From a virus (lineage: Duplodnaviria > Caudoviricetes), in the IMG/VR virus record IMGVR_UViG_3300046167_000801: a stretch of 64,000 nt of DNA, one strand, 5' to 3'. Below, piece after piece: positions 1 through 64,000 of this stretch. The notes below the pieces were generated by a model that made no database searches, had not been told where the DNA came from, and saw only the letters and a list, made by a program, of their open reading frames with translations. Within the stretch, counting starts at the first letter, position 1. Every line of letters starts with the position of its first letter. The position numbers and the translations under genes were made by a program.

Positions 1-516
1 AATATTTCTTGGACATCTGATGGTTATCCCGAATTTAATGGTAGTTCTAATTATATTGACATAGATAGTGTTACTTTAGGTAATGGTAGTTGGGCTATAG
101 AGGTTATTGTAAACGCACATAGTTCCAGTTATTCAATATTATCTAATAATTCGGGAGGTCCCGTTACAAACGCATTTGGGATATATGGTAATAAGATGCA
201 TTATAGAAATTATGATGGATCATGGAAAAACCACAACAGTAATATTACGGTAAACTATAATGAATATTATCATTTAGTATGGGTGAATAGGGGTTATAAC
301 TCTTCAATGGACCTTTACATAAACGGTGTTAAAGACAGTACCTCAGGATTTAATAGTTATACAACAAATGGTGGTCCTGTGAATAGTATAGGTAAAAGTT
401 GGAACGCTTATTTCGATGGTACCATACCTGTATTTAGAAGATACAATAATGAATTGTCAGATAATGAGGTATATCAAAATTATATCTCATTTAAAACACC
501 ATTTGGTTTAGATTAG
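1..516 (+). CDS. LamG/concanavalin A-like domain protein, 5'-truncated by the window edge
   Basis: Frame +1 is open from base 1 (NISWTSDGYPEFNGSSNYIDID...), so the Met at 196 is internal. FNGSSNYI, HLVWV, LYINGVKD and FRRYNNELSDNEVYQNY match the LamG_3 pattern. Confidence 0.8.
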   Translation, partial: NISWTSDGYPEFNGSSNYIDIDSVTLGNGSWAIEVIVNAHSSSYSILSNNSGGPVTNAFGIYGNKMHYRNYDGSWKNHNSNITVNYNEYYHLVWVNRGYNSSMDLYINGVKDSTSGFNSYTTNGGPVNSIGKSWNAYFDGTIPVFRRYNNELSDNEVYQNYISFKTPFGLD

Positions 517-518
517 AC

Positions 519-547
519 TTGTTTTTTTAGTATATTTTCTTTATATT
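519..547 (+). promoter_or_regulatory. Putative Bacteroidota-type promoter TTG-N20-TATATT
   Basis: TTG at 519-521 and TATATT at 542-547, 7 nt before the ATG at 555. The same geometry recurs at about 12 sites. Confidence 0.6.
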
Positions 548-554
548 AATACCT

Positions 555-1289
555 ATGGAGAACATAGGTTTCGGAATTATGTGCTTCGGTGATGATAAAT
601 ACTTCAAAGGAGCAAAGGATATTATAGACAACCTCACTAAGATGGGGTTTCCTTGTTATGTACTTACCGATAATGAAAACCACTTTTTAGAGAAGTATTG
701 GGGGAGGATAACCATAGTTCCTTATAAGAGAACATACAAATCATATTATGATAAGGTTCTTTTAGTAAAAGAAATTCATAGAGTTCACGACGTATGTATT
801 TTATTAGATGCCGACTTATACGTCAAAGATTACAATTTATTTGAGAGATTCAGAAATTACAACTTCAAAGACGGTGTTTCATATATAGATACCTTATGGA
901 ATCATAGTGCAAAATTTAAAACTGTAGGTGATATCCCAATGCAGGGAGATGAATGGTTAGAGTATAAAAATTATGCTAAATCGTTATATCCTAATATAGA
1001 TAACTTAGAAACACTTTGGGAATATTTTATTGTATTCAATAAAAGTGGTTTTAAAACTAATGATTTTTTTAAATCATATGAGAAATTACAAATAGTAAAA
1101 GAATATTGTGATTTAAGGTACAATAAAGATGTTTCGGGTGCTGGTGAAGGGGTATCCGTGTCCATTGCATGTAAATTGAATCAAATACCCATACAAAAAG
1201 ATTTAAAATTGGTTTCATTAACAAGTAATGTATTAAAACCCATCACAAGACATACTCCAAGTAGAGAAATACCTCATCACTTAAAATGA
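555..1289 (+). CDS. Putative GT-A fold glycosyltransferase
   Basis: DKVLLV...ILLDADL (DxD) pattern; first gene of the glycosylation island. Confidence 0.6.
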   Translation: MENIGFGIMCFGDDKYFKGAKDIIDNLTKMGFPCYVLTDNENHFLEKYWGRITIVPYKRTYKSYYDKVLLVKEIHRVHDVCILLDADLYVKDYNLFERFRNYNFKDGVSYIDTLWNHSAKFKTVGDIPMQGDEWLEYKNYAKSLYPNIDNLETLWEYFIVFNKSGFKTNDFFKSYEKLQIVKEYCDLRYNKDVSGAGEGVSVSIACKLNQIPIQKDLKLVSLTSNVLKPITRHTPSREIPHHLK

Positions 1290-2011
1290 TAACTAACCAA
1301 AATTACATAGAGTCCAATATAACTACAGATAATGGTGAAAAACTACCTTTTCTGTGGACACATGGTGCAACTAACAGTCATTTGGGTGATGGGATTGTTG
1401 TTTACTCCATGATACAACACATGAGATATAAAAATTGTGTTTGTATTGGAACGGGGGGTGGTTACATTCCGAGAATAATGACACAAGCAAGAATCGATCT
1501 ACATAAACAAGGAATTTTTGAAGGTAACCCCACGTATAGTTGGGGTGATATTGGAACAACATATGTTGTTGATCCTTGTAATGGTGTTGGTGGTGATAGT
1601 AATATATGTGATATGGAAGGTTTTTATCAGAAGACCTTCTTCCCAAGATTCATAAAGGAGACATCAGAAAAAGCGTATTATGATTTTTTTGTTAGAGAAG
1701 ATATCATGATTGATTTACTTTTTATTGATGGTGACCATTCGTACGAAGGTGTGAAGAAAGATTTTGATCTGTACTCAAAAAGGTTAAACCCCAACGGTTT
1801 AATAATGGTGCACGATAGTGATTCTTCATATTCCGAAACTTTAATTATATCTGAAGATTCTAAAAAAGATTTCTTCCCCTTCGATGGTCCTTCCAAGTTA
1901 GTAGAAGAGTTAAAAAATAACGATGAGTGGGTAGTAATGGACTTATTTAATTTCGGAAACATAAAAGATAAACCTTCCTCAACAGGAATAACAATAATTA
2001 AGAGAAAATGA
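1286..2011 (+). CDS. Class I SAM-dependent methyltransferase (Methyltransf_24-like)
   Basis: CIGTGGGY SAM-binding motif and IDLLFIDGDHSYEGVKKDF...GLIMVHD. Confidence 0.85.
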   Translation: MITNQNYIESNITTDNGEKLPFLWTHGATNSHLGDGIVVYSMIQHMRYKNCVCIGTGGGYIPRIMTQARIDLHKQGIFEGNPTYSWGDIGTTYVVDPCNGVGGDSNICDMEGFYQKTFFPRFIKETSEKAYYDFFVREDIMIDLLFIDGDHSYEGVKKDFDLYSKRLNPNGLIMVHDSDSSYSETLIISEDSKKDFFPFDGPSKLVEELKNNDEWVVMDLFNFGNIKDKPSSTGITIIKRK

Positions 2012-2862
2012 TAAGATTATTATGTGTTTTGGGTCATGGACATGAGTTATTACCCCATTTTATTGAACATTACAGTAAACATGTAGATGAATTACAATTT
2101 GTCATATATGAATCTGAAGCATCATCAAGAATACTAAGTAGGTCAAAACCAATAATTGAAAAATACGATAATTGTAAAATAGTAAAGGTGGTAAGAGATC
2201 GTGTTTTCGATTGGGAAAAAGTAACCATTCTCTATAATATGATTAAATCAAAGAAAAAGAATGATTGGTGGGTTATTGCAGATATAGATGAATTCCACGT
2301 ATATCCTTACAGTAACTTACGTGATATGATTAAAGAATGTGATGAAAATTTATGGTCGGTAGTTAGAGGTGGTTTTATAGATAGGGTCGGACCTAAAGGT
2401 GAGTTCCCTAAATTAGAAAGTTCGACACCCATATTTGAACAATTCCCATACGCAGGTTTTTTTAGGTATCCTATGAGTAATGCATGTCCCAACAAGATAT
2501 GTGTGGTAAAAGGTAATATTGAAATAACTAATGGTCAACATTATGCGAATATAGATGGTCATACCACTTGGAGGTGGCAAGGATGGACACATCCAATGAT
2601 TGCCCCATATAAAGAACATTCCGTACAAGTACACCATTTTAAATGGGATGAAACCTGTAAGAGTCGTATTAAAAAAGTGGTAGATGTTAACGAACCGTAC
2701 GCATATTCTAAAGAATATTTAAAACTTTATGATGAATTGAGAAAAACGAACTTCATAGTTAATCTTAAAAATAAAGACTACCTATTTTTAAAGTCAAGTA
2801 AACCAATCTACAGTTCATATAAACATTGGGATAAATTAATAAGAAAAATAATAAGTATATAA
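2008..2862 (+). CDS. Glycosyltransferase, GT2-like (Glyco_tranf_2_4/GT92-like)
   Basis: LLPHFIEHYSK and WWVIADIDEFHVY (DxDE); KICV, GQH and HHFKW motifs. Confidence 0.75.
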   Translation: MIRLLCVLGHGHELLPHFIEHYSKHVDELQFVIYESEASSRILSRSKPIIEKYDNCKIVKVVRDRVFDWEKVTILYNMIKSKKKNDWWVIADIDEFHVYPYSNLRDMIKECDENLWSVVRGGFIDRVGPKGEFPKLESSTPIFEQFPYAGFFRYPMSNACPNKICVVKGNIEITNGQHYANIDGHTTWRWQGWTHPMIAPYKEHSVQVHHFKWDETCKSRIKKVVDVNEPYAYSKEYLKLYDELRKTNFIVNLKNKDYLFLKSSKPIYSSYKHWDKLIRKIISI

Positions 2863-2864
2863 TC

Positions 2865-3092
2865 ATGGCAAAAAAACAAATAAAAACAAATATATCTTTT
2901 GAAGAAGAAAGATTAATCTTAGAAGAAAGAAAAGTTAAATCGTTAGAAAAAATTGCAAATACTTTGGATGCACTAACAATATGGTTTGAAGAAATAGACA
3001 AATCGGGTTGGGATGAAAGAATCCAATATTATATGCACGAATGGCATAAACACACTATACAAGATAATGACGAAGACGAAGAAGAAGAATAA
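2865..3092 (+). CDS. Hypothetical protein, 75 aa, acidic C-terminus
   Basis: Fills the gap in a co-directional operon. Confidence 0.6.
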   Translation: MAKKQIKTNISFEEERLILEERKVKSLEKIANTLDALTIWFEEIDKSGWDERIQYYMHEWHKHTIQDNDEDEEEE

Positions 3093-4491
3093 GATAGCGG
3101 TCATAGTCCCATACCGAGATAGGTATAGACAATTATTAAAATTTAAAGAAAAGATTGGTGAGTACTTGAGTGAAAACGGTATTGATTATGTTTTAATAGT
3201 GGTAGAACAGGATGATGCTAAATTATTTAATAGAGGTAAATTATTAAATATAGGATATAAAGAGGCAGTAAAATCAAATTGCAATTATGTGGTTTTTCAT
3301 GACATAGATATGATACCATTGAAAGTCGATTATTCATATTCGGATGTACCAATACACTTAGCCACTGATTTCTTATCTGAAGATAAAACCTTTAAGAGGG
3401 AGTTATATGATCAATATTTTGGGGGTGTTACCATATTTCCAATAGAGTCGTTTGAAATTATCAATGGTTACTCTAATGAATATTGGGGATGGGGTTTTGA
3501 AGATGACGATCTCTTCAAAAGATGTGTTGACAAGGGTATTCCGTATGATTTAAAATATGTAAATACACAAGGAGGTCCAAACTCGGCAATTAAATTTAAT
3601 GGTATGAACGCTTATTCTGAGGGATATGTAGATATCGATACAAGTGAAGATGATTTAACTATTATGGTTACAATCGACCCTGATGGAATTGTGTGTGATA
3701 CTGATCAATCGTACGATAGATATACCGCACTCTCTATTCCTAAATTAGATTTAACCATTAGTTACGATTCTTTTAGAAGATATAAGGTTTTAATGAAAGA
3801 TAATAATGATTGGTGTTATGTTGACAGTAAAATTGAAACCAACAGAAAAACAACTTTAGTTGTAACACTTAGTGTGGAAAGAAAGATCCTAACTATGTAC
3901 CAAGATTCCAAAGAGGTTGGGTCTATGAAATTTTCAAAGACTATACCTAAATGCATCAAAAAAGAGTTGTTTGTCGGATCAACTAATAAAGAAAAAGATT
4001 TATTTAAAGGTATTATATCACAGGTTGCGATTTATAATAAAATATTGAAATCGAAAGAAATAGAAGAAATATCAACCAACGAAAAGTACTCATTAACAAT
4101 GGATTTTGGCAAGTATGGATCTTCTCATGCTTTACGTCACTATTTCGATATGAAGTACATAAGTGAATATAGGGTCATGGATTTAGTCGATAGGGAAAAT
4201 TACTTACAATTAGAAAAATGTGAACTAGTACATTATACTTATGATATTGAACATATAATAAAGGTACCATTTAGGAGAACATCTTATTTTGAGATGTTAC
4301 CTCATGAGACCACCGGATATAAAAACGGTGTGTGGTCAGATATTAATATACGTTATAATCAACTTAGGTTTCATAACGAAATGGAAAAAGGGTTTAGAGA
4401 CCCTAATAAAGACGGTCTTTCTAATTTAGATTTTAAAATATGGAACAGGACCTCAAAAAATAATCAAATACATATAAATGTTGGGATATGA
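3067..4491 (+). CDS. GT7 (beta-1,4-galactosyltransferase-like) with an inserted LamG-like domain
   Basis: AVIVPYRDR, FNRGKLLNIG, FHDID, YFGGV, WGWGFEDDD and C-terminal LPH...DGLSNLDF. Likely start is the ATG at 3067 (MTKTKKKNK) rather than 3013. Confidence 0.9.
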   Translation: MTKTKKKNKIAVIVPYRDRYRQLLKFKEKIGEYLSENGIDYVLIVVEQDDAKLFNRGKLLNIGYKEAVKSNCNYVVFHDIDMIPLKVDYSYSDVPIHLATDFLSEDKTFKRELYDQYFGGVTIFPIESFEIINGYSNEYWGWGFEDDDLFKRCVDKGIPYDLKYVNTQGGPNSAIKFNGMNAYSEGYVDIDTSEDDLTIMVTIDPDGIVCDTDQSYDRYTALSIPKLDLTISYDSFRRYKVLMKDNNDWCYVDSKIETNRKTTLVVTLSVERKILTMYQDSKEVGSMKFSKTIPKCIKKELFVGSTNKEKDLFKGIISQVAIYNKILKSKEIEEISTNEKYSLTMDFGKYGSSHALRHYFDMKYISEYRVMDLVDRENYLQLEKCELVHYTYDIEHIIKVPFRRTSYFEMLPHETTGYKNGVWSDINIRYNQLRFHNEMEKGFRDPNKDGLSNLDFKIWNRTSKNNQIHINVGI

Positions 4492-5873
4492 GTCATAAAT
4501 TAGGAATATGCATACCATATAGAAACAGGGAATCACACTTGAATGAGTTATTACCTAAATTAGATAAACATCTAAATAAACAGGGTATAGAGTACTGTGT
4601 TTATGTTGGGCATCAAGTAGATGATAAACTATTCAATAGAGGTGCAATGAAGAATATTGCTGCTGTTAAAGCAATGGAAGACGGTTGTGATTATGTTGCA
4701 TTTCATGATGTTGATATGTTACCTCATGATGAGACATGTGACTATTCATATCCCTATGATACTCCGACACATATTGCAACAAAATTATCAAAATACTCAT
4801 GGTCTATGGGTTATGAACAATATTTTGGAGGTGTCGTACTTTTCAATAAAGAACATTTAGTACAAACAAATGGGTATTCTAACAACTATTGGGATTGGGG
4901 ACAAGAGGATGATGATTTATTTTGGAGATGTTTCTATGAAGGACATTCTGATAGAAAAATATATGAAACTATTGAAGATAAAGAAGTACATCTATTTAAT
5001 GGTGAAACATCATCATTAACTTTTAAATCACATAGAGGTTTAACCACACCTTTGTTTAGAGATCACACCATCTCTATATTAGTTTCACCTGAACAACAAC
5101 CTGAAGTTGTACCAATATGGTTAGTGGGTGATGAAGAAAGAAAATTTATAGAATATCCCATACTAAGAAAAGACGGAAGTTGGACTTGGGGGATATCGTT
5201 TAACAATTCAAGAGCATTATCGATACTGAATCACGATAAGATAAACAATCCGTTATATCACTGGTCAAAGGCGGTAGAGAATAAATGGACATGGTTCACC
5301 GTTTCATATAAACACGATGAACAAAAGTTGTACATATTTTCAAATAATAAATTAGTTTCTAATAATGGAGATGTTCTTAAATCTAAACCCATTGATCTAC
5401 CAGATAAAATAAGATCTCACTCATTGATGGGTGATTTTAATATTGGTAGATGTAATCACCAAAATACCAATTTTAAGGGTAAGGTTGCAGAATTAAAAAT
5501 ATACGATAGATTCTTCGACACATTTGAAGAGTGTAAATTAAATAATGAAAATATCATATACGACATGAACAATGATGAAGATAGTATAAAAAATGATGTG
5601 GAATTACAGAAAGAGACTATCGAAATTGATGAAAGTATCTTACCATATAGACGAGAAGGTAAATTTTATTGTTTACCACATTTAGATGAAGGTTTAGTGA
5701 ATGGAAGGTGGGCTAAAGGTGAAACTACCGCAAGAAATGAAAAAAGATTTGTCACTGAAATGCAACAAGGTAAGTTAGATTATAAAACTGATGGTATTAA
5801 TAGTTTAAAATATGAACTAGTTGAAACTATCCAACATACAGAAAAATGTAAAATCTTTAATGTTAAGTTATGA
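4488..5873 (+). CDS. GT7 paralog with an inserted LamG-like domain
   Basis: ICIPYRNR, FNRGAMKNI, FHDVD, YFGGV, WDWGQEDDD and C-terminal LPH...DGINSLKY. Confidence 0.9.
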   Translation: MSHKLGICIPYRNRESHLNELLPKLDKHLNKQGIEYCVYVGHQVDDKLFNRGAMKNIAAVKAMEDGCDYVAFHDVDMLPHDETCDYSYPYDTPTHIATKLSKYSWSMGYEQYFGGVVLFNKEHLVQTNGYSNNYWDWGQEDDDLFWRCFYEGHSDRKIYETIEDKEVHLFNGETSSLTFKSHRGLTTPLFRDHTISILVSPEQQPEVVPIWLVGDEERKFIEYPILRKDGSWTWGISFNNSRALSILNHDKINNPLYHWSKAVENKWTWFTVSYKHDEQKLYIFSNNKLVSNNGDVLKSKPIDLPDKIRSHSLMGDFNIGRCNHQNTNFKGKVAELKIYDRFFDTFEECKLNNENIIYDMNNDEDSIKNDVELQKETIEIDESILPYRREGKFYCLPHLDEGLVNGRWAKGETTARNEKRFVTEMQQGKLDYKTDGINSLKYELVETIQHTEKCKIFNVKL

Positions 5874-7246
5874 GTGAGTTACTATCCAACATAAAGAAAC
5901 AACTAGACCAAAAGGGTAGAGGTTTTTGTGCTGCAAAGTGGACACAAGTAACTATACATTTAGGTACGGGGTTAACACATTCATGTCACCACCCCAACCC
6001 ACATAAAATTGGTTTAGCCGAATTAAGAAATAACCCATCGGCACTACACAACACACAACACAAAAAGAGGGCTCGTAAACAAATGTTGGAAGGTGAAAGA
6101 CCTAGTGAGTGTGATTATTGTTGGAAGATCGAGGACAACTCAAACTCATTCTCAGACAGGGTATTTAAATCTTCAGAGTCATGGTCAGCACCATACATAG
6201 AAGAAATTAAAGAATACGGATGGAGAGGTAATTATAATCCAAAATATGTTGAGGTTTCTTTCTCAAACGTATGTAATTTTAAATGTGCGTATTGTGGACC
6301 ACAATTCTCATCGAAATGGGTGAATGAGATAAATAAAAATGGTGCTTATAAATTATCGTATGATTATAATGATACGGAACATTTAAAAAAGAAAAATGAA
6401 ATGCCAATTCATCATAATGATTTTAATCCATATGTTGAGGCGTTTTGGAAATGGTTCCCTGATTTGTATCCTGACCTACACACATTTAGGGTGACGGGAG
6501 GTGAACCACTACTATCATCAGACACTTTTAAGTTATTGGAATATATACAAAATAACCACGAAGTAAATCCTAACCTATCGTTAGCCATAAACACAAATTT
6601 AGGTGTGAGTGATGATATCATTGATAGGTTCATCAATATCATAGAAGATTTAACAGAAAACAATAAAGTAAAGGAGTTTATTGTTTTTACATCAATCGAA
6701 GCAACCAAGTCACAAGCAGAATATCTGAGGTATGGGTTAGATACTAGTAAATTTTGGACTAATGTTGAGAAAATACTTAGTAAGTTACCAAAAGTGACTA
6801 TTAATATAATGTCAACATACAACGCATTATCTGTATTCACATATGATGATTTAATTGATAGAGTATTTGATCTGAAAAGAAAATACCAAAATAATGAAAG
6901 GTATTGGGTGTCTGCAATACAATTAGACACATCATACATACGACACCCTAAACACCTGTCAGTTAAAATTTTAGAGGATAATCATAAAGAATTGATTTTA
7001 CAATCAGCTAAAAAAATGTTATATTATGGTATGAAGGAATTCACTCATGATAATTATGGGTTTTCTACCGTAGAAATACAAAAATTAAAACGAACATATG
7101 ATTACGCAATTAGTACGGACGACTTCGACGTTGAAACCAACAGGAAGGATTTCGTTAAATTCGTTGATCAGTACGATAAAAGACGAAAATTAAATTTTTT
7201 GGACACATTTCCACAACTAAAAGAGTTCTATGTTAAAAATCAATAA
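5870..7246 (+). CDS. Radical SAM protein with N-terminal twitch-like Cys cluster
   Basis: CNFKCAYC (CxxxCxxC) and TGGEP; N-terminal FCAAKW...SCHHP...CDYCW. Confidence 0.9.
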   Translation: MSELLSNIKKQLDQKGRGFCAAKWTQVTIHLGTGLTHSCHHPNPHKIGLAELRNNPSALHNTQHKKRARKQMLEGERPSECDYCWKIEDNSNSFSDRVFKSSESWSAPYIEEIKEYGWRGNYNPKYVEVSFSNVCNFKCAYCGPQFSSKWVNEINKNGAYKLSYDYNDTEHLKKKNEMPIHHNDFNPYVEAFWKWFPDLYPDLHTFRVTGGEPLLSSDTFKLLEYIQNNHEVNPNLSLAINTNLGVSDDIIDRFINIIEDLTENNKVKEFIVFTSIEATKSQAEYLRYGLDTSKFWTNVEKILSKLPKVTINIMSTYNALSVFTYDDLIDRVFDLKRKYQNNERYWVSAIQLDTSYIRHPKHLSVKILEDNHKELILQSAKKMLYYGMKEFTHDNYGFSTVEIQKLKRTYDYAISTDDFDVETNRKDFVKFVDQYDKRRKLNFLDTFPQLKEFYVKNQ

Positions 7247-7814
7247 AGGGGAACCTTGGATATTTTGGCCTAATAGTATTTGTGAAACATTTCCTGAAGA
7301 TGCGGGAAACAAAATACTATCCAATAAATTAAATTACACCTTAGAAGTTGATTTTGTATTAACAGATGAGAGTGATTTGGAGAAAACTCTATTTGCATTA
7401 GTACCAAGGTATATGGGTTTAAATATTAACCCTACTAATATCTCATTTACAATCACTTTTCAAGATGATGTAGAATATTATACCTTAGAACATATGGTGG
7501 TCCCTAATCAACTAACTAATATTAAATTAAATCACATTTATAAAGATAGGTTTGAATTGTTTTTAAATGGTGAAGTAATATTAAATGTTGATTTGAGTGA
7601 AAGGGAATTAGGTTTAGACCACTCACCTCACATAATTTTTGGTGCGGGTAACTTCCCTAAGAATAAAACGAATACAAATTATACTGAATTTGAGTTTCAT
7701 AAGTTTAAACTAATAACAGATGGTAAATTAATATCTGAACATACGTTTGAGGAATTTATACATAACAAATCAGTAGATATTTCAGGGAATTGTAATTTCC
7801 TACATAAAATTTAA
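7230..7814 (+). CDS. Stand-alone LamG-like beta-sandwich protein
   Basis: Beta-rich with FELFLNGEVI and IIFGAGN; resembles the inserts in the GT7 genes. Confidence 0.5.
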   Translation: MLKINKGEPWIFWPNSICETFPEDAGNKILSNKLNYTLEVDFVLTDESDLEKTLFALVPRYMGLNINPTNISFTITFQDDVEYYTLEHMVVPNQLTNIKLNHIYKDRFELFLNGEVILNVDLSERELGLDHSPHIIFGAGNFPKNKTNTNYTEFEFHKFKLITDGKLISEHTFEEFIHNKSVDISGNCNFLHKI

Positions 7815-7831
7815 AATTATAATATAAAATA

Positions 7832-9400
7832 ATGAGTATAGATGCAAGAAAACCCGGTGAAACATTTCTCGAATATCGAGATCGGGTAATTAACAAAATT
7901 TCACCTTCATTTTGTGGGGCTAAATGGTATAATGCAACGATATGGTTAGGTAACGGGGCAACAACAAGTTGTCATCACCCACCGTCACATAAGATACCAC
8001 TAACAGATCTTGAAAAATCGTATAAAGCAATCCATAATACCACATATAAGAAGGCGGTACGTAAACAAATGTTGGAGGGTGTACGTCCAAAAGAATGTGA
8101 TTACTGTTGGAGAATAGAAGATTTGGGGAAAGATATGATTTCTGATAGAACACATAAATCAGTCATTTACACTGATAAAGAATTGGTTGATGCCAAGGAA
8201 AAGTTAGGTGCAAGTGAAGATGTGGATCTAAGGACTTTAGAAATTTCGTTTGATCCTGTATGTAACTTTGCTTGTTCATATTGTAACTCATCGTTTTCCA
8301 CAACATGGCAAAAAGACATCAATAAGAATGGTCCCTACCAAAATCTGGTAAGTGATGGTGCGGGTGCATTTCAACATAATGGTGACCATGCAATGCCTTA
8401 TGGAAAATTAAATTTAAAAAACCCCTATGTCGACGCATTTTGGAAATGGTGGGAGGGTGAATTACAACACTCATTACGAGAGTTAAGGGTAACAGGTGGT
8501 GAACCATCAATGTCCCGTAATTTTTGGAAATTAATGAAGTGGTGGGAAACAAACCAAAACTCAGAAATTGATTTTGCAATAAACTCTAACTTGGGTATAA
8601 GTGATAAAATAATGGACGCACTTATTAAGTATAGTCACAATGTTAAATCATTTCACATTTATACAAGTTGTGAAGCGTATGGAACTCATGCGGAATATAT
8701 TAGAGACGGATTAGATTGGAGGAAGTGGTTAAAAAATGTAGATAGAATATTAGATGAGGGAAATATTAAATCACTTAATATGATGTTAACAATAAACTCA
8801 TTATGTCTTTTTAGTTTACCTGAGTTTATGGATGAAATGATGAAAATTAAAAGAAGACATAAATCCTCATCACCTGTATGTTCTTTTAACATTCTAAGAT
8901 TCCCGTCATTTCAATCAATTGTGACATTACCAATGCAAATGAGATTAGAAAGGGCGGATGCACTCGAAAAATGGATCGAGGACAATTACACTGATGGTTC
9001 TAACTATTTTATGGATTGGGAGCGTGATGGTATGGTCCGTTTAATCAACTATCTAAGAAATACTGAGGAAGGTCATGACCATACATCATCTATAGAGACT
9101 AGAGAACGGGATTTTAAATCATTTTACAAACAATATGATAAACGTAGAGGTAAAAATTTCTTAGAAACGTTCCCTATGTTAAAAAAGTGGTGGGATTTGA
9201 TACCTGACACAAATATCAAGGAGTTGGAGACAACATTAAATGGTGATGATACTAAACATAATAAATATGTTAATGAAGTACTCACCATCGCTAAGGAAGA
9301 AGGTTGGGTTTTAGAACCTCAGTGGGCTAATCCTGGTGCACAAGATTATGTTGAATCCCCTGAGGAGATAAACATACTTGACTACATTAAAAAATTATAA
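7832..9400 (+). CDS. Radical SAM protein with twitch-like cluster (paralog of 5870-7246)
   Basis: CNFACSYC, TGGEP, FCGAKW...SCHHP...CDYCW, and a shared C-terminal YDKRR..NFL.TFP.L. Confidence 0.9.
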   Translation: MSIDARKPGETFLEYRDRVINKISPSFCGAKWYNATIWLGNGATTSCHHPPSHKIPLTDLEKSYKAIHNTTYKKAVRKQMLEGVRPKECDYCWRIEDLGKDMISDRTHKSVIYTDKELVDAKEKLGASEDVDLRTLEISFDPVCNFACSYCNSSFSTTWQKDINKNGPYQNLVSDGAGAFQHNGDHAMPYGKLNLKNPYVDAFWKWWEGELQHSLRELRVTGGEPSMSRNFWKLMKWWETNQNSEIDFAINSNLGISDKIMDALIKYSHNVKSFHIYTSCEAYGTHAEYIRDGLDWRKWLKNVDRILDEGNIKSLNMMLTINSLCLFSLPEFMDEMMKIKRRHKSSSPVCSFNILRFPSFQSIVTLPMQMRLERADALEKWIEDNYTDGSNYFMDWERDGMVRLINYLRNTEEGHDHTSSIETRERDFKSFYKQYDKRRGKNFLETFPMLKKWWDLIPDTNIKELETTLNGDDTKHNKYVNEVLTIAKEEGWVLEPQWANPGAQDYVESPEEINILDYIKKL

Positions 9401-9429
9401 GATTTATATTTATAATAAAAACTCTAAGA

Positions 9430-10224
9430 ATGGTTGAGGGGAAAAAAGTATTATTAGCAAGTGGGTGTAGTTTCACATTTGAAGATTGGAATTGGCCGGG
9501 ACATTTGGCACAAAAATTAAATTTAAATGTGATGAACAAAGGAATGGCATCACAAGGTAATGGACTAATTTCTCGTAAGGTTATTTCAGGATTAGATGAG
9601 TTACTTAAAACATATAAGAAAGAAGAAATATTAGTTGGTATAATGTGGTCGGGAGTTAATAGACATGAGTATTATACTGAAGACACAGAAGATGTCAAAA
9701 CATGGGGATTTTTTAGTAAAGATGATAATACTATAAAAAATCCAACCGATGTTATTGATGGTAAGTTTAATTGGAGAATATTAAACATTAATTGGGAAAG
9801 TAAAGAAGTTAAATCATACTATGAAGTCTTTCATAATGAAATATCATCCATGGTCTTTACTATCGAACACATATTAAGAATTCAGTGGTACTTAGACAGT
9901 TTGGGTATTGATTATTTTATGTCAACTTATATGGATATATTTAAATGGGGACACTTAAAATATCACCCTGAAATAGTACCTCTTTTCTCTAAGGTAAATC
10001 TAGATAAATTTCTACCTATTGACGGTTGTATGGAATGGGTTCAAAATAACTATGATGAGTTAGGGATGCCAATGTCATTTGACAAGGATGGTAATCGAGG
10101 TGTACACCCAACATCCTATGGTCATGAAAAATTTGCTGAAGAGGTAATTATACCTCATTTGAGTTCGAATAACATAAAAACTAAAAATTCGGATAATATA
10201 AAAACTAAACGAAAATTAATTTAA
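9430..10224 (+). CDS. SGNH/GDSL hydrolase-like protein
   Basis: LLASGCSFT nucleophile block and GVHPTSYGH catalytic His block. Confidence 0.75.
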   Translation: MVEGKKVLLASGCSFTFEDWNWPGHLAQKLNLNVMNKGMASQGNGLISRKVISGLDELLKTYKKEEILVGIMWSGVNRHEYYTEDTEDVKTWGFFSKDDNTIKNPTDVIDGKFNWRILNINWESKEVKSYYEVFHNEISSMVFTIEHILRIQWYLDSLGIDYFMSTYMDIFKWGHLKYHPEIVPLFSKVNLDKFLPIDGCMEWVQNNYDELGMPMSFDKDGNRGVHPTSYGHEKFAEEVIIPHLSSNNIKTKNSDNIKTKRKLI

Positions 10225-10227
10225 TTT

Positions 10228-11220
10228 ATGGTAATAAATGAATTAGTTTATATCCACGGTTATGATCACCAACCCGAATTAAGTTTTTTAAAATTCCCCA
10301 ACCAAACGAAAACAATCGAACATTGTGAAACGGTTGTTGTATCACCATATGGGTTTGATGTTGATTTATATAAAAGAGACTTAATGGGTTTTCTTAATGA
10401 TGGTCGTAAATTGATAATAGATGCATCTACGGAAATTATTGGTAAATTAACTATTGATTTTGTTTTAGATCTTGAGGATTCATCTTTAATTACCATATAT
10501 GCAAACACCTATGAATTAGAATTTGAAAACGATATTAATTCAATTAGAACGAAAGGTGGTAACGTGGTTTTTTTACCATTTTTTATAAAATATATGGATC
10601 AATACAAACCTATGTATTCAGATAAAGATATTAAACATAAAGACTATTTGTTTCTAAGTGGAAAAAGTAAACCACCAAGAACTTCTATGGTTGGTTTGCT
10701 GTCTCACCACAATTTAATTGGTAATGGACATGTTAGTTTTTTTGGTGATGGAGTTACGAATAATAAGGGTAATTTCTTTTATGATAAAACATCGGATTAC
10801 CTCAACGAGGTTGGTATTACTGAAAGTCAAAAAATAAAGATTAAAGACGGGTTATCAAAACTCCCAAAAAAATTGGTTTTAGATGTCAATAATCTTACAC
10901 ATGGGATTTCACACACACGTTATTATAACGGTGATTATTATAAAGTCGTTGACTTTGTAATAGTAGTTGAAAGTGATGTGTCAGAAGGTTTACATTTTAT
11001 AACAGAAAAAACAATGAAATGTATCCAACAAGATAAGAAGTTCATATTACTCTCAAGTAAGGGGTCGCTGACAAACCTTAAACATGAAGTAAAAGAACAC
11101 CTGAATCTTGATATCACTCACCTAACAGATTGGTGTGACACATCTTACGATGAAATTGGTGATATATGGAAACGGTTGGATAAAATAATTAATATTATCG
11201 AGGATAAAATACTAAATTAA
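10228..11220 (+). CDS. Putative glycosyltransferase-like protein (GT10-like C-terminus)
   Basis: FVIVVES...FITEKTMK...FILL; same motif as the next gene. Confidence 0.5.
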   Translation: MVINELVYIHGYDHQPELSFLKFPNQTKTIEHCETVVVSPYGFDVDLYKRDLMGFLNDGRKLIIDASTEIIGKLTIDFVLDLEDSSLITIYANTYELEFENDINSIRTKGGNVVFLPFFIKYMDQYKPMYSDKDIKHKDYLFLSGKSKPPRTSMVGLLSHHNLIGNGHVSFFGDGVTNNKGNFFYDKTSDYLNEVGITESQKIKIKDGLSKLPKKLVLDVNNLTHGISHTRYYNGDYYKVVDFVIVVESDVSEGLHFITEKTMKCIQQDKKFILLSSKGSLTNLKHEVKEHLNLDITHLTDWCDTSYDEIGDIWKRLDKIINIIEDKILN

Positions 11221-11221
11221 A

Positions 11222-12700
11222 ATGAATCTAGTTTATAATGAAATATTTGTGTACGACACTCAAGGTCGACCTGAGTTTGTAAGTTCAAACCTCCCATCAT
11301 ATAATATTCACCCATGGCACACCCACCCACTACTAACTGAACACGATCGTGATGGTAATTATGAATTTATTAATATATTAAGTGATAAGTTAGGTATTGT
11401 ATTTCCCTATAAAAGAACTGGTGATGAGAGTAAAGAGATAATGGATCACTTTCACTGCTTGAGGAGTCAAAGTTTTGAGGTTTTTTTAGATCATGACGTT
11501 TTTAGACACAAAATTTATACGTTAGATGATATAAAAACGGATAATCCCGATATCAAATATATATACCCAATTGTTTTATACAATAACGAATTGTTTGATG
11601 CGTATAGTACGGTTGATATAGATCCTAAAATAATCGAGGACTCGAAAAGTGGTAAATGTAAAATATGTTTTTTACAACCTACAGAAGGTTTCTTTGGTCA
11701 AGATGACCATAATTATGTGTGGTTTGATAATTTATCTAAAAAATATGGTTTAGATAAAACTAATCTCTATATGATTACAACTAATTTAATTGCAAAAAAA
11801 CGTAAAGAGTTTTTAGAGACGAATGGTCACATAACAAAAGATTCATATACTATATTAGATTACACATATTTTGGTTGTAATCTATGGTTTCATGAGCCAG
11901 GTCAAATAACTGACCCTAAATGTGAGATAGGTGGAAGGGAGAAACTATCTGATTTTATCAAATCATCACTTACAAAAAGAAAAAAATACCATTTCTTAAA
12001 TTTCAATAGGGTGCCCAAACTACATAGGGTTTTAATTTACGGATTATTAAAAAGTCACGATATTTTTGAGGGTAAATTCATTTCATCCTTGGGTGGACTT
12101 CGTACAAATAATCCAGATGAGTATTTGAATTGGGTTGATCAAAGTGTACCTAAGGAGTATAATGATAAATGGAAAAACACCATTAAAAATTACTACAGGA
12201 ATCACGATGCGAGAGAACACTATTGGTACGATGAACCTGACTTGGAAAATAATAAGGCAATGAATTTAAATATGAAAGCACATACGGATTCATTTGTAAA
12301 TATCGTGTCTGAATCATTAACTCATGAAACGACGGTATTTTTCTCAGAGAAAATATACAAACCCATATTTGTTGCTCAACCATTTATATTGGTGGGTAAC
12401 CCCAGGTCGTTAGAGGTTTTACGAAGTCAAGGATACAAGACATTTTCTAAATGGTGGGATGAGAGTTATGATGAAGAACTTGACTACTATAAAAGGATGA
12501 ATAAAATTTTTGATGTAATGAAAGAAATTGCGTCTTGGGATATGGAAAAGTGTTTTAAGATAACTCAGGAGATGTTACCTAATCTATTACATAACTTCAA
12601 TGTCTTAATGAAGGGTCAAACACTACAAGATCTATTTAAAGAAATAGACCCTTCACACACAAAAAAACAATATACAAAAACCCATAAAACGATAATTTAA
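11222..12700 (+). CDS. Putative glycosyltransferase-like protein (GT10-like C-terminus)
   Basis: FLNFNRVPKLHR and NIVSES...FFSEKIYKPIF..QPFILVG...LRSQGYKTF..WWDESYD. Confidence 0.6.
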   Translation: MNLVYNEIFVYDTQGRPEFVSSNLPSYNIHPWHTHPLLTEHDRDGNYEFINILSDKLGIVFPYKRTGDESKEIMDHFHCLRSQSFEVFLDHDVFRHKIYTLDDIKTDNPDIKYIYPIVLYNNELFDAYSTVDIDPKIIEDSKSGKCKICFLQPTEGFFGQDDHNYVWFDNLSKKYGLDKTNLYMITTNLIAKKRKEFLETNGHITKDSYTILDYTYFGCNLWFHEPGQITDPKCEIGGREKLSDFIKSSLTKRKKYHFLNFNRVPKLHRVLIYGLLKSHDIFEGKFISSLGGLRTNNPDEYLNWVDQSVPKEYNDKWKNTIKNYYRNHDAREHYWYDEPDLENNKAMNLNMKAHTDSFVNIVSESLTHETTVFFSEKIYKPIFVAQPFILVGNPRSLEVLRSQGYKTFSKWWDESYDEELDYYKRMNKIFDVMKEIASWDMEKCFKITQEMLPNLLHNFNVLMKGQTLQDLFKEIDPSHTKKQYTKTHKTII

Positions 12701-12714
12701 AGACATTAAAACAC

Positions 12715-12743
12715 TTTACTAATACGTCATTTTATTATACATT
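12715..12743 (+). promoter_or_regulatory. Putative promoter TTT-N20-TACATT
   Basis: Variant of the recurring motif, upstream of 12768. Confidence 0.4.
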
Positions 12744-12767
12744 ATATGTATTAAATACATGTAAAAT

Positions 12768-13947
12768 ATGAACGTAGGATTTATTGGAGTTGGTAAACTC
12801 GGAAAAGACGCGGCCGAAGTAATGGCGGAGAAACATAACGTCGTTGGTTATGACATAACTGAAGTACAACCAGATAACTTTAGAATGGTCCCAACAATTA
12901 AGGATGTTTGTGAAGGTGGTAGAGAACTAATTTTCATTGCTGTTCCAACACCACACCATCCAGACTATGATGGAAGATACCCAACATCACATTTAGAAAA
13001 TAAGGATTTTAATTACGACATAGTGAAAGAAGTTCTAACGGAGGTAAATAAATATGTCTCTAAAGATCAACTCATTGTCTTAATCTCAACAGTCCTACCT
13101 GGTACTATTAGACGAGAATTTATTGACTTAATACCAAATGGTAGGTTTATATATAATCCATATCTAATTGCAATGGGTACTGTAAAATGGGATATGGTAA
13201 ATCCTGAAATGATTATCATCGGAACAGAAGATGGTTCCGAAACGGGAGACGCGAAATTACTATTAGACTTTTATAAAACATTTATTACTGAAGGTACGAG
13301 GTATGAACTTGGTACGTGGGATGAAGCCGAAGGAATTAAAATATTTTACAATACGTTTATATCGACCAAAGTCGCACTGGTTAACATGATTCAAGACGTT
13401 GCTGAAAAATCGGGTAACATTAATACTGATGTTATTACAGGAGCACTTGAAAGATCCACATATAGAATTTTAGGACCCGCATATATGAAAGCAGGAATGG
13501 GAGATGGTGGAGGATGTCATCCTCGTGATAATATCGCATTAAGATACATGGCCCAAGAATTGAATTTAGGGTATGACTTATTTGATGCGATTATGTTAGC
13601 AAGAGAAGTACAAGCAAAAAACATTGCAACTAAGTTAGTTGTTGAATCAAATAAACGTAACCTACCGATTATTATATTAGGTCAATCATATAAACCTGAC
13701 GTAGAGTATTTAGATGGTTCTTCATCTATTCTTGTTGGTCATTACTGTGAATCTTCGTATGGTAGGTAAATACAAAGTACAGTATGATTTAGAGACCCCA
13801 ATTAAAGGAATTTACTTATTGGGACATATGGGTAAACACCATGATTATGATTTCCCTGATGGGTCGGTAGTGGTGGATCCGTGGAGATCATATAAGACAG
13901 AAAAAGATATTAAGGTTATTCATTACGGAAATACTCGAATTGGATAA
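12768..13947 (+). pseudogene. UDP-glucose/GDP-mannose dehydrogenase family gene split by a frameshift (12768-13769 plus C-terminal part to 13947)
   Basis: GFIGVGKLG Rossmann motif, YNPYLIA, KIFYNTFIS, GDGGGCHPRD and SYKPDV. The C-terminal VVVDPWR domain lies in the +1 frame after GGTAGGTA at 13761-13768. This may be a real lesion or an assembly error. Confidence 0.8.
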
Positions 13948-14626
13948 TATGAAAAATAAGATTTGGTTCTTTGGTGACAGTTTCACTTATGGTGATGGGT
14001 GTGTTGAAGATCGACCACCTAATGGGGAGTATTATAAACTAAAACCACATGGTGTGTTATGGAGAAAAGGTGTTGCGGACCATTTTAATATGAATGAAAT
14101 TAATAGATCGATAGGTGGGGCATCTAATGATTGGATAATTAATTCATTAATCGACGAGTTACTAAACATACAACCTAATGACATTGTTGTGGTCGGTTTA
14201 TCATGGTCGGAAAGGTTTCAACTGATCGATAAGAAAAGTGGTAAATATATGAATTTTTTACCTCAGGATTTTATTAACCATACAAGTGAGGACACCCCCT
14301 TAGTACTTGATGAGGATGATAGTAGATATAATGTGGAATTATTTAATTCATTGAAAACGGTTTTGGTTGAGTATAGAGTACAACACGGTGAAATATTAAA
14401 AAAATATCAGTATGAACAAGCGTTAAAAATATTAAAAAAATTAGAACAATTTGGTGTTAGATTTTTACTATGGGATCTTAAAGATGTTCAGTTTCGTTAT
14501 GAATCAATTGATCATGAAATGGGTAATGGTGATTACCATTGGTCATGGAAAGGACATGAGGGTTGGATGTTAAAATGTATTGAGTTATTAGAAAATAATA
14601 AAAATGAATATATGTGTAAAGATTAA
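13940..14626 (+). CDS. SGNH/GDSL hydrolase-like protein
   Basis: IWFFGDSFT, GGASND and DYHWSWKGH. Confidence 0.75.
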   Translation: MDNMKNKIWFFGDSFTYGDGCVEDRPPNGEYYKLKPHGVLWRKGVADHFNMNEINRSIGGASNDWIINSLIDELLNIQPNDIVVVGLSWSERFQLIDKKSGKYMNFLPQDFINHTSEDTPLVLDEDDSRYNVELFNSLKTVLVEYRVQHGEILKKYQYEQALKILKKLEQFGVRFLLWDLKDVQFRYESIDHEMGNGDYHWSWKGHEGWMLKCIELLENNKNEYMCKD

Positions 14627-14641
14627 ATAACACAAACTATT

Positions 14642-16303
14642 ATGTATGCAATCGGGATCTCATCTTATTATCACGACTCGTCTTTATGTTTATTTAAAGA
14701 CGGGAAATTAATATTCGCGTGTGAAGAAGAGAAATTCACGGGAGTAAAACATGACTATAGTTTTCCTAAGAAAGTACTAAACTATGTTACAAAAAAGTAT
14801 TCTTTAACAAAGGAAAATGTAGAGGTGGTTTGTTTTTATGAAGATGTTGAGTTGAAAAGTCAAAGAGTTAAAGAATACTCAAAAAAACAATTACTAACCA
14901 AACCCTTATTATCAATTAGAAGAGTATGGGAATCTTATAGAAATAGACGAGAGTTAAAAAAACTACTACCTAATATTTCTGATAATATTTTTTTCTCAAA
15001 ACATCATCATTCACACTTATATTATTCATCATTTAGTTCTCCTTATAAAACCTCCGCAGTAGTTTCTATTGATGGTGTAGGAGAATACGACACAACAACC
15101 ATATCCAAATACGATGGGGGGGTTTTAGATGTTGAAACCATTTCATCTTACCCACATTCTTTAGGTTTGTTTTATTCTGCAATGACCTCATTCTTAGGGT
15201 TTAGACCAAACGAGGGTGAATACAAAGTTATGGGATTAACATCTTATGGGAATAAAACTAAGTTGGTTGGGAAGGTCAGTAAATTAATAAAATTCGAAAA
15301 CGGAGAAATAAAATGTAATTTAAAATATTTTAATTGGCATAAGTCAGATAAAATTATGTACAACTATGAGTTATCTGAATTATTGGGTTTGTTACCAAGG
15401 ACTCCTGACGAAAAAATAAAAAAAATACATAAGGATTTAGCATATGCGGTTCAACATGTTTATGAAAAGGTGTTGTTTGATCTTTTGGATTATGTTGGTA
15501 AAAAGTATCGGACTAGTAATTTATGTTTGGGTGGTGGATGTGCGTATAATGGGTTGGCGAATGGTAAGATATATCGAAACACTGGATTTAGGAAGGTATG
15601 GGTACCACCAGCACCATCTGATGCAGGGTCCTCTATAGGTTCTGTAATTAATTATTATATTAACAACGGGACAAATGTTGAGATACCCAATACCCCGTTT
15701 TTGGGTCCATCGTACACCGTAAATTCAAAATCCAAGAAACAGTTGGGTGATAGGAAGACCATGTATCTTAGTAATAAAAATTTATATAGAATAGTTGCCA
15801 AACAAATAAGAAAGGGTAAAGTCGTCGGTTGGTTTAGGAATGAAATAGAATTTGGTGCAAGAGCATTGGGGAATAGATCAATTTTAGCCGACCCTACAAA
15901 CCCTAAAATGAAGGATAGAATAAATAAAATGGTAAAAAGGAGGGAAGGATTTAGACCTTTTGCACCTATGGTAACTAAAGAAAGACAACATGAATATTTT
16001 ATAATGAATGACGATTTGAGATATATGAATCAAGTTGTTGAGGTTCGTGACCGATATAGGGATGTTCTTGTCTCCACAACCCATGTTGACGGTACCGCAC
16101 GAGTACAAACAGTTTATCATGATAATGACATACATAATCTTTTAAGGGAATTCGAGTTTTTAACGTCACACCCTGTACTGTTAAACACATCATTCAACAT
16201 TAAAGATAAGACAATGGTCTTAACCCCTAAAGACGCATTAGATACTTTTGACTCAACAGACATTGATGTATTAGTCTTAAATAATATCGTAATTTTTAAA
16301 TAA
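14642..16303 (+). CDS. Carbamoyltransferase (NodU/CmcH family)
   Basis: YHDSS, EEEKF..KHD..FP, DGVGE, GEYKVMGL, PAPSDAG, EFGARALGNRSILADP, FRPFAP, HVDGTARVQT and LNTSFN. Confidence 0.95.
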   Translation: MYAIGISSYYHDSSLCLFKDGKLIFACEEEKFTGVKHDYSFPKKVLNYVTKKYSLTKENVEVVCFYEDVELKSQRVKEYSKKQLLTKPLLSIRRVWESYRNRRELKKLLPNISDNIFFSKHHHSHLYYSSFSSPYKTSAVVSIDGVGEYDTTTISKYDGGVLDVETISSYPHSLGLFYSAMTSFLGFRPNEGEYKVMGLTSYGNKTKLVGKVSKLIKFENGEIKCNLKYFNWHKSDKIMYNYELSELLGLLPRTPDEKIKKIHKDLAYAVQHVYEKVLFDLLDYVGKKYRTSNLCLGGGCAYNGLANGKIYRNTGFRKVWVPPAPSDAGSSIGSVINYYINNGTNVEIPNTPFLGPSYTVNSKSKKQLGDRKTMYLSNKNLYRIVAKQIRKGKVVGWFRNEIEFGARALGNRSILADPTNPKMKDRINKMVKRREGFRPFAPMVTKERQHEYFIMNDDLRYMNQVVEVRDRYRDVLVSTTHVDGTARVQTVYHDNDIHNLLREFEFLTSHPVLLNTSFNIKDKTMVLTPKDALDTFDSTDIDVLVLNNIVIFK

Positions 16304-16422
16304 TGTTTAGAAAAATAATTAGATGGTTTAAGGACCGAAAAGAAAAGAAAAAAAGAGAGTTAAGATATAAGGAAAAAATAGAGAGGTTAAAAAAACAAGA
16401 CCCATTTACCTATAAGCATTAG
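16303..16422 (+). CDS. 39-aa basic microprotein MFRKIIRWFKDRKEKKKRELRYKEKIERLKKQDPFTYKH (not in ORF track)
   Basis: Its ATG overlaps the carbamoyltransferase stop (TAATG) and it exactly fills the gap to 16424. Confidence 0.75.
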   Translation: MFRKIIRWFKDRKEKKKRELRYKEKIERLKKQDPFTYKH

Positions 16423-16423
16423 T

Positions 16424-17692
16424 ATGAAAGTAATTCACACATACATAGACAAACAAAACTTAATATGGAAAGAGTTATTATACACTCAATATTTAAGTGC
16501 CATTTTAGCCAAAAAACATTATGGAAGTATAAGTTTCTACGGTGATGAAATTTCATGTAAACAAATAAAAGATATTGGCATACCTTACGATGAGATAAAT
16601 CATGACATACTCGTCAAAGGAGATACGGACACGTGGAGTATTCCAAAAATAAAGGTATATGAATCAATAAAAGAACCTTTTCTTCATATTGATACCGACA
16701 CATTACTCTTTAATAAAATATTATTGGATAGATATGATAGTGACTATATTTTTAGTCACAGGGATATGTTTATTGATGGTAAGGGTGAGACACTCAAGAA
16801 CCTTTTTATTTATTGGTTTTGTAATTTGGATGAAAAGGAGATGGATCAAAATAAATACCCTTTTAGATCCTTAGTGAAAGACAGTAACAATAAGATACCT
16901 AAAATAATTTTAGAAAAAACGTCAAAAGATATGGATTACCCCCATGTCGATAGAACTTACAGTAAATTGTTCTTCGATTTGATGGAAAATATGAGTGATA
17001 AGGTCTTTGATGAAGTTCACTTTGAATCTATACCAAACATGAACATTACGTACGTAAGAAACCATGAAACCTTTGGTAAAGTATGTAGGGAAACCCTAAA
17101 TCATTATTATTCAAATAAAAAAAGGATAGACGATGAGGTTTACGGTTCTTGTTATATAGAACAACTAATGTTACACACAAATTTAAGATTGCATGATAAA
17201 AAATATAAAAAATCAAGTAAGAAAGGGAACAATTTCGTATTTGATGATATACCCTTATCAATCGTAGACGCTCACAATAACGTACCTGATATTAATAGTG
17301 TAAAGTTTCCATTTAAACTAAAAGTAAACAATAATGATCATTTTAAATTTGATTGTTGCGACCGCGTGATAATATCCCCTCTATCTAAAACCAAAAAAAA
17401 ACCTGATGACTCCTATGAATTAATTATTAATGATATTGATGACATTAAAAATTATTTTGATCATGAGTTTAATGGTTTTTTTCATACCACATATATGAAA
17501 TGGTATGATATTATACAAGTTATCATAATTGACAAACTAAGAAAGGAGATCGGAGATGACGAGATAAGGAGAATACATGACTATTTTAGAAAACATTACC
17601 CTTCAAGAGGATTACCAACTACTTCCAACGGAGAAAGACTCTACACAAGACTTACCGGGTTTAAATTTCATGGAACCACATCATTAATTTAG
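16424..17692 (+). CDS. DUF6734-like putative GT-A fold protein
   Basis: LSAILAKKHYG...IPYDEI...WSIPKIKVY...PFLHIDTD (DxD). Confidence 0.6.
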   Translation: MKVIHTYIDKQNLIWKELLYTQYLSAILAKKHYGSISFYGDEISCKQIKDIGIPYDEINHDILVKGDTDTWSIPKIKVYESIKEPFLHIDTDTLLFNKILLDRYDSDYIFSHRDMFIDGKGETLKNLFIYWFCNLDEKEMDQNKYPFRSLVKDSNNKIPKIILEKTSKDMDYPHVDRTYSKLFFDLMENMSDKVFDEVHFESIPNMNITYVRNHETFGKVCRETLNHYYSNKKRIDDEVYGSCYIEQLMLHTNLRLHDKKYKKSSKKGNNFVFDDIPLSIVDAHNNVPDINSVKFPFKLKVNNNDHFKFDCCDRVIISPLSKTKKKPDDSYELIINDIDDIKNYFDHEFNGFFHTTYMKWYDIIQVIIIDKLRKEIGDDEIRRIHDYFRKHYPSRGLPTTSNGERLYTRLTGFKFHGTTSLI

Positions 17693-17752
17693 AAAAAATA
17701 TATTTAGTCCTTATAAATCTCATCAAAACCAAATTACTATTGAATTATAAAG

Positions 17753-17759
17753 TATTTAT
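17753..17759 (+). promoter_or_regulatory. Putative late-promoter motif (AAG)TATTTAT
   Basis: 24 nt upstream of the fibre gene; recurs before other probable virion genes. Confidence 0.4.
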
Positions 17760-17783
17760 CTAATAAGAAAAACGTTTTTATAG

Positions 17784-20700
17784 ATGAATATATTTGATCC
17801 ACACATTACAGGATCCCTATCCGTTTCCGCATCTGCAGAAATACAAGGGGATTTAACAGTACAAGGAACTATCTATGGTACTGCACAGATTGACGGAAGT
17901 GTTGATAATGCAATAAGTGCATCACACGCCGCCTCCTACTTACTCACATCAAGTTTTAATGATTATAAAAATACCGCAGCTACTACTGGAAGTAATATAT
18001 TCATTGGGGATCAAACAATTAGTGGATCGTTGTTACCTCAAGGAACACTTACTCATGATTTGGGTAGCGACACTAAAAGATGGAATGATATATATTTAGC
18101 GGGAAGTACTATCGATTTGGGTGGTACAAAAATAACTAAGAATAGTGATGGTGATGTACAACTTCACGATAGTGGTAATACTTTAAAAAGATTAATTGCA
18201 TCTGAAATTGAGTTAGGTCACGGATCGAACAAGAAAGTTCTTAAAGTAAATAATGGTCGTTTAAAGTTAATGGCCACTAACGACAGTGATGAAGAGTTAG
18301 CCCAATTATCGGGTTCGTTCACTGGTTCTTTTAGAGGAGATGGTAGTGGTTTAATTAATGTTCCCGCAAGTGGGGTTACGGGTCTAAGTTTAGATCGGAT
18401 TGCAAGTACAACAGCAACCGCGTCGATATCCTCAGACAGTTTGATAACTAATGTTTCAATTATACCTAGTATCACAAATACAATTGATTTAGGTGCACCC
18501 GACAAGGAGTGGAGAGATTTATATCTTTCATCAGGGTCATTATATATAAATGGACAACAAGTACTTTCAACTACAGGTACTGAATTAAGAGTCACTACAG
18601 ATAGTGGTGAATCAATAAAAATATTAGAAACGGGTTCTGATACTATCACACTACAAACAGTTGATGGTGATATTACATTAAGTTCTTCAGGAACGGGTAA
18701 TATAGAATTAGATGCACCTATACAAATAACGGCGGGTAATAAAATAATATCTTCAGACGGAAACTCAATTGTTTTTGGTAATGGATTGATTATTACTGGT
18801 AGTATTGGATTAACAGGTACTGTCGATGGGGTTGATGTGGCATCACTAAAAACAGATGTAGACGCTATTTTAGATTCTTCTGAAGCCGATAAAGATTCGT
18901 TTGCTGAAATCGTAGGATTAATCAATAGCGTTGATACTGCGAATGACCAAGCATTTGCGGCACATTATACCGCAAGTAATAATAGACTTAGTTCATTAGA
19001 AACAACTAGTGGTTCACATGATGGGAGATTAAGTTCATTAGAAACAACGAGTGGTTCACACTCATCTAAATTAAACTCTTTAGAATTAGCGTCAGGTTCT
19101 ATAATTGAAAGGTTAGGGGAGATAGAGTTTATTACGGGATCACATGACGGTAGGTTAGATGGATTAGAAACATTTACGGGTAGTGTGGATGGTACTATAA
19201 GGTCTGACTTTAATAGTTATACCTCATCCAACGACTCAACTAATACAAATCAAAATAGTAGATTAGGTAGTTTAGAAACCAAAAGTGGTTCTTTAAATAC
19301 CGATATTAAATCAAAACTAAATACGGAAAATGTTGTTTCAGGTTCTGAGTTTGTTTTAAATTCAACCTCACCAATAACACAATATGTTGATGTTACCGTA
19401 ACTGCAAGTGGTGGTGTATATTATATAGATGGTGTAGAACAACAAATTGTCTCATTAGCGAAAGGACTAGTTTATAGGTTTGATGTGTCAGACTCTTCAA
19501 ATGCAGGACATCCATTTAGATTCTCAACGACAGATAACAATCAATACACAGATGGTGTAACTGTAAATGGTACTGAAGGTAGATCAGGGGCATACGTTCA
19601 AATTATTGTAAATCAAGACACACCACAAACACTATTATACTATTGTACCAATCATAATGGTATGGGTAATAAAGTTTTCGTCGGTGGAGCTGGTGACACA
19701 GACTCAATTACAGAAGGATCAACTAACCTTTACTATACGGATGCTAGAGTTAAATCCAAATTAAATACGGAAACTGTTATTAGTGGTTCTGAACAAGTTG
19801 ATATAACAAATACTACAAATTATAATTTAGTTACCAATAGAATTGGTTCTTTAGAATCATTCACTGCGAGTATTGATGATACATATGCGAGTGATACTGA
19901 TGTAACAACTCTTAGGAATGATTTAAATACCTATACATCATCTAATGATTCTACGAATACAAATCAAAATAGTAGATTAGGTAGTTTAGAAACCAAAAGT
20001 GGTTCACACGATGGTAGATTAGATAGTATAGAATCATTCACAAGTAGTATTGATGATACTTACGCAACTGATACTGATGTAACAACTCTTAGGAATGATT
20101 TAAATACCTATACATCATCCAACGATTCAACCAATACATCACAAAATAATAGATTAGGTTCATTAGAAACCAAAACAGGTAGTTTAGATAGCGATATAAC
20201 TGATCTAAGGGGTGATTTAAATACCTACACGTCTTCAAACGAAACAGATAAACAAAACTTAAGTGGTAGGGTAGATTCTTTAGAGACTAAAACTGGGAGT
20301 TTAACAACCGATATAAATACTTTAGATGGTAGGGTTGATTCCATAGAGTCATTTACCGCAAGTATTGATGATACTTATGCTACTGACACAGATGTAACTA
20401 ACCTAACCAACAGAGTTGGTAGTTTAGAAACCAAAAGTGGTTCATTAGAAACTACGAATACTACTCAGAATAATAGATTAGGGTCACTTGAAACAACTTC
20501 AGGTTCTCATGACGGAAGGTTAGATTCATTAGAAACCAAGACAGGTAGTTTAGATACCACCAATACCAATCAAGACGGTAGATTAGATTCAATAGAATCA
20601 TTCACTGCGAGTATTGATGATACATATGCGAGTGATACAGATGTTACTACATTAAGAAATGATTTAAATACTTATACCTCATCTAACAACACAACCAACC

Positions 20701-23700
20701 AAAACCAAGATATTAGATTAACTAGTTTAGAAACTGAAAGTGGTAGTGTTAGAAGTGATTTTAATACCTACACATCATCTAACGATTCGACCAATACATC
20801 ACAAAATAATAGATTAAGTTCTTTAGAAACTAAGACTGGTAGTTTAGATGGTAATATTACAGGTTTAGATGGTAGGTTAGATACAATAGAAGGTGGTTTA
20901 GAATTTACAGGTTCTAACGTAACTATCAAAGGTGATCTTTTAGTTAAGGGAACAGAAACAAGAGTGGATTCAACAACTGTTGAGATCGGTGATAATATCA
21001 TATCTTTAAATGGTAGTGGGGCACAAAATGCGGGTATAGAGGTTAGAGACAACACTTCTCCTGATTTATTATCGGGTTCATTATTATGGGACGGACAAAA
21101 CAACTATTGGAAGGGTGGTCAAAAAGGATCTGAAGAAAGATTATTAGATAATACCGATTTAACCACTTTAGATAGTAGATTAGATGGTATCGAGGCAGAA
21201 ACAGGAAGTTATCTTACAGACTACAACAATGAATACACAACAGGTGCTACATTTAATAGTGGTAACGGTGTAATTACATTTAAAAGAAATGATGGTGACA
21301 CATTTACTGTTGATATAGACGGTAGATTTTTAGACACAAGGGCACAAGTACATAGTGAATTATATAGTACAAATGGTGACGCTAATGATTATACAGAATT
21401 TGGTATATATAGAAATTACGCGTCTAACGGACCTATCAGTGGTCACAACACAATATTACATGTATCTCAAACAGACGGTAATTATGGTTTCCAATTAGGG
21501 GGATCAACAATAGTTAATGGTGACGGATTATACTTTAGAAATTTTGCGGGTACTGACTCAATAACGGGATCAACGTGGTATCACATCGCAACAAGAGATT
21601 GGGTTGATGATCAAAATTTCCTAACAGACTATAATGATGAATATACGACAGGTGCCACTTTTAATACTAGTGACGGTGTAATTACATTCAAAAGAAATGA
21701 TGGGGATACGTTTACCGTAGACATTGACGGAAGATTCCTAACAAGTTATTCTGAGACAGACACCTTAGATAGTGTAACTACAAGAGGGAATATTACAACA
21801 AACGACATAACTGTTGGTAATATAACTGCAGGACCCACTCTCGAATTGGGGGGTAATTTTAGTATACAAGGTACTGACGGAACTTACTACCAAAGAATAA
21901 AAACTATTGACACTTCATCAACAAGTGCGAATACTTTTAGTTTTGATGTTAAATTAGGAGCGAGTGCGAATTGGAAATCATTATTAATACTTAACCAAAA
22001 CGATACCGCTACTTTTTCAGGAGAAGTTATTGCTACTTCATTCACTAAAAGTGGGGGTACATCATCACAATTCTTAAAGGCGGATGGTAGTGTAGATTCA
22101 AATACATATTTAACACAGCACCCACCAATTGCATCACCAGCGTCTTCTAACAATAGTGGAAGAACATATATCCAAGATATACTATTAGACGGTAATGGAC
22201 ACGTAACAGGACTAACTACGGCCACTGAAACTGTCGTCAATACAGACACAAATGATATTGACTATGTGAGTTCCGCAACATTCAATACGGGTACAGGTGT
22301 AATAACAGGTACTGGTGTGGGTAATGCCGGATTTACTGTTGATATTGATGGTAGGTACGTTGAGTTAGGTGGAGGTACGATGACGGGTGGTTTAATTACA
22401 ACAAATTTACAAGTTCATGGAGGTTCCTCACAAATAGTTTTAAAAGACACAACGGACGATGACGACCATTCTATATTATTTAGAAATAACGCCGACGGTG
22501 ACGATTACAAGATAACAACCAAAGACTTTACGTCAGCCGCTACGGGAGACGGATTCTACCTTGGTTCAACGGGGGGTGACAACGTTGCATTAGTAACAAA
22601 CAACACAACCGCATTAAATATCGACACTTCTCAGAATTCGGTCTTTTCAGGGAACGTTACTGCATCTTCATTTATTAAAAGTGGGGGTACTTCATCTCAA
22701 TTCTTGAAAGCGGACGGTAGTGTTGATAGTAATACCTATTTAACACAACACCCGAATATATCTGCAGCATCTTCATCTAATAATAGTGGTCGAACTTACA
22801 TACAAGACATATTACTTGATAGTAATGGTCATGTTACAGGTTTAACAACTGCAAGTGAGACTGTAACTAATACAGACGAATTTACAACAGGTGCAACATT
22901 CAATACAGGTAACGGTATTATCACATTCACAAGAAATGACGGAGATACTTATACTGTAGATATTGATGGTAGGTATTTAACGTCATTCACAGAAACCGAT
23001 CCAATATTTACGGCTCATGCCGCTTACAATATCACATCGACTCAAATAACTAATTGGGATACCGCATATGGATGGGGTGACCATGCAGATGAAAATTACC
23101 TAACACAACACCCTAATGTAAATGCGGCAAGTAGTTCTAACAACAGTGGTAGAACATATATACAAGATATTTTATTAGATGGTAATGGTCATGTTACAGG
23201 TATAACCACATCATCAGAAACTGTGGTCAATACCGATGAATATACGACAGGTTCTACTTTTAATAGTGGTACGGGTATCATTACATTCACAAGAAATGAT
23301 GGTGACACTTATACTGTTGATATATCTGCAACATTATCGGAAGTTACTGTAACGGGTGGTACATATGATGGTTCAAGTCAAACATTAACATTGACAAAAT
23401 CAGATGGCGACACGGTAGATGTTACGGGTTTTGCGTTGGATACTGACGTAAACTACTATCTAACAGGTGCAACATTCAATACAGGTACAGGTGTAATCAC
23501 TTATAAAGTTAAGGGTGCATCCGATGTTACTGTTGATATTGATGGAAGATACTTACCACTTAGTGGGGGTACTATTTCAAGTAATAACACATATACTTTA
23601 AAGTTAGAAAACTCAAGTAATGGGTTAGGTACGGGAATTGAATTTAGTGATAACCCAGGGGCTGGTACACAAAGAGCATATATAACACATTACCATGGTG

Positions 23701-26700
23701 ACGGTTCTAGTTATGGTTCTGGTGCGTCTATAGTGTTATCAACAAATCAACCCACAATGACAATACTTGCCGATGGTAAGTTAATGTACAAAGAAGGTAT
23801 ATACTCCAAACCGGCGACAGGTACAGGTGCGGGTACAAGAAAAGATCAAAATTGGGATACCGCTTATGGGTGGGGAGACCACAGTACTGTTGGATATCTA
23901 ACTGGTTTTACTGAAACCTATACCGAACATGAGAATATAAGTGCGGCTTCCTCCTCTAATAATAGTGGAAGGACATACATTCAAGATATATTAGTTGATA
24001 GTAATGGTCATATAACTGGTATCACTACCGCAACAGAAACTGTTACTAATACAGACACAATCGATTATATTAATTCAGCGACATTCAATACAGGTACAGG
24101 TGTAATAACAGGTACTGGTGTGGGTAACGCAGGATTCACTGTAGATATTGATGGTAGATTTGTAAAATTAGGTGGAGACACCATGACAGGTACTCTTGAC
24201 GTACACGTTCCTGATGCAGGTACAATATTAAGTTCAGGTAATTCATCTGCAACAGGTACACCTGACCAATTCTTCATTAAACACGTTAATGGTGGTGTTG
24301 CAATTGGGAACCTTAGAGGTGATATAAACTTCACAAGCGGTAACTTAAAGAATGACGGTAATCTCATATGGGATGCCGGTGATTTCACATCAACCAACAT
24401 AAGTAATTGGGACACCGCATATGGATGGGGTGATCACAGCACTGTAGGATACCTAACAGGATATACCGATACAAATGATATCGATTATGTTAATTCAGCA
24501 ACATTTAATACAGGTACAGGTGTCGTAACATTATCGGGTGTTGGAAATGCGGGTGCAACTGTTGACCTTGATGGTAGATACCTATTAGATACAACAGACA
24601 CATTTACGGGAGCACTTACAATTGCCGGTGATATAAGAGGTAATGGTCAACAACTAATATTAAACGCAGGTGAGTCCTACGCATATGCAACAGGACAGAC
24701 AAACGAATATGTTTATATCAATGCAGAACAAGGTCTTGAGGTTAATTCAGAAACAGGTAATTGGACAGTAAACGGATGGTCAGATAGAAAAACAGCATTA
24801 CTTAGAGGGGATTTACTTAGGTTAGATGGGGAAGACCTCACCAAAACTAATATCCAAAACTTCAAAACCGCATATGGATGGGGTGACCATTCCACTGAAG
24901 GGTACGTGAAAAATGACGAGTATACAACAGGTGCCACATTTAATAGTGGTAATGGTATAATCACATTTACAAGAAATGATGGTGACACATATACGGTTGA
25001 TGTAGACAATAGATATCTACAATTGTCGGGAGGATCGTTATCGGGTAATCTTAATATGACAGGTACTAACCCAATGATAAAGTTTGTTCCGACAGGAACT
25101 AATGATGGTGCGGGTATTAGATTTAACTACACCAATAATGATGGTGAAATGGAGTTTTGGACTTCTGATGATTATAGTGAACCATTTGTTTGGAGAGCAT
25201 ACGATGTAGGTTTAGATGGGACTGGAAACTATCAAGAGTGGATGAAACTCTACCAAAAGAAACTTTATATTGACGGTGAGGAATTAAGTAAAACAAACAT
25301 ACAGAACTTTAAAACCGCATATGCATGGGGTGACCATTCAATAGCGGGATACTCGGAAGTTGATTATTACACTACAGGTGCCACTTTTAATAATGGTTCA
25401 GGTACCCTTGAATTCACAAGAAATGATGGAAACACTTACAGTGTAAGTTTATCATCGGCCCTAGTAGACGTTACTGTAACGAGTGGTACATATAACAGTA
25501 GTAATCAGATACTAACCTTAACCAAATCAAACGGAAGTACCGTAGATATTTCAGGGTTTGCGGTTGATACAGATGTTAACTGGTATACGACAAGTGCATC
25601 ATTCAATACGAGTAACGGTATTATAACAGGGACACACCATGGAGGTACATGGACTGTCGATATTGATGGTAGGTATGGTTTAAAATCACTTTCAGAAAAT
25701 AAAACATATACAAGTGGTGGTAATGCTGTTGGTTCCTATTTAGGTGGACACTACTCAGGTGGTGGTACAGAAAAACCAAATTCAGCAACGTTTGGATCAG
25801 GAAAACTGAAGATAGCGATGCTATCAAACACTAACCTTGGATTCGGGGGATCTTGGAATGATGTACTTTGGATTAGTGCATATAATGGTAGTGATGTAAA
25901 AGGGTCACACGCATTGGTGTTCGACAAGTACAGTACAAATGTTTACGTCTCTGACCAATCATACGACTCGGCGTCATGGGGTACTGGATACCAATTATGG
26001 CACACCGGACACTTCCAACAAAGCAGTATTAATAATTGGAATACCGCATATGGATGGGGAGACCACTCAGCGGCAGGATATGCATCAGGTGACTTCCTAT
26101 TAAAATCTGGTGGAACTATGAGTGGTGCCATTAACATGAACGGTAGTGGTATTGATATGGTTAATGGTTCGATAAGTAATGTTAACCATATTACAATTGC
26201 AGACCCAGGACCAACAGAAGGTATTGAATGGTTAGGTGGTAATGGGTTTAGAATTGTTGAATCACCAAACGACTTAACAACAAACAGTGGTGGTAATTTA
26301 CAATTCGTTAAATCAAGTACAAGAATATTAACTTTAGGATCAAATGGTCAGTCAGAATTTACTGATAAGTTAACTCTAACATCTTCTACTTCAGGATCAA
26401 CAATATTTGATATCCAAGGTACAAGTGGCCAGTTATTCTCAATCACTGATGATTTGACGGGTGATCTATTCGCGGTTTCAGATTCATCAGGTGTACCAAT
26501 CCTAAATGTTAATGCGAATGGTGCGGTAACACTCGACCCACTTGGTTCTTTATATGTTGGAAATAATAAAGTAATTAATGGTAGTGGTAATATTGAGTTT
26601 GATGGACCTGTAACCACATCCAACCAAGGTAGAGGTATCTATTGGACAGGTTATGATAAAGAAGGTACCACAGATTTCTCAGATACCGCACATATATTAC

Positions 26701-28115
26701 ACACAAGTAATAGTGGTGGATTGGCAGGTTCTGTCATTGAGATTAAATCACATAACGATGCAACTGATGGTGTTAACTTTGTGGTTAATGGTAACAGTGC
26801 GGTTAGAATCAATGGTAACATTGTGGTTCACGCAGGTAACTATACTTCATACCAACAACACCCAACGATTACCGCGGCTAATTCTTCAGATAACTCGGGT
26901 AGAACATATATACAAGACATCTTATTAGATGGTAACGGACACGTTACGGGTGTTACAACAGCAACAGAGACAGTTACCGATAGTGGAAATGATAATGATA
27001 TAGATTACATAAGTGGAGCTACGTTTGATGATACTACAGGTGTAATTACAGGCACAGGAACAGGTAATGCTGGATTTACTGTCGATATTGATGGTAGGTA
27101 TTTAACTACTGAAACTTATACAGCACACGATAATATTACTGCGGCCACATCTTCTAACAATAGTGGTAGAACGTATGTTCAAGACATTTTAGTAGATGGT
27201 AACGGACACGTTACGGGTATAACTACGGCTACAGAAACAGTCACCGATAGTGGAAATGATAATTACTATGTTGATGGATTAAGTTTCGATACTGGTAATG
27301 GTGTTCTTACGGCGAGTGTGAATGGGGCAACTAATCAGACAGTCGATTTAGACGGTAGGTATTTAGGAACAGGAGACAAGGCGGCAGATTCTGATTTACT
27401 TGATGGTTTAGACCTTCATACGGGACGTAACAATGAGGCAAATAAAGTAGTACGTACAGATGCAAACGGTTATATCCAAGCTGGTTGGATTAATACAACA
27501 TCGGGAGCGAACGGTGCTTCAGATACCATAAGTAGAATTTACGCGTCGGGAGATGGTTATATTAGATATTATAGTAAGGCCGACTTCATTAGTCAATTAG
27601 GTTTAATTACTACAGGTAATATTGGTTCACAATCTGTAAATTATGCAACAACGGCAGGATCGGCGGATATGATTGATGGTGTTGCATTTAGAAACACAAA
27701 TTCAACTGGAGGGATTGATGCGGACTCCTTAAATAGTGCGGGTATCACATACTACACAGGTGGTGTGACAAACTTCTCAGGTAACGCAACTGACGGAGCT
27801 CTTTACTCACAAATATATAGTTCATCATGGCAACATCAAATTGCGGGTGACTATAGAAGTGGACGAATTGCGGTTAGAGGTAAAAATAATAATACTTGGC
27901 AATCTTGGAAAAAGATACCGGCGGTTAATGTTTCTACATTCAGTAATGTGGGTACCGTTACTTTTACCCATGGTTTAGGAACCGACAACGTGATTGTACA
28001 GGTATATGATAGTAATGGTGATTTATTTTTCCCTTCGGCAATAAATTCTTTAAATGGGGTGGTTGTGGTTAAATTTGAAACAAATAGATCAGGAAGAGTA
28101 GTCGTAACAGGATAA
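17784..28115 (+). CDS. Giant modular tail fibre / virion structural protein, 3443 aa
   Basis: Gly/Ser/Thr/Asn-rich, with coiled-coil repeats, a cupredoxin-like insert and shuffled beta-repeats. Fibre-type distal segments (ADSDLLDGLD...VVRTDANGYI, QHQIAGDY...IAVRGKNNNTWQSW) and a C-terminal THGLGTDNVIVQVYD domain. Confidence 0.85.
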   Translation: MNIFDPHITGSLSVSASAEIQGDLTVQGTIYGTAQIDGSVDNAISASHAASYLLTSSFNDYKNTAATTGSNIFIGDQTISGSLLPQGTLTHDLGSDTKRWNDIYLAGSTIDLGGTKITKNSDGDVQLHDSGNTLKRLIASEIELGHGSNKKVLKVNNGRLKLMATNDSDEELAQLSGSFTGSFRGDGSGLINVPASGVTGLSLDRIASTTATASISSDSLITNVSIIPSITNTIDLGAPDKEWRDLYLSSGSLYINGQQVLSTTGTELRVTTDSGESIKILETGSDTITLQTVDGDITLSSSGTGNIELDAPIQITAGNKIISSDGNSIVFGNGLIITGSIGLTGTVDGVDVASLKTDVDAILDSSEADKDSFAEIVGLINSVDTANDQAFAAHYTASNNRLSSLETTSGSHDGRLSSLETTSGSHSSKLNSLELASGSIIERLGEIEFITGSHDGRLDGLETFTGSVDGTIRSDFNSYTSSNDSTNTNQNSRLGSLETKSGSLNTDIKSKLNTENVVSGSEFVLNSTSPITQYVDVTVTASGGVYYIDGVEQQIVSLAKGLVYRFDVSDSSNAGHPFRFSTTDNNQYTDGVTVNGTEGRSGAYVQIIVNQDTPQTLLYYCTNHNGMGNKVFVGGAGDTDSITEGSTNLYYTDARVKSKLNTETVISGSEQVDITNTTNYNLVTNRIGSLESFTASIDDTYASDTDVTTLRNDLNTYTSSNDSTNTNQNSRLGSLETKSGSHDGRLDSIESFTSSIDDTYATDTDVTTLRNDLNTYTSSNDSTNTSQNNRLGSLETKTGSLDSDITDLRGDLNTYTSSNETDKQNLSGRVDSLETKTGSLTTDINTLDGRVDSIESFTASIDDTYATDTDVTNLTNRVGSLETKSGSLETTNTTQNNRLGSLETTSGSHDGRLDSLETKTGSLDTTNTNQDGRLDSIESFTASIDDTYASDTDVTTLRNDLNTYTSSNNTTNQNQDIRLTSLETESGSVRSDFNTYTSSNDSTNTSQNNRLSSLETKTGSLDGNITGLDGRLDTIEGGLEFTGSNVTIKGDLLVKGTETRVDSTTVEIGDNIISLNGSGAQNAGIEVRDNTSPDLLSGSLLWDGQNNYWKGGQKGSEERLLDNTDLTTLDSRLDGIEAETGSYLTDYNNEYTTGATFNSGNGVITFKRNDGDTFTVDIDGRFLDTRAQVHSELYSTNGDANDYTEFGIYRNYASNGPISGHNTILHVSQTDGNYGFQLGGSTIVNGDGLYFRNFAGTDSITGSTWYHIATRDWVDDQNFLTDYNDEYTTGATFNTSDGVITFKRNDGDTFTVDIDGRFLTSYSETDTLDSVTTRGNITTNDITVGNITAGPTLELGGNFSIQGTDGTYYQRIKTIDTSSTSANTFSFDVKLGASANWKSLLILNQNDTATFSGEVIATSFTKSGGTSSQFLKADGSVDSNTYLTQHPPIASPASSNNSGRTYIQDILLDGNGHVTGLTTATETVVNTDTNDIDYVSSATFNTGTGVITGTGVGNAGFTVDIDGRYVELGGGTMTGGLITTNLQVHGGSSQIVLKDTTDDDDHSILFRNNADGDDYKITTKDFTSAATGDGFYLGSTGGDNVALVTNNTTALNIDTSQNSVFSGNVTASSFIKSGGTSSQFLKADGSVDSNTYLTQHPNISAASSSNNSGRTYIQDILLDSNGHVTGLTTASETVTNTDEFTTGATFNTGNGIITFTRNDGDTYTVDIDGRYLTSFTETDPIFTAHAAYNITSTQITNWDTAYGWGDHADENYLTQHPNVNAASSSNNSGRTYIQDILLDGNGHVTGITTSSETVVNTDEYTTGSTFNSGTGIITFTRNDGDTYTVDISATLSEVTVTGGTYDGSSQTLTLTKSDGDTVDVTGFALDTDVNYYLTGATFNTGTGVITYKVKGASDVTVDIDGRYLPLSGGTISSNNTYTLKLENSSNGLGTGIEFSDNPGAGTQRAYITHYHGDGSSYGSGASIVLSTNQPTMTILADGKLMYKEGIYSKPATGTGAGTRKDQNWDTAYGWGDHSTVGYLTGFTETYTEHENISAASSSNNSGRTYIQDILVDSNGHITGITTATETVTNTDTIDYINSATFNTGTGVITGTGVGNAGFTVDIDGRFVKLGGDTMTGTLDVHVPDAGTILSSGNSSATGTPDQFFIKHVNGGVAIGNLRGDINFTSGNLKNDGNLIWDAGDFTSTNISNWDTAYGWGDHSTVGYLTGYTDTNDIDYVNSATFNTGTGVVTLSGVGNAGATVDLDGRYLLDTTDTFTGALTIAGDIRGNGQQLILNAGESYAYATGQTNEYVYINAEQGLEVNSETGNWTVNGWSDRKTALLRGDLLRLDGEDLTKTNIQNFKTAYGWGDHSTEGYVKNDEYTTGATFNSGNGIITFTRNDGDTYTVDVDNRYLQLSGGSLSGNLNMTGTNPMIKFVPTGTNDGAGIRFNYTNNDGEMEFWTSDDYSEPFVWRAYDVGLDGTGNYQEWMKLYQKKLYIDGEELSKTNIQNFKTAYAWGDHSIAGYSEVDYYTTGATFNNGSGTLEFTRNDGNTYSVSLSSALVDVTVTSGTYNSSNQILTLTKSNGSTVDISGFAVDTDVNWYTTSASFNTSNGIITGTHHGGTWTVDIDGRYGLKSLSENKTYTSGGNAVGSYLGGHYSGGGTEKPNSATFGSGKLKIAMLSNTNLGFGGSWNDVLWISAYNGSDVKGSHALVFDKYSTNVYVSDQSYDSASWGTGYQLWHTGHFQQSSINNWNTAYGWGDHSAAGYASGDFLLKSGGTMSGAINMNGSGIDMVNGSISNVNHITIADPGPTEGIEWLGGNGFRIVESPNDLTTNSGGNLQFVKSSTRILTLGSNGQSEFTDKLTLTSSTSGSTIFDIQGTSGQLFSITDDLTGDLFAVSDSSGVPILNVNANGAVTLDPLGSLYVGNNKVINGSGNIEFDGPVTTSNQGRGIYWTGYDKEGTTDFSDTAHILHTSNSGGLAGSVIEIKSHNDATDGVNFVVNGNSAVRINGNIVVHAGNYTSYQQHPTITAANSSDNSGRTYIQDILLDGNGHVTGVTTATETVTDSGNDNDIDYISGATFDDTTGVITGTGTGNAGFTVDIDGRYLTTETYTAHDNITAATSSNNSGRTYVQDILVDGNGHVTGITTATETVTDSGNDNYYVDGLSFDTGNGVLTASVNGATNQTVDLDGRYLGTGDKAADSDLLDGLDLHTGRNNEANKVVRTDANGYIQAGWINTTSGANGASDTISRIYASGDGYIRYYSKADFISQLGLITTGNIGSQSVNYATTAGSADMIDGVAFRNTNSTGGIDADSLNSAGITYYTGGVTNFSGNATDGALYSQIYSSSWQHQIAGDYRSGRIAVRGKNNNTWQSWKKIPAVNVSTFSNVGTVTFTHGLGTDNVIVQVYDSNGDLFFPSAINSLNGVVVVKFETNRSGRVVVTG
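18970..20900 (+). repeat. Coiled-coil repeat region (RLxSLETxSGS / SIDDTYAxDTDVTTLRNDLNTYTSSN units)
   Basis: Many peptide repeats. Exact DNA repeats include 50 nt at 19242-19291 = 19956-20005 and 51 nt at 19892-19942 = 20069-20119. Confidence 0.9.
21230..27370 (+). repeat. Interleaved fibre modules: SNNSGRTYIQDILLDGNGHVTG (6x), TTGATFNxGxGxITFxRNDGDTxTVDIDGR and variants (about 13x), NWDTAYGWGDH (6x)
   Basis: Counted directly in the translation. Confidence 0.9.
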
Positions 28116-28126
28116 AAAAGAGTTAA

Positions 28127-29266
28127 ATGATTAGAGAAAACGTAATAGTTAGTGGTTCACTTGACGTGAGTGGACAATTTATCATACCAAGAGGTAGTAG
28201 AGGGGAAAGACCTACTTCACCTGAGATAGGTTCTATGTACTTAGAAGAATCTACAAGTGGTAGTTTCGTTGTTACATACACTGGTTCATCTAATTATGAT
28301 GATGGTTGGGAACCAGTGGGTTCGCAAGATACTGACAGAACAGGATTCAAATACAGACAAATAATAAACTATTCATATTTGGCAGGTGGATATAAGTCAG
28401 GTTCACCTTGGAAGAATGTACATAAAACAATTAACGCAACCGACCAAACATCTCACTTAGGTGAGTTATTAGATTACCCTGCAAACTATACCTCAGGGGC
28501 GTGTAGTAAAACTAAATTATTTCTTTGGTCAACAAATACGGATGGTGCTCATAAAGGCGCAACTAACATACACTCAACACATACATCAGGTATTGATATG
28601 GTGAATGAAACAACATACACCCACCAATCTAAATGGGATTTATTAAATGCGAGAGATGATTGTGGTACCCTATTTAAAGAAACGGAGTTTGCGTATGTTT
28701 TTGGTGGATCTGTAGCAACAGTTGAGAAATTCAATTTAACAAATGAGACAATGTATACCACTTATTATCCTGGTGGTTCACCATATGTAACAACAACTTC
28801 ATCTATTACAAGTACTTTAGGTTCATCAGGATTCTCTGATGAAAATTATGGTTACGGTTACGGTTCTGAAAGTGGAAACAAATGTCACTTTGCTACTGAT
28901 GTGTTCGAGACAAGGGCATCCTCATGGGCGTCTAGTGGACAACAGAAAGGGATTAGTTCTAAGGTTGGTAAAGGGTATTGTGGAAATGAAGGTACATATA
29001 ATGGGGGTTATAATTTGAGAAGATGGGATGTCTTTACTGAAACCAATATAGGTAATGTACCTAAACCCCACCAAAATTGTGGTGAAGAAAACTTCACATT
29101 AGGACAAGACCATCAATACATGTTAGCAACATACGATGGTACAGGTCAAACAAATACAAGTTGGAAATTCTCATATACGACAGATACGGGTACGGTAAAT
29201 CCTGCAGGGTTAGCACCAGGTGTTAACGCAGGTGCATCATCAGGACATTGTGGTTGGAGAAATTAA
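28127..29266 (+). CDS. Putative virion beta-propeller (Kelch-like) protein, paralog 1
   Basis: Repeating YxxGG / EKFNLTNET / SKVGKGY / GEENF blades; ends SSGHCGWRN. Confidence 0.65.
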   Translation: MIRENVIVSGSLDVSGQFIIPRGSRGERPTSPEIGSMYLEESTSGSFVVTYTGSSNYDDGWEPVGSQDTDRTGFKYRQIINYSYLAGGYKSGSPWKNVHKTINATDQTSHLGELLDYPANYTSGACSKTKLFLWSTNTDGAHKGATNIHSTHTSGIDMVNETTYTHQSKWDLLNARDDCGTLFKETEFAYVFGGSVATVEKFNLTNETMYTTYYPGGSPYVTTTSSITSTLGSSGFSDENYGYGYGSESGNKCHFATDVFETRASSWASSGQQKGISSKVGKGYCGNEGTYNGGYNLRRWDVFTETNIGNVPKPHQNCGEENFTLGQDHQYMLATYDGTGQTNTSWKFSYTTDTGTVNPAGLAPGVNAGASSGHCGWRN

Positions 29267-29278
29267 CTATTTATAGAT

Positions 29279-30397
29279 ATGATATTTGAAAATTTAGAAA
29301 TTAGTGGGTCGTTAAGAGGTCAGGGAATAACAAGACCACCCTCAGGTGCAAAGGCGGATAGACCTTCCTCACCTGAAAAAGGATCTATGTTCTTAGAAAT
29401 GACGACATCGGGTAGTTTCGACAATAGTTTTCTAATGGTTTACACGGGTAATGGAAATGATTCTGGTTGGGAGAGAATTGCGAATCAAAGTAATTTTGGT
29501 AAAACCAGTTTTAGGTTCAATCAAATTATTAACTACTCTTATTTGGCGGGAGGGTATAAATCCTCATCACCTTGGAAGAATGTACATAAGACGGTAAACT
29601 CTACAGATCAAACATCACACTTGGGTGAATTGTTAGATTATCCTGCATCATATACTTCAGGTGCGTGTAGTAGAACTATTTTCTACGTATGGTCTGTTAA
29701 TAATGATGGTGCATGGAAGAGTGCGAGTAATGTACATGGTACATATACATCTGCGATTAATATGGTAACCGATACTAATTATACACACACCGCTGAGATG
29801 GATACTAATATAGCAAGAAGTGATTTAGGTACGATGCATAAGGAAACAGAAATGGCATATCTTTTTAGTGGGGGTAGTGCCACTGTTGAGTTATTTAATT
29901 TAACCACAGAATCCTTACATACGGCATATACACTATCAACAATAAACGGTAGTGATGGTGGTTCGGCATTTTCGGATGAACTATATGGTTATGGTTGGAC
30001 TTCAAGTGGAGGTGTCAAATTAAACTTTTCAACGGAAACTTTTGCAACATCCCCTCATTGGTCAAACCATTCACAACAAAAAGGTATCTCATCTAAAGTT
30101 GGTAAAGGTTATGCCGGTAATGAAGGTTCATATAGTGGTGGTTATAACTTAAGGAGATGGAGTAATCAAACAGACACCAATATAGGTAATGTTGTCAAAC
30201 CCGATGGTAACTGTGGTGAAGAGAATTTTACTATGGGTCAAGATTGGCAATACATGTTAGGTAATTATAATGGTCTCCAAAACAATAATTCATGGAAATT
30301 TACATACGCAACTGATACGGGTACAACAAGTGTAAGTGGGTTAAATCCCGCAGTAAACGCTGGTACTTCATCAGGTCATTGTGGTTGGAGAGAATAA
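29279..30397 (+). CDS. Putative virion beta-propeller (Kelch-like) protein, paralog 2
   Basis: Colinear with paralog 1; ends SSGHCGWRE; preceded by AACTATTTAT. Confidence 0.65.
   Translation: MIFENLEISGSLRGQGITRPPSGAKADRPSSPEKGSMFLEMTTSGSFDNSFLMVYTGNGNDSGWERIANQSNFGKTSFRFNQIINYSYLAGGYKSSSPWKNVHKTVNSTDQTSHLGELLDYPASYTSGACSRTIFYVWSVNNDGAWKSASNVHGTYTSAINMVTDTNYTHTAEMDTNIARSDLGTMHKETEMAYLFSGGSATVELFNLTTESLHTAYTLSTINGSDGGSAFSDELYGYGWTSSGGVKLNFSTETFATSPHWSNHSQQKGISSKVGKGYAGNEGSYSGGYNLRRWSNQTDTNIGNVVKPDGNCGEENFTMGQDWQYMLGNYNGLQNNNSWKFTYATDTGTTSVSGLNPAVNAGTSSGHCGWRE
30350..30396 (+). repeat. 47-nt exact direct repeat, copy 1 (copy 2 at 31478-31524)
   Basis: GCAGTAAACGCTGGTACTTCATCAGGTCATTGTGGTTGGAGAGAATA at the 3' ends of paralogs 2 and 3. 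Confidence 0.9.
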
Positions 30398-30409
30398 AAT
30401 TTTAAGAAT

Positions 30410-31525
30410 ATGATATACGAAAATATGTCCGTTAGTGGTTCACTTAAAGTGGACAGAGTTACTGCAAGACCACCGAAAGGTGTTAAGTCACAGAGACCAT
30501 CGAACCCATTATCTGGTTCTTTATTCTTGGAAGAATCATCAGAACACACAAGTTATTTAATGGTTTATACGGGTGTGTCTAATGTGGATGAGGGTTGGGA
30601 AAGAATTTCAGCACAACAAAACGAAGGAACTAATTTTAAGTACAGACAAATAATTAATTATTCTTACATCGCCGGTGGATATAAATCCTCATCACCTTGG
30701 AAGAACGTACATAAGGCAACCAACGCAACTGATCAAACAACCCACATTGGTGAGTTATTGGACTATCCCGCAAACTACACATCAGGAGCGTGTAATCTTA
30801 GAATATTTTTTATGTGGTCTGTAAATACGGATAGTGCACATAAAGGACCAACGTCTCTACATAGTAACACAACTTCTGCGGTCAACATGTTTACCGACAC
30901 TAACTACGCCCACCAATCTAACCATGACTTACAATATAGTAGGTCCGATTGTGGAACCATGTGGAAAGAACATGAGTTTGCTTGGATTTTTGCGGGTAAC
31001 AGAACAGAGGTAGATAAATTTAATTTAACTAATGAAACGACAATAACAAACTATGGGGTAACCTCGATAAGTAGTAGTGGTGGAGCGAGTTCTTTTTGTA
31101 ATGAAACCCATGGATATGGATGGAGTACAAGTAGTATAAAAATGGAATTCTCTACGGAGACTATATCAAGTTCATCAAGTTCATGGTCAGCACACGGACA
31201 ACAAAAAGGTATTCCATCTAAAGTTGGTAAGGGTTATGCCGGTAATGAGGGATCTTACCAAGGTGGTTACAATTTGAGAAGATGGGATACATCTACAGAT
31301 ACGAATATTGGTAATGTTGCAAAATTAAGATCGAATTGTGGGGAAGAGAATTTCGCTATGGGCCAAGATTGGCAATACATGTTAGGTTGTTACGGTAGTT
31401 CTTTACAGAATAACGATAGTTGGAAAATGTACTATCAAACAGATACGGGAGTTTTAAATCCCGCGGGTCTTCCACCGGCAGTAAACGCTGGTACTTCATC
31501 AGGTCATTGTGGTTGGAGAGAATAG
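30410..31525 (+). CDS. Putative virion beta-propeller (Kelch-like) protein, paralog 3
   Basis: Colinear with paralogs 1 and 2; ends SSGHCGWRE. Confidence 0.65.
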   Translation: MIYENMSVSGSLKVDRVTARPPKGVKSQRPSNPLSGSLFLEESSEHTSYLMVYTGVSNVDEGWERISAQQNEGTNFKYRQIINYSYIAGGYKSSSPWKNVHKATNATDQTTHIGELLDYPANYTSGACNLRIFFMWSVNTDSAHKGPTSLHSNTTSAVNMFTDTNYAHQSNHDLQYSRSDCGTMWKEHEFAWIFAGNRTEVDKFNLTNETTITNYGVTSISSSGGASSFCNETHGYGWSTSSIKMEFSTETISSSSSSWSAHGQQKGIPSKVGKGYAGNEGSYQGGYNLRRWDTSTDTNIGNVAKLRSNCGEENFAMGQDWQYMLGCYGSSLQNNDSWKMYYQTDTGVLNPAGLPPAVNAGTSSGHCGWRE

Positions 31526-31535
31526 TAATAAACAC

Positions 31536-31564
31536 TTTATTTAATTGTTTTTTATACTTATATT
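31536..31564 (+). promoter_or_regulatory. Putative promoter TTT-N20-TATATT
   Basis: Upstream of the 31584-35782 operon. Confidence 0.5.
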
Positions 31565-31583
31565 ATAGTAAAATTTTTATTAT

Positions 31584-32348
31584 ATGAAAGAAGAGTATAA
31601 ATATGAAAAAACCAACAACCTAAAAGATGGTTTAGATACTAAGTTAATTGAAGTTGCGGAACAAGTTTCATTCGCACTACCAAGGTACAAGGCAGAAAAT
31701 TTTGTTGGGGGTGCACAAATAACACCTTATGCGAAACTAAAACAATGGTTACTTGAACTTAGAGGTAGAGAAGACGCCGTAGAACATTTAGAATATACCG
31801 TTAAAAAACAGGATTTGGAAATACAAATCCAAGAGGAGAGTAAAGAATTTTTAACAGACCCTAAAAGAAAACAGTTGGTAGATCTCACAATTTCAGATAT
31901 GAAAATAGATCTTAGAAAATTTAAAAGAAATCTTAAAGATGCTTACATAGAGAGACAAGGTTTTATTGATTTAATAAAAGATTTCTTAGATACTGACGAT
32001 GCTAAACTACCTGATGGTAGTGATTTAATTGATGTAATCGGTAATAAAGAATTAGAAGATAAATTTGAACATGAGTATTGGACTGTTAGGATGGCAAAAC
32101 AAGCAATGTTAGATATGATTTCATATGGTAGGATCGGTACAGGTAACTTGGATTCTATTTTAATGATGTCCGCAGAACAACAAAAACAAGTTTTATCTCT
32201 CGCTTCTTCTTACACAGTATTTATAGATAAGAACATTAATCAATTAATGGCAAACGCAACTACAAATAGTTTCTCAATAGAAGAGTCATTGAGAAAACAA
32301 TTAAAGTTGGGGGAGGCAGATAAACCTGATACTGAAAAACTTTTATAA
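31584..32348 (+). CDS. Helical/coiled-coil protein, possibly a virion-assembly factor
   Basis: ENFVGGAQITPYAKLKQWLLEL followed by a heptad-rich segment; function inferred from position only. Confidence 0.5.
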   Translation: MKEEYKYEKTNNLKDGLDTKLIEVAEQVSFALPRYKAENFVGGAQITPYAKLKQWLLELRGREDAVEHLEYTVKKQDLEIQIQEESKEFLTDPKRKQLVDLTISDMKIDLRKFKRNLKDAYIERQGFIDLIKDFLDTDDAKLPDGSDLIDVIGNKELEDKFEHEYWTVRMAKQAMLDMISYGRIGTGNLDSILMMSAEQQKQVLSLASSYTVFIDKNINQLMANATTNSFSIEESLRKQLKLGEADKPDTEKLL

Positions 32349-33088
32349 TGAGACATATTATTTTTAAAATAACCGGAAACATACCTGGATACATACGAGT
32401 TGTTGGGTCCTACATGAATTACTATTATGGGCGTATTGATGACATCTATGACGATATGAGGTTGGAGTTAGATAAACTAAATGCATCGGTAATTACTGAA
32501 GAAGAAGGTAAGGGTTTCATTTTCGCTGACATATACAAAGATTATATTAGTATTAGAACTAATTCATCGCTGATGGATGAGGTTCCGGTCTTAGCCGAAT
32601 CTTCAGAAACTGATGAAGAAAAAGTTAAGTATACACTTACTCAGGAAGATAGGGATTTAGGTGTTGTTTTTAATAAAGTGGTTTTATTAAAAGTTATTTC
32701 AGATAGATTTTATACGAGACATAAAGATTTAATGGTTGATGCATCTAACTTAGAAAAGGATACTTGGGAAGAACAAAAAAGAGAGGCGTTTGCATATCAA
32801 TTAGATAATTCGTATTCAACACCCGTTATTGACATACTTTCATCTGGTAGAGGTATTGATAAACAAGTTTTGGTTGATAAAATAATATCTAACGTAACAT
32901 CTTATAATACAAAATTAGCAACTTTATTACTTGAACAACAATTATTAGAACAAAGAGTAAAAGATTGTGTCACTTTGGCGGATTGTCACAGACTCAAACA
33001 CGAGAAGTTTGGTATCTCCTTAAGTAAACAACAAAGAGAAGAGGAAGGAATTGAGAGCACCCCATTGACACTGAAGATGGATTTCTAA
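32348..33088 (+). CDS. Putative tail fibre assembly chaperone-like protein
   Basis: EKDTWEEQKREA...TPVIDILSSGRGIDKQVLVDKI resembles phage fibre-assembly proteins. Confidence 0.55.
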   Translation: MRHIIFKITGNIPGYIRVVGSYMNYYYGRIDDIYDDMRLELDKLNASVITEEEGKGFIFADIYKDYISIRTNSSLMDEVPVLAESSETDEEKVKYTLTQEDRDLGVVFNKVVLLKVISDRFYTRHKDLMVDASNLEKDTWEEQKREAFAYQLDNSYSTPVIDILSSGRGIDKQVLVDKIISNVTSYNTKLATLLLEQQLLEQRVKDCVTLADCHRLKHEKFGISLSKQQREEEGIESTPLTLKMDF

Positions 33089-33098
33089 AAAAAACTAA

Positions 33099-34097
33099 AT
33101 GAATTTAGCAATAAATGGTACATGTGCTAAAGGTTGTTCTTTCTGTTTCACAAAAGAAGATGCGAGACTAAAACATACTCTTGGTGAGATGTCAATAGAA
33201 AAAGTAGGTGAACTACTTGATCATTTTGATATTGAAGGATCTAGAGAGGAGGTTACAATACTTGGAGGGGAACCCACACAACATTCAAATTTTATGGGTC
33301 TGATGGATTATATAATCTCAAGAGGTTATAAGGTTAATCTTGTCAGTAATTTACTATTTGGTAAAAGAACCTTAGATTATATAACAAACAACATAAAACA
33401 TATTAGGTGGATATTACCTAATGGTGCTGAGTTGGATGAAAAAAATAGGTTAAATCTATTTAAGAAAAACTACTTATCACTTTACTCAACCTATGCAAAC
33501 ACATGGGGATTTGAGGACAATTCAAGATTATTTATTGCAATAACACTTTCGTCCGATTGGAAGGAAAGAAAAATGTTTGAATACATTAAGTGGTTATATC
33601 ATGCTTTGGATGGTAAATTAAATGCAATAAGGTTAGGTTTAGATTTAACAGGTACTTACCTAATTAACAATAAAGAAATGGGTAAAGAAGTTACTAAGAT
33701 ATTAAAGTTTGGACTTTACAATAATATTCAAGTGACCTCTGATTGTCAAGTACCACCGTGTTTGTGGGAGGGGGGAAACAAACAATCAATTATGGAGAAC
33801 TCTTTAGGGTTCGCGACTTTCAAAATACCAGGTTACGATAAAATTTGTGGTTTCATGCCTTTAGATATATTCCCTGATGGATCCTCAATACACTGTTACC
33901 CATTACAAGATAAAGTTAAGATAGATAATGTATTGAAAATATCGGGAGAAAACAATATATTATCATTGAGGGATAAGTTCGATGATTTATATCGAGAAAA
34001 CCATAAAGATTATAGTATACCACAAGATTGTTTAGATTGTGTTTTTTATAAAACAGAATGTAATGGTATTTGTGGAGGTTGTTTAGAAAATGAGTAA
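33099..34097 (+). CDS. Radical SAM protein with C-terminal SPASM-like Cys cluster
   Basis: CAKGCSFC and GGEPT; C-terminal CG...IHC...CLDC...CNGICGGC. Confidence 0.9.
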   Translation: MNLAINGTCAKGCSFCFTKEDARLKHTLGEMSIEKVGELLDHFDIEGSREEVTILGGEPTQHSNFMGLMDYIISRGYKVNLVSNLLFGKRTLDYITNNIKHIRWILPNGAELDEKNRLNLFKKNYLSLYSTYANTWGFEDNSRLFIAITLSSDWKERKMFEYIKWLYHALDGKLNAIRLGLDLTGTYLINNKEMGKEVTKILKFGLYNNIQVTSDCQVPPCLWEGGNKQSIMENSLGFATFKIPGYDKICGFMPLDIFPDGSSIHCYPLQDKVKIDNVLKISGENNILSLRDKFDDLYRENHKDYSIPQDCLDCVFYKTECNGICGGCLENE

Positions 34098-35130
34098 AAT
34101 ATTCTCAATACCATTAAATCCTATGTTAAGTGAACAGGCGTTCACACATGTATTCTATCCATTTCTACAAAAGAATAAGGATTGGATATATGATATATAC
34201 TTTACCTGTAGAATACCCCCTTTTACTCAGGATGCTATGGGGTCTGTTATAAATGAAGACGATAGATATTCAGTTTTTGATAATGCGTTGATGATACAGG
34301 AGACTTTAGGTATAAAAATTAGTGCTACATTCAATAATTTTAACGTGTCTCCCAAATATGAAAATTATAAATTATTTATTGAAAACTTAAAACCACTTTA
34401 TGATAAAGGTTTAAGGTCCATGACGATACCTCACGGTCATTGGGTGGCTATGGGTTTAAAGGACCATTTTCCTGAGATGCATATTAAAAATACCATACTC
34501 AGGAAGGTTAATACCGCACAAGATTTTTGGTACTCCGCCGAACAAGGGTTTGACTACATTAATGTTGATAGAATATTGATGAGGGATATGGAGGAACTAA
34601 AGAACATTAGAAGAGCACAACTCATGTTTCAACAAAAACATGGTAGATACGTTGAGATTGCGTTATTAACAAATGAAGGTTGTTTAGGTAGATGTCCCGT
34701 TATGGATGAACACTACTCATATAATAACTTAAGAAAACCTAACGAATTACCGTATTTTCACCATGAGATATCAAAAGTCACATGTGAACATAAATGGGAA
34801 AACGAAATCGGTGCGTTCTTCTTTAAAACTGCAACCATACCACCATTTAAAAAAGAATTTGATGAATACCTAAATCATATCGATATCTATAAAATGCATG
34901 GTAGGGATAGTTTTGATAGATTAAATGAAACTATGGAAATAGTGGAATCTTATTCACAAGGTAAGGACATCTTATCAAAATCCTCAGAAATATATTTAGA
35001 TGGTGTCCCTCATGAAGAGTTAAGGGGTTGGAGAAATAAGATCAAGAAATGTAAATTTCAATGTTGGGATTGTAATTATTGTGATATTGTCTCTGAACAC
35101 AAAAAAAAGAAATTAAATGGATCTAATTAA
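34090..35130 (+). CDS. U32-family (UbiU/TrhP/RlhA-like) Fe-S protein
   Basis: TIM-barrel-type pattern GFDYINVDR..MRD, EIALLTNEGCLGRCP, YKMHGRD and C-terminal CKFQCWDCNYC. Confidence 0.7.
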   Translation: MSKIFSIPLNPMLSEQAFTHVFYPFLQKNKDWIYDIYFTCRIPPFTQDAMGSVINEDDRYSVFDNALMIQETLGIKISATFNNFNVSPKYENYKLFIENLKPLYDKGLRSMTIPHGHWVAMGLKDHFPEMHIKNTILRKVNTAQDFWYSAEQGFDYINVDRILMRDMEELKNIRRAQLMFQQKHGRYVEIALLTNEGCLGRCPVMDEHYSYNNLRKPNELPYFHHEISKVTCEHKWENEIGAFFFKTATIPPFKKEFDEYLNHIDIYKMHGRDSFDRLNETMEIVESYSQGKDILSKSSEIYLDGVPHEELRGWRNKIKKCKFQCWDCNYCDIVSEHKKKKLNGSN

Positions 35131-35782
35131 ACACATTGATGAATCCATTGAGTGGGGGAATAGAGAGGTTTCTAAACTTAACCAAGACGTACTCAACATT
35201 CACGGTATCACTAGTAACAAAGTTAGATGTTTCTTAAATAACCTATGTTCAATAGGTGGGACTTATTTGGAGATAGGTGTCTTCAGAGGAGCAACTTTTT
35301 GTTCATCAATCTACAATAATGATAATCTTCACAGTATAGGTATTGATAATTTTGCATCACCCAACCTTATGCCGATGGGTGTGAGTCAGAAATTAGCAAC
35401 ATATTTAAAACAAGGTATTGACACCCCACCACAAGAAGATTTTTTAAATAATGTTAAGAGGTTTGGAAAAACTGAACAGATTGACGTTTATAAAACAGAC
35501 TATACCACATTTGATTACACCCAACTACCTAAGTTAGATATTATATTTTATGACGGGGATACTAAATTCCATGATCAGTATGTTACACTTAAAAAATTAA
35601 TCCCCCAATTCTCAGACAAAACAATACTCATAATGGATGATTGGAATTGGAACAGTGGTGCGTTAGATCGAGTGATACACGAGGAAAAACTATTTGTGAC
35701 CCATCAAAGAGAAATTTATACAAGTGGTGAGGATATGTCAGATTTTTGGAATGGATTGGGTATTTTTTTATTTGAAAGGTAG
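35117..35782 (+). CDS. Class I SAM-dependent methyltransferase (Methyltransf_24-like)
   Basis: YLEIGVFRGATF, GIDNF, DIIFYDGD and ILIMDDWNW. Confidence 0.85.
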   Translation: MDLIKHIDESIEWGNREVSKLNQDVLNIHGITSNKVRCFLNNLCSIGGTYLEIGVFRGATFCSSIYNNDNLHSIGIDNFASPNLMPMGVSQKLATYLKQGIDTPPQEDFLNNVKRFGKTEQIDVYKTDYTTFDYTQLPKLDIIFYDGDTKFHDQYVTLKKLIPQFSDKTILIMDDWNWNSGALDRVIHEEKLFVTHQREIYTSGEDMSDFWNGLGIFLFER

Positions 35783-35812
35783 TTGACTATTGTCTAAATT
35801 TTATTTATATTT
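35783..35812 (+). promoter_or_regulatory. Putative promoter TTG-N21-TATATT
   Basis: Upstream of 35834. Confidence 0.45.
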
Positions 35813-35833
35813 TATCTAAATAAAAACATATAC

Positions 35834-36691
35834 ATGCAAAAATTAATATTATCAATATTGTTAGTGTTAGGAACACATCAATTATCGGCACAATACTCGG
35901 GACGAGCACTTAGTAATGGTCAACAAGACAGTACACAAGTTAAAAAATTAAACGAGGTTGTAGTTACAGCCAAAAAGTATAGTCAATTCGAATTAGTGGG
36001 TGAGAATAACCAACCCGCTTGGACATTAGTAAGAAAATTTCCATCAACCAGAACTTATATTATGGTCCCTAAGGGTACTGTGATGTATGAAAAATGGTTC
36101 GATATGAGAACACCAAGAGGTGGTGACCCAACAGAAGTTAGAATGAGAGATGAGATTGCATTTGGTCTAGCTAATAGATTAGAGTTGGATCTATATATTC
36201 ACACAGTTTATAAATCTGATGGGTATGAATCTTCATACGGTTTCAGAGGGTTTTCGTGGGAGATAAGATACGCACTTGCCGAATGGGGTAAGATATGGGG
36301 TAATCCAACTTTGTACTTTGAACACAAATTATTGGATGGTAAATACCAAGGTATAGAACCAAAACTACTTTTAGGTGATCGTATTGGTAAAAGAGGAATA
36401 TGGGGCGTAAACTTAATTTATGAGGCGTATACTGCACCAACACGAGAAGACCAAAAAAGAGAGTACGCTTATACCGCATCTTATGGTCAGGTAATAAATG
36501 ATGATTTAACGATAGGTCTGTCTAACATGTTTAGACATAACGATGTAGATGGTTCAAATGAATGGTATGTTGGACCCGCACTACAATATAGATTTAACGG
36601 TAATGCATATGTAAACTTTGAATTACTGCCAGGTCTTAATGAAGATGCGAAGAAGTTTAGAAATACCATTATTTTTGGATGGAGATTCTAA
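35834..36691 (+). CDS. Outer-membrane beta-barrel protein with signal peptide
   Basis: Signal peptide MQKLILSILLVLGTHQLSA-Q, KKLNEVVVTAK (TonB-box-like), alternating amphipathic strands and a terminal FGWRF. Confidence 0.75.
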   Translation: MQKLILSILLVLGTHQLSAQYSGRALSNGQQDSTQVKKLNEVVVTAKKYSQFELVGENNQPAWTLVRKFPSTRTYIMVPKGTVMYEKWFDMRTPRGGDPTEVRMRDEIAFGLANRLELDLYIHTVYKSDGYESSYGFRGFSWEIRYALAEWGKIWGNPTLYFEHKLLDGKYQGIEPKLLLGDRIGKRGIWGVNLIYEAYTAPTREDQKREYAYTASYGQVINDDLTIGLSNMFRHNDVDGSNEWYVGPALQYRFNGNAYVNFELLPGLNEDAKKFRNTIIFGWRF

Positions 36692-37692
36692 TTAAAAACC
36701 AAGACTTCCTACTTTACTTAGGATTCATTATGGTCATAACGGGAATCCTAAAAGAAAAGGGATACCTTACTGACGTATTTAGTCTTTTACTAAAGACAGT
36801 GAAATCAAAGAAAATAGTTTTATTTCTAATTTCACTATTTGGTGGGGTTTTACCGATACCTGGTAGGGTTGCGGTTTCTGCGGGAATACTCGATACAATT
36901 GCCCCAAAAGATAAGAGGGGTAGGGAGAATTATGGTATCATAGATTACCTATCAACACACCACTATTACATATGGTCACCTTTAGAGAAAACGGTAATCA
37001 TACCTATGGCGATATTAGGTGTAACTTATGGAGAACTAATCAATATATTGTATCCACTTTTAATTATATCTTTATTAGTTATATGTGGTTTTATATATAA
37101 ATTTGAAGACGGTAATATAGAAATACCAAAAATCCATAAGATCAATTATAAGAACGTTTATCTTATATTCTTACCGTTCATACTAACATTGGTATTATCG
37201 GGTCTTACGGATCGTTATTTACCTTTATTTTGTGGTTTTACTCTGTACTTAGTCAGTTACTCTAACTCGTGGGGTAAATTACTTAAACACGTCAATTGGA
37301 AATTGGTAATTAGTGTAGGGGTTGTGATTGTATTTTCTAATTTCATATCTCAATACAATGAACAAATAAAAACATATTTAGAGGGGGTTACCACAACTTA
37401 TAATATTTTTTTGGTTGGAGGTTTATGTTTCTTGAGTTCGTTCTTATTGGGGTCATCAGGTAAATACGCGGGAATAGTTTCAATAGTCAGCTCAATAGTG
37501 GGTATTGAATATTTTCTTTTCTTATTTACAATGTGTTACTCAGGTTATTTATTATCTCCAACACATAAGTGTGTTTACATAGGACAACAATATTTTGGTA
37601 CTCCCATAAAAAAATATATCTCATCCATTTCGGTATGGACAATAATTATGATAGTCTACAGTGTTTTAGACTTGACTTTTAAATTAAAATAA
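36679..37692 (+). CDS. Polytopic inner-membrane transporter (DUF401 / ion-transporter-superfamily-like)
   Basis: About 10 hydrophobic helices; GGVLPIPGRVAVSA and GYLLSPTHKC motifs. Confidence 0.65.
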   Translation: MEILIKNQDFLLYLGFIMVITGILKEKGYLTDVFSLLLKTVKSKKIVLFLISLFGGVLPIPGRVAVSAGILDTIAPKDKRGRENYGIIDYLSTHHYYIWSPLEKTVIIPMAILGVTYGELINILYPLLIISLLVICGFIYKFEDGNIEIPKIHKINYKNVYLIFLPFILTLVLSGLTDRYLPLFCGFTLYLVSYSNSWGKLLKHVNWKLVISVGVVIVFSNFISQYNEQIKTYLEGVTTTYNIFLVGGLCFLSSFLLGSSGKYAGIVSIVSSIVGIEYFLFLFTMCYSGYLLSPTHKCVYIGQQYFGTPIKKYISSISVWTIIMIVYSVLDLTFKLK

Positions 37693-37700
37693 ACTATATT
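37672..37700 (+). promoter_or_regulatory. Putative promoter TTG-N20-TATATT
   Basis: Upstream of 37718. Confidence 0.55.
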
Positions 37701-37717
37701 TCTAAAAAAATAACATT

Positions 37718-38161
37718 ATGTCAACAAAGTTAACAATCGATCAAATCTTACAATTAGATGCAGAAATAAACGGATATACCAATCCTCAAAATGGTGAAGT
37801 TATCTATGAAGGTTTTGCATCACAACCATTATCAATTCTTTTAAAATACGAACTCAGAGAATTGTCTGATAAATTAAAAGAAGAAAGAACTAAGGTTGAT
37901 GAATTAAGAAACGAACTAATTGAAAAATTTGGTGAAAAAACTGAAGAGGGTGGTATACAAATTACTCCTACAGTAGAACAAAAAAAGGGAAAGAAAACAG
38001 AAACGGTTAAAAATCCTAAGTATGTAGAATTCTTGAATGAATATAATAAGTTACTATCTAAGGAGATAGAGTTGGATCATCCTGTAATCACTAAAGAAGA
38101 TCTTAAAGATGCGGGTAAAACCAAAGACCAATATAACATCCTATTTAATTTGGTAGGATAA
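37718..38161 (+). CDS. Helical phage protein (DUF1617-like)
   Basis: KYELREL...DELRNELIEKFGEK...EFLNEYNKLLSKEIEL pattern. Confidence 0.45.
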   Translation: MSTKLTIDQILQLDAEINGYTNPQNGEVIYEGFASQPLSILLKYELRELSDKLKEERTKVDELRNELIEKFGEKTEEGGIQITPTVEQKKGKKTETVKNPKYVEFLNEYNKLLSKEIELDHPVITKEDLKDAGKTKDQYNILFNLVG

Positions 38162-38162
38162 A

Positions 38163-39263
38163 TTAAACTTTTCTTTTAATCACAATTTTCAAATTTCCGA
38201 TTTGATATTCCCCTACATCGTAGTGTGGAATTGATAATCGGATTTTGTTTATTACATGAAGATCTTCTTCGTTCATTGGTTCGGTCTCGATTATCGTAAC
38301 ATCCACCATATCAGTTAATAGAAATTTAGATCTTAAATCGTAGTTGGTATTAGGTTGTTCGTTTGCAATATATTCAGTGGGTGTGGTACCCCCTAAATAC
38401 AATTTATCAAAATAAGGTTCCAACTTATATAGGTGTCTATCACTCCTCAATTTAATACCCATATTAAAAGTGGGGTAATTAAAAATTTCGTCCTCCCAAT
38501 AATACAGTTCATTAAAAGTGGGTATGGTAATCCCCCATTTACGTATAAAGTTACGTATGTTTCTGTGTTCACTTAATTTACTTTCTTCGGACCTTAATAC
38601 TCTACTGGTTTTAGAAACAAAATGATATACTACGGCACATTCAGTTGTTTTAAGTAGGTAACCCTTTAATTTGGCTCTAATAATGAAATCATCATCTTCA
38701 CAGAAAAAAGGGTCAAAAGTAAAACCATCGAATAAACCAACATCAATAAATGTTTTCTTATAACCCGACATAAAAAATGTGGCCCCATTAACTAATTCCT
38801 TTCTTTCCTTAACTTTGTCAACGTATTGATCAAACAAGTGGTAATTAAAATCATTAAACCCTCTACCCAATTCTAATATAACTTTACCAGGTCTCTTATG
38901 TCCCTTAAAAATAGGGGGTTCAATAGTGGTATATGTGATGAGAGACTTTTCATCAATTAGTTCTGATAAATTCTCTAAAAAATTCTTACCGATCACCATA
39001 TCATTATGAATCAAAACCAATTTATCAGTATCAACTAACTTGATCGCCGAATTATAATTGTCTGAGAAAGTTAATTGATCGTCATCATGTATGTAGGAAA
39101 GGTTATCATCATCCAAAGACTGTAACCAATCTAATGTACCATCCGTAGACCCACCACTACTAATAACCATAGGGGCATCAGGGTATATATCCCTAATCCT
39201 TTTATGTGTATTCTTAGTATAATCTAAGTTATTAAAAACGGCAAGTACTAAAGAGATATCCAT
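38163..39263 (-). CDS. GT2 glycosyltransferase
   Basis: SLVLAVFNN, GGSTDGT, VLIHNDMV, FCEDDDF and VYHFVSKTSR. Confidence 0.9.
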   Translation of the reverse strand: MDISLVLAVFNNLDYTKNTHKRIRDIYPDAPMVISSGGSTDGTLDWLQSLDDDNLSYIHDDDQLTFSDNYNSAIKLVDTDKLVLIHNDMVIGKNFLENLSELIDEKSLITYTTIEPPIFKGHKRPGKVILELGRGFNDFNYHLFDQYVDKVKERKELVNGATFFMSGYKKTFIDVGLFDGFTFDPFFCEDDDFIIRAKLKGYLLKTTECAVVYHFVSKTSRVLRSEESKLSEHRNIRNFIRKWGITIPTFNELYYWEDEIFNYPTFNMGIKLRSDRHLYKLEPYFDKLYLGGTTPTEYIANEQPNTNYDLRSKFLLTDMVDVTIIETEPMNEEDLHVINKIRLSIPHYDVGEYQIGNLKIVIKRKV

Positions 39264-39865
39264 TACTTATTGGTGTTATCGAATATTGAAATGAATAGTC
39301 GTTCGAAGATCCACGGACCTAATACTTTATTGACACATAATTCATTAGCCCTTTTATAAAACTCCACACTTCTCATTCTGATAGTGTCTCTACTAACCGC
39401 AAATATTGCACCGGCGGTAAATGGATATAGTTCAAGAGGTGGATTTTCAAATAGTTCTACCCAAACACCATTTATGTCCATACCTCCGTGATGGGGAGTC
39501 CCGTTTGGTCTCGAATGTAAAACTCTTTTAAAGGGTCCATCACTAAAAAATAGTAACTCATTAGGTTTTTCAAAAACCACTGATTTGGTAATATTTGGAA
39601 ACTCTTTTAAAACCTCTTTGTAATTTCTAACGTGATCAAATGGGTGTCCTTGAGTAAAGAATACCCACTCACCTAAATTATCATAATTTTTTATTATGTG
39701 GGTTAGATAGGTGTTACCTTCTCGACCAACGTTAGGTAAATTAATTGAACCTTCGATAGGTTCCCCTTTATTATATAAGAAAATTCTATAATCAGAAAAC
39801 TCTGATAACCAAGATATGTCTTCTCTATATCTACTTACTATTAAATCACCTTTGTAGTTCATCAT
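39263..39865 (-). CDS. DUF3431 family protein (putative glycosyltransferase-like)
   Basis: IVSRYREDISWL, LPNVGREGNTYLTHII, FTQGHPFDH, GAIFAVSRDTI and FERL. Confidence 0.85.
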   Translation of the reverse strand: MMNYKGDLIVSRYREDISWLSEFSDYRIFLYNKGEPIEGSINLPNVGREGNTYLTHIIKNYDNLGEWVFFTQGHPFDHVRNYKEVLKEFPNITKSVVFEKPNELLFFSDGPFKRVLHSRPNGTPHHGGMDINGVWVELFENPPLELYPFTAGAIFAVSRDTIRMRSVEFYKRANELCVNKVLGPWIFERLFISIFDNTNK

Positions 39866-40475
39866 AATAGTTATTTTGTTTTTCTTGTTTCTTAATATCT
39901 TTATGATGTATTAGTGAAAATGTTTCGTCCTCAGGTAAGTTGGTGTACGTGTTATAGTTTACTAACCTTTCATGTACCTTACCATACCATCTTATCCTAC
40001 CCTCTCTTTTCCATATTCTTGTTTGTGCGTCAGGAAAATTAACCCATCCTTTTGAGTTTACATTCCATCCCCACTTCTTAATGTGCTCTTCCGTCAAACC
40101 CTCAACAGTGTTTACTCTTGAAATTAAGAATACTTCGTTTTTAGGGTTGGCCTCAAGTATCGTTGGTAGGTAATTAATTAAATTTGTATGAGGCATTTCA
40201 TCTGCATCGATTTGAAAAATATAATCACCGTTACAGTAATCTGAAAGTTCATTCTTCCACTCACCAAAATGACCTTCAAAGAAACCTCTCCACATTTGGA
40301 AGTTAGGTAACTTATTATGTTTAATTAACCATTCAGCAATCTCCTCAGAACCATTTTTATGATCGTACAAAATGACTATCTCATCTTTAGGTCTTTTAAT
40401 TCTAAGTAGAAATTCAACCAATCGTTTTATTTCCTCGAATTCATTACAGACAGTTATAGCATAACTAATTTTCAT
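39846..40475 (-). CDS. GT2 glycosyltransferase
   Basis: ISYAITVCNE, YIFQIDADE, FPDAQTRIWK and KVHE. Confidence 0.9.
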   Translation of the reverse strand: MKISYAITVCNEFEEIKRLVEFLLRIKRPKDEIVILYDHKNGSEEIAEWLIKHNKLPNFQMWRGFFEGHFGEWKNELSDYCNGDYIFQIDADEMPHTNLINYLPTILEANPKNEVFLISRVNTVEGLTEEHIKKWGWNVNSKGWVNFPDAQTRIWKREGRIRWYGKVHERLVNYNTYTNLPEDETFSLIHHKDIKKQEKQNNYYDELQR

Positions 40476-41324
40476 CTATAAGGTTTTTATATAGTCTTCC
40501 AATCTATCTTTAGGTGACCAACCTAATTTATTTAAAGTATCGTCATTCTCTCTTTTAGTGGATCTATAATTACCTGGTTGATCAGGTATATTAATTTTTG
40601 GGTGATCACCAAACCTTTCAGTAAACATATTGTAAACTTGATTTATTGAGTAATTCATACCTGTTCCTAATTCCCATGCATCTTCATGTTTTTCATTTCC
40701 TGTACCCACTTTATAAAGTGCGTCAACGATGTCAATAACATGAGTGAAATCTCTTCTTTGTTCCCCATCACCAACTATCGTAATAGGTTCCCCTTTTGAT
40801 ACTTGGTGTCTCCATATACCTATCACTGCAGCCCATGTACCATCCACCAATTCGTTAGGACCATACACGTTATAAAATCTACAGATCTCGAAGTCACAAC
40901 CATAAGCGGTTCTGTACATTTTGAATATATCTTCACCTGTTCTCTTATAAGTTGCGTACGGAGATGTTTGAGGGTTGCACCATCTTGAGGAGGAACCCGC
41001 ATAAACCACTTTAATATTGTTTTCCTTAGCCCAATCAGCAACATACTGACAACCACCAGCATTAACTCTAAATGTTTCAGTAGGGTCATCAAACGAGGGT
41101 TGTATTCTTGACAACGCAGCTAAATGATAACATATATCAAAATTACCACCTATCGAATTGATTTGTTCGATGTCATTGTAATGGTAATCACACCCATCTA
41201 TTTCGTATTCTTTTAATCCCGTAGATAGGTCATCAATTGAGGACACTTCGTGACCCTCATCCATTAATCTACTGATTAAATTGGAACCAATAAACCCGTT
41301 CCCTCCTGTTACTAAAATTTTCAT
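40476..41324 (-). CDS. NAD-dependent epimerase/dehydratase (extended SDR)
   Basis: ILVTGGNGFIGS, HLAA, SPYATYK (YxxxK), RFYNVYGP and RDFTHV. Confidence 0.95.
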   Translation of the reverse strand: MKILVTGGNGFIGSNLISRLMDEGHEVSSIDDLSTGLKEYEIDGCDYHYNDIEQINSIGGNFDICYHLAALSRIQPSFDDPTETFRVNAGGCQYVADWAKENNIKVVYAGSSSRWCNPQTSPYATYKRTGEDIFKMYRTAYGCDFEICRFYNVYGPNELVDGTWAAVIGIWRHQVSKGEPITIVGDGEQRRDFTHVIDIVDALYKVGTGNEKHEDAWELGTGMNYSINQVYNMFTERFGDHPKINIPDQPGNYRSTKRENDDTLNKLGWSPKDRLEDYIKTL

Positions 41325-41328
41325 ACTA

Positions 41329-42591
41329 TTAATCTATTTTTTTTAATTCAGGTAAAACCAATTTAGTTTTCTTTGGTTTAACCTCGTTTATTATTACTGT
41401 TTTTAAAATTTCTTCAAATCTAATTGTTGTGGACTCTAATGAGAAGTTTTCATTATTTTCATCTCTGAGTATTTTAGATTTATCTAAAAATTCATCGTAC
41501 TTCTCTTCTACTATTTTAAAGACCTCAACAACCTCATTGTAATTACACGTAAACCATTTTGACTCTTTAAGTATAAAATCATCGGCAGCACTCTCATGTA
41601 CTTTAGTTAATTTACCTCCTAACATTATTGCCTTATCCATCGGTAAGAAATCCTTATGTCCTGACCAGTTAGATGCAATAATTGGTTTACCCGTCATGGA
41701 AAATTCTAATAGGGGTCTACCAAAACCCTCACCCTTTGTTAGTGTTACCATAGATTTTACTTTGGGGTGATTATACAAATCATTCATCTCATCATCAGTT
41801 AGTTGACCAAATAATAGATATACGTTAGGTGGGTTACTGTAGGTTGATGTAATTCTTTGTATTTTTTTTCTCATAACTTCCCTTTGTTTAATAGAGAAGT
41901 TAGCACTAGACGTCTTTAAAATCAATCCTGGTGCGTCTTCCACATCATTGAATGATTCACAAAAACATTTAATTAACATACCCACATCTTTTCTATCTTG
42001 ACCGAGATCACCCTTCAACCAATGACCAACAAACAAATAATTAAAATCGTTTTCTAATTCTAATTTTAAGTTGGATTCTTTTTCATAGTATATTGAAGTG
42101 TCCACACCTTCATGAAGAACGTCTAAATCTACGTTTACTTTATGTTGAGATATTAATTTACCTGTGACCTTATCTGTTTCATTATAAACTGTTTGTAATA
42201 ACACATCTCTCGAAAACGTCGATGTGGTTATAACTTTATCCATCCTATTTATCCCATCTATCCACTCCTTAGGTGCTGCGGTGGTCTCTATCCCTGCGGT
42301 TATACCAATATTGTACTTACCTTTTCTTTGAAATTCATTAGGTACGGTGACTTGAACATATATGTCAGGATGAAAATCTAAACTATCTATTATGTTCTCT
42401 TCGATCCAAGAATGAAATAGATTAACTTCAGGTTCTAATGCGGTCATAGGGGTCTTTCCCCAATTACAACTATCAATGTAGATATCGAATTTATCCATAT
42501 CATATAAGGACTTCAATAAATCTCTTGAATGTGAACCGTAACCACTTAAAGTTTTGACTGGTCCTCTAAATAATAGTTTCTGTTTAATCAT
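41329..42591 (-). CDS. GT4 (GT-B) glycosyltransferase
   Basis: SGYGSHSR, YLFVGHW, RKDVGML and KGEGFGRPLLE. Confidence 0.9.
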   Translation of the reverse strand: MIKQKLLFRGPVKTLSGYGSHSRDLLKSLYDMDKFDIYIDSCNWGKTPMTALEPEVNLFHSWIEENIIDSLDFHPDIYVQVTVPNEFQRKGKYNIGITAGIETTAAPKEWIDGINRMDKVITTSTFSRDVLLQTVYNETDKVTGKLISQHKVNVDLDVLHEGVDTSIYYEKESNLKLELENDFNYLFVGHWLKGDLGQDRKDVGMLIKCFCESFNDVEDAPGLILKTSSANFSIKQREVMRKKIQRITSTYSNPPNVYLLFGQLTDDEMNDLYNHPKVKSMVTLTKGEGFGRPLLEFSMTGKPIIASNWSGHKDFLPMDKAIMLGGKLTKVHESAADDFILKESKWFTCNYNEVVEVFKIVEEKYDEFLDKSKILRDENNENFSLESTTIRFEEILKTVIINEVKPKKTKLVLPELKKID

Positions 42592-42597
42592 GTTGAT

Positions 42598-42834
42598 TTA
42601 ATCTTCGGTTTGTTTATTTATAAACTCTTGAGGAAAATATTTCGTTAAGGTTGATAATTTATCATCAGCATCAACCAACATTGATAACGCCTCCTCTGCG
42701 TTTTTATAGAAGTCACCTGTTGAGTGATCCCCAATACCTGATCCTTTGTTACCTAAAAGATCTAAAGTTAATAACGCTTTTGATTTTTCTGCCAAGGCGT
42801 TAGTTCTTAGCATATCGATTAATTTAGTGTTCAT
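42598..42834 (-). CDS. Hypothetical protein, 78 aa
   Basis: Embedded in the operon; has GIGDHS. Confidence 0.7.
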   Translation of the reverse strand: MNTKLIDMLRTNALAEKSKALLTLDLLGNKGSGIGDHSTGDFYKNAEEALSMLVDADDKLSTLTKYFPQEFINKQTED

Positions 42835-42836
42835 AG

Positions 42837-44213
42837 TTATGTTATTTTAAATAATTCAAAATTTTTCTTAGGTGTGAATTTAGTTAAGGCGTTCTCCATA
42901 CCTTTAATTAATGATTCACACATAGTTTTAGTTGAAAAGTTCTTTATCATGTATTTTCTACCTACAAGACCTCTTCTTTTTCTTTCCTCTCTACCTAAAT
43001 CGTACATCTTCTGTATTGATGAAACAACATCATAATGATTTATCCTATCATCAAATATGTAAGGTGTATTAATTGACCCGTTAAGAGTTGTAGATGCGGG
43101 CCACACAGGACTAACCCACTCACCGTGAGTAACTTTATCTTCCCATTTTTTAGGATCATGAAGTGTACCTATATCAATGTAATCACCTGCAGTTAGTGGT
43201 TTACCATCTAATTTAAAACCACATTGATCTTGTAATCCACCAGTGACGTTTACTATTATTGGGGTACCCGACATTACAGACTCTGCGGTGGTTAGACCAA
43301 AACCTTCATTGTTAGCAATGTTTATTGTACAATCTACTGTGTTGTATATTCTATTTAATTTATCCTGATCGAATTTATCGTTGGTGAATTTAACATCATA
43401 CTTAGGACATAATTCATTGACGACAGCAACCAAGTCAGTACCGTTTTTATCTATTGACCTTGTATGCATCAGGAGTAAACACTTACTCGCATCCTCTTCT
43501 GAAAGAGTATCACAAAATGTTTTGTATGAATAAATTACATCAGATGGTTGTTTACGTTTGATGTTTCTGTTATTAAAGAATAATATGAAATCATAGTCTT
43601 TGTCACCATGAATAAATTTTTTCATCTCATCATCAACCTCTACGGGTTTGAATGTGTCTGGATTTATACCGTGAGGTACGTAACTTACCTGCCACTTTTT
43701 CAATGGGTTGTGAGTACTTTCCCTTTTAGACATACCAACTCTATTAACAATTCCATAGGTTTGTTTGGAGATACACCCCAACCAATCACAAGATTCATAG
43801 TAATCTCTATTGTAATAAGGATCTGGTAAATCGTCCCATATATGATAAAAGAAAATTGGTACTTGTTGTCTTATTTCATGTTCGTTATCGTACAACCATT
43901 GCCAGTAATGTGGGTCAGTAAAATGTAATATTGCGTCAGGTTTCTCTATAGAGATTAATTCTCTTAACCTTTCGATATTACCATAACCATTAGATGGGTA
44001 TATTTTTACATTTGCATCTTTGACACCAGTTTTATTTCTAACATCATTATTAAGATCTACAATCTTACCGAATTCAGGGTGTTTTATTGCCGCACCTAAT
44101 TGAACCCAATCAAATTTATCGACTGTACCGATAACCATCTCTTTTGACATGGTCGCCACACCTGAAGTCATTCTCATGTCGTCAGATAAAAGTAAAATCT
44201 TTTTCTTACTCAT
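42837..44213 (-). CDS. GT4 (GT-B) glycosyltransferase
   Basis: LLSDDMRMTSGV, NNRNIKRK, NEGFGLTTAES and GGLQDQ. Confidence 0.9.
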   Translation of the reverse strand: MSKKKILLLSDDMRMTSGVATMSKEMVIGTVDKFDWVQLGAAIKHPEFGKIVDLNNDVRNKTGVKDANVKIYPSNGYGNIERLRELISIEKPDAILHFTDPHYWQWLYDNEHEIRQQVPIFFYHIWDDLPDPYYNRDYYESCDWLGCISKQTYGIVNRVGMSKRESTHNPLKKWQVSYVPHGINPDTFKPVEVDDEMKKFIHGDKDYDFILFFNNRNIKRKQPSDVIYSYKTFCDTLSEEDASKCLLLMHTRSIDKNGTDLVAVVNELCPKYDVKFTNDKFDQDKLNRIYNTVDCTINIANNEGFGLTTAESVMSGTPIIVNVTGGLQDQCGFKLDGKPLTAGDYIDIGTLHDPKKWEDKVTHGEWVSPVWPASTTLNGSINTPYIFDDRINHYDVVSSIQKMYDLGREERKRRGLVGRKYMIKNFSTKTMCESLIKGMENALTKFTPKKNFELFKIT

Positions 44214-44216
44214 AAA

Positions 44217-44420
44217 TTAAAATCTTGAACCACTAACGGCTAAAACATTATGACTATCAATTAGACCTCTAAATTCTTCATTGGTGTTATATAAATCTAA
44301 AGAACGATTTACCAATTTTTGAAAGTTAAGTCCATCAGTCTCTATCGTCTTGATTCTGAATTGTTTGTAAGTGTTTTCTATAACGTTAACAGTAGTTAAC
44401 TTTGTCTTTGCTTTACTCAT
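44217..44420 (-). CDS. Small protein, ribbon-helix-helix-like
   Basis: LTTVNV strand followed by two helices (YKQFRIK; FQKLVNRSLDLY). Confidence 0.5.
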   Translation of the reverse strand: MSKAKTKLTTVNVIENTYKQFRIKTIETDGLNFQKLVNRSLDLYNTNEEFRGLIDSHNVLAVSGSRF

Positions 44421-44454
44421 ACTTGTATATATTTCTATATATATAGTTTATATC

Positions 44455-44489
44455 AAAAAAATACCACTGCAGAATAATACTGTGGTATT
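44455..44489 (-). terminator. Putative Rho-independent terminator (minus strand)
   Basis: AATACCAC/GTGGTATT stem next to an A6 run (U-tract on the minus transcript), downstream of the MGCGC ORF. Confidence 0.45.
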
Positions 44490-44518
44490 AATTAGATTCA
44501 TAAATCCACGTACGTGGA

Positions 44519-44641
44519 CTACGAATTTTTCTTTGCCTCTTCTACCTTTACTATTACAGGACTGTTCGGTTCCTGTTGAATAATTTTAGTTGTCTGACTG
44601 GTTGTCTGTTGTGTTTTCTTTTTTTTACATCCACATCCCAT
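44519..44641 (-). CDS. 40-aa microprotein MGCGCKKKKTQQTTSQTTKIIQQEPNSPVIVKVEEAKKNS (not in ORF track)
   Basis: Manual translation; ATG at 44641, TAG at 44521-44519. Confidence 0.6.
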   Translation of the reverse strand: MGCGCKKKKTQQTTSQTTKIIQQEPNSPVIVKVEEAKKNS

Positions 44642-44775
44642 AATATAAAGTGTTTTATAATAATTATTTGGTTTATTAAAAAGTATCACTACTTCTTGTA
44701 TAGTATAAATATTTTAAAATGATTTATCAATAGTTAACTCAAATAAAAAATCCCACTTATTTTCTTTAGGGGGGG

Positions 44776-44804
44776 TTTCTTTTCTAATTTATTTTATGTA
44801 TATT
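44776..44804 (+). promoter_or_regulatory. Putative promoter TTT-N20-TATATT
   Basis: Upstream of 44830, directly after a G7 run. Confidence 0.4.
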
Positions 44805-44829
44805 TTATTATAATCAAACTCAGAATAGA

Positions 44830-45522
44830 ATGGAAGAAGTACAAAAAGATTTTAAAATGGTAAAGAGTGTTTACAACTCTAACTTTGAAACCATAACCAA
44901 CATAATGCATCTCTACGGTATTGAGAAGTTTGATTTAGATTGTACTTACTCTAAAGGTAATTTTTGGAAGGGGTTACCAGACCCCACACATAAGACGGAT
45001 TTAATTCCACATTATGAACATGTCATTCAGTCGGATTCTGAGAATCTTCCATTTGAAAATGAATCAATGAGTGCGATTATGTACGATCCCCCATTTATTA
45101 TTGTTGGTAGTGGTAAGGGTTATAAAAAGAATGGACCAAATAGTTCTATTATAGCAAAAAGATTCGAAGGTTATGGAACATATAATGACCTAAAAGAAAA
45201 TTATTACAATACACTTAAAGAGTTGTATAGACTCACTAAGAAAGGTGGTTTTGTGGTTATGAAATGTCAAGATACGGTTTCTGGTGGTAAACAACATTTC
45301 AGTCACGTCATGGTAATGAATATGGCATATTCTTTAGGGTTTTACCCAAGAGATATGTTCGTATTGACATCCAACGTTAGAGTAAATGCATTTAACGGAA
45401 CTAAGTGGAAGAAACAGCACCACGCCAGAAAATATCACTCTTATTTTTGGGTTTTTGAAAAACGTAAACCTAGAGTACCTTACGAGTTTAGTAATTTAGA
45501 TTCACACGATCACCAACTTTAA
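44830..45522 (+). CDS. Compact DNA methyltransferase (N6-adenine/N4-cytosine type)
   Basis: DLDCTYSKGNFW (motif I variant), IMYDPPF (motif IV) and VVMKCQD. Confidence 0.8.
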   Translation: MEEVQKDFKMVKSVYNSNFETITNIMHLYGIEKFDLDCTYSKGNFWKGLPDPTHKTDLIPHYEHVIQSDSENLPFENESMSAIMYDPPFIIVGSGKGYKKNGPNSSIIAKRFEGYGTYNDLKENYYNTLKELYRLTKKGGFVVMKCQDTVSGGKQHFSHVMVMNMAYSLGFYPRDMFVLTSNVRVNAFNGTKWKKQHHARKYHSYFWVFEKRKPRVPYEFSNLDSHDHQL

Positions 45523-45823
45523 GATTATTACAAGTACCTGAAGGGAATTCTACTACATGATCCCCTATACCTGTATATCTCTTATCACATTCTAAATCAC
45601 ATGGTTGGCAATCTAAGTGTATATTCGTTATTACATTTTTATTGACAAATATAATGTCCAAAGGAATTAGACATTTGTGCATCCAGAAACTGTGGTACCC
45701 CTTACCCATATCAAAAACCATACAACCCTTTAGTTCTTTACGACCCATCATACCCTGTTTTATTTGGTCGGGGGTTGTCATGTATTCTGCGTAAAATACT
45801 TGACCATCAATTATTACTGCCAT
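45488..45823 (-). CDS. DUF192 family protein
   Basis: TPDQIKQGMMGR, GCMVF, FWMHKCLIPLDIIF and VVEFPSG...VGD. Confidence 0.9.
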   Translation of the reverse strand: MAVIIDGQVFYAEYMTTPDQIKQGMMGRKELKGCMVFDMGKGYHSFWMHKCLIPLDIIFVNKNVITNIHLDCQPCDLECDKRYTGIGDHVVEFPSGTCNNLKVGDRVNLNY

Positions 45824-45835
45824 ATCTATAATTAG

Positions 45836-45864
45836 TTGATATTTAAATTTAAATTACGTATATT
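45836..45864 (+). promoter_or_regulatory. Putative promoter TTG-N20-TATATT
   Basis: 6 nt before the ATG at 45871. Confidence 0.6.
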
Positions 45865-45870
45865 TTAAAC

Positions 45871-46221
45871 ATGACAAAGTACAACGACTTAATTCTCGGA
45901 ATAGTATATTTTTTAATAGGACATATTATGGTGTTCTACCAATTAAACGGTCAGTTCATTTGGAAGAGTTTCAAAGAGAATGAGGTGGTTGTTGCTGCAA
46001 CAGGTATAATTATATCTTTTTTCTTTATATGGGGTACTAAGTACACTGTGGACGCGATGGACGGATTACTATGGCCCGCTAGATTTATTGGTTTCAGTAT
46101 TGGTATGTTACAATATGCAATATTTGTAAACATCTATTTTAAAGAAGGTATAGATTTAAAAACGATCATTAGTTTAGGACTATGTTTCGTTCTAATTTCA
46201 ATTCAAGTGTTGTGGAAATGA
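45871..46221 (+). CDS. Small 4-TM membrane protein (SMR/EamA-like)
   Basis: Four hydrophobic segments in 116 aa. Confidence 0.55.
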   Translation: MTKYNDLILGIVYFLIGHIMVFYQLNGQFIWKSFKENEVVVAATGIIISFFFIWGTKYTVDAMDGLLWPARFIGFSIGMLQYAIFVNIYFKEGIDLKTIISLGLCFVLISIQVLWK

Positions 46222-46793
46222 AAAAACATTTAATAGTAATAGGACATCCCGATAAAAAATCATTTTGTTACAATGGTATTTTCAAAACTATCGTAAGAGA
46301 GTTAACCAGATATAAAGAAGAGTTTGAGATTATTGATTTATATGATGATAAATTACATCGTGATAGAACCGAGTTAATCAAGGGATATAAAAAATTAGTT
46401 AAGTGGTCAACTCACATCTATTTTGTTTCACCTGTTTGGTGGTTTAGACTTACCCCTAAAACTGAGACATTCTTCGATGAGGTACTCACACCAGGTTTTG
46501 CATATAAGTTCATACCATTGTTTGGTAAGTATGCTTACCCAAAACCATTTCTTAGTGATAAGAAAGTTAGGACCTATATAACACATGGTGCACCGATGTT
46601 ACCTGTTGTTACTTTATATCTTAATTCAGTTAAGTTAAGATTAGTAATGGGGGTTTACACGTTTGTGTTTGGATGGAAATTGAGTAGGTGGAGAAAAACA
46701 AAACAATTTTGGTCAGTACCATTTGTAGATGCGAAGAAACGAGCAAAATATTTACGAGTGGTAAAAAATGATATTAGGAAAGATTTAAAGTGA
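46218..46793 (+). CDS. NAD(P)H-dependent oxidoreductase, flavodoxin-like fold (Flavodoxin_2)
   Basis: HLIVIGHPDKKSF, FVSPVWWF, FFDEVLTPGFAY and ITHGAP. Likely start is 46218 (ATGA overlap). Confidence 0.85.
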   Translation: MKKHLIVIGHPDKKSFCYNGIFKTIVRELTRYKEEFEIIDLYDDKLHRDRTELIKGYKKLVKWSTHIYFVSPVWWFRLTPKTETFFDEVLTPGFAYKFIPLFGKYAYPKPFLSDKKVRTYITHGAPMLPVVTLYLNSVKLRLVMGVYTFVFGWKLSRWRKTKQFWSVPFVDAKKRAKYLRVVKNDIRKDLK

Positions 46794-47020
46794 AGATAGA
46801 AGACTTAGATAGGATTATAGAAATGGCATGGGAAGATAGGACCCCCTTTGAAGCTATAGAATTCCAATTCGGTATTAAAGAGAATGAGGTTCGTAAGATA
46901 ATGAGAACTCATATGAAAGAGTCATCATTTAAGATGTGGAGAGAACGTGTAAAAGGTAGAAAAACTAAACATAGTAAAACATCAGAATCAAATAGATTTA
47001 AATCTAAAAATCAGAAATAG
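46790..47020 (+). CDS. TIGR03643 / DUF2805 family protein
   Basis: IIEMAWEDRTPFEAIEFQFGIKENEV...SSFKMWRERVKGRKTKH. Confidence 0.9.
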   Translation: MKIEDLDRIIEMAWEDRTPFEAIEFQFGIKENEVRKIMRTHMKESSFKMWRERVKGRKTKHSKTSESNRFKSKNQK

Positions 47021-47037
47021 TTGAACGATAACCTTTA

Positions 47038-47568
47038 ATGGTAGATGTAGATAAAATAGTACAATACAGAATGGTCGATGGGGACCTAACGTCACGTAAG
47101 ACTCCGTCATATTATTCTCTTCAATATGTTGATGTAAATAATTACAAAACGTTTATTGATGACATCACTAAAGTATCTAACTTAATTATAAAACAAATAC
47201 CTGATTGGGATGATGCTCCTACGGTAGAAACAGTCATTAAAAGGTTTGAATCAAAATCGTATACTTATTTATTTTATTATAAAGATAAGTGTATTGGGTG
47301 GAATTGGGGTAACCCTAATTTTACATATAATTGGATTGATGTTGATCAAGAATTAGAAGATGATGAAACTTACTTAGGTGGGTGTTTTGTCAATTTAGAT
47401 AAGAAAGACAGACCTAATAACGCTGGTTATATAATGTGTTATATGTTTTTCGAGGAGGAGAGTAGAAGAGGTTTTAAATCTATGTACGGTGTTACCGACG
47501 ATTGGAACAGAAGAGCGTCGTTATTGTATTATCGATTAGGTTGGAAAACGTACAATTTTATAAAATAA
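47038..47568 (+). CDS. GNAT-fold acetyltransferase-like protein
   Basis: YLGGCFV...RPNNAG...WNRRASLLYYRLGW. Confidence 0.65.
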   Translation: MVDVDKIVQYRMVDGDLTSRKTPSYYSLQYVDVNNYKTFIDDITKVSNLIIKQIPDWDDAPTVETVIKRFESKSYTYLFYYKDKCIGWNWGNPNFTYNWIDVDQELEDDETYLGGCFVNLDKKDRPNNAGYIMCYMFFEEESRRGFKSMYGVTDDWNRRASLLYYRLGWKTYNFIK

Positions 47569-47574
47569 TTAATT

Positions 47575-48597
47575 ATGAATAAGTTAGATGCACAGTACCA
47601 AGGATTATTGGATGATATATTAAATTTCGGAGTAAAGAAGAATGATCGTACAGGGACAGGTACATTATCTGTGTTTGGTAGACAGATAAGACATAACATG
47701 AACGATGGTTTCCCTCTACTAACAACTAAAAAAATGGCGGTCAAATCCGTAATGACTGAATTAAAATGGTTTTTAAAAGGAGATACTAATATCAAATACT
47801 TAGTGGACAATGGTTGTAAAATTTGGAATGGTGATGCATATAAAAATTACTTAAACATTTACAACTATAATTTTAAAGATGACGATACTATTGAACCCCT
47901 CACTATAGAGGAGTTCATGGAGGATTTCAATGAAGATCAAGAATTTAGAGATCAATGGGGTGAGTTAGGTCCTATCTACGGAAAACAATGGAGACATTGG
48001 TTTGGATATGATAGTAATGTTAACCCATATTATGTAGATCAAATCTCAAATTTAATTAATGAACTTAAAGTTAATCCTGATAGTAGAAGATTGATGGTGT
48101 CGGCATGGAATGTTGGAGAGTTAAGTCAAATGGTTTTACCTCCCTGTCATTATGGTTTCCAAGTGTATACCAGAGAATTAAATTTAGATGAAAGAATTGA
48201 CTACCACAATAGAGGTTCTATAAACAAATCTTCAGATTATTTTAGTGAACATATGGATGCGATGGGGGTACCAAATAGATCCATATCCTTATCTTGGAAT
48301 CAGAGATCTGTTGATACGTTTTTAGGTTTACCATTCAACATAGCATCTTATGGGATGTTACTACATCTAATTGCTAAAGAAGTAAATATGGTACCCGAAG
48401 ACCTTATAGGTAATTTAGGTGACACCCACTTATATTTGAATCATGTGGAACAGGCGGAAGAACAATTAAGTAGAGAACCTAAACCCCACCTACCAAAATT
48501 GAAATTACTTAGTTCCGATATTATGAACGGTGATTTTGACTATGAGTTATTACATTATCATTCACACCCACCAATAAAAGCACCACTAAGTAATTAA
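47575..48597 (+). CDS. thyA: Thymidylate synthase
   Basis: DRTGTGT, FPLLTTKK, LGPIYGKQWR, SRRLMVSAWN, LPPCH, QRSVD..LGLPFNIASY and GDTHLY. Confidence 0.97.
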   Translation: MNKLDAQYQGLLDDILNFGVKKNDRTGTGTLSVFGRQIRHNMNDGFPLLTTKKMAVKSVMTELKWFLKGDTNIKYLVDNGCKIWNGDAYKNYLNIYNYNFKDDDTIEPLTIEEFMEDFNEDQEFRDQWGELGPIYGKQWRHWFGYDSNVNPYYVDQISNLINELKVNPDSRRLMVSAWNVGELSQMVLPPCHYGFQVYTRELNLDERIDYHNRGSINKSSDYFSEHMDAMGVPNRSISLSWNQRSVDTFLGLPFNIASYGMLLHLIAKEVNMVPEDLIGNLGDTHLYLNHVEQAEEQLSREPKPHLPKLKLLSSDIMNGDFDYELLHYHSHPPIKAPLSN

Positions 48598-48990
48598 ATG
48601 CAATTAATAACAACACACCCAATAAAGAAATCAGATTTAGGTTTTCACGCTAACTTGTTTGGTGGTAAACTACTAGCATGGTTAGACGCTGCTGGTGCTG
48701 CATATGCAATGGAGATATGTGACACACCAAGAATGGTTACTGTCATGATTGATAAATGTATATTCAAAAAACCAGCTAAGGAAGGACAACTAATTAAGAT
48801 TTATGGAAATGTAGTTCATGTTGGTAACACGTCAATTACGTTTTATTTAGAGGCGAGAGCCCATAATGTGTACTCAGGTAATCAAACGGTTATATTACAA
48901 ACTAACATAAGATTTGTAAGGATAGATGAAAATGGGGACTCCGTTCCATTATCTGACAAAATCAAAAACAAATATGGAACAAAAGAATAA
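48598..48990 (+). CDS. Acyl-CoA thioesterase, hotdog fold (YciA-like)
   Basis: DLGFHANLFGGKLLAWLD.AG, FKKP, VGNTS and FVRIDENG..VP. Confidence 0.9.
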   Translation: MQLITTHPIKKSDLGFHANLFGGKLLAWLDAAGAAYAMEICDTPRMVTVMIDKCIFKKPAKEGQLIKIYGNVVHVGNTSITFYLEARAHNVYSGNQTVILQTNIRFVRIDENGDSVPLSDKIKNKYGTKE

Positions 48991-49273
48991 TTATAATTTT
49001 CGTTTAGACATATTAAGAAGAAAGATTGATGTTTTGGATGATGCGTTGTATGGTTGTATTAAAAAAAGATTTAACGATACTAACCTCATAGGTAAGTTAA
49101 AAAGAGAATACCACATTACGGATATGTGTGAGAAGCGTAAAGAAGAAATTTACGGAAGACTTGAAACTAAATGTAATGATGATGGTTTACCACCACAATT
49201 ACTTAAAGACATATACAACCTAATATTTGAGTACTCAATAAAAGACCAAAAAAGAATAATTGGTGAGAAGTAA
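48974..49273 (+). CDS. Chorismate mutase type II (AroQ)-like protein
   Basis: LRRKIDVLD, KKRF, IGKLK, R..IY and SIKDQ. The residue equivalent to E. coli Glu52 appears to be Lys. Likely start is 48974. Confidence 0.7.
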   Translation: MEQKNNYNFRLDILRRKIDVLDDALYGCIKKRFNDTNLIGKLKREYHITDMCEKRKEEIYGRLETKCNDDGLPPQLLKDIYNLIFEYSIKDQKRIIGEK

Positions 49274-49496
49274 CGTTATTGATTTACATGGACTAAACAG
49301 GACGGAAGCGTTCATTCTTGTCGAAGATGAGTTATTAATTAGATCTAATAGTGGGACATTCAGTCTAACAATAATCACAGGTAATAGTAAACCCATGAGA
49401 GATGGGGTTATCCGTATATGTGAAACACACGGTTTTAGTTACGTGGTACCATCACACAATATGGGTGAAATAATAGTTAACTATTTTTCGTTTTAA
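49260..49496 (+). CDS. Stand-alone Smr domain protein
   Basis: IDLHGLNRTEA...LTIITGNS...NMGEIIV. Confidence 0.75.
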   Translation: MVRSNVIDLHGLNRTEAFILVEDELLIRSNSGTFSLTIITGNSKPMRDGVIRICETHGFSYVVPSHNMGEIIVNYFSF

Positions 49497-49500
49497 AACC

Positions 49501-49704
49501 CTACAGAACTCCTCTTTTTATAAGTTCTTTCTTAATTATATTCTTTTTTTTGTTATATGAGGGAGATTCGTACAGTTTTTTTAATTCTTCAGTAGAAGTA
49601 TTGGAAGTAGTATGGTGCTTGTAGTACCACTTACTGTTCATTATTTTACCTTTAGAATCTCTCATGTATTCTTTAGAAGAAGGTTTAATTTTATTTGATG
49701 CCAT
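49501..49704 (-). CDS. Basic hypothetical protein, 67 aa
   Basis: Likely start ATG at 49704 (MASNKIK), preceded by two TATTTAT motifs on the minus strand. Confidence 0.65.
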   Translation of the reverse strand: MASNKIKPSSKEYMRDSKGKIMNSKWYYKHHTTSNTSTEELKKLYESPSYNKKKNIIKKELIKRGVL

Positions 49705-49789
49705 AATTTTATAAATATTATTATAAATACCTATATAAATTACTAAAATAACACTACACAATTATTTTTTTTTCACCTAAATTATTGGT

Positions 49790-51220
49790 GTGGAAAAGGT
49801 TTTCAATTACAAACAAAACAAGAAAACAGATAAAGGTAAATGTCAGGAGAAATGTTCTATTGATATATATCATTACGATGATGTATTGATGGTAGAACTC
49901 TTTTACCTTTTTACCTATATGAGGTTCAACGAAAACAATGAAACCGAGTTCGAGTTAAGAAGACGAGTTGAGACAGAACATAAACTAACGATTGATTTAA
50001 AAACCTCTGACTTCCATGTGTTCTCACAAACAACAAATAAAGGTTTTTTAGGGGATAAGAAATCCTCCAATGGAAGGACCTCCAAGAATAAGTTTTCACA
50101 GTTGGAGGATATAACAAGTGTTGGTTTTTTCGGGGGTTCTAAAAAAGGGTCAAGTTGGGGTAGTCGGTACAAAAAGAAGACTGAAGAGGCGTGGGAACTA
50201 ATAAGGAAAATAATCCAACCTAGAATAAAAGATGAGTACCTTTCAAAAAAGGGGTACAATAAAGTTGAGATAGATCCTTTATACGACCTTATAGTTGATT
50301 TTCACTTAGACAAAAAGAACATCAAAGGTCACGATTTGATTTACATAGATATACAAGAGGATTATCCTAAACAAAAGTATTTAAAAACCAATGATCGTAA
50401 GTTTGTACCTGCGGTATTAGAACAATACGGTATTAAAAACAGACAATTTATTAGTTCCATAAATAATGATAGTGAAGGGATGCCCATTATAATCAAAACA
50501 CTTAATTATTTTAGTAAATTATTTGGTGACAACTACATTGATTATATGAATAGGATAGATTGGCATTTACATTGTTATAAGGCACCCCCCAACAGGAAAG
50601 TACACCCACTTAAAAATGAAACAGAGAAAAGGAACATGGTTAAGTTGATACAAAGATGGGAAGAGGAGGGGTTAAGATTAAATACTGATCTTACATCTGA
50701 TGGTACTTTGATTATGTCTTTATTTCGTTTGTTTGAATTAAGAAACAAGATTGAAAAGAGAGGTATTGAATTGAAATTTACCGCAACAAAGGATTCTGAA
50801 TTAGATACGTTATTTGAAGAATGGGAATCCTTAAGAAAATATTTACAGAAGGGGTACAGAGTTAGATACCTTTTTCCCGATGAATTTGTGAAACATGTTG
50901 AACAACCAATAAAGATCGGAGATGTAACCTACCAACCAAAATTACTATCTAAAGAAGAAGAGTTTAAAGTGGAGGGTCATATAATGAAAAATTGTATGGG
51001 TAATCAGTTTGTTCACGGTGTCGCGTCGATATTTATATCTTTAAGGAAGGGTAAAAGATGGGTAGATGTACAGTATCGTAAAGGTAAAAAAACCATGTGT
51101 TACGGTAAGGCAAATTCCCCCACTCCTTCTGATTTTAAAAGTGCAATAAACACACTCAACAAACGTATGAAAATTTATGATCAAGTTAAGTGGACTAAAG
51201 AGAAATATGATTTGTTATAA
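49790..51220 (+). CDS. PcfJ-like domain protein
   Basis: C-terminal LLSKEEEFKVEGHIMKNCMG...IFISLR...VDVQY; GTG start. Confidence 0.7.
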   Translation: MEKVFNYKQNKKTDKGKCQEKCSIDIYHYDDVLMVELFYLFTYMRFNENNETEFELRRRVETEHKLTIDLKTSDFHVFSQTTNKGFLGDKKSSNGRTSKNKFSQLEDITSVGFFGGSKKGSSWGSRYKKKTEEAWELIRKIIQPRIKDEYLSKKGYNKVEIDPLYDLIVDFHLDKKNIKGHDLIYIDIQEDYPKQKYLKTNDRKFVPAVLEQYGIKNRQFISSINNDSEGMPIIIKTLNYFSKLFGDNYIDYMNRIDWHLHCYKAPPNRKVHPLKNETEKRNMVKLIQRWEEEGLRLNTDLTSDGTLIMSLFRLFELRNKIEKRGIELKFTATKDSELDTLFEEWESLRKYLQKGYRVRYLFPDEFVKHVEQPIKIGDVTYQPKLLSKEEEFKVEGHIMKNCMGNQFVHGVASIFISLRKGKRWVDVQYRKGKKTMCYGKANSPTPSDFKSAINTLNKRMKIYDQVKWTKEKYDLL

Positions 51221-51240
51221 ATTTTTATTTTTCGTATATT
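51212..51240 (+). promoter_or_regulatory. Putative promoter TTG-N20-TATATT
   Basis: 7 nt before the ATG at 51248. Confidence 0.6.
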
Positions 51241-51247
51241 TTATAAT

Positions 51248-51577
51248 ATGGTAGACGTAACAGAAATAGCAATAGAAAAAATAGTGGGTCTAATGATGGA
51301 TGAAGGTATAACCCCCGACACTCACAATCTCAGGGTTGGTGTAAGTGGTGGAGGTTGTAGTGGATTACAATACGAAATGGACTTTGATGATAAAATAAAT
51401 GAGGGTGATAGTGTCTTTGAAGTGGACGCAATAAAGGTGGTTGTTAATAAACCTTCACTACTTTATTTAGCGGGAACAGTGTTAGATTTCCAAGGTGGTT
51501 TAAACGGTAAAGGGTTTGAATGGATCAACCCAAACGCATCAAGAACCTGTGGATGTGGGGAAAGTTTTAGTTTGTAA
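51248..51577 (+). CDS. iscA: A-type Fe-S cluster carrier (IscA/SufA/ErpA, HesB family)
   Basis: LRVGVSGGGCSGLQY, LYLAGTVLDF and NPNASRTCGCGESF. Confidence 0.95.
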   Translation: MVDVTEIAIEKIVGLMMDEGITPDTHNLRVGVSGGGCSGLQYEMDFDDKINEGDSVFEVDAIKVVVNKPSLLYLAGTVLDFQGGLNGKGFEWINPNASRTCGCGESFSL

Positions 51578-51620
51578 GGTTTAAACTAATAAATAAAGTA
51601 TTTATATATAAAACGATCTA

Positions 51621-53198
51621 ATGGAAGAATTAAGTAAAAAAGATATTTTGACTCTTATTGGTGAGAATCTAACCACTATAAGACGACCTGGGTATAAAGG
51701 TTTTGACGAATCTAAGGAGTTAGACGAAATGCCGTTAAGGCCAGACCAACTCCCAAAGAAAGAAATTGAACCAGGTAAACCCACAAAAAAATCTAAAAAA
51801 ATTGTTTTAACTTTAGATAATGGTGAGGAGATGACATTTAGTACATCACAATCAGTTATAAAAGTTGATGGAGAAAATAAGAACACTGTTAAGGTAACAC
51901 AAATACAACCTGGTGATGTTATTGTTGACGACAACAGAAGTGAACAAACCGTCTCTAGTGTGGATCAAAAGGAAGTAATTGCACCTTGGACAGCAATGTT
52001 CGAAACAGACAATGACGGTAAACCGATTGAACATGTTGGTTGGTATAGATATGAAAACGGAGAGGTCACCCCAATTATTTTTACTTGTGAATGGGACGAA
52101 CTGACAGAAAAACACCCTGATTTAGTACCTAAACTAAAAGAGAAATTTGGTAAGGTTAAGTTAAAAGAGGAGAACTGTCCATCATATAAACCAAGAGGTA
52201 GAGATATAGGGGGTGTAAAACCTATCCCTGGCGATGATGGGGAAGAGGTCACTTTTGATAATGCGGATCAAGTACCTGATGCAACAGGGACTAAAACTAC
52301 ATATACTAGGGAGAAGATAAATAGAACATTTAATTCTATCTTAAAAGATGAGTTAGTGGATGATGAAGATTTCGTAACTACATTAAAAAGAATAAGTTTA
52401 CCTGAAATAGTTATCCTTAACCCAAAACACAGAAATAAATACAGTGAAGTAAACGATAAAGAGATTACATTTCAGTCACATAACATAAATTTATATAAAA
52501 CACAGGAAGAGTTCCAAAATACCACAAGGAAAACGGTTATGAGGGGTAGAACACCTGAGTATTTTGAAAGTGATGAGTACAATCCAAAAAAATCCAATAG
52601 TTTAAGAAGACAATACAATTCAGGATATTCTAATTGGTCCAAAACACGTTTTACTCAACAAGGTGCTGGATACGGTAAAACACCTGTATTCAAATTAGAT
52701 AGAGGTGATTTCCCAAATGAAGAAGATTTTTCAGTAATGGTATCATCTGATTTAGAAATAAAAGGTATTGCTCAGGGTGAAGGTGAGATGACATCTGGAT
52801 ATAGATGGGAATTAGTCTATACCGTTGAATACGCAAAGAAATTACCTACTGATAGAGTAGCAAGAAAAATATTCAAGGATGAGGATGTATCAATAAATCT
52901 TTTTGTTGATGTTGATTTAAGTGAAGAAAAGGATTTTGATGGTAAAGTAGATAAAGAACAAGACGGTAAAATTGTTGGTGGGGACACAGGAGATAATCAC
53001 CCATTAACAGATGTTAACATTGTCCAAGGACTAAAAGAAATTTTAGATAACTTCAAGAAAGAAATGAGTGGTAAGAAACAATTCCAATTGGCAGCTAAAA
53101 GGGCTCAAATGACAAGACAGGATGTGGATACTGCAGATATGAGGTTAAATGAAGAAGAAATAAAAGACATCATAAAGAAAACAATAAACAAGAAGTAA
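51621..53198 (+). CDS. Large hypothetical protein with a degenerate Hint-like segment
   Basis: IVLTLDNGEEMTFS...VTQIQPGDVIV...TVSSV; C-terminal RLNEEEIKDIIKKTIN motif; preceded by AAGTATTTAT. Confidence 0.5.
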   Translation: MEELSKKDILTLIGENLTTIRRPGYKGFDESKELDEMPLRPDQLPKKEIEPGKPTKKSKKIVLTLDNGEEMTFSTSQSVIKVDGENKNTVKVTQIQPGDVIVDDNRSEQTVSSVDQKEVIAPWTAMFETDNDGKPIEHVGWYRYENGEVTPIIFTCEWDELTEKHPDLVPKLKEKFGKVKLKEENCPSYKPRGRDIGGVKPIPGDDGEEVTFDNADQVPDATGTKTTYTREKINRTFNSILKDELVDDEDFVTTLKRISLPEIVILNPKHRNKYSEVNDKEITFQSHNINLYKTQEEFQNTTRKTVMRGRTPEYFESDEYNPKKSNSLRRQYNSGYSNWSKTRFTQQGAGYGKTPVFKLDRGDFPNEEDFSVMVSSDLEIKGIAQGEGEMTSGYRWELVYTVEYAKKLPTDRVARKIFKDEDVSINLFVDVDLSEEKDFDGKVDKEQDGKIVGGDTGDNHPLTDVNIVQGLKEILDNFKKEMSGKKQFQLAAKRAQMTRQDVDTADMRLNEEEIKDIIKKTINKK

Positions 53199-53227
53199 TA
53201 TTGGTTTCGGTTCTATTCAAATCTATT

Positions 53228-53261
53228 AGGGGATACAATTTAAATTGTGTCCCTTTTTTTT
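53228..53261 (+). terminator. Rho-independent terminator
   Basis: GGGATACAATTT/AAATTGTGTCCC stem followed by a T-run. Confidence 0.8.
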
Positions 53262-53265
53262 ATTC

Positions 53266-53294
53266 TTGATATATTAAAAAAATATTCTTATATT
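53266..53294 (+). promoter_or_regulatory. Putative promoter TTG-N20-TATATT
   Basis: Directly after the terminator, upstream of 53313. Confidence 0.6.
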
Positions 53295-53312
53295 AATAAC
53301 AAAACATTAAGT

Positions 53313-53522
53313 ATGGTAAGTTTATTAAGACAAGAATGGTTATCCGATCCAAAACTTAAAAAATGGGATTCTGTGGGATGTACCGTAGAAGAAAATTGTA
53401 CTTGTAAAACGGATAAATATCATGTAGAATTGTGGGAACAAGATTCATGTGTTAGAGGTAGAATAGACACCGTTGTTTGTACTAAATGTGACACCATTAA
53501 ATCATTTAATATTGTAAGATGA
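53313..53522 (+). CDS. Small Cys-rich, probably Zn-binding protein, 69 aa
   Basis: CTC and CTKC pairs. Likely start is 53313, since the 53247 start lies in the terminator. Confidence 0.65.
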   Translation: MVSLLRQEWLSDPKLKKWDSVGCTVEENCTCKTDKYHVELWEQDSCVRGRIDTVVCTKCDTIKSFNIVR

Positions 53523-53638
53523 TTAATAGTTATGTTGATTCCACTTGGAACTGTGGTTGTGGTGCATTAAATGCCGGTTACAGAGAGACGTGCGGTGCGT
53601 GTGGGAAACCTAAACCCACACCTAAAATTATCTATTAA
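53519..53638 (+). CDS. 39-aa RanBP2-type zinc-finger microprotein (not in ORF track)
   Basis: MINSYVDSTWNCGCGALNAGYRETCGACGKPKPTPKIIY matches W-x-C-x(n)-C-x3-N-x6-C-x2-C-x3-K-P; ATGA overlap with the upstream stop. Confidence 0.8.
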   Translation: MINSYVDSTWNCGCGALNAGYRETCGACGKPKPTPKIIY

Positions 53639-53662
53639 AATTTTAAACAGATATTTATTGTT

Positions 53663-53938
53663 ATGAGGATTGATTTTAAAAAGATACTTGAGGCATATAA
53701 AGTAAAAATTAGCCCAACCATAGAACAAAAAGATCTGGCACTAAAAAGATTAGAAATTTGTAAAGGATGTGAATTTCTTAAGGGTAGTGTTGAGGATAAT
53801 TTTTGTAGTTGTGGTGTTTGTGGTTGTTTTATACATGGTAAGATATTTACTAATAAAGGGGATGAGTGTCCAAAAGGTAAATGGAGTGAAATAGACCGAG
53901 GACACTTTAAAACAAAAGTTAAAAACACATTAATATGA
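53663..53938 (+). CDS. Cys-rich small protein (R..IC..C...CG.CGC...K...CP.GKW)
   Basis: Motif visible in the translation; preceded by AGATATTTAT. Confidence 0.75.
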   Translation: MRIDFKKILEAYKVKISPTIEQKDLALKRLEICKGCEFLKGSVEDNFCSCGVCGCFIHGKIFTNKGDECPKGKWSEIDRGHFKTKVKNTLI

Positions 53939-55983
53939 GAGCAGTTTTGGTAGGTAATGATTACCTTAAAGATAATAACGGTAATTTTAAACACTTAGAA
54001 AGTAACACTTCTGTTTTACCTTCATTTGCAAGATCCGAAGACTACTTCAACAAGTCTGTATTTGATCAGTTTCTTTTAGATAATAACATAACAAGTATTG
54101 TCATTATAGACGCTTTAGGTCCTACCTTATTACAAGATGGGTTAGACAAACAACATGACGGTAATTCTTCCCATCAAAAGATTAGTCATATGTTATCTAA
54201 TGTATATGGTGAAACTCACAATGTTAGTTTTATCAGTCAAAATCAAGATGGATCTTTACCATTGATCGAGGATGCGGATGATAAACTAATCTTAAGAATT
54301 GCATATGACGACAATGCTTTAGTTGATGAATCATACTGTAAAGATAATTTTGGGTTTCTAAAATTGATATCTGACAGTAATCCCAACTCATTACCTAATG
54401 TATTTTTTAATGATGGGAATGAGATTAGTGTAGATACCATAGGTACGACGATAACAGACAATGGTAACCACCCTAACTTTATTATTAAGGAAAGGTATCC
54501 TACGACCAACTATAAAAATTACCCTAAAGTATATAGAATTAATAGTGTTGAGGAATTAAACACACTTAAAAACGGATTAAATAGTAATGAATTACTTCAG
54601 GAATATATTTGTAACACTAACGATTTAATTGACGGTAAATTAAAAACGTACAGACATATTACAATACTATACGGAAGTGACCTGTCAGTTTTAAATCCGT
54701 TCGACGTATTCTGTCATTCTAATAGGTTACCAATAACAGATGCTGTGGATTACGATGGTACAACAAATGAACTATCTCCATGGGAGAGACCTAAGTACTT
54801 ACAAAAAACAGGGTCAACGGCAGCTTCGAAACTTTATACTGGATCTGAAAACGATAATGTTAAAAAAAGTGATGGTTCGTTAGTTAAACTAAAAGATCTT
54901 AAAGTAGGTGATAACCTCTCAAGTGTGATATTATCGGGATTAGGACCTGATGACGAATCCCATGTTAATTTTTCTTCGAATATAGATGATTTAAATAGTA
55001 GCAATATAATATATTCACCCGTATTTGATGGCCCATTTGGGGGTATGTCTTATACCAAAGAAGAAGGTTATGATCCAACATATAATAACCCAACTACATC
55101 TAACGAATGGGGTGGTTTTGCAAATACCAATACTGAATTGTCAAATGTTACCTTTCAAGAGGGTGGTAAATTAACATTTAATGCATCCTGTGAAGGGTCA
55201 ATTGATGTTAAATTCATATTTGAGAATAACCCATATAATCATAACGGAAATGGTGATGATGATACGTTACCTAGATATAATACTGATTTAATTACAGTTA
55301 GTGGTGAGGGTGGTAAATATTCTATTGAGATCCCATCTCAAGGTTCAAACACTTTTAGTTCTTTTGTATTAAAAGTTATTACTCAGGATTCAAATATTAA
55401 AATTACCAATTTTAAAATTATTACCTACGTAAGTGGACTCACCGATACTTCAGTTAGTACTGATAGTATTATTTCCGAAGAGTCGGGATTTTTTGAACAC
55501 ATTATAACCTTAAGTGGGGGTAAAACATATAACTTTTTAGGTAGAAGTCAAATCCTATCATCAGGACCAAACGATGAGTTGTATCGATTCATGATTGCGG
55601 ATAATTTATTGGTTGGGTGTAAAGTAATAACAAGAGAATTGAGTGGGGGGAACCTTATTCCCGAAACGATAGTTTCTATGGGTTATAGGTACGTCCATGA
55701 AGTTGCATATAGTATAGATGTCGAAGAGGTAGATTACTATTTCAGAACAGATAGTTCTGAAACCCCTACACAAAGTGTTATTCATCACAATAAAGAACAG
55801 ATTGGGTGTATGTGTTATCATAAAGAATTTGAATGGACCAATTGTAGTTGCAATAGTCCATGTGTTTATGCCATGGGTGAATGTATGGAGGATGGTGCGT
55901 TCATAGATTGTTGTGGTTCACAACCAATGTGTTATGGAGGTTCATATTCATCGGGTCCTTGTGGTGATATAGGTAAAGAATAA
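53935..55983 (+). CDS. Multidomain protein: ATP-grasp-like N-terminus, Hint domain interrupted by a CBM-like domain, 63-aa Cys-rich tail
   Basis: GNDYLKDNNGNFKHLESNT, FIIKER and LLQEYI (ATP-grasp-like); VKKSDGSLVKLKDLKVGDNL ... YSIDVEEVDYYF...IHHN (Hint); 10 Cys after HN. Confidence 0.7.
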   Translation: MRAVLVGNDYLKDNNGNFKHLESNTSVLPSFARSEDYFNKSVFDQFLLDNNITSIVIIDALGPTLLQDGLDKQHDGNSSHQKISHMLSNVYGETHNVSFISQNQDGSLPLIEDADDKLILRIAYDDNALVDESYCKDNFGFLKLISDSNPNSLPNVFFNDGNEISVDTIGTTITDNGNHPNFIIKERYPTTNYKNYPKVYRINSVEELNTLKNGLNSNELLQEYICNTNDLIDGKLKTYRHITILYGSDLSVLNPFDVFCHSNRLPITDAVDYDGTTNELSPWERPKYLQKTGSTAASKLYTGSENDNVKKSDGSLVKLKDLKVGDNLSSVILSGLGPDDESHVNFSSNIDDLNSSNIIYSPVFDGPFGGMSYTKEEGYDPTYNNPTTSNEWGGFANTNTELSNVTFQEGGKLTFNASCEGSIDVKFIFENNPYNHNGNGDDDTLPRYNTDLITVSGEGGKYSIEIPSQGSNTFSSFVLKVITQDSNIKITNFKIITYVSGLTDTSVSTDSIISEESGFFEHIITLSGGKTYNFLGRSQILSSGPNDELYRFMIADNLLVGCKVITRELSGGNLIPETIVSMGYRYVHEVAYSIDVEEVDYYFRTDSSETPTQSVIHHNKEQIGCMCYHKEFEWTNCSCNSPCVYAMGECMEDGAFIDCCGSQPMCYGGSYSSGPCGDIGKE

Positions 55984-56001
55984 ATTAAAAACTAAGTTAT
56001 T

Positions 56002-56145
56002 ATGTCAGAAGTAAATAAAAATACCCTTTATAACGATAAAAATCAAATTAGGCCAATTATTGATAAATCCTCTACGGAAGATAAAACAAGTATTGAGAAC
56101 CTAACTAATAGTTTTGTTCAACTAATAAAGGACAAACACCTTTAG
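56002..56145 (+). CDS. 47-aa microprotein MSEVNKNTLYNDKNQIRPIIDKSSTEDKTSIENLTNSFVQLIKDKHL (not in ORF track)
   Basis: Manual translation; fills the gap after the Hint gene. Confidence 0.6.
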   Translation: MSEVNKNTLYNDKNQIRPIIDKSSTEDKTSIENLTNSFVQLIKDKHL

Positions 56146-56148
56146 TAT

Positions 56149-56177
56149 TTGATTTATTAAAATATTATTCGTATATT
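56149..56177 (+). promoter_or_regulatory. Putative promoter TTG-N20-TATATT
   Basis: 6 nt before the ATG at 56184. Confidence 0.6.
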
Positions 56178-56183
56178 ATTTAT

Positions 56184-56435
56184 ATGAGTAATATTGAAAA
56201 AATACATGACCAATTCCCCGAACTTGAAGTTCTTCAGGCAGATGGGTTCGATGATGCAATTGTTGGTTTAGAACCACTAAGTGGTAAATTAATCTATGAC
56301 ATCTCTAAAATGATAGACGTACTTTTGGAAGAAGGTTTATCTCATGAAGATGCAATAGAGTACCTAGATTTTAATGTACTTAACGCATATGTGGGTGAAA
56401 ATACACCACTCTACATACACACCATAGAGGAATAA
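56184..56435 (+). CDS. Conserved phage hypothetical protein
   Basis: LQADGFDDAIVG...YD..KMI...EDAIEYLDFNVLNAYVGENTP, a pattern common in phage proteins. Confidence 0.7.
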   Translation: MSNIEKIHDQFPELEVLQADGFDDAIVGLEPLSGKLIYDISKMIDVLLEEGLSHEDAIEYLDFNVLNAYVGENTPLYIHTIEE

Positions 56436-56635
56436 TGGTATTCATAAGTCAAACATACAAGAAGGCAATTAAAGTTATTGATAGTTGTGAAAATGAAGAA
56501 CAACTAAAGGGGGCATCAAATTATGTGACCCTATTTAAGAATTACTTTGAAAAATTGGGATCTGACGACCAACTAATAGAAATTTATTATTCAGAACTTA
56601 AAAATAAAATACTAACTAGATTAGATGAAAATTAA
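56435..56635 (+). CDS. Hypothetical protein, 66 aa
   Basis: Overlaps both neighbours at start and stop. Confidence 0.65.
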   Translation: MVFISQTYKKAIKVIDSCENEEQLKGASNYVTLFKNYFEKLGSDDQLIEIYYSELKNKILTRLDEN

Positions 56636-57167
56636 AAGTACTGACATAAAAGACTGTTACATAATAGAGTCTGATAAATATGTAGATAATAGGGGACACT
56701 TCCAAGTACCCTTTAATGTCGGTGAATTTAACCAAAAGACGGGAATCACGTTTAAGTTCATCCAAGAGAACGAGTCATTTTCGGAAAAAAATGTTATTAG
56801 AGGATTACATTTTCAAAAACCCCCATTCGAACAATCTAAGTTGGTTAGGTGTATTTATGGTGGTGTAACTGATGTTATATTAGACATTAGAAAAGACTCC
56901 CCAACGTATGGGAGGGTGGTAAAGGTAGAGTTAAAAGGGGGTGATTTACAATCTGTTTTTGTACCTAAAGGTTGTGCACATGGGTTCTCCACACAATCAA
57001 GAGCGGTTTTTAATTATAAAGTTGACAATGTCTATTCTAAAGATAGTGAGGGTGGTGTGATATATAATGACCCCGAGTTAAATATAGATTGGAATGTGGG
57101 TAAAAAACCTAAAATATCTGACAAGGATTTATTACTACCCTTTTTCAAAGATTTAGATATTTATTAG
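56625..57167 (+). CDS. rmlC: dTDP-4-dehydrorhamnose 3,5-epimerase
   Basis: DNRGHF, FIQENESFS, VIRGLHFQ, QSKLVRC, DIRKDSPTYG, GCAHGF, YKVDN.YS and ISDKD. Confidence 0.95.
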   Translation: MKIKSTDIKDCYIIESDKYVDNRGHFQVPFNVGEFNQKTGITFKFIQENESFSEKNVIRGLHFQKPPFEQSKLVRCIYGGVTDVILDIRKDSPTYGRVVKVELKGGDLQSVFVPKGCAHGFSTQSRAVFNYKVDNVYSKDSEGGVIYNDPELNIDWNVGKKPKISDKDLLLPFFKDLDIY

Positions 57168-57179
57168 TAAACAATTATT

Positions 57180-57449
57180 ATGTCAAAAGTCATTAAATTA
57201 AAACAAGAGGATCTTGAGAAGTTAGTTCAGGATGTAATTAACGAACAAGAAGAGTGGAAAGGTTCCACTGATCCTGAGATAATGCAAATGGGACAACAAG
57301 GACCTGAGGAAATGGGGGACGAACCAGAAAGTGTGGAAAGTGACGAAGATGGTGTTCCACTTAAATTAGGTAAAGACGATAAAGGTAATTATTTTGTCTT
57401 TAAAGACGACGGATCGGAATCACCAACAGTATTCAAAATAAATAAGTAA
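57180..57449 (+). CDS. Acidic small protein with N-terminal KVIKLKQEDLEKLVQDVINE motif
   Basis: N-terminal motif of a kind seen in large-phage proteins; preceded by AGATATTTAT. Confidence 0.7.
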   Translation: MSKVIKLKQEDLEKLVQDVINEQEEWKGSTDPEIMQMGQQGPEEMGDEPESVESDEDGVPLKLGKDDKGNYFVFKDDGSESPTVFKINK

Positions 57450-57452
57450 TAT

Positions 57453-57480
57453 AAACCCCACACAGTGGGGTTTCTTATTT
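57453..57480 (+). terminator. Rho-independent terminator
   Basis: AAACCCCAC-aca-GTGGGGTTT stem followed by a T-rich run. Confidence 0.75.
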
Positions 57481-57501
57481 AAAATCAAACTATTTATCAA
57501 T

Positions 57502-58341
57502 ATGAAGTTATCTTCTCTTTATGAGGAATTGAGCACTAGAAAAGTTCAAGCAATACTAAAACGTAATCCTGATTTTTTCCAAAACAGAGTTAGGTTTGTT
57601 TTGGGTGCAAATAATGGTGTGTTTGATTTTGAGATACATATAAGTCCTGAAGATATTGGTGACTATGTTGGTGGTGACTACAACATACGTAGTTACACAA
57701 CTAAAGATAATAGAAAAGTCGACATTGGACTTTTTGAGACCATATTAGATGGTGATATTTGGGATATTTATGAAAACTACCATTACGATGGGGATTGGGA
57801 GTCAGTTTTAGATTATTATTTAAGTCCCGAAAATGAAGAGAAAATTAAAGATATTATCAATAAACTAATTAAGAGAGAAGGTAAGGAAATAGAGGACCAT
57901 GAGGGAGAGTCTTTACAGGACTTAATTGAACAGTACGACACTGAAGACCACATTAAAGGTATTCTAAGAGAATGTTTGAGTAGTGCGCAGGCTGACGATT
58001 ATGTTAATTACCTAAAAGACCAATTAAGAGAATGTTTGATGGAATATGGGGATATAAAAAGTTTTGACCATGAAGGGGTTACACTTAAAATAAAATTCTC
58101 AACAATGATGGATATGTTAGGTCAAGATATTGATGATGTAGACGTAATAGATAAAATGGACGAAGATTGTGGTTACGACCCTAAATGTTATTTCGAGGAA
58201 ATGTTTTATAAAAACACTTACGACTCACCTAAGTTTAGTCCTGATGATAGATATCAAGGTGATGCTAGTAACGAGAACGTTAATGATATGATTAACGATA
58301 GATTGGGAGAGGTTGAGTATGATTATAAATTAGAGGGATGA
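57502..58341 (+). CDS. Highly acidic hypothetical protein (MKLSSLYEE N-terminus)
   Basis: D/E-rich; preceded by AACTATTTAT. Confidence 0.7.
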   Translation: MKLSSLYEELSTRKVQAILKRNPDFFQNRVRFVLGANNGVFDFEIHISPEDIGDYVGGDYNIRSYTTKDNRKVDIGLFETILDGDIWDIYENYHYDGDWESVLDYYLSPENEEKIKDIINKLIKREGKEIEDHEGESLQDLIEQYDTEDHIKGILRECLSSAQADDYVNYLKDQLRECLMEYGDIKSFDHEGVTLKIKFSTMMDMLGQDIDDVDVIDKMDEDCGYDPKCYFEEMFYKNTYDSPKFSPDDRYQGDASNENVNDMINDRLGEVEYDYKLEG

Positions 58342-60161
58342 AGTTAATAGAAACAATTTACGAACTTATTCTTGAGGCGAGACCAAAAGAAATATACAAA
58401 AAATACTATTCAGATATAGAATGGAATGTGTTTCTTAACATAATAAGTTTAGACCCCAAAACAAAACTTAAACAAATACCAGAAGACTACGAAATACTAA
58501 AGATTGGTAAGTACGCTAAGTTACTTATTAAAATGTTTAAATCGAATAAACTAAAACCAGAGGATTATCCAAAGGCAAAAGAGTATCTTACGTTAGTCTA
58601 CAAACATCAAGTACCTGTCGATGTGAACAAAGTAAAAGAATTAGGTGACCTATATACCCTCGTGGAGAAATACTATGTTAAGGATGGGGACCGTAATTAC
58701 TTTGATGTGGTTAATACTTTAACTGATTCTGATCATAAACTATTAATGAGTGGTGAGAAATGGATCATATACACCCCAACAACTGAGAAAGGTGCCGCTT
58801 ACTTAGGTCACGGAACACAATGGTGTACTGCATGGGGACCATATTCGACGAATGACCAATATAAAGGTCGTAGTAACCACTTCTCACAACATAATAACAA
58901 AGGAAGTCTATATGTTATTGTGAAAAGGGACGAACCAACACAGAAATTTCAGTTCCATTTTGAAACTAAACAATTTATGAATCCCGCGGATAGAGGAATT
59001 TCCACTTCAGATTTCTTTAACAAACATAGGGAAGTTACAAAATACTTCTTCCCATCATTGTTTGATGACACACCAGTCGACAGTACTGAATTAGACAGAA
59101 TGGATTTCTTAGGTTATGTGGATGTGGCCACATTAACTGAAAAAGAGATTGGGGACACCGACAATAAGTTGGTAGAAATACTAATTAATAACAATGGTGA
59201 CGAACTTATTGAAAAACTAAATGAGGGGTCATTTATTAACGACGGTAATGTATTAGATGTGTCGTCGGACCAACGAGACAATAATAGAATAATATTTACA
59301 CTTAGTGAGATAGGTGATGACGTTGAAACGACAAAATATGCGTTAGATGGGTATAAGTCCGCTTCAGGTCATTATTCAGATCACGGGGAATACCTTAGGA
59401 GTGACATAACAGATACTGACGAAGATCAGCAAAAAGAAATATTAACACCAATACTCGAAGCATTCTACGATAAAAATTATATCCCTTATGCAAACAGTCG
59501 TGATGAATTTATTAAGAAAATAAGTTTTACGTATTTTGATGAACTTATTAATGATCTTGCGGATGAATACTCTCAATTAAATGAAGAGGGTGTTAGGTCT
59601 GCAAATGAAGTTAAAGAGAATGAGATAACGAAATATATAGACATTGATGAAGATCGTAATAGTCATGACATATACATACCGGTAATGAGGTTAGCTCTGT
59701 TTATATCCAAAGAAAATATTACACAAATAACCGATTGTGAGAGTTTATTTGATGCATATGTTGATAGTAAAGATCTTAACTATGAGTACGAGAACCCAAT
59801 GTGGGAAATTCCATTAGAACAAGTATCACTTAAAGATATGGAAACCCATATCGAGGGTTACTCATCTAAATTAGAAGAAGAATTTGAATCACATCCCGAA
59901 TGTGAAAAATCAAGAAACGAGTTACAAGAAATACTAAATAAGTATTTTAAAAAATATGGTGGTTATAATACAATATACCGTTTTAATAACGAACATGTAC
60001 AGGTAACAATACAAGATAAATTCGATTGTGAAAAGAATGGTGTACCTGTAGAGGTTATAATCGAAGAGAAAGGTGAACAAAAAAGAGAACGATACACAGG
60101 TACTATCTCAATTGAGAAAGTGAAAGAATACATTTCCATGGAACCCCTTATGGAAGAATAA
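58338..60161 (+). CDS. Acidic protein (MKLIETIYELILEA N-terminus) with a PcfJ-related WCTA domain
   Basis: WIIYTPTTEKGAAYLG.GTQWCTA...SLYVIV...KFQFHFE.KQFMN.AD. Confidence 0.6.
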   Translation: MKLIETIYELILEARPKEIYKKYYSDIEWNVFLNIISLDPKTKLKQIPEDYEILKIGKYAKLLIKMFKSNKLKPEDYPKAKEYLTLVYKHQVPVDVNKVKELGDLYTLVEKYYVKDGDRNYFDVVNTLTDSDHKLLMSGEKWIIYTPTTEKGAAYLGHGTQWCTAWGPYSTNDQYKGRSNHFSQHNNKGSLYVIVKRDEPTQKFQFHFETKQFMNPADRGISTSDFFNKHREVTKYFFPSLFDDTPVDSTELDRMDFLGYVDVATLTEKEIGDTDNKLVEILINNNGDELIEKLNEGSFINDGNVLDVSSDQRDNNRIIFTLSEIGDDVETTKYALDGYKSASGHYSDHGEYLRSDITDTDEDQQKEILTPILEAFYDKNYIPYANSRDEFIKKISFTYFDELINDLADEYSQLNEEGVRSANEVKENEITKYIDIDEDRNSHDIYIPVMRLALFISKENITQITDCESLFDAYVDSKDLNYEYENPMWEIPLEQVSLKDMETHIEGYSSKLEEEFESHPECEKSRNELQEILNKYFKKYGGYNTIYRFNNEHVQVTIQDKFDCEKNGVPVEVIIEEKGEQKRERYTGTISIEKVKEYISMEPLMEE

Positions 60162-60194
60162 TTAGTATATTCTAAAAATATTCTTAGAATTTAG

Positions 60195-60224
60195 TTGTAT
60201 ATAATAAAATAATTATTATCTTTG
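60195..60224 (+). promoter_or_regulatory. Bacteroidota consensus promoter TTG-N19-TATCTTTG
   Basis: Full TAnnTTTG -7 element at 60217-60224. Confidence 0.7.
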
Positions 60225-60251
60225 TCAGTATAAAGGTAAAAATTATATATC

Positions 60252-60539
60252 ATGACAATTAAAGAAATTCAATTCGAACCCCACCAAGTAGGTGGATTCA
60301 AATCCAAAACTAACATTAAAGATAATATAGATATCTCCATTGTATGTGGTCAGTTTTTCTACTGTTCACCGAGAGCTAACCTATCACATCCACTTGAATA
60401 CGATTCTTATGAGATTGCCATTTTTAGAGATGGTGAGTTCACAAGGGAATTCTATGACGAGTTTCATGATGATGATGTAGTCGGATATATAAGTGAAGAT
60501 GAAATTACAAGTTTAATTAATAAAATAAAAAAATCATGA
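60252..60539 (+). CDS. Hypothetical protein, 95 aa
   Basis: ISIVCGQFFYC.PR...YEIAIF...DDVVGYIS..EI. Confidence 0.7.
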   Translation: MTIKEIQFEPHQVGGFKSKTNIKDNIDISIVCGQFFYCSPRANLSHPLEYDSYEIAIFRDGEFTREFYDEFHDDDVVGYISEDEITSLINKIKKS

Positions 60540-60646
60540 TACCAAAATTCGAAGATTTAAATCCAAAACTACAAGGGTTCGTAATAGGTGTGGGAGTTAC
60601 ACTACTTACGGTTTTTACTACGGGAATATACTTAACACATTTTTAA
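60536..60646 (+). CDS. 36-aa single-TM microprotein (not in ORF track)
   Basis: MIPKFEDLNPKLQGFVIGVGVTLLTVFTTGIYLTHF; ATGA overlap and abuts the next gene. Confidence 0.65.
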   Translation: MIPKFEDLNPKLQGFVIGVGVTLLTVFTTGIYLTHF

Positions 60647-60647
60647 A

Positions 60648-61133
60648 ATGACATTATTTAATAATCTTAGATACAAAATATTCTGTGATATGGATGGTGT
60701 TCTTGTCGATTTCGAGAAGGGTTACTTAGAACTCACAGGTTTAGATATATCAGGTCAGTGGCACACCACACCTGAATTTTGGAACCCCATAAATGAAAAA
60801 GGTCAAGAGTTTTGGGACAATTTAGAATGGATGAAGGACGGTAAAAAATTATGGTCCTATATTGAAGAATACTATCCCGTACTATTGTCCTCCCCATCTC
60901 GTAACGGATACGGATCTAGAAAAGGTAAAAACTCTTGGGTTAATAGAGAGTTACCGGGAGTACCACTTCTATTGGAGTACTCAAACAATAAAAAGAAGTA
61001 TGCGGGTGAAGACTGTATATTAATTGATGATAGGGATTCTAATATAGAACAGTGGATATCTAATGGTGGTATAGGTATTTTACATAAAGATTTTGATACT
61101 ACCGTAATTGAATTAGAAAAATTAGGATTATGA
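60648..61133 (+). CDS. 5'(3')-deoxyribonucleotidase, HAD family (NT5C-like)
   Basis: IFCDMDGVLVDF, LLSSP, GK.SWV and ILIDDR..NIEQW...GGIGILH. Confidence 0.9.
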   Translation: MTLFNNLRYKIFCDMDGVLVDFEKGYLELTGLDISGQWHTTPEFWNPINEKGQEFWDNLEWMKDGKKLWSYIEEYYPVLLSSPSRNGYGSRKGKNSWVNRELPGVPLLLEYSNNKKKYAGEDCILIDDRDSNIEQWISNGGIGILHKDFDTTVIELEKLGL

Positions 61134-61591
61134 TTAATAACACAAATAGTTTTCAAACAAATTTAAATGGATCGTCAGTCGATAAACCATCACAATGGAT
61201 AAAAATACATTGGTTTGTATTGGCCATAGGTGTAACATATTTCTCACCAGAATTTGGTTTAATCCCTTTGGTAATATGGTTATACCATGTAGTTGACCTA
61301 TACTTTTGGTCATGGACATATACCTCAGATTCCGTTATTGAGAGAAGGGGTATATTAAACGTGAATACAGAAGAGATACAATACTTTAGAATAAAAGACG
61401 TTCAATTGTATGAACCATTTCTATATAGGTTAGTCGGGTTGTCTAAAATCATTTTAATCACCTCAGACGAAACAAAACCAATTATAGTACTCAATGGTAT
61501 CGAAGATGGAAAAGGTAAGCGAGAGATGTTTAAAACGTTCGCCCTGAAGTCGAGAAGGTCTGAAGGTATACGTGAATTTGATATTAGATAA
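61130..61591 (+). CDS. Membrane protein with a bacterial PH (bPH_2) domain
   Basis: Two TM segments, then VIERRGIL...EIQYFRIKDV.LYEPFLYRLVGLSKI. Confidence 0.75.
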   Translation: MINNTNSFQTNLNGSSVDKPSQWIKIHWFVLAIGVTYFSPEFGLIPLVIWLYHVVDLYFWSWTYTSDSVIERRGILNVNTEEIQYFRIKDVQLYEPFLYRLVGLSKIILITSDETKPIIVLNGIEDGKGKREMFKTFALKSRRSEGIREFDIR

Positions 61592-61610
61592 AAAATTATG
61601 TATATTTATT

Positions 61611-61814
61611 ATGAAACAGGTATTAACCATGATTTATTTAAGTTCGGTTGACTCGTACTATGATCAACAAACAGGTCTTGTTTATGTATGTAAATCAAAA
61701 TCATGTAGGGACACCAATGAAGGTATAATACTAAAAGAGATGAAGGAGCAATGGTGGGAAAGTCTCACATCTTCAGATCTATCAAGGATCCACTCAAATG
61801 GGGGTTTGTATTAA
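61611..61814 (+). CDS. Hypothetical protein
   Basis: Likely start is 61611, after TATTTAT; the ORF track starts it at 61572. Confidence 0.5.
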   Translation: MKQVLTMIYLSSVDSYYDQQTGLVYVCKSKSCRDTNEGIILKEMKEQWWESLTSSDLSRIHSNGGLY

Positions 61815-62198
61815 ATGAAATTTGCACTTATAGCACACGATAACAAAAAGGCGGACATGGTCGCATTTGTGTCAAAAAGATTACCATTTTTTAATAGGGA
61901 AGATGTAGATATAGTAACTACGGGAACAACAGGTAAACACTGTAAACATGCCGGTATTAAGAATTTAGAGACAGTAAATTCAGGACCACTTGGTGGAGAC
62001 GCTGAGATTGCCACTAAAGTCGTTAATGGTGAAATAACGGGTGTCATATTTATGAGAGACCCTTTAGATAAACATCCACATGATGTTGATATCAGTATGT
62101 TGATGAGGTTATGTGATGTTCACAATGTCCCACTCGCAACAAACTACAAAACTGCGAGTATCCTTATTAAGTGGTTTAAGATGAACAACGTAAAATAA
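61815..62198 (+). CDS. mgsA: Methylglyoxal synthase
   Basis: ALIAHDNKK, TGTTG, SGPLGGD, FMRDPL..HPHDVD and LMRLCDVHNVPLATN. Confidence 0.95.
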   Translation: MKFALIAHDNKKADMVAFVSKRLPFFNREDVDIVTTGTTGKHCKHAGIKNLETVNSGPLGGDAEIATKVVNGEITGVIFMRDPLDKHPHDVDISMLMRLCDVHNVPLATNYKTASILIKWFKMNNVK

Positions 62199-62202
62199 TT
62201 AT

Positions 62203-62298
62203 ATGTTTGAGTACCTCTTCAATTTGTTTTTGGGTGGAAGTTTTTTCCTAATCATTATATTCTTGATTAAGAGTATTAAGAGTGATAAGAAAAAATAA
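62203..62298 (+). CDS. 31-aa single-TM microprotein (not in ORF track)
   Basis: MFEYLFNLFLGGSFFLIIIFLIKSIKSDKKK: hydrophobic core with a basic tail. Confidence 0.5.
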   Translation: MFEYLFNLFLGGSFFLIIIFLIKSIKSDKKK

Positions 62299-62333
62299 TC
62301 ACTAGTATATATTAAAAATTTTTAGTATTTTGT

Positions 62334-62362
62334 TTGTATATTCAAAAATATTGTTATCTTTG
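62334..62362 (+). promoter_or_regulatory. Bacteroidota consensus promoter TTG-N18-TATCTTTG
   Basis: TAnnTTTG at 62355-62362, upstream of 62387. Confidence 0.65.
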
Positions 62363-62386
62363 TATAAGAATAAAAAATTAAATATT

Positions 62387-62665
62387 ATGAAAAAGTTAAT
62401 TGTAATGATGGTGTTAGGGGTATGTTTTACCTCTTGTGTTGAAACTAAAGAAGTACCTAAATGTCAAAGTACTGAGGTTGTGTCTGTGGAAGACCCGAAC
62501 AAAGAACGGTTTGAACTTATGGATAGAAATGATGGTGTACAATACTTCCGGTTTAAGGATAAATACTATACTGAAACTCAACTCGATTCAATCATGGAGG
62601 TTGTACATAAAAAGATCACTGAGGAAATGATTGAAGAATTGGATTCTACTGCCTCTTCGCAGTAA
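62387..62665 (+). CDS. Putative lipoprotein
   Basis: MKKLIVMMVLGVCFTS-C lipobox. Likely start is 62387. Confidence 0.7.
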   Translation: MKKLIVMMVLGVCFTSCVETKEVPKCQSTEVVSVEDPNKERFELMDRNDGVQYFRFKDKYYTETQLDSIMEVVHKKITEEMIEELDSTASSQ

Positions 62666-64000
62666 TTGGATTACCACATAGATCCGTTTCCAATAGAGTT
62701 ACCTCTTTCAAACTACCTCTAGTAACTGATACTGATGGGTATCCCCTATACTTAGGTTTACTCTCACCGTCTTTAGTTATCTTAACGAAGGGAACATCAC
62801 TGTGGGACCCATTATTGTAATAATGTGAGTATGGTCCTGATCGTGATACTAAAGGTACCATACTTAAAATTATTTTATTATCTTTTATTTTACCCTGATC
62901 GAATATCTCCTTAGCTTTGGCGGTGTCTATGGTAAATGTTTGAGTTCTTTTACCTCCAAATTTCTTATCGGAAGTTCTACCAGGTAGAGTTGTTAATTTT
63001 TGGTGTAACGCTTTAACGGTCTTATTTTTTTGATCCTTATCAAATTTGAACGGTTTACCAACAGACCTTTTTAATATATTCATATCATACTTTGAGAAAG
63101 GGGTCGTCCCCTTACGGTCTTCGATCATTTTATTTAACATTTCTTTAGTAAAAACAGTTTCATCGTTGTAAGTTACCTTAAGTGGATTGTTCTTTTTATA
63201 AAATGATTCCACGTATGCTTTATAGGAGGGTACATCACCTCTAGTTGTTAAATCCCCTATTCGTTTACCATCAAATACATACTCTTTATAAGAGGTTTCA
63301 GGGTTGGATTTTCTAAAGTTAACATATTTTCTACGTTCCGCATTTATCATCTTAGTGTACATCTTGTCATTATGTGTTTTCATCAATTTCTTAACCCCAA
63401 GCATAGAATCAGTTAAAACTATATTTTTTGTAAAACCTGAAGTATCGTACTTACCATTATTTAGATTTGCAATACCTAAGGATACTCCATTCATTTTCAA
63501 TTCAAATAACGCCTCATCACATTGGTGACCTGTTGTACCTATGTAACCTATCATAACTTCTAACCCAATTAGACACTCACTCTGACTTGTTGCGGTTACT
63601 TTTAACCTAACAAATTGTTCTTTCTTATATTTTGGATCCTTAGGATTATCTTTACCTCTTACATACGGTGTAGCACCTACTATTGTTTTAGGTTTTGGAA
63701 TTTCAGGGTATGTAAATGACATTCCCCCATTTTCTAATTTTTTAAAGAAAGTATTTAAATAATTAACCAATGACTCACCTCTCCTCGAAGAAAGGTGACC
63801 TGGTTTTACCGGCTTACCCCCATCTTCATTATCTGCGTTTGTTACCTTAGATTCACCCGCTTCAACCTGAATACTTAATTTAGTTTGAGGGTTTTTAACT
63901 AAGAAATTTTGAATAACCTTCATTTGGTTATTTAAGTTTAGGATCTGGTTACTTGTCAGTTTCCAATAACCCGCTCTCCAAACAGAATTAAAATTAACCG
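62646..64000 (-). CDS. Protein with an OmpA-C-like domain, 5'-truncated by the window edge
   Basis: The frame stays open from 63923 to the window end (VNFNSVWRAGYWKLTSNQILNLNNQM...). SIQVEAGES...LSSRRGESLVNYL...EQFVRL resembles an OmpA-like fold. Confidence 0.55.
   Translation of the reverse strand, partial: VNFNSVWRAGYWKLTSNQILNLNNQMKVIQNFLVKNPQTKLSIQVEAGESKVTNADNEDGGKPVKPGHLSSRRGESLVNYLNTFFKKLENGGMSFTYPEIPKPKTIVGATPYVRGKDNPKDPKYKKEQFVRLKVTATSQSECLIGLEVMIGYIGTTGHQCDEALFELKMNGVSLGIANLNNGKYDTSGFTKNIVLTDSMLGVKKLMKTHNDKMYTKMINAERRKYVNFRKSNPETSYKEYVFDGKRIGDLTTRGDVPSYKAYVESFYKKNNPLKVTYNDETVFTKEMLNKMIEDRKGTTPFSKYDMNILKRSVGKPFKFDKDQKNKTVKALHQKLTTLPGRTSDKKFGGKRTQTFTIDTAKAKEIFDQGKIKDNKIILSMVPLVSRSGPYSHYYNNGSHSDVPFVKITKDGESKPKYRGYPSVSVTRGSLKEVTLLETDLCGNPITAKRQ

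Follow-up and report, generated by a model that had tools for sequence, protein, structure and literature searches.

The animal enzymes beta4GalT1 and beta4GalT7 (structures 1tvy, 1nf5, 3lw6 and 4irq) build a GT-A fold in which some five residues lie between the elements ..SRP and ..G-x-x-R-M-I-R-H. Polypeptide GalNAc-transferases (GT27) carry a GT-A domain and an acceptor-steering ricin-type lectin in one chain, and virus-encoded glycosylation systems are known for the capsid and tail tube of mycobacteriophages, the chlorovirus PBCV-1 capsid and the mimivirus fibrils. While accessory lectin domains are usually appended to a catalytic domain, we describe here an uncultured large marine phage with two neighbouring GT7 (beta4GalT-type) genes, A and B, in which a LamG-like domain of about 230 residues takes the place of those five residues, spliced into the GT-A core beside the mobile lid. 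The genes lie in a stretch of 64,000 nucleotides that was analysed as a whole (the window). Searching the published literature on GT7 with laminin G and phage, we found no description of this architecture, nor is the split GT7/LamG arrangement mentioned in PMC12619734, which reports four core glycosyltransferase groups in the moraphages, jumbo phages of Flavobacteriia.

A first-pass annotation of the window had proposed two tandem GT7-like enzymes, each interrupted by a LamG domain, and Pfam, AlphaFold models and VIA-align all bear this out. Gene A (plus strand, 3013/3067-4491) encodes a GT7 core with an internal LamG/pentraxin-like jelly roll; the ATG at 3067 is the favoured start because of the relatives and of a JGI gene call of 474 amino acids that matches it with 100% identity. 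Gene B (plus strand, 4488-5873), whose frame overlaps that of A by 4 nt, encodes a GT7 core with an internal LamG-like jelly roll. The N-terminal core part of A (3067-3561; residues 1-165 from the ATG at 3067) holds PYRDR, FNRG, HDIDM (the DxD), Y-FGGV and WGWGFEDDD; it is followed by the LamG/pentraxin-like insert (3562-4266; residues ~166-400), placed by Pfam Laminin_G_3 and VIA-align, and by the C-terminal core part (4267-4491; residues 401-474) with P-x-RR, F-x-x-L-P-H413, N-Q-L-R-F, DGLSNL and the stop codon. The same three parts make up B: an N-terminal core part recognised by Pfam (4488-4955; residues 1-156) with PYRNR, FNRG, HDVDM, Y-FGGV and WDWGQEDDD, a LamG-like insert placed by VIA-align (4956-5642; residues ~157-385), and a C-terminal core part (5643-5873; residues 386-461) with P-Y-RR, F-Y-C395-L-P-H398, N-E-K-R-F, DGINSL and the stop codon. 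In both proteins the insert sits between the EDDD helix and the strand bearing the metal-binding His. The limits first suggested for the inserts, 3560-4260 and 4960-5640, agree with these structure-based ones, and every motif quoted with them is present, A reading WGWGFEDDD, IKFNG, GIISQVAIY, PFRRTSYFEMLPH and DGLSNL, and B reading WDWGQEDDD, HLFNG, GKVAELKIY, PYRREGKFYCLPH and DGINSL.

The GT7 core is recognised on both sides of the insert. Pfam assigns Glyco_transf_7N (4e-21 in A, 3e-21 in B, 75 bits in each) and Glyco_transf_7C (1e-17 in A, covering profile positions 11-60 of 78 only; 3e-18 in B, profile 2-60; 64-66 bits), all above the curated cutoffs of 27 bits for GT7N and 23 bits for GT7C. 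phmmer comparisons with beta4GalT7 and beta4GalT1 gave 7e-30 to 1e-28 (A against Drosophila beta4GalT7, 3lw6: 7e-30), and a profile built from A, B and a family of compact, uninterrupted GT7-like proteins matched beta4GalT1 over its full length at 3.5e-62, so that A and B belong to CAZy GT7 by catalytic-domain similarity. AlphaFold2 models (A: pLDDT 93.8, pTM 0.88; B: pLDDT 92.3, pTM 0.85) predict for both paralogs one continuous GT-A/GT7 core into which a beta-sandwich is inserted. When aligned with VIA-align to bovine beta4GalT1 (1tvy_A), the A model superimposed with Z 26.3 over 218 residues (model 2..474 on chain 174..398) and the B model with Z 28.5 and rmsd 1.9 over 217 residues (model 1..461 on chain 178..398); this match of the predicted models across both halves of the core far exceeds anything expected by chance. 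The part after the insert came out only with VIA-align and with a profile made from the C-terminal piece: Foldseek alone limited the beta4GalT alignment to the N-terminal 155 residues, the full-length hhalign alignment ended at the insert, and a phmmer search of the PDB with just the last piece of B returned nothing meaningful. By contrast, hhalign matched the post-insert piece of A to the C-terminal 77 residues of the compact family with a probability of 98.2% (E 3.6e-14). The C-terminal piece thus completes the fold in the predicted models of A and B, including the segment of strand, His, lid and helix, and it carries the His.

The two proteins also keep the characteristic residues of GT7: the metal-binding DxD, the lid His, the catalytic Asp of EDDD and the Trp of the WGWG loop. 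These are D79-I-D81, W142, E145-D146-D147-D148 and H413 in A, and D74-V-D76, W137, E140-D143 and H398 in B, all invariant or at least 90% conserved in our alignments, and we take them, through the alignment, to be the equivalents of bovine beta4GalT1 D252/D254, W314, D318 and H347. Among A-type sequences H78-D79-x-D81, Y117-F-G-G, W142-G143, E145-D146-D148 and H413 vary little or not at all, the corresponding positions of B are conserved too, and the motifs of the N-terminal core part are at least 97% conserved across 68 A orthologs. In B, 66 positions reach at least 97% conservation across 68 orthologs, in support of its N-terminal core part, and C395 and H398 are invariant in 37 orthologs. 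Since both proteins retain the full set of DxD, Tyr before FGG, WGWG loop, EDDD base, lid His and N-x-x-R-F, both are probably active. By analogy with beta4GalT1, in which one mutagenesis result reportedly underlies the donor argument (Ramakrishnan and Qasba 2002), the retained Tyr before FGG points to a donor that carries a hexose and not a HexNAc.

The inserts align to LamG-like domains in both proteins, as initially proposed. The A insert scores 37.7 bits (E 2.8e-9) against Laminin_G_3 (PF13385), above the cutoff of 27.6 bits, and all relatives of A among the matches listed carry PF13385; the B insert stays below the cutoff at 24.2 bits (4e-5), so that the sequence profile assigns A alone to the family. 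Both models nevertheless display the two-sheet jelly roll of about 200 residues that defines the LamG/Concanavalin A-like clan (CL0004). VIA-align matched the A insert (about residues 171-400) to the PAPP-A LamG-like domain 8a7d_C with Z 21.6 over 199 residues and the B insert (residues 164-384) to PAPP-A LamG with Z 18.6-18.7; pentraxins were matched with Z 18-20 by the A insert and Z 16-20 over both inserts, and a putative carbohydrate-binding protein of Bacteroides ovatus (4dqa) with Z 20.8 (A) and 17.9 (B). No conserved Ca-site pattern was seen in the inserts. A circular permutation was considered because a DLSG-x-x-N-x-G motif lies near the end of the insert and not at its start; the insert aligns in sequential order to PAPP-A and pentraxin domains. 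The inserts vary far more than the cores that surround them, with a mean pairwise identity of 43% versus 62% in A and 41% versus 70% in B, and only 5-7% of their positions are invariant, among them a polar and aromatic set in B (N239, N240, S241, K261 and W267).

The first-pass annotation had placed both inserts at the same site, and the site is indeed shared, but not through two independent events. In a tree of 68 distinct loci A and B are reciprocally monophyletic (SH-aLRT 100) and the insert is retained in both paralogs at every locus; a single insertion preceded a single ancient duplication, and the common site therefore reflects shared descent. Relatives are encoded on at least 580 IMG/VR contigs of up to 335 kb, and in the ESM Atlas the clusters that show the split architecture are viral throughout (100% Viruses), most often Uroviricota. 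The architecture is restricted to phages, among which we know no cultured carrier, as A had no blastn or tblastn match in 50,697 GenBank phage records; neither A nor B nor the small protein encoded ahead of them (see below) has a family in PHROGs or NCBIfam. Scanning GTDB genomes yielded only three full-length loci, two on separate contigs of a single Flavobacteriales MAG and the third on a Lachnospiraceae-MAG contig, a scan whose sensitivity is low because its peptide patterns came from A only and which is not evidence that bacteria lack the family. The view that GT7 is known mainly from eukaryotes, also part of the first-pass annotation, needs qualifying, since thousands of insert-free compact GT7-like proteins of about 220 amino acids occur in metagenomes and giant viruses.

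A and B are embedded in a conserved module in the order methyltransferase, GT2-like protein, 75-residue protein, A, B and twitch radical SAM enzymes, whose members recur in 77-84 of 90 related loci. It begins with a class I SAM methyltransferase (Methyltransf_24; plus strand, 1286-2011; PF13578, 2.8e-12), a homolog of which occurs in 82 of the 90 loci at a median offset of -1.8 kb from A. Next comes a GT2_4-like (GT-A) protein of 284 amino acids (plus strand, 2008-2862; PF13704, 1.2e-6) that had no match in a PDB sequence search and is present in 84/90 loci, in one of which (L009) it lies after B. The helical 75-residue protein with an acidic tail (plus strand, 2865-3092), whose last 26 nt are shared with the start of A, is encoded in 80/90 loci; its median identity (62%) exceeds that of A, a core of about 45 residues being very highly conserved. 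It belongs to no Pfam family, the Atlas clusters closest to it, with scores of 0.93-0.94 that are no more than a lead, come without exception from Uroviricota, and co-folding with A and B, in which it was the scored partner, returned 0.00, a value that is uninformative on binding. Of the 85 loci that match the A1 profile at all (window included), 80 carry A and then full-length B, mostly with the 4-nt overlap, and most of the other five break off directly 3' of A. Directly 3' of B lies a radical SAM enzyme (plus strand, 5870-7246) with CX3CX2C at CNFKCAYC, assigned to phrog_14086 and matching PF04055 at 1e-6 (29.3 bits, just under the cutoff of 29.5); it had no match in a PDB sequence search, falls into Uroviricota Atlas clusters named twitch-domain radical SAM and recurs in 77/90 loci. 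Its paralog (plus strand, 7832-9400; PF04055, 3e-8) likewise finds matches in 77/90 loci, which in several of them are the same ORF as the match of the first. Genes for fibres (Peptidase_S74) and for LamG_3 proteins adjoin the module in loci L007 and L009 and in the window at 1-513, the three contexts inspected for fibre genes. The wider window also encodes a UDP-glucose dehydrogenase-like protein, a carbamoyltransferase and further glycosyltransferases, and, about 42 kb from the module, a long thymidylate-synthase homolog (47575-48597).

Taken as a whole, the explanation that we favour, with somewhat more confidence than doubt, is that A and B are a paralogous GT7 pair acting on the glycan of a phage structural protein by means of an acceptor-holding LamG insert; here we infer that the two are active, which donor and acceptor they use, in what order they act and what the insert does. 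Both would be cytoplasmic, metal (Mn)-dependent inverting glycosyltransferases of the beta4GalT type (GT7, GT-A), derived from an ancestor that received one complete LamG/pentraxin-like beta-sandwich, in the strand leading into the His-bearing hinge of the mobile lid, before its gene was duplicated. By analogy with beta4GalT1, the donor would be a UDP-hexose without an N-acetyl group, from which a beta-linked sugar would be added onto a sugar already present. A and B may then extend a short glycan, itself further modified, in two successive steps; the carrier of this glycan would most likely be a structural protein of the phage, from its fibres or its decoration, that is produced inside the infected cell. 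The proximity of fibre genes in three contexts is circumstantial as a pointer to a structural-protein target; phage-encoded transferases do glycosylate mycobacteriophage virions (Freeman et al. 2023, as cited in PMC12619734). The internal LamG domain, at the lid hinge on the acceptor side, would hold or select the acceptor, the fast-evolving insert of A possibly meeting a variable substrate and that of B, with its invariant Asn/Ser/Lys/Trp set, a constant one such as the product of A. Such putative acceptor selection is plausible, being favoured only by context and by the faster evolution of the inserts, which relaxed constraint would fit as well as substrate tracking does. An extension of this idea, which we consider doubtful, would make the insert a built-in counterpart of alpha-lactalbumin at the lid hinge that forms part of the acceptor site only when the lid is closed and dictates the acceptor; A and B would then be a two-step, lectin-gated machine writing a defined glycan on phage fibres, and the A insert a swappable specificity cassette drawn from the LamG pool of receptor-binding proteins.

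It is equally doubtful that the insert is just a structural or oligomerisation module, self-associating like a pentraxin or serving as a handle at an assembly site, with the GT7 core alone setting specificity. Its best matches, pentraxins and the LamG-like modules of PAPP-A, do work through protein-protein contacts, few of its positions are invariant, and free-standing LamG proteins related to it are encoded nearby in many loci; however, it is kept in both paralogs at all 68 distinct loci, the lid hinge would be an unusual location for a mere handle, and the invariant polar and aromatic set in B resembles sugar-binding sites. That LamG-type domains commonly bind carbohydrate, as the match to 4dqa illustrates, also fits an explanation that we rate as unlikely, though a shade above the previous one, namely that the module acts on cytoplasmic lipid-linked precursors of a host capsule or O-antigen-like polysaccharide, to which the inserts would bind, with seroconversion, superinfection exclusion or easier release of progeny as the outcome. 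Serotype-altering phage glycosyltransferases are a classical class (Markine-Goriaynoff et al. 2004, as cited in PMC12619734) and the wider window has nucleotide-sugar genes, but A and B lack a membrane anchor or signal sequence, the conserved core includes no flippase, polymerase or Gtr-type membrane partner, and module composition is unchanged on the contig binned with the Lachnospiraceae MAG, where envelope glycans would differ greatly from those of Flavobacteria.

The other genes of the module invite two further explanations. The 75-residue protein, with its helical, leader-like core and variable tail rich in Lys, Thr, Pro and Asp, could be a peptide substrate tailored by the radical SAM enzymes, the methyltransferase and the glycosyltransferases, which we regard as improbable. 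A small gene in 80/90 loci that overlaps the start of A, a nearly invariant core followed by a variable C-terminal tail, up to five radical SAM genes after B in L009, some with SPASM matches, and the occurrence of twitch radical SAM enzymes with a conserved small protein in one operon would all suit such a pathway. Yet the tails have no Cys and share no core motif beyond a KPKDPT-ING that recurs in some, no protease, exporter or RRE-type recognition protein belongs to the conserved core, and the nearly invariant helical hairpin of 45 residues resembles a structural partner more than a leader; twitch radical SAM enzymes, moreover, are known to act on sugars too, BtrN being an example. Very improbable indeed is glycosylation by A and B of hydroxymethylated pyrimidines in phage DNA as a way of evading restriction: we know of no DNA glycosyltransferase in GT7, the retained N-x-x-R-F motif of the beta4GalT acceptor lid suggests a sugar acceptor, the module has fibre and structural genes around it in each of the three contexts examined, and the thymidylate-synthase homolog that might speak for it is remote from the module, even if phages encode a diverse range of DNA-decorating glycosyltransferases (Pyle et al. 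2024, as cited in PMC12619734).

If A and B do extend a virion glycan, the consequences could reach host recognition, particle stability and evasion of grazing or immunity. The pair is the hallmark of a module of six to seven genes that hundreds of large, uncultured phages carry, in aquatic habitats and elsewhere, and because the module is so widespread its product is probably a common phage feature. A and B also represent a natural experiment in building acceptor specificity into the beta4GalT scaffold, a workhorse of chemoenzymatic glycan labelling; should they prove to be merely ordinary glycan-extension enzymes, they would still provide a clean annotation for thousands of metagenome calls now named "hypothetical" or "beta-1,4-galactosyltransferase 1".

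Set against described systems, A and B share with the animal beta4GalTs the whole-core GT-A fold (Z 26-28, 31-34% identity over 217-218 residues) and the motif order PYR-R, FNRG, D-x-D, Y-FGG, WGWG-EDDD, lid His, N-x-x-R-F and DGL-x-L, but as predicted cytoplasmic phage proteins they lack a membrane stem, and the site that aligns to Met344 of beta4GalT is an invariant Cys in B and variable in A. Their closest uninterrupted relatives are the compact GT7-like proteins of ~215-230 amino acids (e.g. Mimivirus LCMiAC01 A0A481YZG5), which are 35-42% identical to the A and B cores (profile comparison: N part, E 8e-78; C part, E 3.6e-14); unlike A and B, these have no insert, their strand ..G-l-x-i-x-R-R-x-G-x-F-x-S-L-P-H runs on continuously, and they are not seen as a conserved tandem pair. 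Virion glycosylation systems, like the module, bring together cytoplasmic glycosyltransferases, methyltransferases and sugar-modifying enzymes near structural genes; none is reported with an internal-LamG GT7, and for A and B virion glycosylation is only what we infer. GT27 enzymes likewise join a GT-A catalytic domain and a lectin-like domain in a single chain, but theirs is a C-terminal beta-trefoil on a flexible linker, whereas A and B hold a LamG jelly roll inside the GT7 catalytic domain. In lactose synthase (beta4GalT1 with alpha-lactalbumin; 1nf5, 4l41), whose structures are the best matches of the A and B models, a module beside the closed lid changes acceptor specificity, and it is where this lid begins that the insert of A and B is joined to the core; alpha-lactalbumin, however, is a separate protein of lysozyme fold that binds reversibly, whereas the module of A and B has a LamG fold and is covalently inserted.

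The ORF of GT7-LamG gene A spans 3013-4491 on the plus strand, and its start at the ATG at 3067, as placed by the first-pass annotation, is also the start in the relatives and in a JGI gene call (474 aa, 100% identical). Its tandem paralog B (4488-5873, plus strand) shares 4 nt with the end of A, in a window of ~32% G+C in which one strand carries nearly all genes, and full-length identity between the two proteins is 29%. Pfam searches returned Glyco_transf_7N in both (E 4e-21 in A, 3e-21 in B), then Glyco_transf_7C (1e-17 and 3e-18), whose match ends at profile position 60 of 78 in A and B alike, and then Laminin_G_3, above the cutoff in A (37.7 bits) and below it in B (24 bits). All sequence motifs cited in the first-pass annotation were found in the two proteins.

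AlphaFold2 models were built from an alignment of 51 relatives for A (mean pLDDT 93.8, pTM 0.88) and from 37 B orthologs for B (pLDDT 92.3, pTM 0.85). Foldseek alone limited the beta4GalT match to the N-terminal 155 residues; the cores were compared using VIA-align, which copes with the long gap of the insert. Residues 2-474 of the A model matched bovine beta4GalT1 (1tvy_A, 174-398) over 218 aligned residues with a Z of 26.3, and residues 1-461 of the B model matched it over 217 residues (Z 28.5, rmsd 1.9 Å), so that the predicted continuous GT-A core with an inserted beta-sandwich emerges in confident models of both paralogs, with alignments that cross the insert and reach the model end. The LamG-like character of the middle segment was likewise borne out, as the LamG-like module of PAPP-A aligns with A 171-400 (Z 21.6) and B 164-384 (Z 18.7), and pentraxins match the middle parts of A and B at Z 16-20. 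In the models, beta-strands flank the insert (in A, at 161-166 and 395-400). Moreover, the post-insert A-type profile matches the last 77 residues of uninterrupted GT7-like proteins of ~220 aa (98.2% probability, E 3.6e-14), pairing vP-RR-G-F--L-He with l--rr-g-f-SLpH of the compact proteins, and when A and B are added to the compact family, the resulting profile covers the full length of human and bovine beta4GalT1 (3.5e-62). As modelled, the GT7 fold is completed by the C-terminal piece after the insert.

The first-pass annotation had both paralogs split at the same site, and this shared site stands; its explanation is common descent. Among 85 loci with a match to the A1 profile, the window included, 80 have a full-length B-type gene immediately after the A-type gene, the two in most cases overlapping by 4 nt, and most of the remaining five are cut off just past A. 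When 68 distinct A/B pairs were placed in a maximum-likelihood tree, an A clade separated cleanly from a B clade (SH-aLRT 100), and the shared site therefore points to one insertion followed by one old duplication. Judging from the sequences, both copies have been retained since.

The split architecture recurs widely. In a protein database clustered at 90%, 3417 relatives were found at E <= 1e-3, and the best 120 of these all have the same three Pfam domains and ~470 aa. An exhaustive search of 50% clusters yielded 5604 related clusters (137 at E <= 1e-30), several dozen of them full-length with the insert and many others compact (~220 aa) and without it. Encoded relatives occur on at least 580 viral contigs in IMG/VR, many of 100-335 kb; in the ESM Atlas, clusters with the split layout are assigned entirely to Viruses (100%), chiefly to Uroviricota; and UniProt contains at least one member, A0A2E0BNI5, named by domain only. 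No match to A was found in 50,697 GenBank phage records by blastn and tblastn, and BFVD gave matches solely to compact GT7 proteins of giant viruses or to proteins with LamG alone. The three GTDB matches comprise two contigs binned with a Flavobacteriales MAG and one binned with a Lachnospiraceae MAG. The GT7-LamG architecture is a new form within a well-known enzyme family and is widespread in uncultured large phages. An ESM Atlas fold search also returned a Uroviricota cluster of 495-aa GT7N plus GT7C proteins without a LamG Pfam match, of which only 225 residues aligned to the A model, yet across residues 4-474; this cluster may represent related proteins in which the insertion site is occupied by another domain or by a very divergent one.

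A and B are embedded in a module (1286-9400, plus strand) whose parts recur in fixed order in 77-84 of 90 related loci: Methyltransf_24 (82 loci), a GT2_4-like gene (84), a 75-aa helical protein (80), A, B and a radical SAM gene (77), the last with a paralog in many loci. The order is unchanged in locus L003, whose contig was binned with a Lachnospiraceae MAG. Both radical SAM paralogs of the window (5870-7246 and 7832-9400, plus strand) have the CX3CX2C cluster, preceded by an N-terminal Cys/His motif, FC-A-KW ... G ... CHHP; the Atlas names the family "twitch domain-containing", and no sequence relatives were found in the PDB. In another related locus, L009, five radical SAM genes follow B in a row (11665-17422), some with SPASM matches. 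Many loci also harbour a free-standing LamG gene of ~240 aa located 1.4-2 kb downstream of B and matching the insert profile at 30-60 bits (for example L011 13262-14017, L021 12906-13622 and L054 13346-14113). The window has no such gene downstream of B, although its truncated ORF at 1-513 gives a hit to that profile (E 8e-7). The insert could derive from such free-standing LamG genes, whose products could alternatively serve as a partner or substrate. Elsewhere in the window (47575-48597, plus strand) lies a 340-aa thymidylate-synthase homolog (phrog_160, 2e-105) that is longer than typical ThyA.

We propose that A and B would act sequentially as Mn-dependent, inverting UDP-hexose transferases extending a glycan that the remaining module genes would start and tailor. 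Neither a signal peptide nor a membrane segment was detected in A or B. In the window, a 3443-aa fibre-like protein is encoded downstream of the module; in the two other loci inspected, L007 and L009, the module adjoins fibre genes (Peptidase_S74, Gly_rich_2) and LamG_3 genes. Other viruses offer a precedent for glycosylating virions. Because the enzymes would be cytoplasmic, and in view of these neighbours and this precedent, the acceptor is most likely a phage structural protein. Further sugar genes surround the module in the window (UDP-glucose dehydrogenase-like, carbamoyltransferase); remodelling of host envelope glycans is an unlikely function for it, and glycosylation of DNA by A and B is scarcely to be expected. 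The 75-aa protein (2865-3092, plus strand), whose 3' end overlaps the start of A, could in principle itself be the product, a peptide tailored by the module. It belongs to no known family that we could find and has a ~45-residue core (LLE-RKVKALEKIANSLDALT-WFEEIDK-EW--R-QYYL) that hardly varies among 61 distinct relatives and is flanked by a variable N-terminus and a variable Lys/Thr/Pro/Asp-rich tail, its conservation exceeding that of the surrounding enzymes; we consider this peptide-product scenario improbable.

With a structural protein as the favoured acceptor, the role of the insert can be considered by analogy with beta4GalT1, where the lid builds the acceptor site. The insert site corresponds to the beta4GalT1 strand ..GMS(I/V)SRP|NAV.G..R.IRH, just ahead of the lid His, which in the beta4GalT family ligates Mn and starts a long mobile lid. 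Since the insert is attached at the hinge of this lid, it probably takes part in acceptor recognition. In both clades the insert has evolved faster than the core: mean pairwise identity is 43% in the insert versus 62% in the core within the A clade, and 41% versus 70% within the B clade. The insert of B retains an invariant set (N239, N240, S241, K261 and W267); a purely structural insert appears unlikely.

Both paralog groups conserve the H-D-x-D motif, the WGWG loop, E-D-D-D with the presumed base and the lid His, a catalytic set indicating that A and B are likely active enzymes. A profile alignment places N-x-x-R-(F/Y) of A and B opposite NPQRF in the lid of beta4GalT1. The same set includes the Tyr ahead of FGG, which never varies in B and is conserved to at least 97% in A; by analogy with Tyr289 of beta4GalT1, which reportedly (Ramakrishnan and Qasba 2002) governs donor choice between hexose and HexNAc, it would favour a hexose over a HexNAc donor. 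Counting back from the lid His, the position of Met344, which we take to be a metal ligand of beta4GalT1, is occupied by an invariant Cys in B (C395), is variable in A-type proteins and is Ser in the compact relatives, and the Cys of B may reflect a different metal preference.

Follow-up and report, generated by a model that had tools for sequence, protein, structure and literature searches.

The gene block that follows the giant fibre gene of an uncultured virus (IMGVR_UViG_3300046167_000801), of which we analysed a stretch of 64,000 nucleotides (hereafter the window), encodes a predicted U32-fold Fe-S-type TIM-barrel protein, O4, and a class I SAM methyltransferase, O5. This enzyme pair, conserved and uncharacterised, belongs to a widespread marine phage. 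What the analysis shows directly is gene structure, folds, fusions, synteny and co-distribution; the entire chemistry and the choice of target are inferred. Tentatively, we regard O4 and O5 as the conserved catalytic core of a composite operon that also holds accessory genes. Reasoning by analogy, the pair probably adds a methoxy group to a target. Of the candidate targets, C5 of a pyrimidine in nucleic acid ranks first, at somewhat less than even confidence; this may be the tRNA wobble uridine, as for TrhP and TrmR, or a nucleotide or DNA base. A fibre or propeller protein or glycan of the virion comes second, and a small aromatic metabolite or quinone third.

The predicted enzyme pair and its operon

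Five co-oriented ORFs lie on the + strand, exactly as the preliminary description had it: O1 (31584-32348), O2 (32348-33088), O3 (33099-34097), O4 (34090-35130) and O5 (35117-35782). O1 and O2 overlap by 1 nt, O2 and O3 are 10 nt apart, O3 and O4 share 8 nt, and O4 and O5 share 14 nt. The placement of the block, in that description, directly behind a giant fibre gene (17784-28115, 3443 aa) and three paralogous putative propeller genes (starting at 28127, 29279 and 30410) was also borne out, and 80 related viral contigs have the genes arranged in this way. RNA-library contigs span each of the O1/O2, O2/O3 and O3/O4 junctions. The gap before O1 is only 58 nt, and the promoter once assigned to the operon was not supported: sigma-70-like sites (41 observed, where shuffled sequences give 49.6 +/- 7.6) and T4 late-type TATAAATA sites (13 observed versus 16.3 expected) are both no commoner than chance. 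The whole block forms part of a glycan-modification island.

Our structure searches confirmed the U32 fold proposed for the 34090 protein, although the Pfam U32 family is silent. The AF2 model of O4 (pLDDT 84.9) is a U32-fold TIM barrel, for which the first-ranked PDB entry is 5d88 (Mk0906). In AFDB Swiss-Prot, MJ1657 comes first over the full length (TM 0.65/0.67, E 6e-12, with generic TIM barrels at ~1e-5), and TrhP, TrhP1/2 and PrtC come next. The AFDB cluster and Atlas matches include named U32 clusters, so that U32 proteins top four structure libraries, and PF01136 is reached by 20% of the members of one Atlas viral cluster of this fold. By sequence, neither O4 nor any of 36 family members matched a Pfam or NCBIfam U32 model even at E <= 10, PF01136 found no match in the P-SSM4 and RP31 genomes, and the hhalign probability of O4 against the E. 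coli U32 proteins, in an alignment that ends before the Cys-loop region, was only 4.6%. The family has seven invariant Cys residues, within the invariant motifs NEGC198xGxC202P (including E196), C232, K268MHGR272 and C321x3Cx2Cx2C331, and shares with the E. coli proteins a G-R-C in the Cys loop and a K-x-x-G-R (K-M-H-G-R in O4, K-I-E-G-R in E. coli), but at a different motif spacing.

The methyltransferase identity of O5 was likewise upheld by its match to PF13578 (Methyltransf_24; 29.3 bits, cut-off 26.3), and no NCBIfam equivalog was found for it. The O5 family profile has a single, weak PDB match, 5zw3 (YrrM/TrmR; E 0.0024), making TrmR/YrrM the nearest solved relative; the aligned motifs are LEIGxxxG, F-Y-D-G versus F-I-D-A, and D-D-x-N-W versus T-D-N-V-L-F, corresponding to SAM motif I and acidic positions. 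In most relatives O4 and O5 are one fused polypeptide; fused homologs of 540-570 aa occur, some fused homologs are named 'O-methyltransferase YrrM' by JGI, and a single family, phrog_1458, covers both proteins (O4 at 1-296, O5 at 303-519).

If it behaves like all the characterised U32 systems (TrhP, RlhA and UbiU/V), O4 would most likely carry out an O2-independent hydroxylation of an aromatic or heteroaromatic ring at an sp2 carbon, taking the oxygen from prephenate as U32 enzymes do (PMC10990095). O5, as a putative cation-dependent-type SAM O-methyltransferase, would then methylate the new hydroxyl to give a methoxy group. This hydroxylate-then-O-methylate sequence is a well-founded inference because O4 has a U32-type fold, O5 is closest to TrmR and the two are fused in most relatives. 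It is the part of the earlier proposal of an oxidation and O-methylation pathway that is supported; a conserved radical SAM-U32-methyltransferase trio and a link between the radical SAM enzyme and the propeller tail are not supported. With respect to a prephenate- and Fe-S-dependent activity of O4, two further genes on the + strand of the window are suggestive only: a type II chorismate mutase (48974-49273; PF01817, 47 bits, cut-off 27), which could supply prephenate, and an IscA-like A-type Fe-S cluster carrier (51248-51577; PF01521, 54.8 bits), which could supply the cluster. The module is not generally accompanied by the chorismate mutase, which is found only on the contigs of the closest relatives and is absent from P-SSM4, S-ShM2, RP31 and 10 long U32-positive contigs.

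The conserved unit and the radical SAM enzyme

Our survey of 50,697 phage records revealed that O1 is the constant companion of the U32-like gene: each matches 126 records, with identical breakdowns. O1 is an all-helical protein of 254 aa (phrog_1409, E 3e-46) whose AF2 model (pLDDT 88) is a long helical bundle, and structure comparison of this model found no fold relative. The two genes are also together in the unrelated Ralstonia jumbo phages RP12 and RP31, where O1, O4 and a DUF401 gene are contiguous; the RP31 homolog of O1 is ORF137 (hhalign 99.4%). DUF401 is represented in the window by O7 (36679-37692, +), a polytopic membrane protein that matches PF04165 at 48.8 bits (cut-off 24) and scores under the TIGR00529 equivalog cut-off. 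Its homologs occur in only 12 phage records, all U32-positive (12 of 126). In RP31 the gene overlaps the U32-like gene, and in several contigs it lies directly 3' of the U32-methyltransferase gene; O7 is an accessory partner, often present, of the module of O1 and the U32-like gene.

The 246-aa O2 (phrog_1604, E 4e-24) matches 113 cyanophage records and one Pasteurella phage. It is possibly related to tail-fibre assembly proteins, as its Atlas feature neighbours include the Caudo_TAP, HI1402_helical and XkdW clusters (0.91, 170 shared features), which we treat as a lead only; a Pfam search that included Caudo_TAP and related tail-fibre assembly families gave no match. The operon had been introduced as encoding a chaperone, a label for which this weak lead on O2 is all that is left, O1 being a bundle of helices for which no relative is known.

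O3 is a radical SAM enzyme, as described before: it matches PF04055 at 40.5 bits (cut-off 29.5), and its CX3CX2C site (C9/C13/C16) is invariant in 26 homologs. It may also belong to the SPASM group, to which it was attributed earlier. Its C-terminal Cys residues are arranged in a SPASM-like way, with C216/C221, C250-x10-G-x4-C266 and C311xxC314x6C321x3C325xxC328 invariant, but Pfam and NCBIfam searches returned no SPASM match, and both the PDB profile matches (GDGT-MAS, SkfB, viperin-like, SuiB and PqqE) and the hhalign alignment with AslB are limited to the N-terminal core.

The expectation that radical SAM, U32 and methyltransferase genes form a conserved trio failed in the synteny survey. 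No O3 homolog was found among the 50,697 phage records, so that the enzyme is missing from all 126 sequenced phages with the U32-like gene, and it is missing from most metagenomic relatives. The conserved unit is instead O1 with the U32-like gene, with or without the methyltransferase and DUF401. The radical SAM gene does lie immediately 5' of O4 in three separate clades, and bacterial fusions of radical SAM and U32-like proteins exist. O3 may have been inserted later, directly ahead of O4, in a small number of uncultured lineages; it would then lie outside the ancestral pathway and would probably assist or extend the U32 step.

Possible targets

In Bacillus, the U32 proteins TrhP1/2 produce ho5U, which TrmR/YrrM then O-methylates, and a pyrimidine C5 would be the corresponding target of the phage pair. 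Gene context leans the same way. Close standalone homologs of the U32-like protein (~51% identity) belong to a conserved block of the U32-like gene, a 90-aa gene, dCTP deaminase and DNA ligase, and in P-SSM4 the U32-methyltransferase gene adjoins denV and DNA methylases. Codon boxes decoded by xo5U are enriched in the fibre and propeller genes (32-35% versus 24.4 +/- 3.2%). Against this target, the window contains no tRNA genes, its ThyA is an ordinary thymidylate synthase, and a coupled membrane protein such as DUF401 would be an odd partner for a nucleic-acid enzyme. Phages have repurposed the tRNA xo5U machinery for DNA (PMC12783734). In its boldest form, to which we give little credence, the reading is that ~30% of marine cyanomyoviruses, together with the Ralstonia jumbo phages and the uncultured jumbo-phage clade studied here, write 5-methoxypyrimidine into DNA, the nucleotide pool or tRNA, by an O2-independent, prephenate-driven route in which a TrmR-like O-methyltransferase works fused with, or coupled to, a phage-specific U32-like Fe-S enzyme. 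If this were true, it would be a nucleic-acid modification not described for any virus, and the lineages bearing the radical SAM enzyme would have an extended version of the chemistry.

Another possibility, which we consider unlikely although it follows next in order, would be that the module modifies distal fibre or propeller proteins or glycans, for example by forming a hydroxylated and O-methylated aromatic side chain. O2, with its resemblance to tail-fibre assembly proteins in feature space, would be a fibre-assembly factor, O3 would join where present, and O1 would be an adaptor presenting the structural protein. The three putative propeller genes of the window (28127-31525, +; phrog_1417) are co-inherited with the module. 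Their family occurs in 123 cyanophage records, the breakdown of O1 and O4 minus Ralstonia, which is ~29% of cyanomyoviruses (denominator 419 records with the core helicase); propeller, O1 and O4 have therefore been gained and lost together. The order propeller, O1, (O2), U32-methyltransferase is kept in ~100 distant loci, where propeller identity is only 27-55%, and O1 remains beside the propeller genes when parted from O4 in S-ShM2, L099 and L102. This adjacency, the shared counts and the behaviour of O1 favour a virion-linked role, as do the location within the glycan-modification island, the shared orientation with the late structural genes immediately upstream, and the weak AspH-like and 2OG-oxygenase-like genes that flank the fibre genes of L084. 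However, co-inheritance could come from a single mobile island, and we know of no U32 protein that acts on a protein. The tie between the U32-like gene and fibre or propeller genes applies almost always in T4-like phages; it breaks in RP12/RP31, which have no propeller homolog, and in the contigs where standalone homologs sit in replication and nucleotide blocks, and these exceptions in part refute the earlier proposal on its own terms.

The C-terminal SSGHCGWR(N/E) shared by the three propellers had been singled out as a candidate substrate. The paralogs are 60-62% identical to one another, and this tail is one among many invariant blocks. It does not co-vary with the radical SAM gene: a second clade bearing that gene has a tail without Cys, and phages lacking it have the identical SSGHCGWR. 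The generic SS[GA]xxxWR tail is itself missing from cyanophage-type propellers that still have the U32-methyltransferase, which also counts against a virion target.

A small-molecule target appears distinctly improbable. On this reading the U32-like enzyme and the methyltransferase would be counterparts of UbiU/V and UbiG, acting on a lipid or metabolite that contains a ring, for instance a quinone precursor, and envelope transport of that substrate, of the O donor or of a by-product would fall to DUF401 and the outer-membrane barrel at 35834. DUF401 homologs are confined to U32-positive phages, and in RP31 translation of the gene is coupled to that of the U32-like gene, but homologs are present in just 12 of the 126 such records. 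The window also encodes a 4HBT/YciA-like thioesterase and a flavodoxin-fold NAD(P)H oxidoreductase besides the chorismate mutase; these three genes, however, are 11-14 kb away, beside an ordinary thymidylate synthase (ThyA). The nearest solved relative of the methyltransferase is a tRNA enzyme rather than UbiG, and cyanobacterial plastoquinone is not known to carry methoxy groups. UbiU/V offer the precedent, as U32 hydroxylases of the quinol ring whose product is then O-methylated (PMC10990095).

That the genes share no pathway and are merely packed where the fibre block meets a hypervariable accessory region, O1 and O2 serving the fibres while O3, O4 and O5 act independently, is very improbable: T4-like phages do crowd unrelated accessory genes together, phage genomes often have stop codons that overlap start codons, the radical SAM gene is dispensable, and petE and gnd separate O1 from the U32-methyltransferase gene in S-ShM2, but the O4-O5 fusion, the common distribution of O1 and O4 even in an unrelated phage lineage, and the repeated placement of the radical SAM gene against O4, with its bacterial fusions, all argue otherwise.

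Comparison with known systems

The true homologs of the pair, at 42-45% identity, are phrog_1458 and cyanophage T4-GC 354 (such as P-SSM4 gp035 and S-ShM2_051), which are annotated just as 'hypothetical protein' in all records. They represent the fused form, whereas in the window lineage the gene is split in two and the radical SAM gene is inserted upstream. Structurally, O4 is best matched over its full length by the short archaeal MJ1657-type U32 proteins and Mk0906, which are of similar size (~330 aa); at only 15-16% sequence identity and themselves uncharacterised, they add nothing on function.

O3 has its closest core relatives among the SPASM/twitch enzymes (anSME, SkfB, SuiB, PqqE and GDGT-MAS), with which it shares CX3CX2C, and its C-terminal Cys residues fit CX9-15GX4C ... 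CX2CX5-6CX3C ... C. It differs from them in that the SPASM models stay silent, the AslB alignment covers the core only, and it is coupled to a U32-like gene, with no precursor peptide or sulfatase nearby.

UbiU/UbiV, which act with UbiT and UbiG in O2-independent ubiquinone ring hydroxylation, resemble the phage module in the U32 fold, the accessory protein and the membrane context, and in features that are predicted for the module: the need for a 4Fe-4S cluster, prephenate as O donor and the logic of hydroxylation before O-methylation. The module, however, has no SCP2-type UbiT homolog, O1 being a helical bundle, its methyltransferase is not UbiG-like by sequence, and the profile match of O4 to UbiU is the weak one given above.

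The remaining comparison is with TrhP of E. coli and with TrhP1/TrhP2 and TrmR of B. subtilis (yrrO-yrrN-yrrM), which convert tRNA U34 to ho5U and then mo5U. O4 departs from these proteins in failing the Pfam U32 model, in lacking the RNA-associated U32_C domain (Peptidase_U32_C) and in having an extra C-terminal C-x3-C-x2-C-x2-C. Its NEGC-x3-C also differs from the U32 motif E-x7-C-x6-C, formed in TrhP by E162, C170 and C177, which are reportedly essential. The phage genes, moreover, are usually fused, and O1 and DUF401 have no bacterial counterpart. In both systems, a U32-type protein is genetically paired with a SAM O-methyltransferase, and the adjacency of the Bacillus trhP genes to trmR, cited in the preliminary description, was verified as the single operon yrrM-yrrN-yrrO (PMC6599085). 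The fold of O4 matches the TrhP, TrhP1 and TrhP2 models and the sole PDB relative of the O5 profile is TrmR; a shared Fe-S-dependent, O2-independent chemistry would be expected.

Gene layout, expression and genomic setting

Three paralogous propeller genes (28127, 29279 and 30410) lie directly behind the fibre ORF (17784-28115, 3443 aa), and beyond them stand five co-oriented genes, O1 (31584-32348), O2 (32348-33088), O3 (33099-34097), O4 (34090-35130) and O5 (35117-35782). The close packing of these five genes, as given in the preliminary description, is borne out, with a 1-nt overlap between O1 and O2, a 10-nt gap between O2 and O3, and overlaps of 8 nt at O3/O4 and 14 nt at O4/O5. The operon's own promoter, proposed in the same description, found no support: 41 sigma-70-like sites lie between 27.9 and 38.4 kb where shuffles give 49.6 +/- 7.6, and TATAAATA, the T4 late motif, is not above chance, with 13 occurrences for 16.3 expected. 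The GC content of the window is 32%. Short contigs from the RNA libraries of three studies cover the genes from the fibre through the propellers to O1-O5 and bridge the O1/O2, O2/O3 and O3/O4 junctions; these contigs report presence only, and stretches they leave uncovered, among them the prop3/O1 junction as far as the listed pieces go, carry no meaning. The bridged junctions are consistent with a single message, with DNA carry-over as another possible source.

The fibre-propeller-operon block lies inside a large sugar and glycan island. Its upstream part (555-17692) encodes a Methyltransf_24 protein, a GT2, two GT7-like plus Laminin_G_3 proteins, a DUF6071 protein, a UDP-glucose dehydrogenase, a Nol-like carbamoyltransferase and a DUF6734 protein, and also holds two further radical SAM proteins (5870-7246 and 7832-9400; 458 and 522 aa). 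Its downstream part (38163-44213, minus strand) encodes two GT2 enzymes, a DUF3431 protein, an NAD-dependent epimerase/dehydratase and two more glycosyltransferases. A dTDP-4-dehydrorhamnose 3,5-epimerase (56625-57167; RmlC equivalog, 184 bits) adds to the signs of nucleotide-sugar metabolism. The 285-aa product of the gene at 35834-36691 carries a signal peptide and weakly matches the MetA-pathway outer-membrane barrel family. Some close relatives have this gene, and in others (L005-L012) about 1.8 kb of other sequence takes its place; the DUF401 membrane protein gene behind it (O7) is kept even then. Scans of the window for tRNAs and Rfam families returned zero matches.

The window's phage is common in seawater, and 99% of the sampled words are present in 14 DNA runs from many studies. 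CheckV puts related contigs of 145-251 kb at 39-85% completeness, which points to a genome of at least 300 kb.

The encoded proteins and their proposed chemistry

Structure prediction revealed the probable nature of O4. The AlphaFold2 model was built on an alignment of 36 sequences and has high confidence (pLDDT 84.9, pTM 0.84); U32 proteins are its best matches in every structure library searched. The first-ranked PDB entry is 5d88 (Mk0906); among the Swiss-Prot models MJ1657 comes first over the full length (TM 0.65/0.67, E 6e-12), TrhP, TrhP1/P2 and PrtC come next, and generic TIM barrels rank lower. The model also matches AFDB clusters named 'Peptidase U32' and, at a TM of about 0.9, viral clusters of the ESM Atlas, one of which is auto-named 'Peptidase U32 (Fragment)'; in one matching viral cluster, 20% of the members reach PF01136. 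The invariant blocks N-E-G-C198-x-G-R-C202-P and K268-M-H-G-R272 of the O4 family have parallels in UbiU, TrhP and RlhA, namely the U32 blocks '...G-R-C' and 'K-I-E-G-R'. The earlier designation of O4 as a U32 protein therefore stands for the fold, but not for the Pfam family, since none of the 36 homologs matches the Peptidase_U32 model even at E <= 10; O4 itself has no Pfam or NCBIfam match. Because the Cys spacing is x3 in O4 and x6 in U32 proteins, O4 carries an additional C-terminal C-x3-C-x2-C-x2-C, and its profile reaches a probability of only 4.6% against a four-sequence E. coli U32 profile, we call O4 U32-like: by its model a U32-fold protein, not a demonstrated family member. Two relatives of 400-460 aa, P0285 and P0297, were rejected as bridges to orthodox U32 proteins; some relatives, P0230 (579 aa) among them, have a Cys-rich N-terminal extension of 230 aa.

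O5 is a class I methyltransferase matching PF13578. A profile of its standalone and fused homologs finds a single real match in the whole PDB (E 0.0024), 5zw3, which is B. subtilis YrrM/TrmR, the tRNA O-methyltransferase that converts ho5U to mo5U; SAM motif I and both acidic motifs align. Direct sequence searches of the PDB gave nothing useful for O3, O4 or O5.

The bacterial precedents suggest how the two proteins could work together. TrhP and RlhA are U32 proteins needed to hydroxylate C5 of U34 and C2501, respectively, a reaction that depends on prephenate and not on O2, and in B. subtilis trmR shares one operon with trhP1/trhP2 (PMC6599085; PMC6158493). For UbiU/V the substrate is the ubiquinone ring and prephenate supplies the oxygen for its hydroxylation, a type of chemistry proposed to be common to U32 proteins (PMC10990095). 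By analogy, the simplest reading of a fusion between a U32-fold protein and a TrmR-like O-methyltransferase is an enzyme that hydroxylates and then O-methylates: O4 would hydroxylate the target and O5 would then O-methylate the new hydroxyl. Possible support functions are encoded at 46182-51577, where a flavodoxin-fold NAD(P)H oxidoreductase, ThyA (340 aa), a thioesterase, a chorismate mutase and an IscA-type Fe-S carrier form a block; of these, the chorismate mutase, the carrier and the reductase are the candidates. The YciA/4HBT-type thioesterase gene abuts that of the thymidylate synthase and is overlapped by 17 nt by the type II chorismate mutase gene (47 bits). Chorismate mutase is unusual for a phage, with no homolog in 50,697 phage records. 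It was seen on the closest relatives' contigs only, while three complete U32-positive genomes and 10 long contigs lack it; as a general partner of U32-like proteins it was rejected, being confined to the immediate clade. A hydroxymethylase role for the neighbouring ThyA was likewise rejected, as it is a genuine thymidylate synthase.

O3 matches the radical SAM family PF04055 (40.5 bits). Across 26 homologs, down to 29% identity, C9/C13/C16, C216/C221, C250-x10-G-x4-C266 and C311-x2-C314-x6-C321-x3-C325(-x2-C328) are invariant. This pattern fits the SPASM signature, but no SPASM model in Pfam or NCBIfam matches; PDB profile matches span the radical SAM core only, and so does the hhalign alignment to E. 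coli AslB. O3 is thus SPASM-like only by motif.

O1 is confidently predicted (pLDDT 88) as a long helical bundle, with no significant relative of its fold in the PDB or the Atlas and an empty Atlas feature search; a complex prediction of O4 with O1 scored 0.00, which counts neither way. O2 adjoins tail-fibre-assembly families in feature space only.

Conservation and distribution of the module

The order fibre, three propellers, O1, O2, O3, O4, O5, (O6), O7, O8 is rigid in 80 close viral contigs. About 100 distant contigs, collected with remote O4 queries, keep the order propeller or He_PIG paralogs, O1, (O2), U32-MTase (the O4 and O5 types, fused or adjacent), with DUF401 often right behind or a few kb off. 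Most O4/O5 homologs are one protein of 540-570 aa, and PHROG 1458 spans both genes (O4 at positions 1-296, O5 at 303-519).

The radical SAM, U32 and methyltransferase genes were expected to form a fixed trio, an expectation that the radical SAM gene contradicts: across the close and distant contigs it is restricted to three clades (the window's, L092-L095 and L084/L154), and it occurs in 0 of the 50,697 phage records. The ancestral module did not include this gene. In all three clades, though, it lies directly 5' of O4, and ESM Atlas clusters from Acidobacteriota and Bacillota have a radical SAM domain fused to a U32-like barrel; O3 and O4 therefore probably cooperate. The pairing thus recurs beyond phages, in bacterial fusions.

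The C-terminal SSGHCGWR(N/E) of the three propellers, which are 60-62% identical and have many further invariant blocks in common, had been put forward as a modification substrate. On comparison across clades, its Cys was rejected as the radical SAM substrate. The generic SS[GA]xxxWRx-COOH tail is a propeller-family trait found with or without radical SAM; the independent radical SAM-bearing L084/L154 clade has tails devoid of Cys (e.g. SSGTGGWRD, SSGAGAWRD), phages lacking radical SAM have SSGHCGWRD (L148) or SSGHCGFRE (L105), and cyanophage-type propellers have no such tail at all, yet U32-MTase is kept. Because tail and radical SAM occur independently, the His-Cys tail is not a specific radical SAM substrate signal. 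The distant L084 phage encodes a B12-binding radical SAM protein upstream of its fibre genes. Genes with weak likeness to 2OG-Fe(II)-oxygenases and Asp/Asn beta-hydroxylases, plus a Peptidase_S74 gene (L084:273-1686), sit there just upstream of three He_PIG paralogs, and by these sequence matches hint at protein hydroxylation as a theme around such fibre genes.

O4 is present in 126 of the 50,697 phage records (Synechococcus 77, Cyanophage 38, Prochlorococcus 8, Ralstonia 3), and O1 in 126 with an identical organism and host breakdown. The propeller follows in 123 (the same counts minus Ralstonia), O2 in 114 (113 cyanophage, 1 Pasteurella phage) and DUF401 in 12, every one U32-positive. As the core T4-like helicase matches 419 cyanomyovirus records, about 29% of cyanomyoviruses carry the module, which thus behaves as an accessory island whose genes are gained and lost together. 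In RP12/RP31, unrelated jumbo phages of Ralstonia, O1, O4 and DUF401 are contiguous and overlapping (O1 at 99.4% by hhalign; O4 42% and DUF401 37% identical to the window's); there O4 retains all conserved Cys and the locus has neither propeller nor methyltransferase. Other close O4 homologs (about 51% identity) are standalone genes among replication genes, in a conserved block of U32-like gene, 90-aa gene, dCTP deaminase and DNA ligase. On the 224-kb phage contig L091, genes for an intein-containing DnaB helicase, an HD-domain protein, a 725-aa dCache-GGDEF-EAL protein and a Band 7 protein (L091:3771-9650) lie just upstream of a standalone U32-like gene. A Syntrophaceae MAG bin holds two tandem U32-like genes followed by GNAT-like, TauE, CysD (PAPS_reduct) and CysNC genes (L090:1-7238), a context unlike every phage locus.

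Target of the module and relation to known systems

We tentatively favour nucleic acid as the target, a reading that remains short of an even chance. It draws on the U32 family precedent and the TrmR relationship of O5, on the dCTP-deaminase/ligase context of the close homologs, on the DNA-repair and methylase genes neighbouring the module in P-SSM4, and on the precedent of phages that have repurposed xo5U machinery for DNA (PMC12783734). Boxes decoded by xo5U make up 32-35% of the fibre-gene codons, against 24.4 +/- 3.2% elsewhere, and a tRNA role fits, weakly and indirectly, the co-inheritance of the module with these Ser/Thr/Ala-rich genes.

Modification of the virion is the next, less likely reading. 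For it speak the propeller genes, which almost always adjoin the module and share its distribution, the persistence of O1 beside propellers where it is parted from O4, the TAP-like O2 and the surrounding glycan island. A small-molecule target, to which the DUF401 coupling would point, is improbable. The reading that the genes have no shared pathway is very improbable, and a small remainder of the weight goes to none of these readings.

U32 proteins are reported to come almost entirely from bacteria, plus some from archaea, and a substrate is known for only a minority of the twelve subfamilies (PMC10990095). Our literature searches found no paper mentioning phage U32 proteins of the O4 type, and nothing relevant on 'sericin-like' virion proteins. 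The U32-like family described here is large (439 clusters at 50% identity), phage-specific and hard-wired to an O-methyltransferase and two partners; the fused gene, as in P-SSM4 gp035 and S-ShM2_051, is present in cultured phages, the family's carriers include the long-studied cyanophages P-SSM4, Syn19 and S-RIM2, and every database record of the family is annotated 'hypothetical'. The substrate, once found, would assign a role to this accessory module, common among ocean phages, and show whether prephenate-dependent hydroxylation operates in viruses, and it could expose a new nucleic-acid or virion modification bearing on host range or defence evasion. The logic of pairing a U32 protein with an O-methyltransferase is already known from bacteria; what is new is its phage-specific, fused and motif-divergent form, with O1 and DUF401 as partners and radical SAM as an optional addition.

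Follow-up and report, generated by a model that had tools for sequence, protein, structure and literature searches.

The 682-residue protein P0001, encoded on the plus strand at positions 53935–55983 of the 64,000-nucleotide stretch of viral DNA that we analysed (the window), is probably a self-processing ligase–Hint–peptide protein, which would cut itself between N619 and K620 and so free a disulfide-rich cargo. The order of its parts is an ATP-grasp domain, a Hint domain with a beta-sandwich insert, and a Cys-rich tail. The reading frame is uninterrupted up to its TAA stop codon at 55981–55983, and the motifs and coordinates that a first-pass annotation had given for it were all correct on re-check. 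A chance ORF was ruled out by 33 close homologues and 577 representatives, by identical DNA in seawater metagenomes from at least 12 studies, by RNA-library contigs from three studies that cover the gene, and by confident AlphaFold models (pLDDT of 86 for the whole 682-residue protein and 92 for the N-domain alone).

Members of the ligase–Hint family were found on 297 viral contigs and belong to hundreds of lineages from marine and freshwater viromes. The family has no name in Pfam, PHROG or NCBIfam, and neither P0001 nor any of its three segments yielded a usable match in searches of Pfam, PHROGs, NCBIfam and PDB sequences. Among 50,697 records of cultured phages, neither blastn with positions 53000–57000 nor tblastn with P0001, P0031 and P0133 returned a match, while a search of prokaryote genomes with alignment A1 retrieved 3 MAG contigs only, which are probably mis-binned phage DNA. 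The source of the gene is an uncultured T4-like marine phage. In the literature on ATP-grasp and Hint in phages, on DUF6171 and on BIL domains with cysteine-rich proteins, the architecture was not found described. The ligase–Hint fusion with its Cys-rich tail, present in a large unnamed phage family, may represent a new viral way to make disulfide-rich peptides. If the proposed reading is true, it would be, to our knowledge, the first natural case of an ATP-grasp ligase, an autoprotease and a peptide in one gene.

The ligase and Hint domains

Fold searches and column conservation placed a circularly permuted ATP-grasp domain at residues 1–295 (53935–54819, plus strand). The models support its assignment to the class of eukaryotic glutathione synthetase and glutathionylspermidine synthetase. 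When the N-domain model was compared with the PDB, the top ~40 matches were all ATP-grasp enzymes, with a Foldseek E of 3e-6 (probability 1.0) and VIA Z-scores of at most 8.9 over 207–226 residues; the ATP-grasp Z-scores of 8–9 barely exceed the background of 7–8 stated by the fold tool. Matches to the permuted class spanned residues 1 to 29x (YgiC, Z 8.9; GSS22, 8.7; GspS, 8.6; T. brucei GS, 8.4), whereas classical ATP-grasps (ArgX/LysX, RimK, Ddl and TTLL) aligned only from residue ~52. This bore out the earlier claim, made from the letters of the sequence, of ATP-grasp-like motifs in permuted order. Indeed, the N-domain is collinear with residues 121–452 of GS, with the Mg-binding E-x-N hairpin ahead of the ATP-binding central part, and matches and clusters in the AFDB bear the name 'circularly permuted ATP-grasp'. 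The curated families GSH_synth_ATP, GSP_synth and CP_ATPgrasp_1/2 were unmatched in Pfam, NCBIfam, PHROG and PDB-sequence searches at E <= 0.1–1, and the sole match of the A3 profile in the PDB was a biotin carboxylase hairpin, which was non-significant (E = 2).

The N-terminal motif of this domain reads G7.D9Y..G16..L21E22.N24T25, and it is followed by FIIKER at residues 182–187 and by LLQEY at 220–224, in which Q222-E223-Y224 forms the hinge-like motif. D9, E22, N24, T25, R121, D125, D131 and R240 are invariant among 91 relatives, and K185 is kept in 90 of them. From motif likeness and general knowledge, applied to a ligand-free model, we take D9, E22 and N24 to be the putative Mg site and K185 to be the putative ATP lysine. 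On these models, the N-terminal 295 residues appear as an active-looking ATP-grasp carboxylate-amine ligase.

The second domain has a Hint (Hedgehog/intein) fold and comprises residues 302–619 (54838–55791, plus strand), as determined by VIA structural matches and hhalign. Its structural alignments start at residues 299–302 (54829–54840), close to a V309..DGS..LKDLKVGD motif, and end at H618-N619 (55786–55791). The Hint model matched 1at0 (Hedgehog) with a VIA Z of 17.2 and an rmsd of 2.2 Å over 143 of 145 residues, the RecA intein with Z 16.7 (its residues 1–440 being aligned to 302–619, from residue 1 to the terminal Asn) and BIL2 (6y75) with Z 16.6; more than 40 inteins matched at Z 12–17. 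In addition, hhalign to bona fide Hint domains, namely the C-terminal domains scored by Pfam as PT-HINT or Intein_splicing in relatives, gave 97.3 % at E 1.9e-11, while the Hint domain of P0001 itself went undetected in a single-sequence Pfam search. AlphaFold models and fold searches, the check named by the first-pass annotation for each segment, returned an ATP-grasp fold for residues 1–295 and a Hint fold for residues 302–619.

Conservation within the Hint domain was confined to one set of catalytic residues. N619 is kept in all 91 relatives and its neighbour H618 in 86 of 91; D600 (55732–55734, plus strand), which alignment to inteins places at the block F:13 position, is Asp in 69 and His in 13 relatives, and thus D/H in 82 of 91. 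The positions so kept hold the residues that are reported to aid Asn cyclisation (PMC4031507). Position 1, on the other hand, is Thr302 in P0001 and varies across the 91 relatives (H 27, T 17, K 15, S 9, I 8). The block B TxxH site holds GRSQ (536–539), at aligned positions that are unconserved in the family, and the +1 residue is K620, with K, P, Y, G, A and others elsewhere in the family. The first-pass annotation had described a Hint domain ending in His-Asn, with Lys at +1, no Cys1 and GRSQ in place of the block B motif. Each of these points was correct, and only the Asn-cyclisation set proved to be conserved. A true intein was ruled out, as the protein has none of Cys1, TxxH and a nucleophile at +1.

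Residue conservation thus supports a Hint domain in which the N-terminal half of the intein machinery, the one that forms the thioester, has been lost and the C-terminal half is kept. Since Cys1 and the block B His are missing, only a C-terminal cut would be possible, and the predicted scissile bond is that between N619 and K620, which is most likely cleaved by Asn cyclisation. Many inteins cyclise their Asn slowly when the preceding steps have not taken place (PMC4031507); those steps of intein chemistry are missing from the Hint domain of P0001, which counts against cleavage. If the cut does take place, this would be a natural Hint domain that retains nothing but a C-terminal asparagine lyase function.

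Within the Hint fold lies a CBM-like beta-sandwich (residues ~354–500; 54994–55434, plus strand), which was recognised by a structural match to CBM29 (Z 11, rmsd 2.8, 123 residues) and by Foldseek to CBM22. The likeness is one of fold only, and sugar binding is putative. The insert is homologous to repeats of secreted fasciclin-domain proteins; it is missing in most relatives and mosaic among close ones.

The cysteine-rich tail and the gene neighbourhood

The tail, K620–E682 (55792–55980, plus strand), consists of 63 residues with a reduced mass of 6842.7 Da, ends in GKE and contains ten Cys at positions 625, 627, 637, 639, 643, 650, 659, 660, 666 and 676. Comparison of relatives revealed it to be hypervariable and mosaic: tail identity was 62–78 % where the ligase and the C-terminal half of the Hint domain were 95–99 % identical. 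An expectation that the enzyme core would be conserved and the segment after His-Asn hypervariable had been put forward beforehand, and it held. Omega in the tail was 0.5–1.0, and dS was raised. Across the family, the Cys-rich segments measure 20–140 residues, with the first Cys at +2 to +8. No stand-alone proteins or tail cassettes resembling the tail emerged as candidates in our search, and a feature search of a protein atlas with the tail stayed below a score of 0.8.

The number of Cys is even in 131 of 133 tails and in 31 of 32 tail clusters (p 1.5e-8). Because of this parity and the scarcity of His (0.5 %), disulfides are favoured over metal; of the two options in the earlier description of a disulfide- or metal-rich peptide, the first is strengthened and the second has become less favoured. 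The commonest Cys counts are 6 and 10, and together with the low His content they make all-Cys4 zinc sites unlikely. A Zn2Cys6 site could also be built from six Cys. No signal peptide or signal-like segment was found in P0001, the N-terminus of which is the first ATP-grasp strand. The peptide would consequently be made in the reducing cytoplasm, where disulfides are not readily formed.

Two small genes accompany the main ORF. Directly upstream, at 53663–53938 on the plus strand, a conserved neighbour encodes a DUF6171-like protein of 91 residues, whose match to Pfam PF19668 (E 1.2e-4) stays below the cut-off. Its six Cys, in CxxC, CxxCGC and CP..KW, are invariant. The end of this gene and the start of the main ORF share the letters ATGA, and in 73 of 80 loci such a gene lies at most four genes away on either side. 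The second companion, recognised by its recurrence across loci, is a 47-residue ORF that begins 19 nt past the stop codon (56002–56145, plus strand). It lies directly downstream in ~45 of 79 loci and has a conserved C-terminal (I/V)KxKH(L/S). When the window was compared with locus L001, the 47-residue product was 98 % identical (one residue differs) and the DUF6171-like protein 97 %, at a tail identity of 63 %. An immunity-gene role was ruled out for both, as neither co-varies with the tail. A complex prediction that paired P0001 and the DUF6171-like protein reached 0.24, where the mark lies at 0.32; this score speaks neither for nor against a complex. On the 5' side of the putative transcription unit there is a terminator-like hairpin with a 12-bp stem and a T run (53228–53255, plus strand).

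Proposed function and its rivals

In the reading that we favour, the C-terminal half of the Hint domain would cut between N619 and K620 via Asn cyclisation. Released in this way, the peptide would be 63 residues long, probably with five disulfides, and would end in a conserved C-terminus that contains Lys. This fast-evolving, exchangeable peptide would be a cargo aimed outside the phage genome, at the host, a competitor or the environment. The ligase would probably modify the freed peptide or couple it to something, possibly assisted by the products of both conserved small companion genes. The connection between ligase and tail is the fusion alone, and in two relatives, P0134 and P0163, the ligase is kept and the Cys-rich segment is missing. 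If the cut occurs, the family would constitute a widespread phage route to small disulfide-rich peptides, with a sequence turnover as fast as that of receptor-binding proteins. Phages would thereby gain a product class so far tied to animals, plants and fungi (toxins, defensins and knottins).

Some relatives carry, behind the Cys-rich segment, a second self-removing module, which is either a true Hint domain or a Peptidase_S74 domain, the latter in at least 15 of 133 relatives. S74 modules and CBM-like domains are typical of virion fibres. Both the S74 modules and the CBM29/CBM22-like fold of the insert thus agree with an alternative that we regard as unlikely, namely that P0001 is a virion-associated adhesin or fibre component, with S74 acting as a trimerising chaperone in relatives. 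Contact of the insert and of a disulfide-stabilised tail with the host surface would explain a mosaicism like that of receptor-binding proteins; insert and tail are indeed exchanged independently among near-identical phages, disulfides fit an extracellular life, and the partial matches that were all a BFVD fold search returned include tail proteins, via the beta-sandwich. However, one would not expect a structural protein to keep the ATP-grasp catalytic set fully conserved, and the invariant Asn at the junction implies that the tail is detached from the rest. Furthermore, the gene lies in a neighbourhood of auxiliary metabolic genes, without adjacent recognisable structural genes, and both the insert and S74 are missing from most relatives.

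That the protein remains uncleaved seems to us distinctly improbable. The Hint domain would then be a degenerate scaffold and the tail an attached metal-binding or regulatory domain of a cytoplasmic ligase, which would act on a metabolite or protein of host or phage. The missing Cys1, TxxH and +1 nucleophile are in agreement with this idea, as are the lack of a signal peptide, the metal binding that is usual for Cys clusters in the cytoplasm, and the IscA and radical-SAM genes nearby. A mere scaffold, however, would not need an invariant N619 or a nearly invariant H618 and F:13 position while its other catalytic residues drifted. Moreover, His is nearly missing from the tails, 6 and 10 Cys misfit Cys4 sites, and a domain belonging to the enzyme is not expected at 62 % identity beside an enzyme that is 97 % identical.

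A more elaborate form of the self-processing reading, to which we give about as little credence as to an uncleaved protein, would make P0001 a one-polypeptide maturation machine for phage-made, disulfide-rich mini-proteins that are head-to-tail cyclised or Lys-cross-linked and serve as an extracellular, hypervariable arsenal in conflicts of phages with hosts or with other phages. Cleavage by the Hint domain would unmask the alpha-amine of the peptide, upon which the ATP-grasp domain would activate a carboxylate and close the amide bond; in the relatives in which a second Hint domain follows the peptide, its thioester could close the amide bond instead.

Very unlikely as specified, finally, is a special case of the favoured reading, a polymorphic-toxin-like weapon in which the Hint domain frees, at lysis, a variable peptide with antimicrobial or signalling action and the ligase has a separate task, such as producer protection or peptide activation: a Hint domain directly upstream of a polymorphic C-terminal cassette has been described for polymorphic toxins (PMC3482391), and the cassette-like tail exchange and the small ORF immediately downstream would suit it, but secretion or trafficking domains and stand-alone tail cassettes were not found, and neither companion gene behaves as a cognate immunity gene.

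Relation to known systems

The closest parallels to a ligase–Hint protein with a releasable tail are found among Hint domains. In polymorphic toxins, the PT-HINT autopeptidase is inferred to release a variable, recombining C-terminal module (PMC3482391). In the phage family a Hint domain likewise lies directly upstream of a highly variable C-terminal module, and Pfam scores domains in relatives of P0001 as PT-HINT. The phage protein, in contrast, lacks a secretion or stalk region as well as an immunity gene that co-varies, its cargo is a Cys-rich peptide of 20–140 residues rather than an enzyme toxin, its N-terminal partner is an ATP-grasp ligase, and its host genome is that of a phage. BIL domains belong to the Hint domains, lack a +1 nucleophile and perform end cleavage instead of or besides splicing (PMC4031507); the Hint domain of P0001 differs from them in that it additionally lacks Cys1 and the block B His. 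In the BUBL proteins of Tetrahymena (BIL-UBL-BIL), a small domain flanked by BIL domains is released and conjugated (PMC8616854). The Hint1-peptide-Hint2 relatives of P0001 resemble such a BIL-flanked domain, but BUBL conjugation is ATP-independent, whereas the phage family always includes an ATP-grasp domain. Hedgehog and Hog proteins, to which the Hint part is structurally closest (1at0), are also autoprocessing fusions of Hint with a signalling or cargo domain. There, a Cys thioester mediates the cut at the Hint N-terminus, with the cargo placed upstream, whereas the cut predicted for P0001 is C-terminal, via Asn, with the cargo downstream.

With respect to the ligase, the permuted ATP-grasp enzymes (eukaryotic glutathione synthetase, GspS/YgiC/YjfC and CP_ATPgrasp) share the fold and the order of elements with P0001. 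They are, however, 370–600 residues long compared with 295 in P0001, have no detectable sequence similarity to it, and only the P0001 domain is fused to Hint. The earlier label 'RiPP-like' would hold as an analogy, not as membership. Like P0001, the graspetides of the microviridin type tie an ATP-grasp enzyme to a ribosomal peptide, and the conserved Lys of the P0001 tail could act as the amine, as a Lys does in omega-amide formation. Yet in graspetides enzyme and precursor are encoded by separate genes, the leader is cut by a protease and not by a fused Hint domain, and the ATP-grasp is not permuted, 7mgv being aligned with P0001 only from residue 52 (Z 4.7).

As for the peptide itself, the members with short tails (23–35 residues, 6 Cys) match cyclotides and knottins in size and Cys count. 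The relatives with a Hint1(HN)-peptide-(Cys1)Hint2 arrangement have the same topology as SICLOPPS, an engineered system for cyclisation, and could serve peptide engineering.

Domain architecture and the N-terminal ATP-grasp domain

The open frame at 53935-55983 (+) encodes a protein of 682 aa (P0001), in which all motifs quoted in the first-pass annotation were found at the positions it gave. Neither P0001 nor its parts had a match in Pfam, PHROGs, NCBIfam or the PDB sequences. With very high confidence, we assign to it an ATP-grasp domain (residues 1-295), a Hint domain (302-619) with an insert (~354-500), and a Cys-rich tail (620-682). The predicted structures had a pLDDT of 86 for the whole of P0001 and 92 for residues 1-298 alone, and structure searches of the N-terminal domain with Foldseek and exhaustive VIA matched almost nothing but ATP-grasp enzymes. 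Eukaryotic glutathione synthetases, GspS, YgiC/YjfC and trypanothione synthetase aligned from residue 1 to ~290, the permuted-class matches scoring Z 8.9-7.0 in VIA and E 3e-6 (probability 1.0) in Foldseek, whereas the classical ATP-grasps ArgX/LysX, RimK, Ddl, TTLLs, PurK and one graspetide ligase aligned from residue ~52 only. This split is expected if the first ~50 residues, the E22-x-N24 hairpin, moved from the C- to the N-terminal end, a shift known from the permuted class. AFDB cluster matches are named circularly permuted ATP-grasp proteins and glutathionylspermidine synthases. Across 91 aligned sequences, D9, E22, N24, T25, P109, R121, D125, D131, P197 and R240 were invariant and K185 was kept in 90 sequences. 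The earlier claim of a permuted motif order is thus correct. The domain is a new sequence family inside a known fold class, with modest Z-scores and recognised by no sequence profile; from conservation only, we infer that it would be catalytic.

The Hint domain, its insert and the Cys-rich tail

The best match of the Hint part in VIA was the Hedgehog autoprocessing domain (Z 17.2, rmsd 2.2 A, 143/145 residues), and more than 40 inteins and bacterial intein-like (BIL) domains matched at Z 12-17, the structure alignment placing intein residue 1 on T302 and the terminal Asn on N619. A Hint profile without the insert matched bona fide C-terminal Hints of some relatives with 97.3 % probability (E 1.9e-11), placing HN on HN. 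Counted over 91 relatives, the terminal Asn (N619) was present in all 91 and the penultimate His (H618) in 86, while block F:13 (D600) was Asp in 69 and His in 13; these residues assist Asn cyclisation (PMC4031507). Other steps depend on position 1, block B and +1 (PMC4031507). Among the same relatives, position 1 (T302) varied between H, T, K, S and I, +1 (K620) between K, A, P, Y and others, and block B (TxxH), here GRSQ at 536-539, was unconserved. The Lys at +1, the lack of Cys1 and the GRSQ in place of TxxH had all been seen in the first pass. With Thr at position 1 and block B and +1 unconserved, an intein identity was rejected. Judged by its sequence, this Hint cannot perform the steps served by those positions. 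Cleavage is known for BIL domains without a +1 nucleophile (PMC4031507), and a dedicated C-terminal asparagine lyase is the most economical reading of the sequence. Detachment of the tail by N619-dependent cleavage, between N619 and K620, is predicted as likely.

A rival explanation takes P0001 for a virion adhesin. Its insert is a beta-sandwich closest to CBM29 and CBM22 (Z 11), and the majority of relatives do without it. The insert is homologous to repeats, covered by no Pfam model, that occur as 3-5 tandem copies in large proteins which bacteria secrete and which contain fasciclin domains (PF02469; P0029, P0034 and many HMMER matches). When the window was compared with six close loci, the predicted pairing of a conserved enzyme core with a hypervariable tail was recovered: identity was 95-97 % in the ligase and 96-99 % in the Hint C-half, and 62-78 % in the tail. 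The insert alternates on its own between 68 % and 99 % identity, and both dN and dS are raised in the tail (omega 0.5-1.0). The sequences point to cassette exchange, not point mutation alone.

With 10 Cys among its 63 residues, the tail (K620-E682) is as first described. In all full-length relatives except P0134 and P0163, HN is followed by a Cys-rich segment of roughly 21-140 aa, and a search for stand-alone tail relatives found none. Of 133 tails, 131 had an even number of Cys, as did 31 of the 32 clusters into which tails group (binomial p 1.5e-8); the counts were 6 (40 tails), 8 (29) and 10 (37), and also 12 and 16; His made up 0.5 % of residues, and Gly, Tyr, Ser, Pro and Asn were plentiful. 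Because Cys numbers are even and His is scarce, fully paired disulfides fit the tails better than zinc sites. An uncleaved, metal-binding tail is a rival reading. We slightly favour a disulfide-bonded mini-protein, active on the virion or outside the cell. That the tail is acted on by the ligase, or joined by it to something else, is a more tentative proposal, judged less likely than not. Lys lies among the last three residues in 80 of 108 tail-only members and directly N-terminal to the serine of the Peptidase_S74 (S74) module in 14 of 15; elsewhere it accounts for 2.8 % of tail residues.

This intramolecular-chaperone module lies C-terminal to the Cys-rich part in no fewer than 15 of the 133 members, and seven (P0110, P0156, P0173, P0105, P0106, P0134, P0163) have a second, bona fide Hint, which is canonical (Cys1, TxxH, HN) and leaves just 2-13 residues, mostly KK, before the end of the protein. 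The ATP-grasp invariants are kept in all of them. Since S74 and the second Hint are both self-removing, the Cys-rich segment would also be freed at its C-side, or re-joined there to the terminal Lys; splicing-out of the second Hint would restore the Lys-containing C-terminus of relatives that lack this second domain. The domain may represent either a BIL/intein-like insertion or a device for processing.

The single parts have precedents in permuted ATP-grasp ligases (for the N-terminal domain), in BIL and BIL-UBL-BIL (BUBL) processing (PMC4031507, PMC8616854) and in the pretoxin Hint (PT-HINT), which is inferred to release polymorphic C-terminal domains (PMC3482391); a polymorphic-toxin-like weapon is the remaining rival. 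No earlier description of the fusion was found, the literature yielding no account of an ATP-grasp-Hint-peptide protein, of an Asn-lyase-only Hint before hypervariable peptides with even Cys numbers, or of a phage family of this kind.

Source phage, family range and gene neighbourhood

The window has a G+C content of 31-39 %, with almost all genes on one strand, and encodes thymidylate synthase, IscA, RmlC, a carbamoyltransferase, radical-SAM enzymes, glycosyltransferases and a 3443-aa ORF. As relatives (28-31 %) of one neighbour gene were found in T4-like cyanophages only, this gene content identifies the source as an uncultured T4-like marine phage. The sole match of the 3443-aa ORF (17784-28115) was a DUF7310 coiled-coil; three ~370-aa paralogue-sized ORFs come after it, one akin to T4-like cyanophage proteins (phrog_1417). 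A 2.5-kb stretch of the window recurs unchanged in the metagenomes (seawater, marine and viral) of at least 12 studies. Most of the P0001 gene was covered by contigs from three metatranscriptomic libraries, one of them identical over its 911 nt (55045-55955), with DNA carry-over possible.

Word-indexed search gave 33 homologues of P0001 and exhaustive HMMER 577 representatives at E <= 1e-3, some matching the insert alone. In IMG/VR there were 297 confirmed loci, on contigs up to 310 kb, and in cultured phages no family member. Among 185,579 prokaryote species genomes, the only matches were three MAG contigs, L081 ('Flavobacteriaceae', 248 kb), L082 ('Pelagibacterales') and L083 ('Diapherotrites'), which are probably phage contigs mis-assigned to cellular bins and give no more than a weak indication of hosts. 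In practice, the family is limited to phages.

Upstream of the unit, a strong terminator-like hairpin (53228-53255; 12-bp stem and T run) separates a 525-aa ORF from a run of small Cys-rich ORFs leading into the ligase-Hint gene. The 91-aa DUF6171-like protein (53663-53938), whose gene shares an ATGA overlap with the beginning of the main ORF, is encoded at most four genes away in 73 of 80 loci; it belongs to a viral family without assigned function, with C33, C36, C50, C53, C55, C69, G54 and W74 invariant. A hydrophilic 47-aa ORF (56002-56145) seems to be coupled to the main gene in translation. ORFs of 45-50 aa lie directly downstream in ~45 of 79 loci, forming three BLAST clusters with a common C-terminal (I/V)KxKH(L/S) motif. 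Neither protein co-varies with the tail. Further frequent neighbours are 2OG-Fe(II) oxygenases, sulfotransferase-like proteins, SGNH hydrolases and APS kinase; islands of this kind often contain them, and their presence may be a coincidence. The short-tail subfamily (L035-L080) often has several 2OG-Fe(II) oxygenases in its vicinity, together with APS kinase, a small nucleotidyltransferase-like gene and sulfotransferase-like genes (for example L049:6438-6872, L050:7381-7761 and L041:11765-12496), and sulfation or hydroxylation of its peptides is conceivable.
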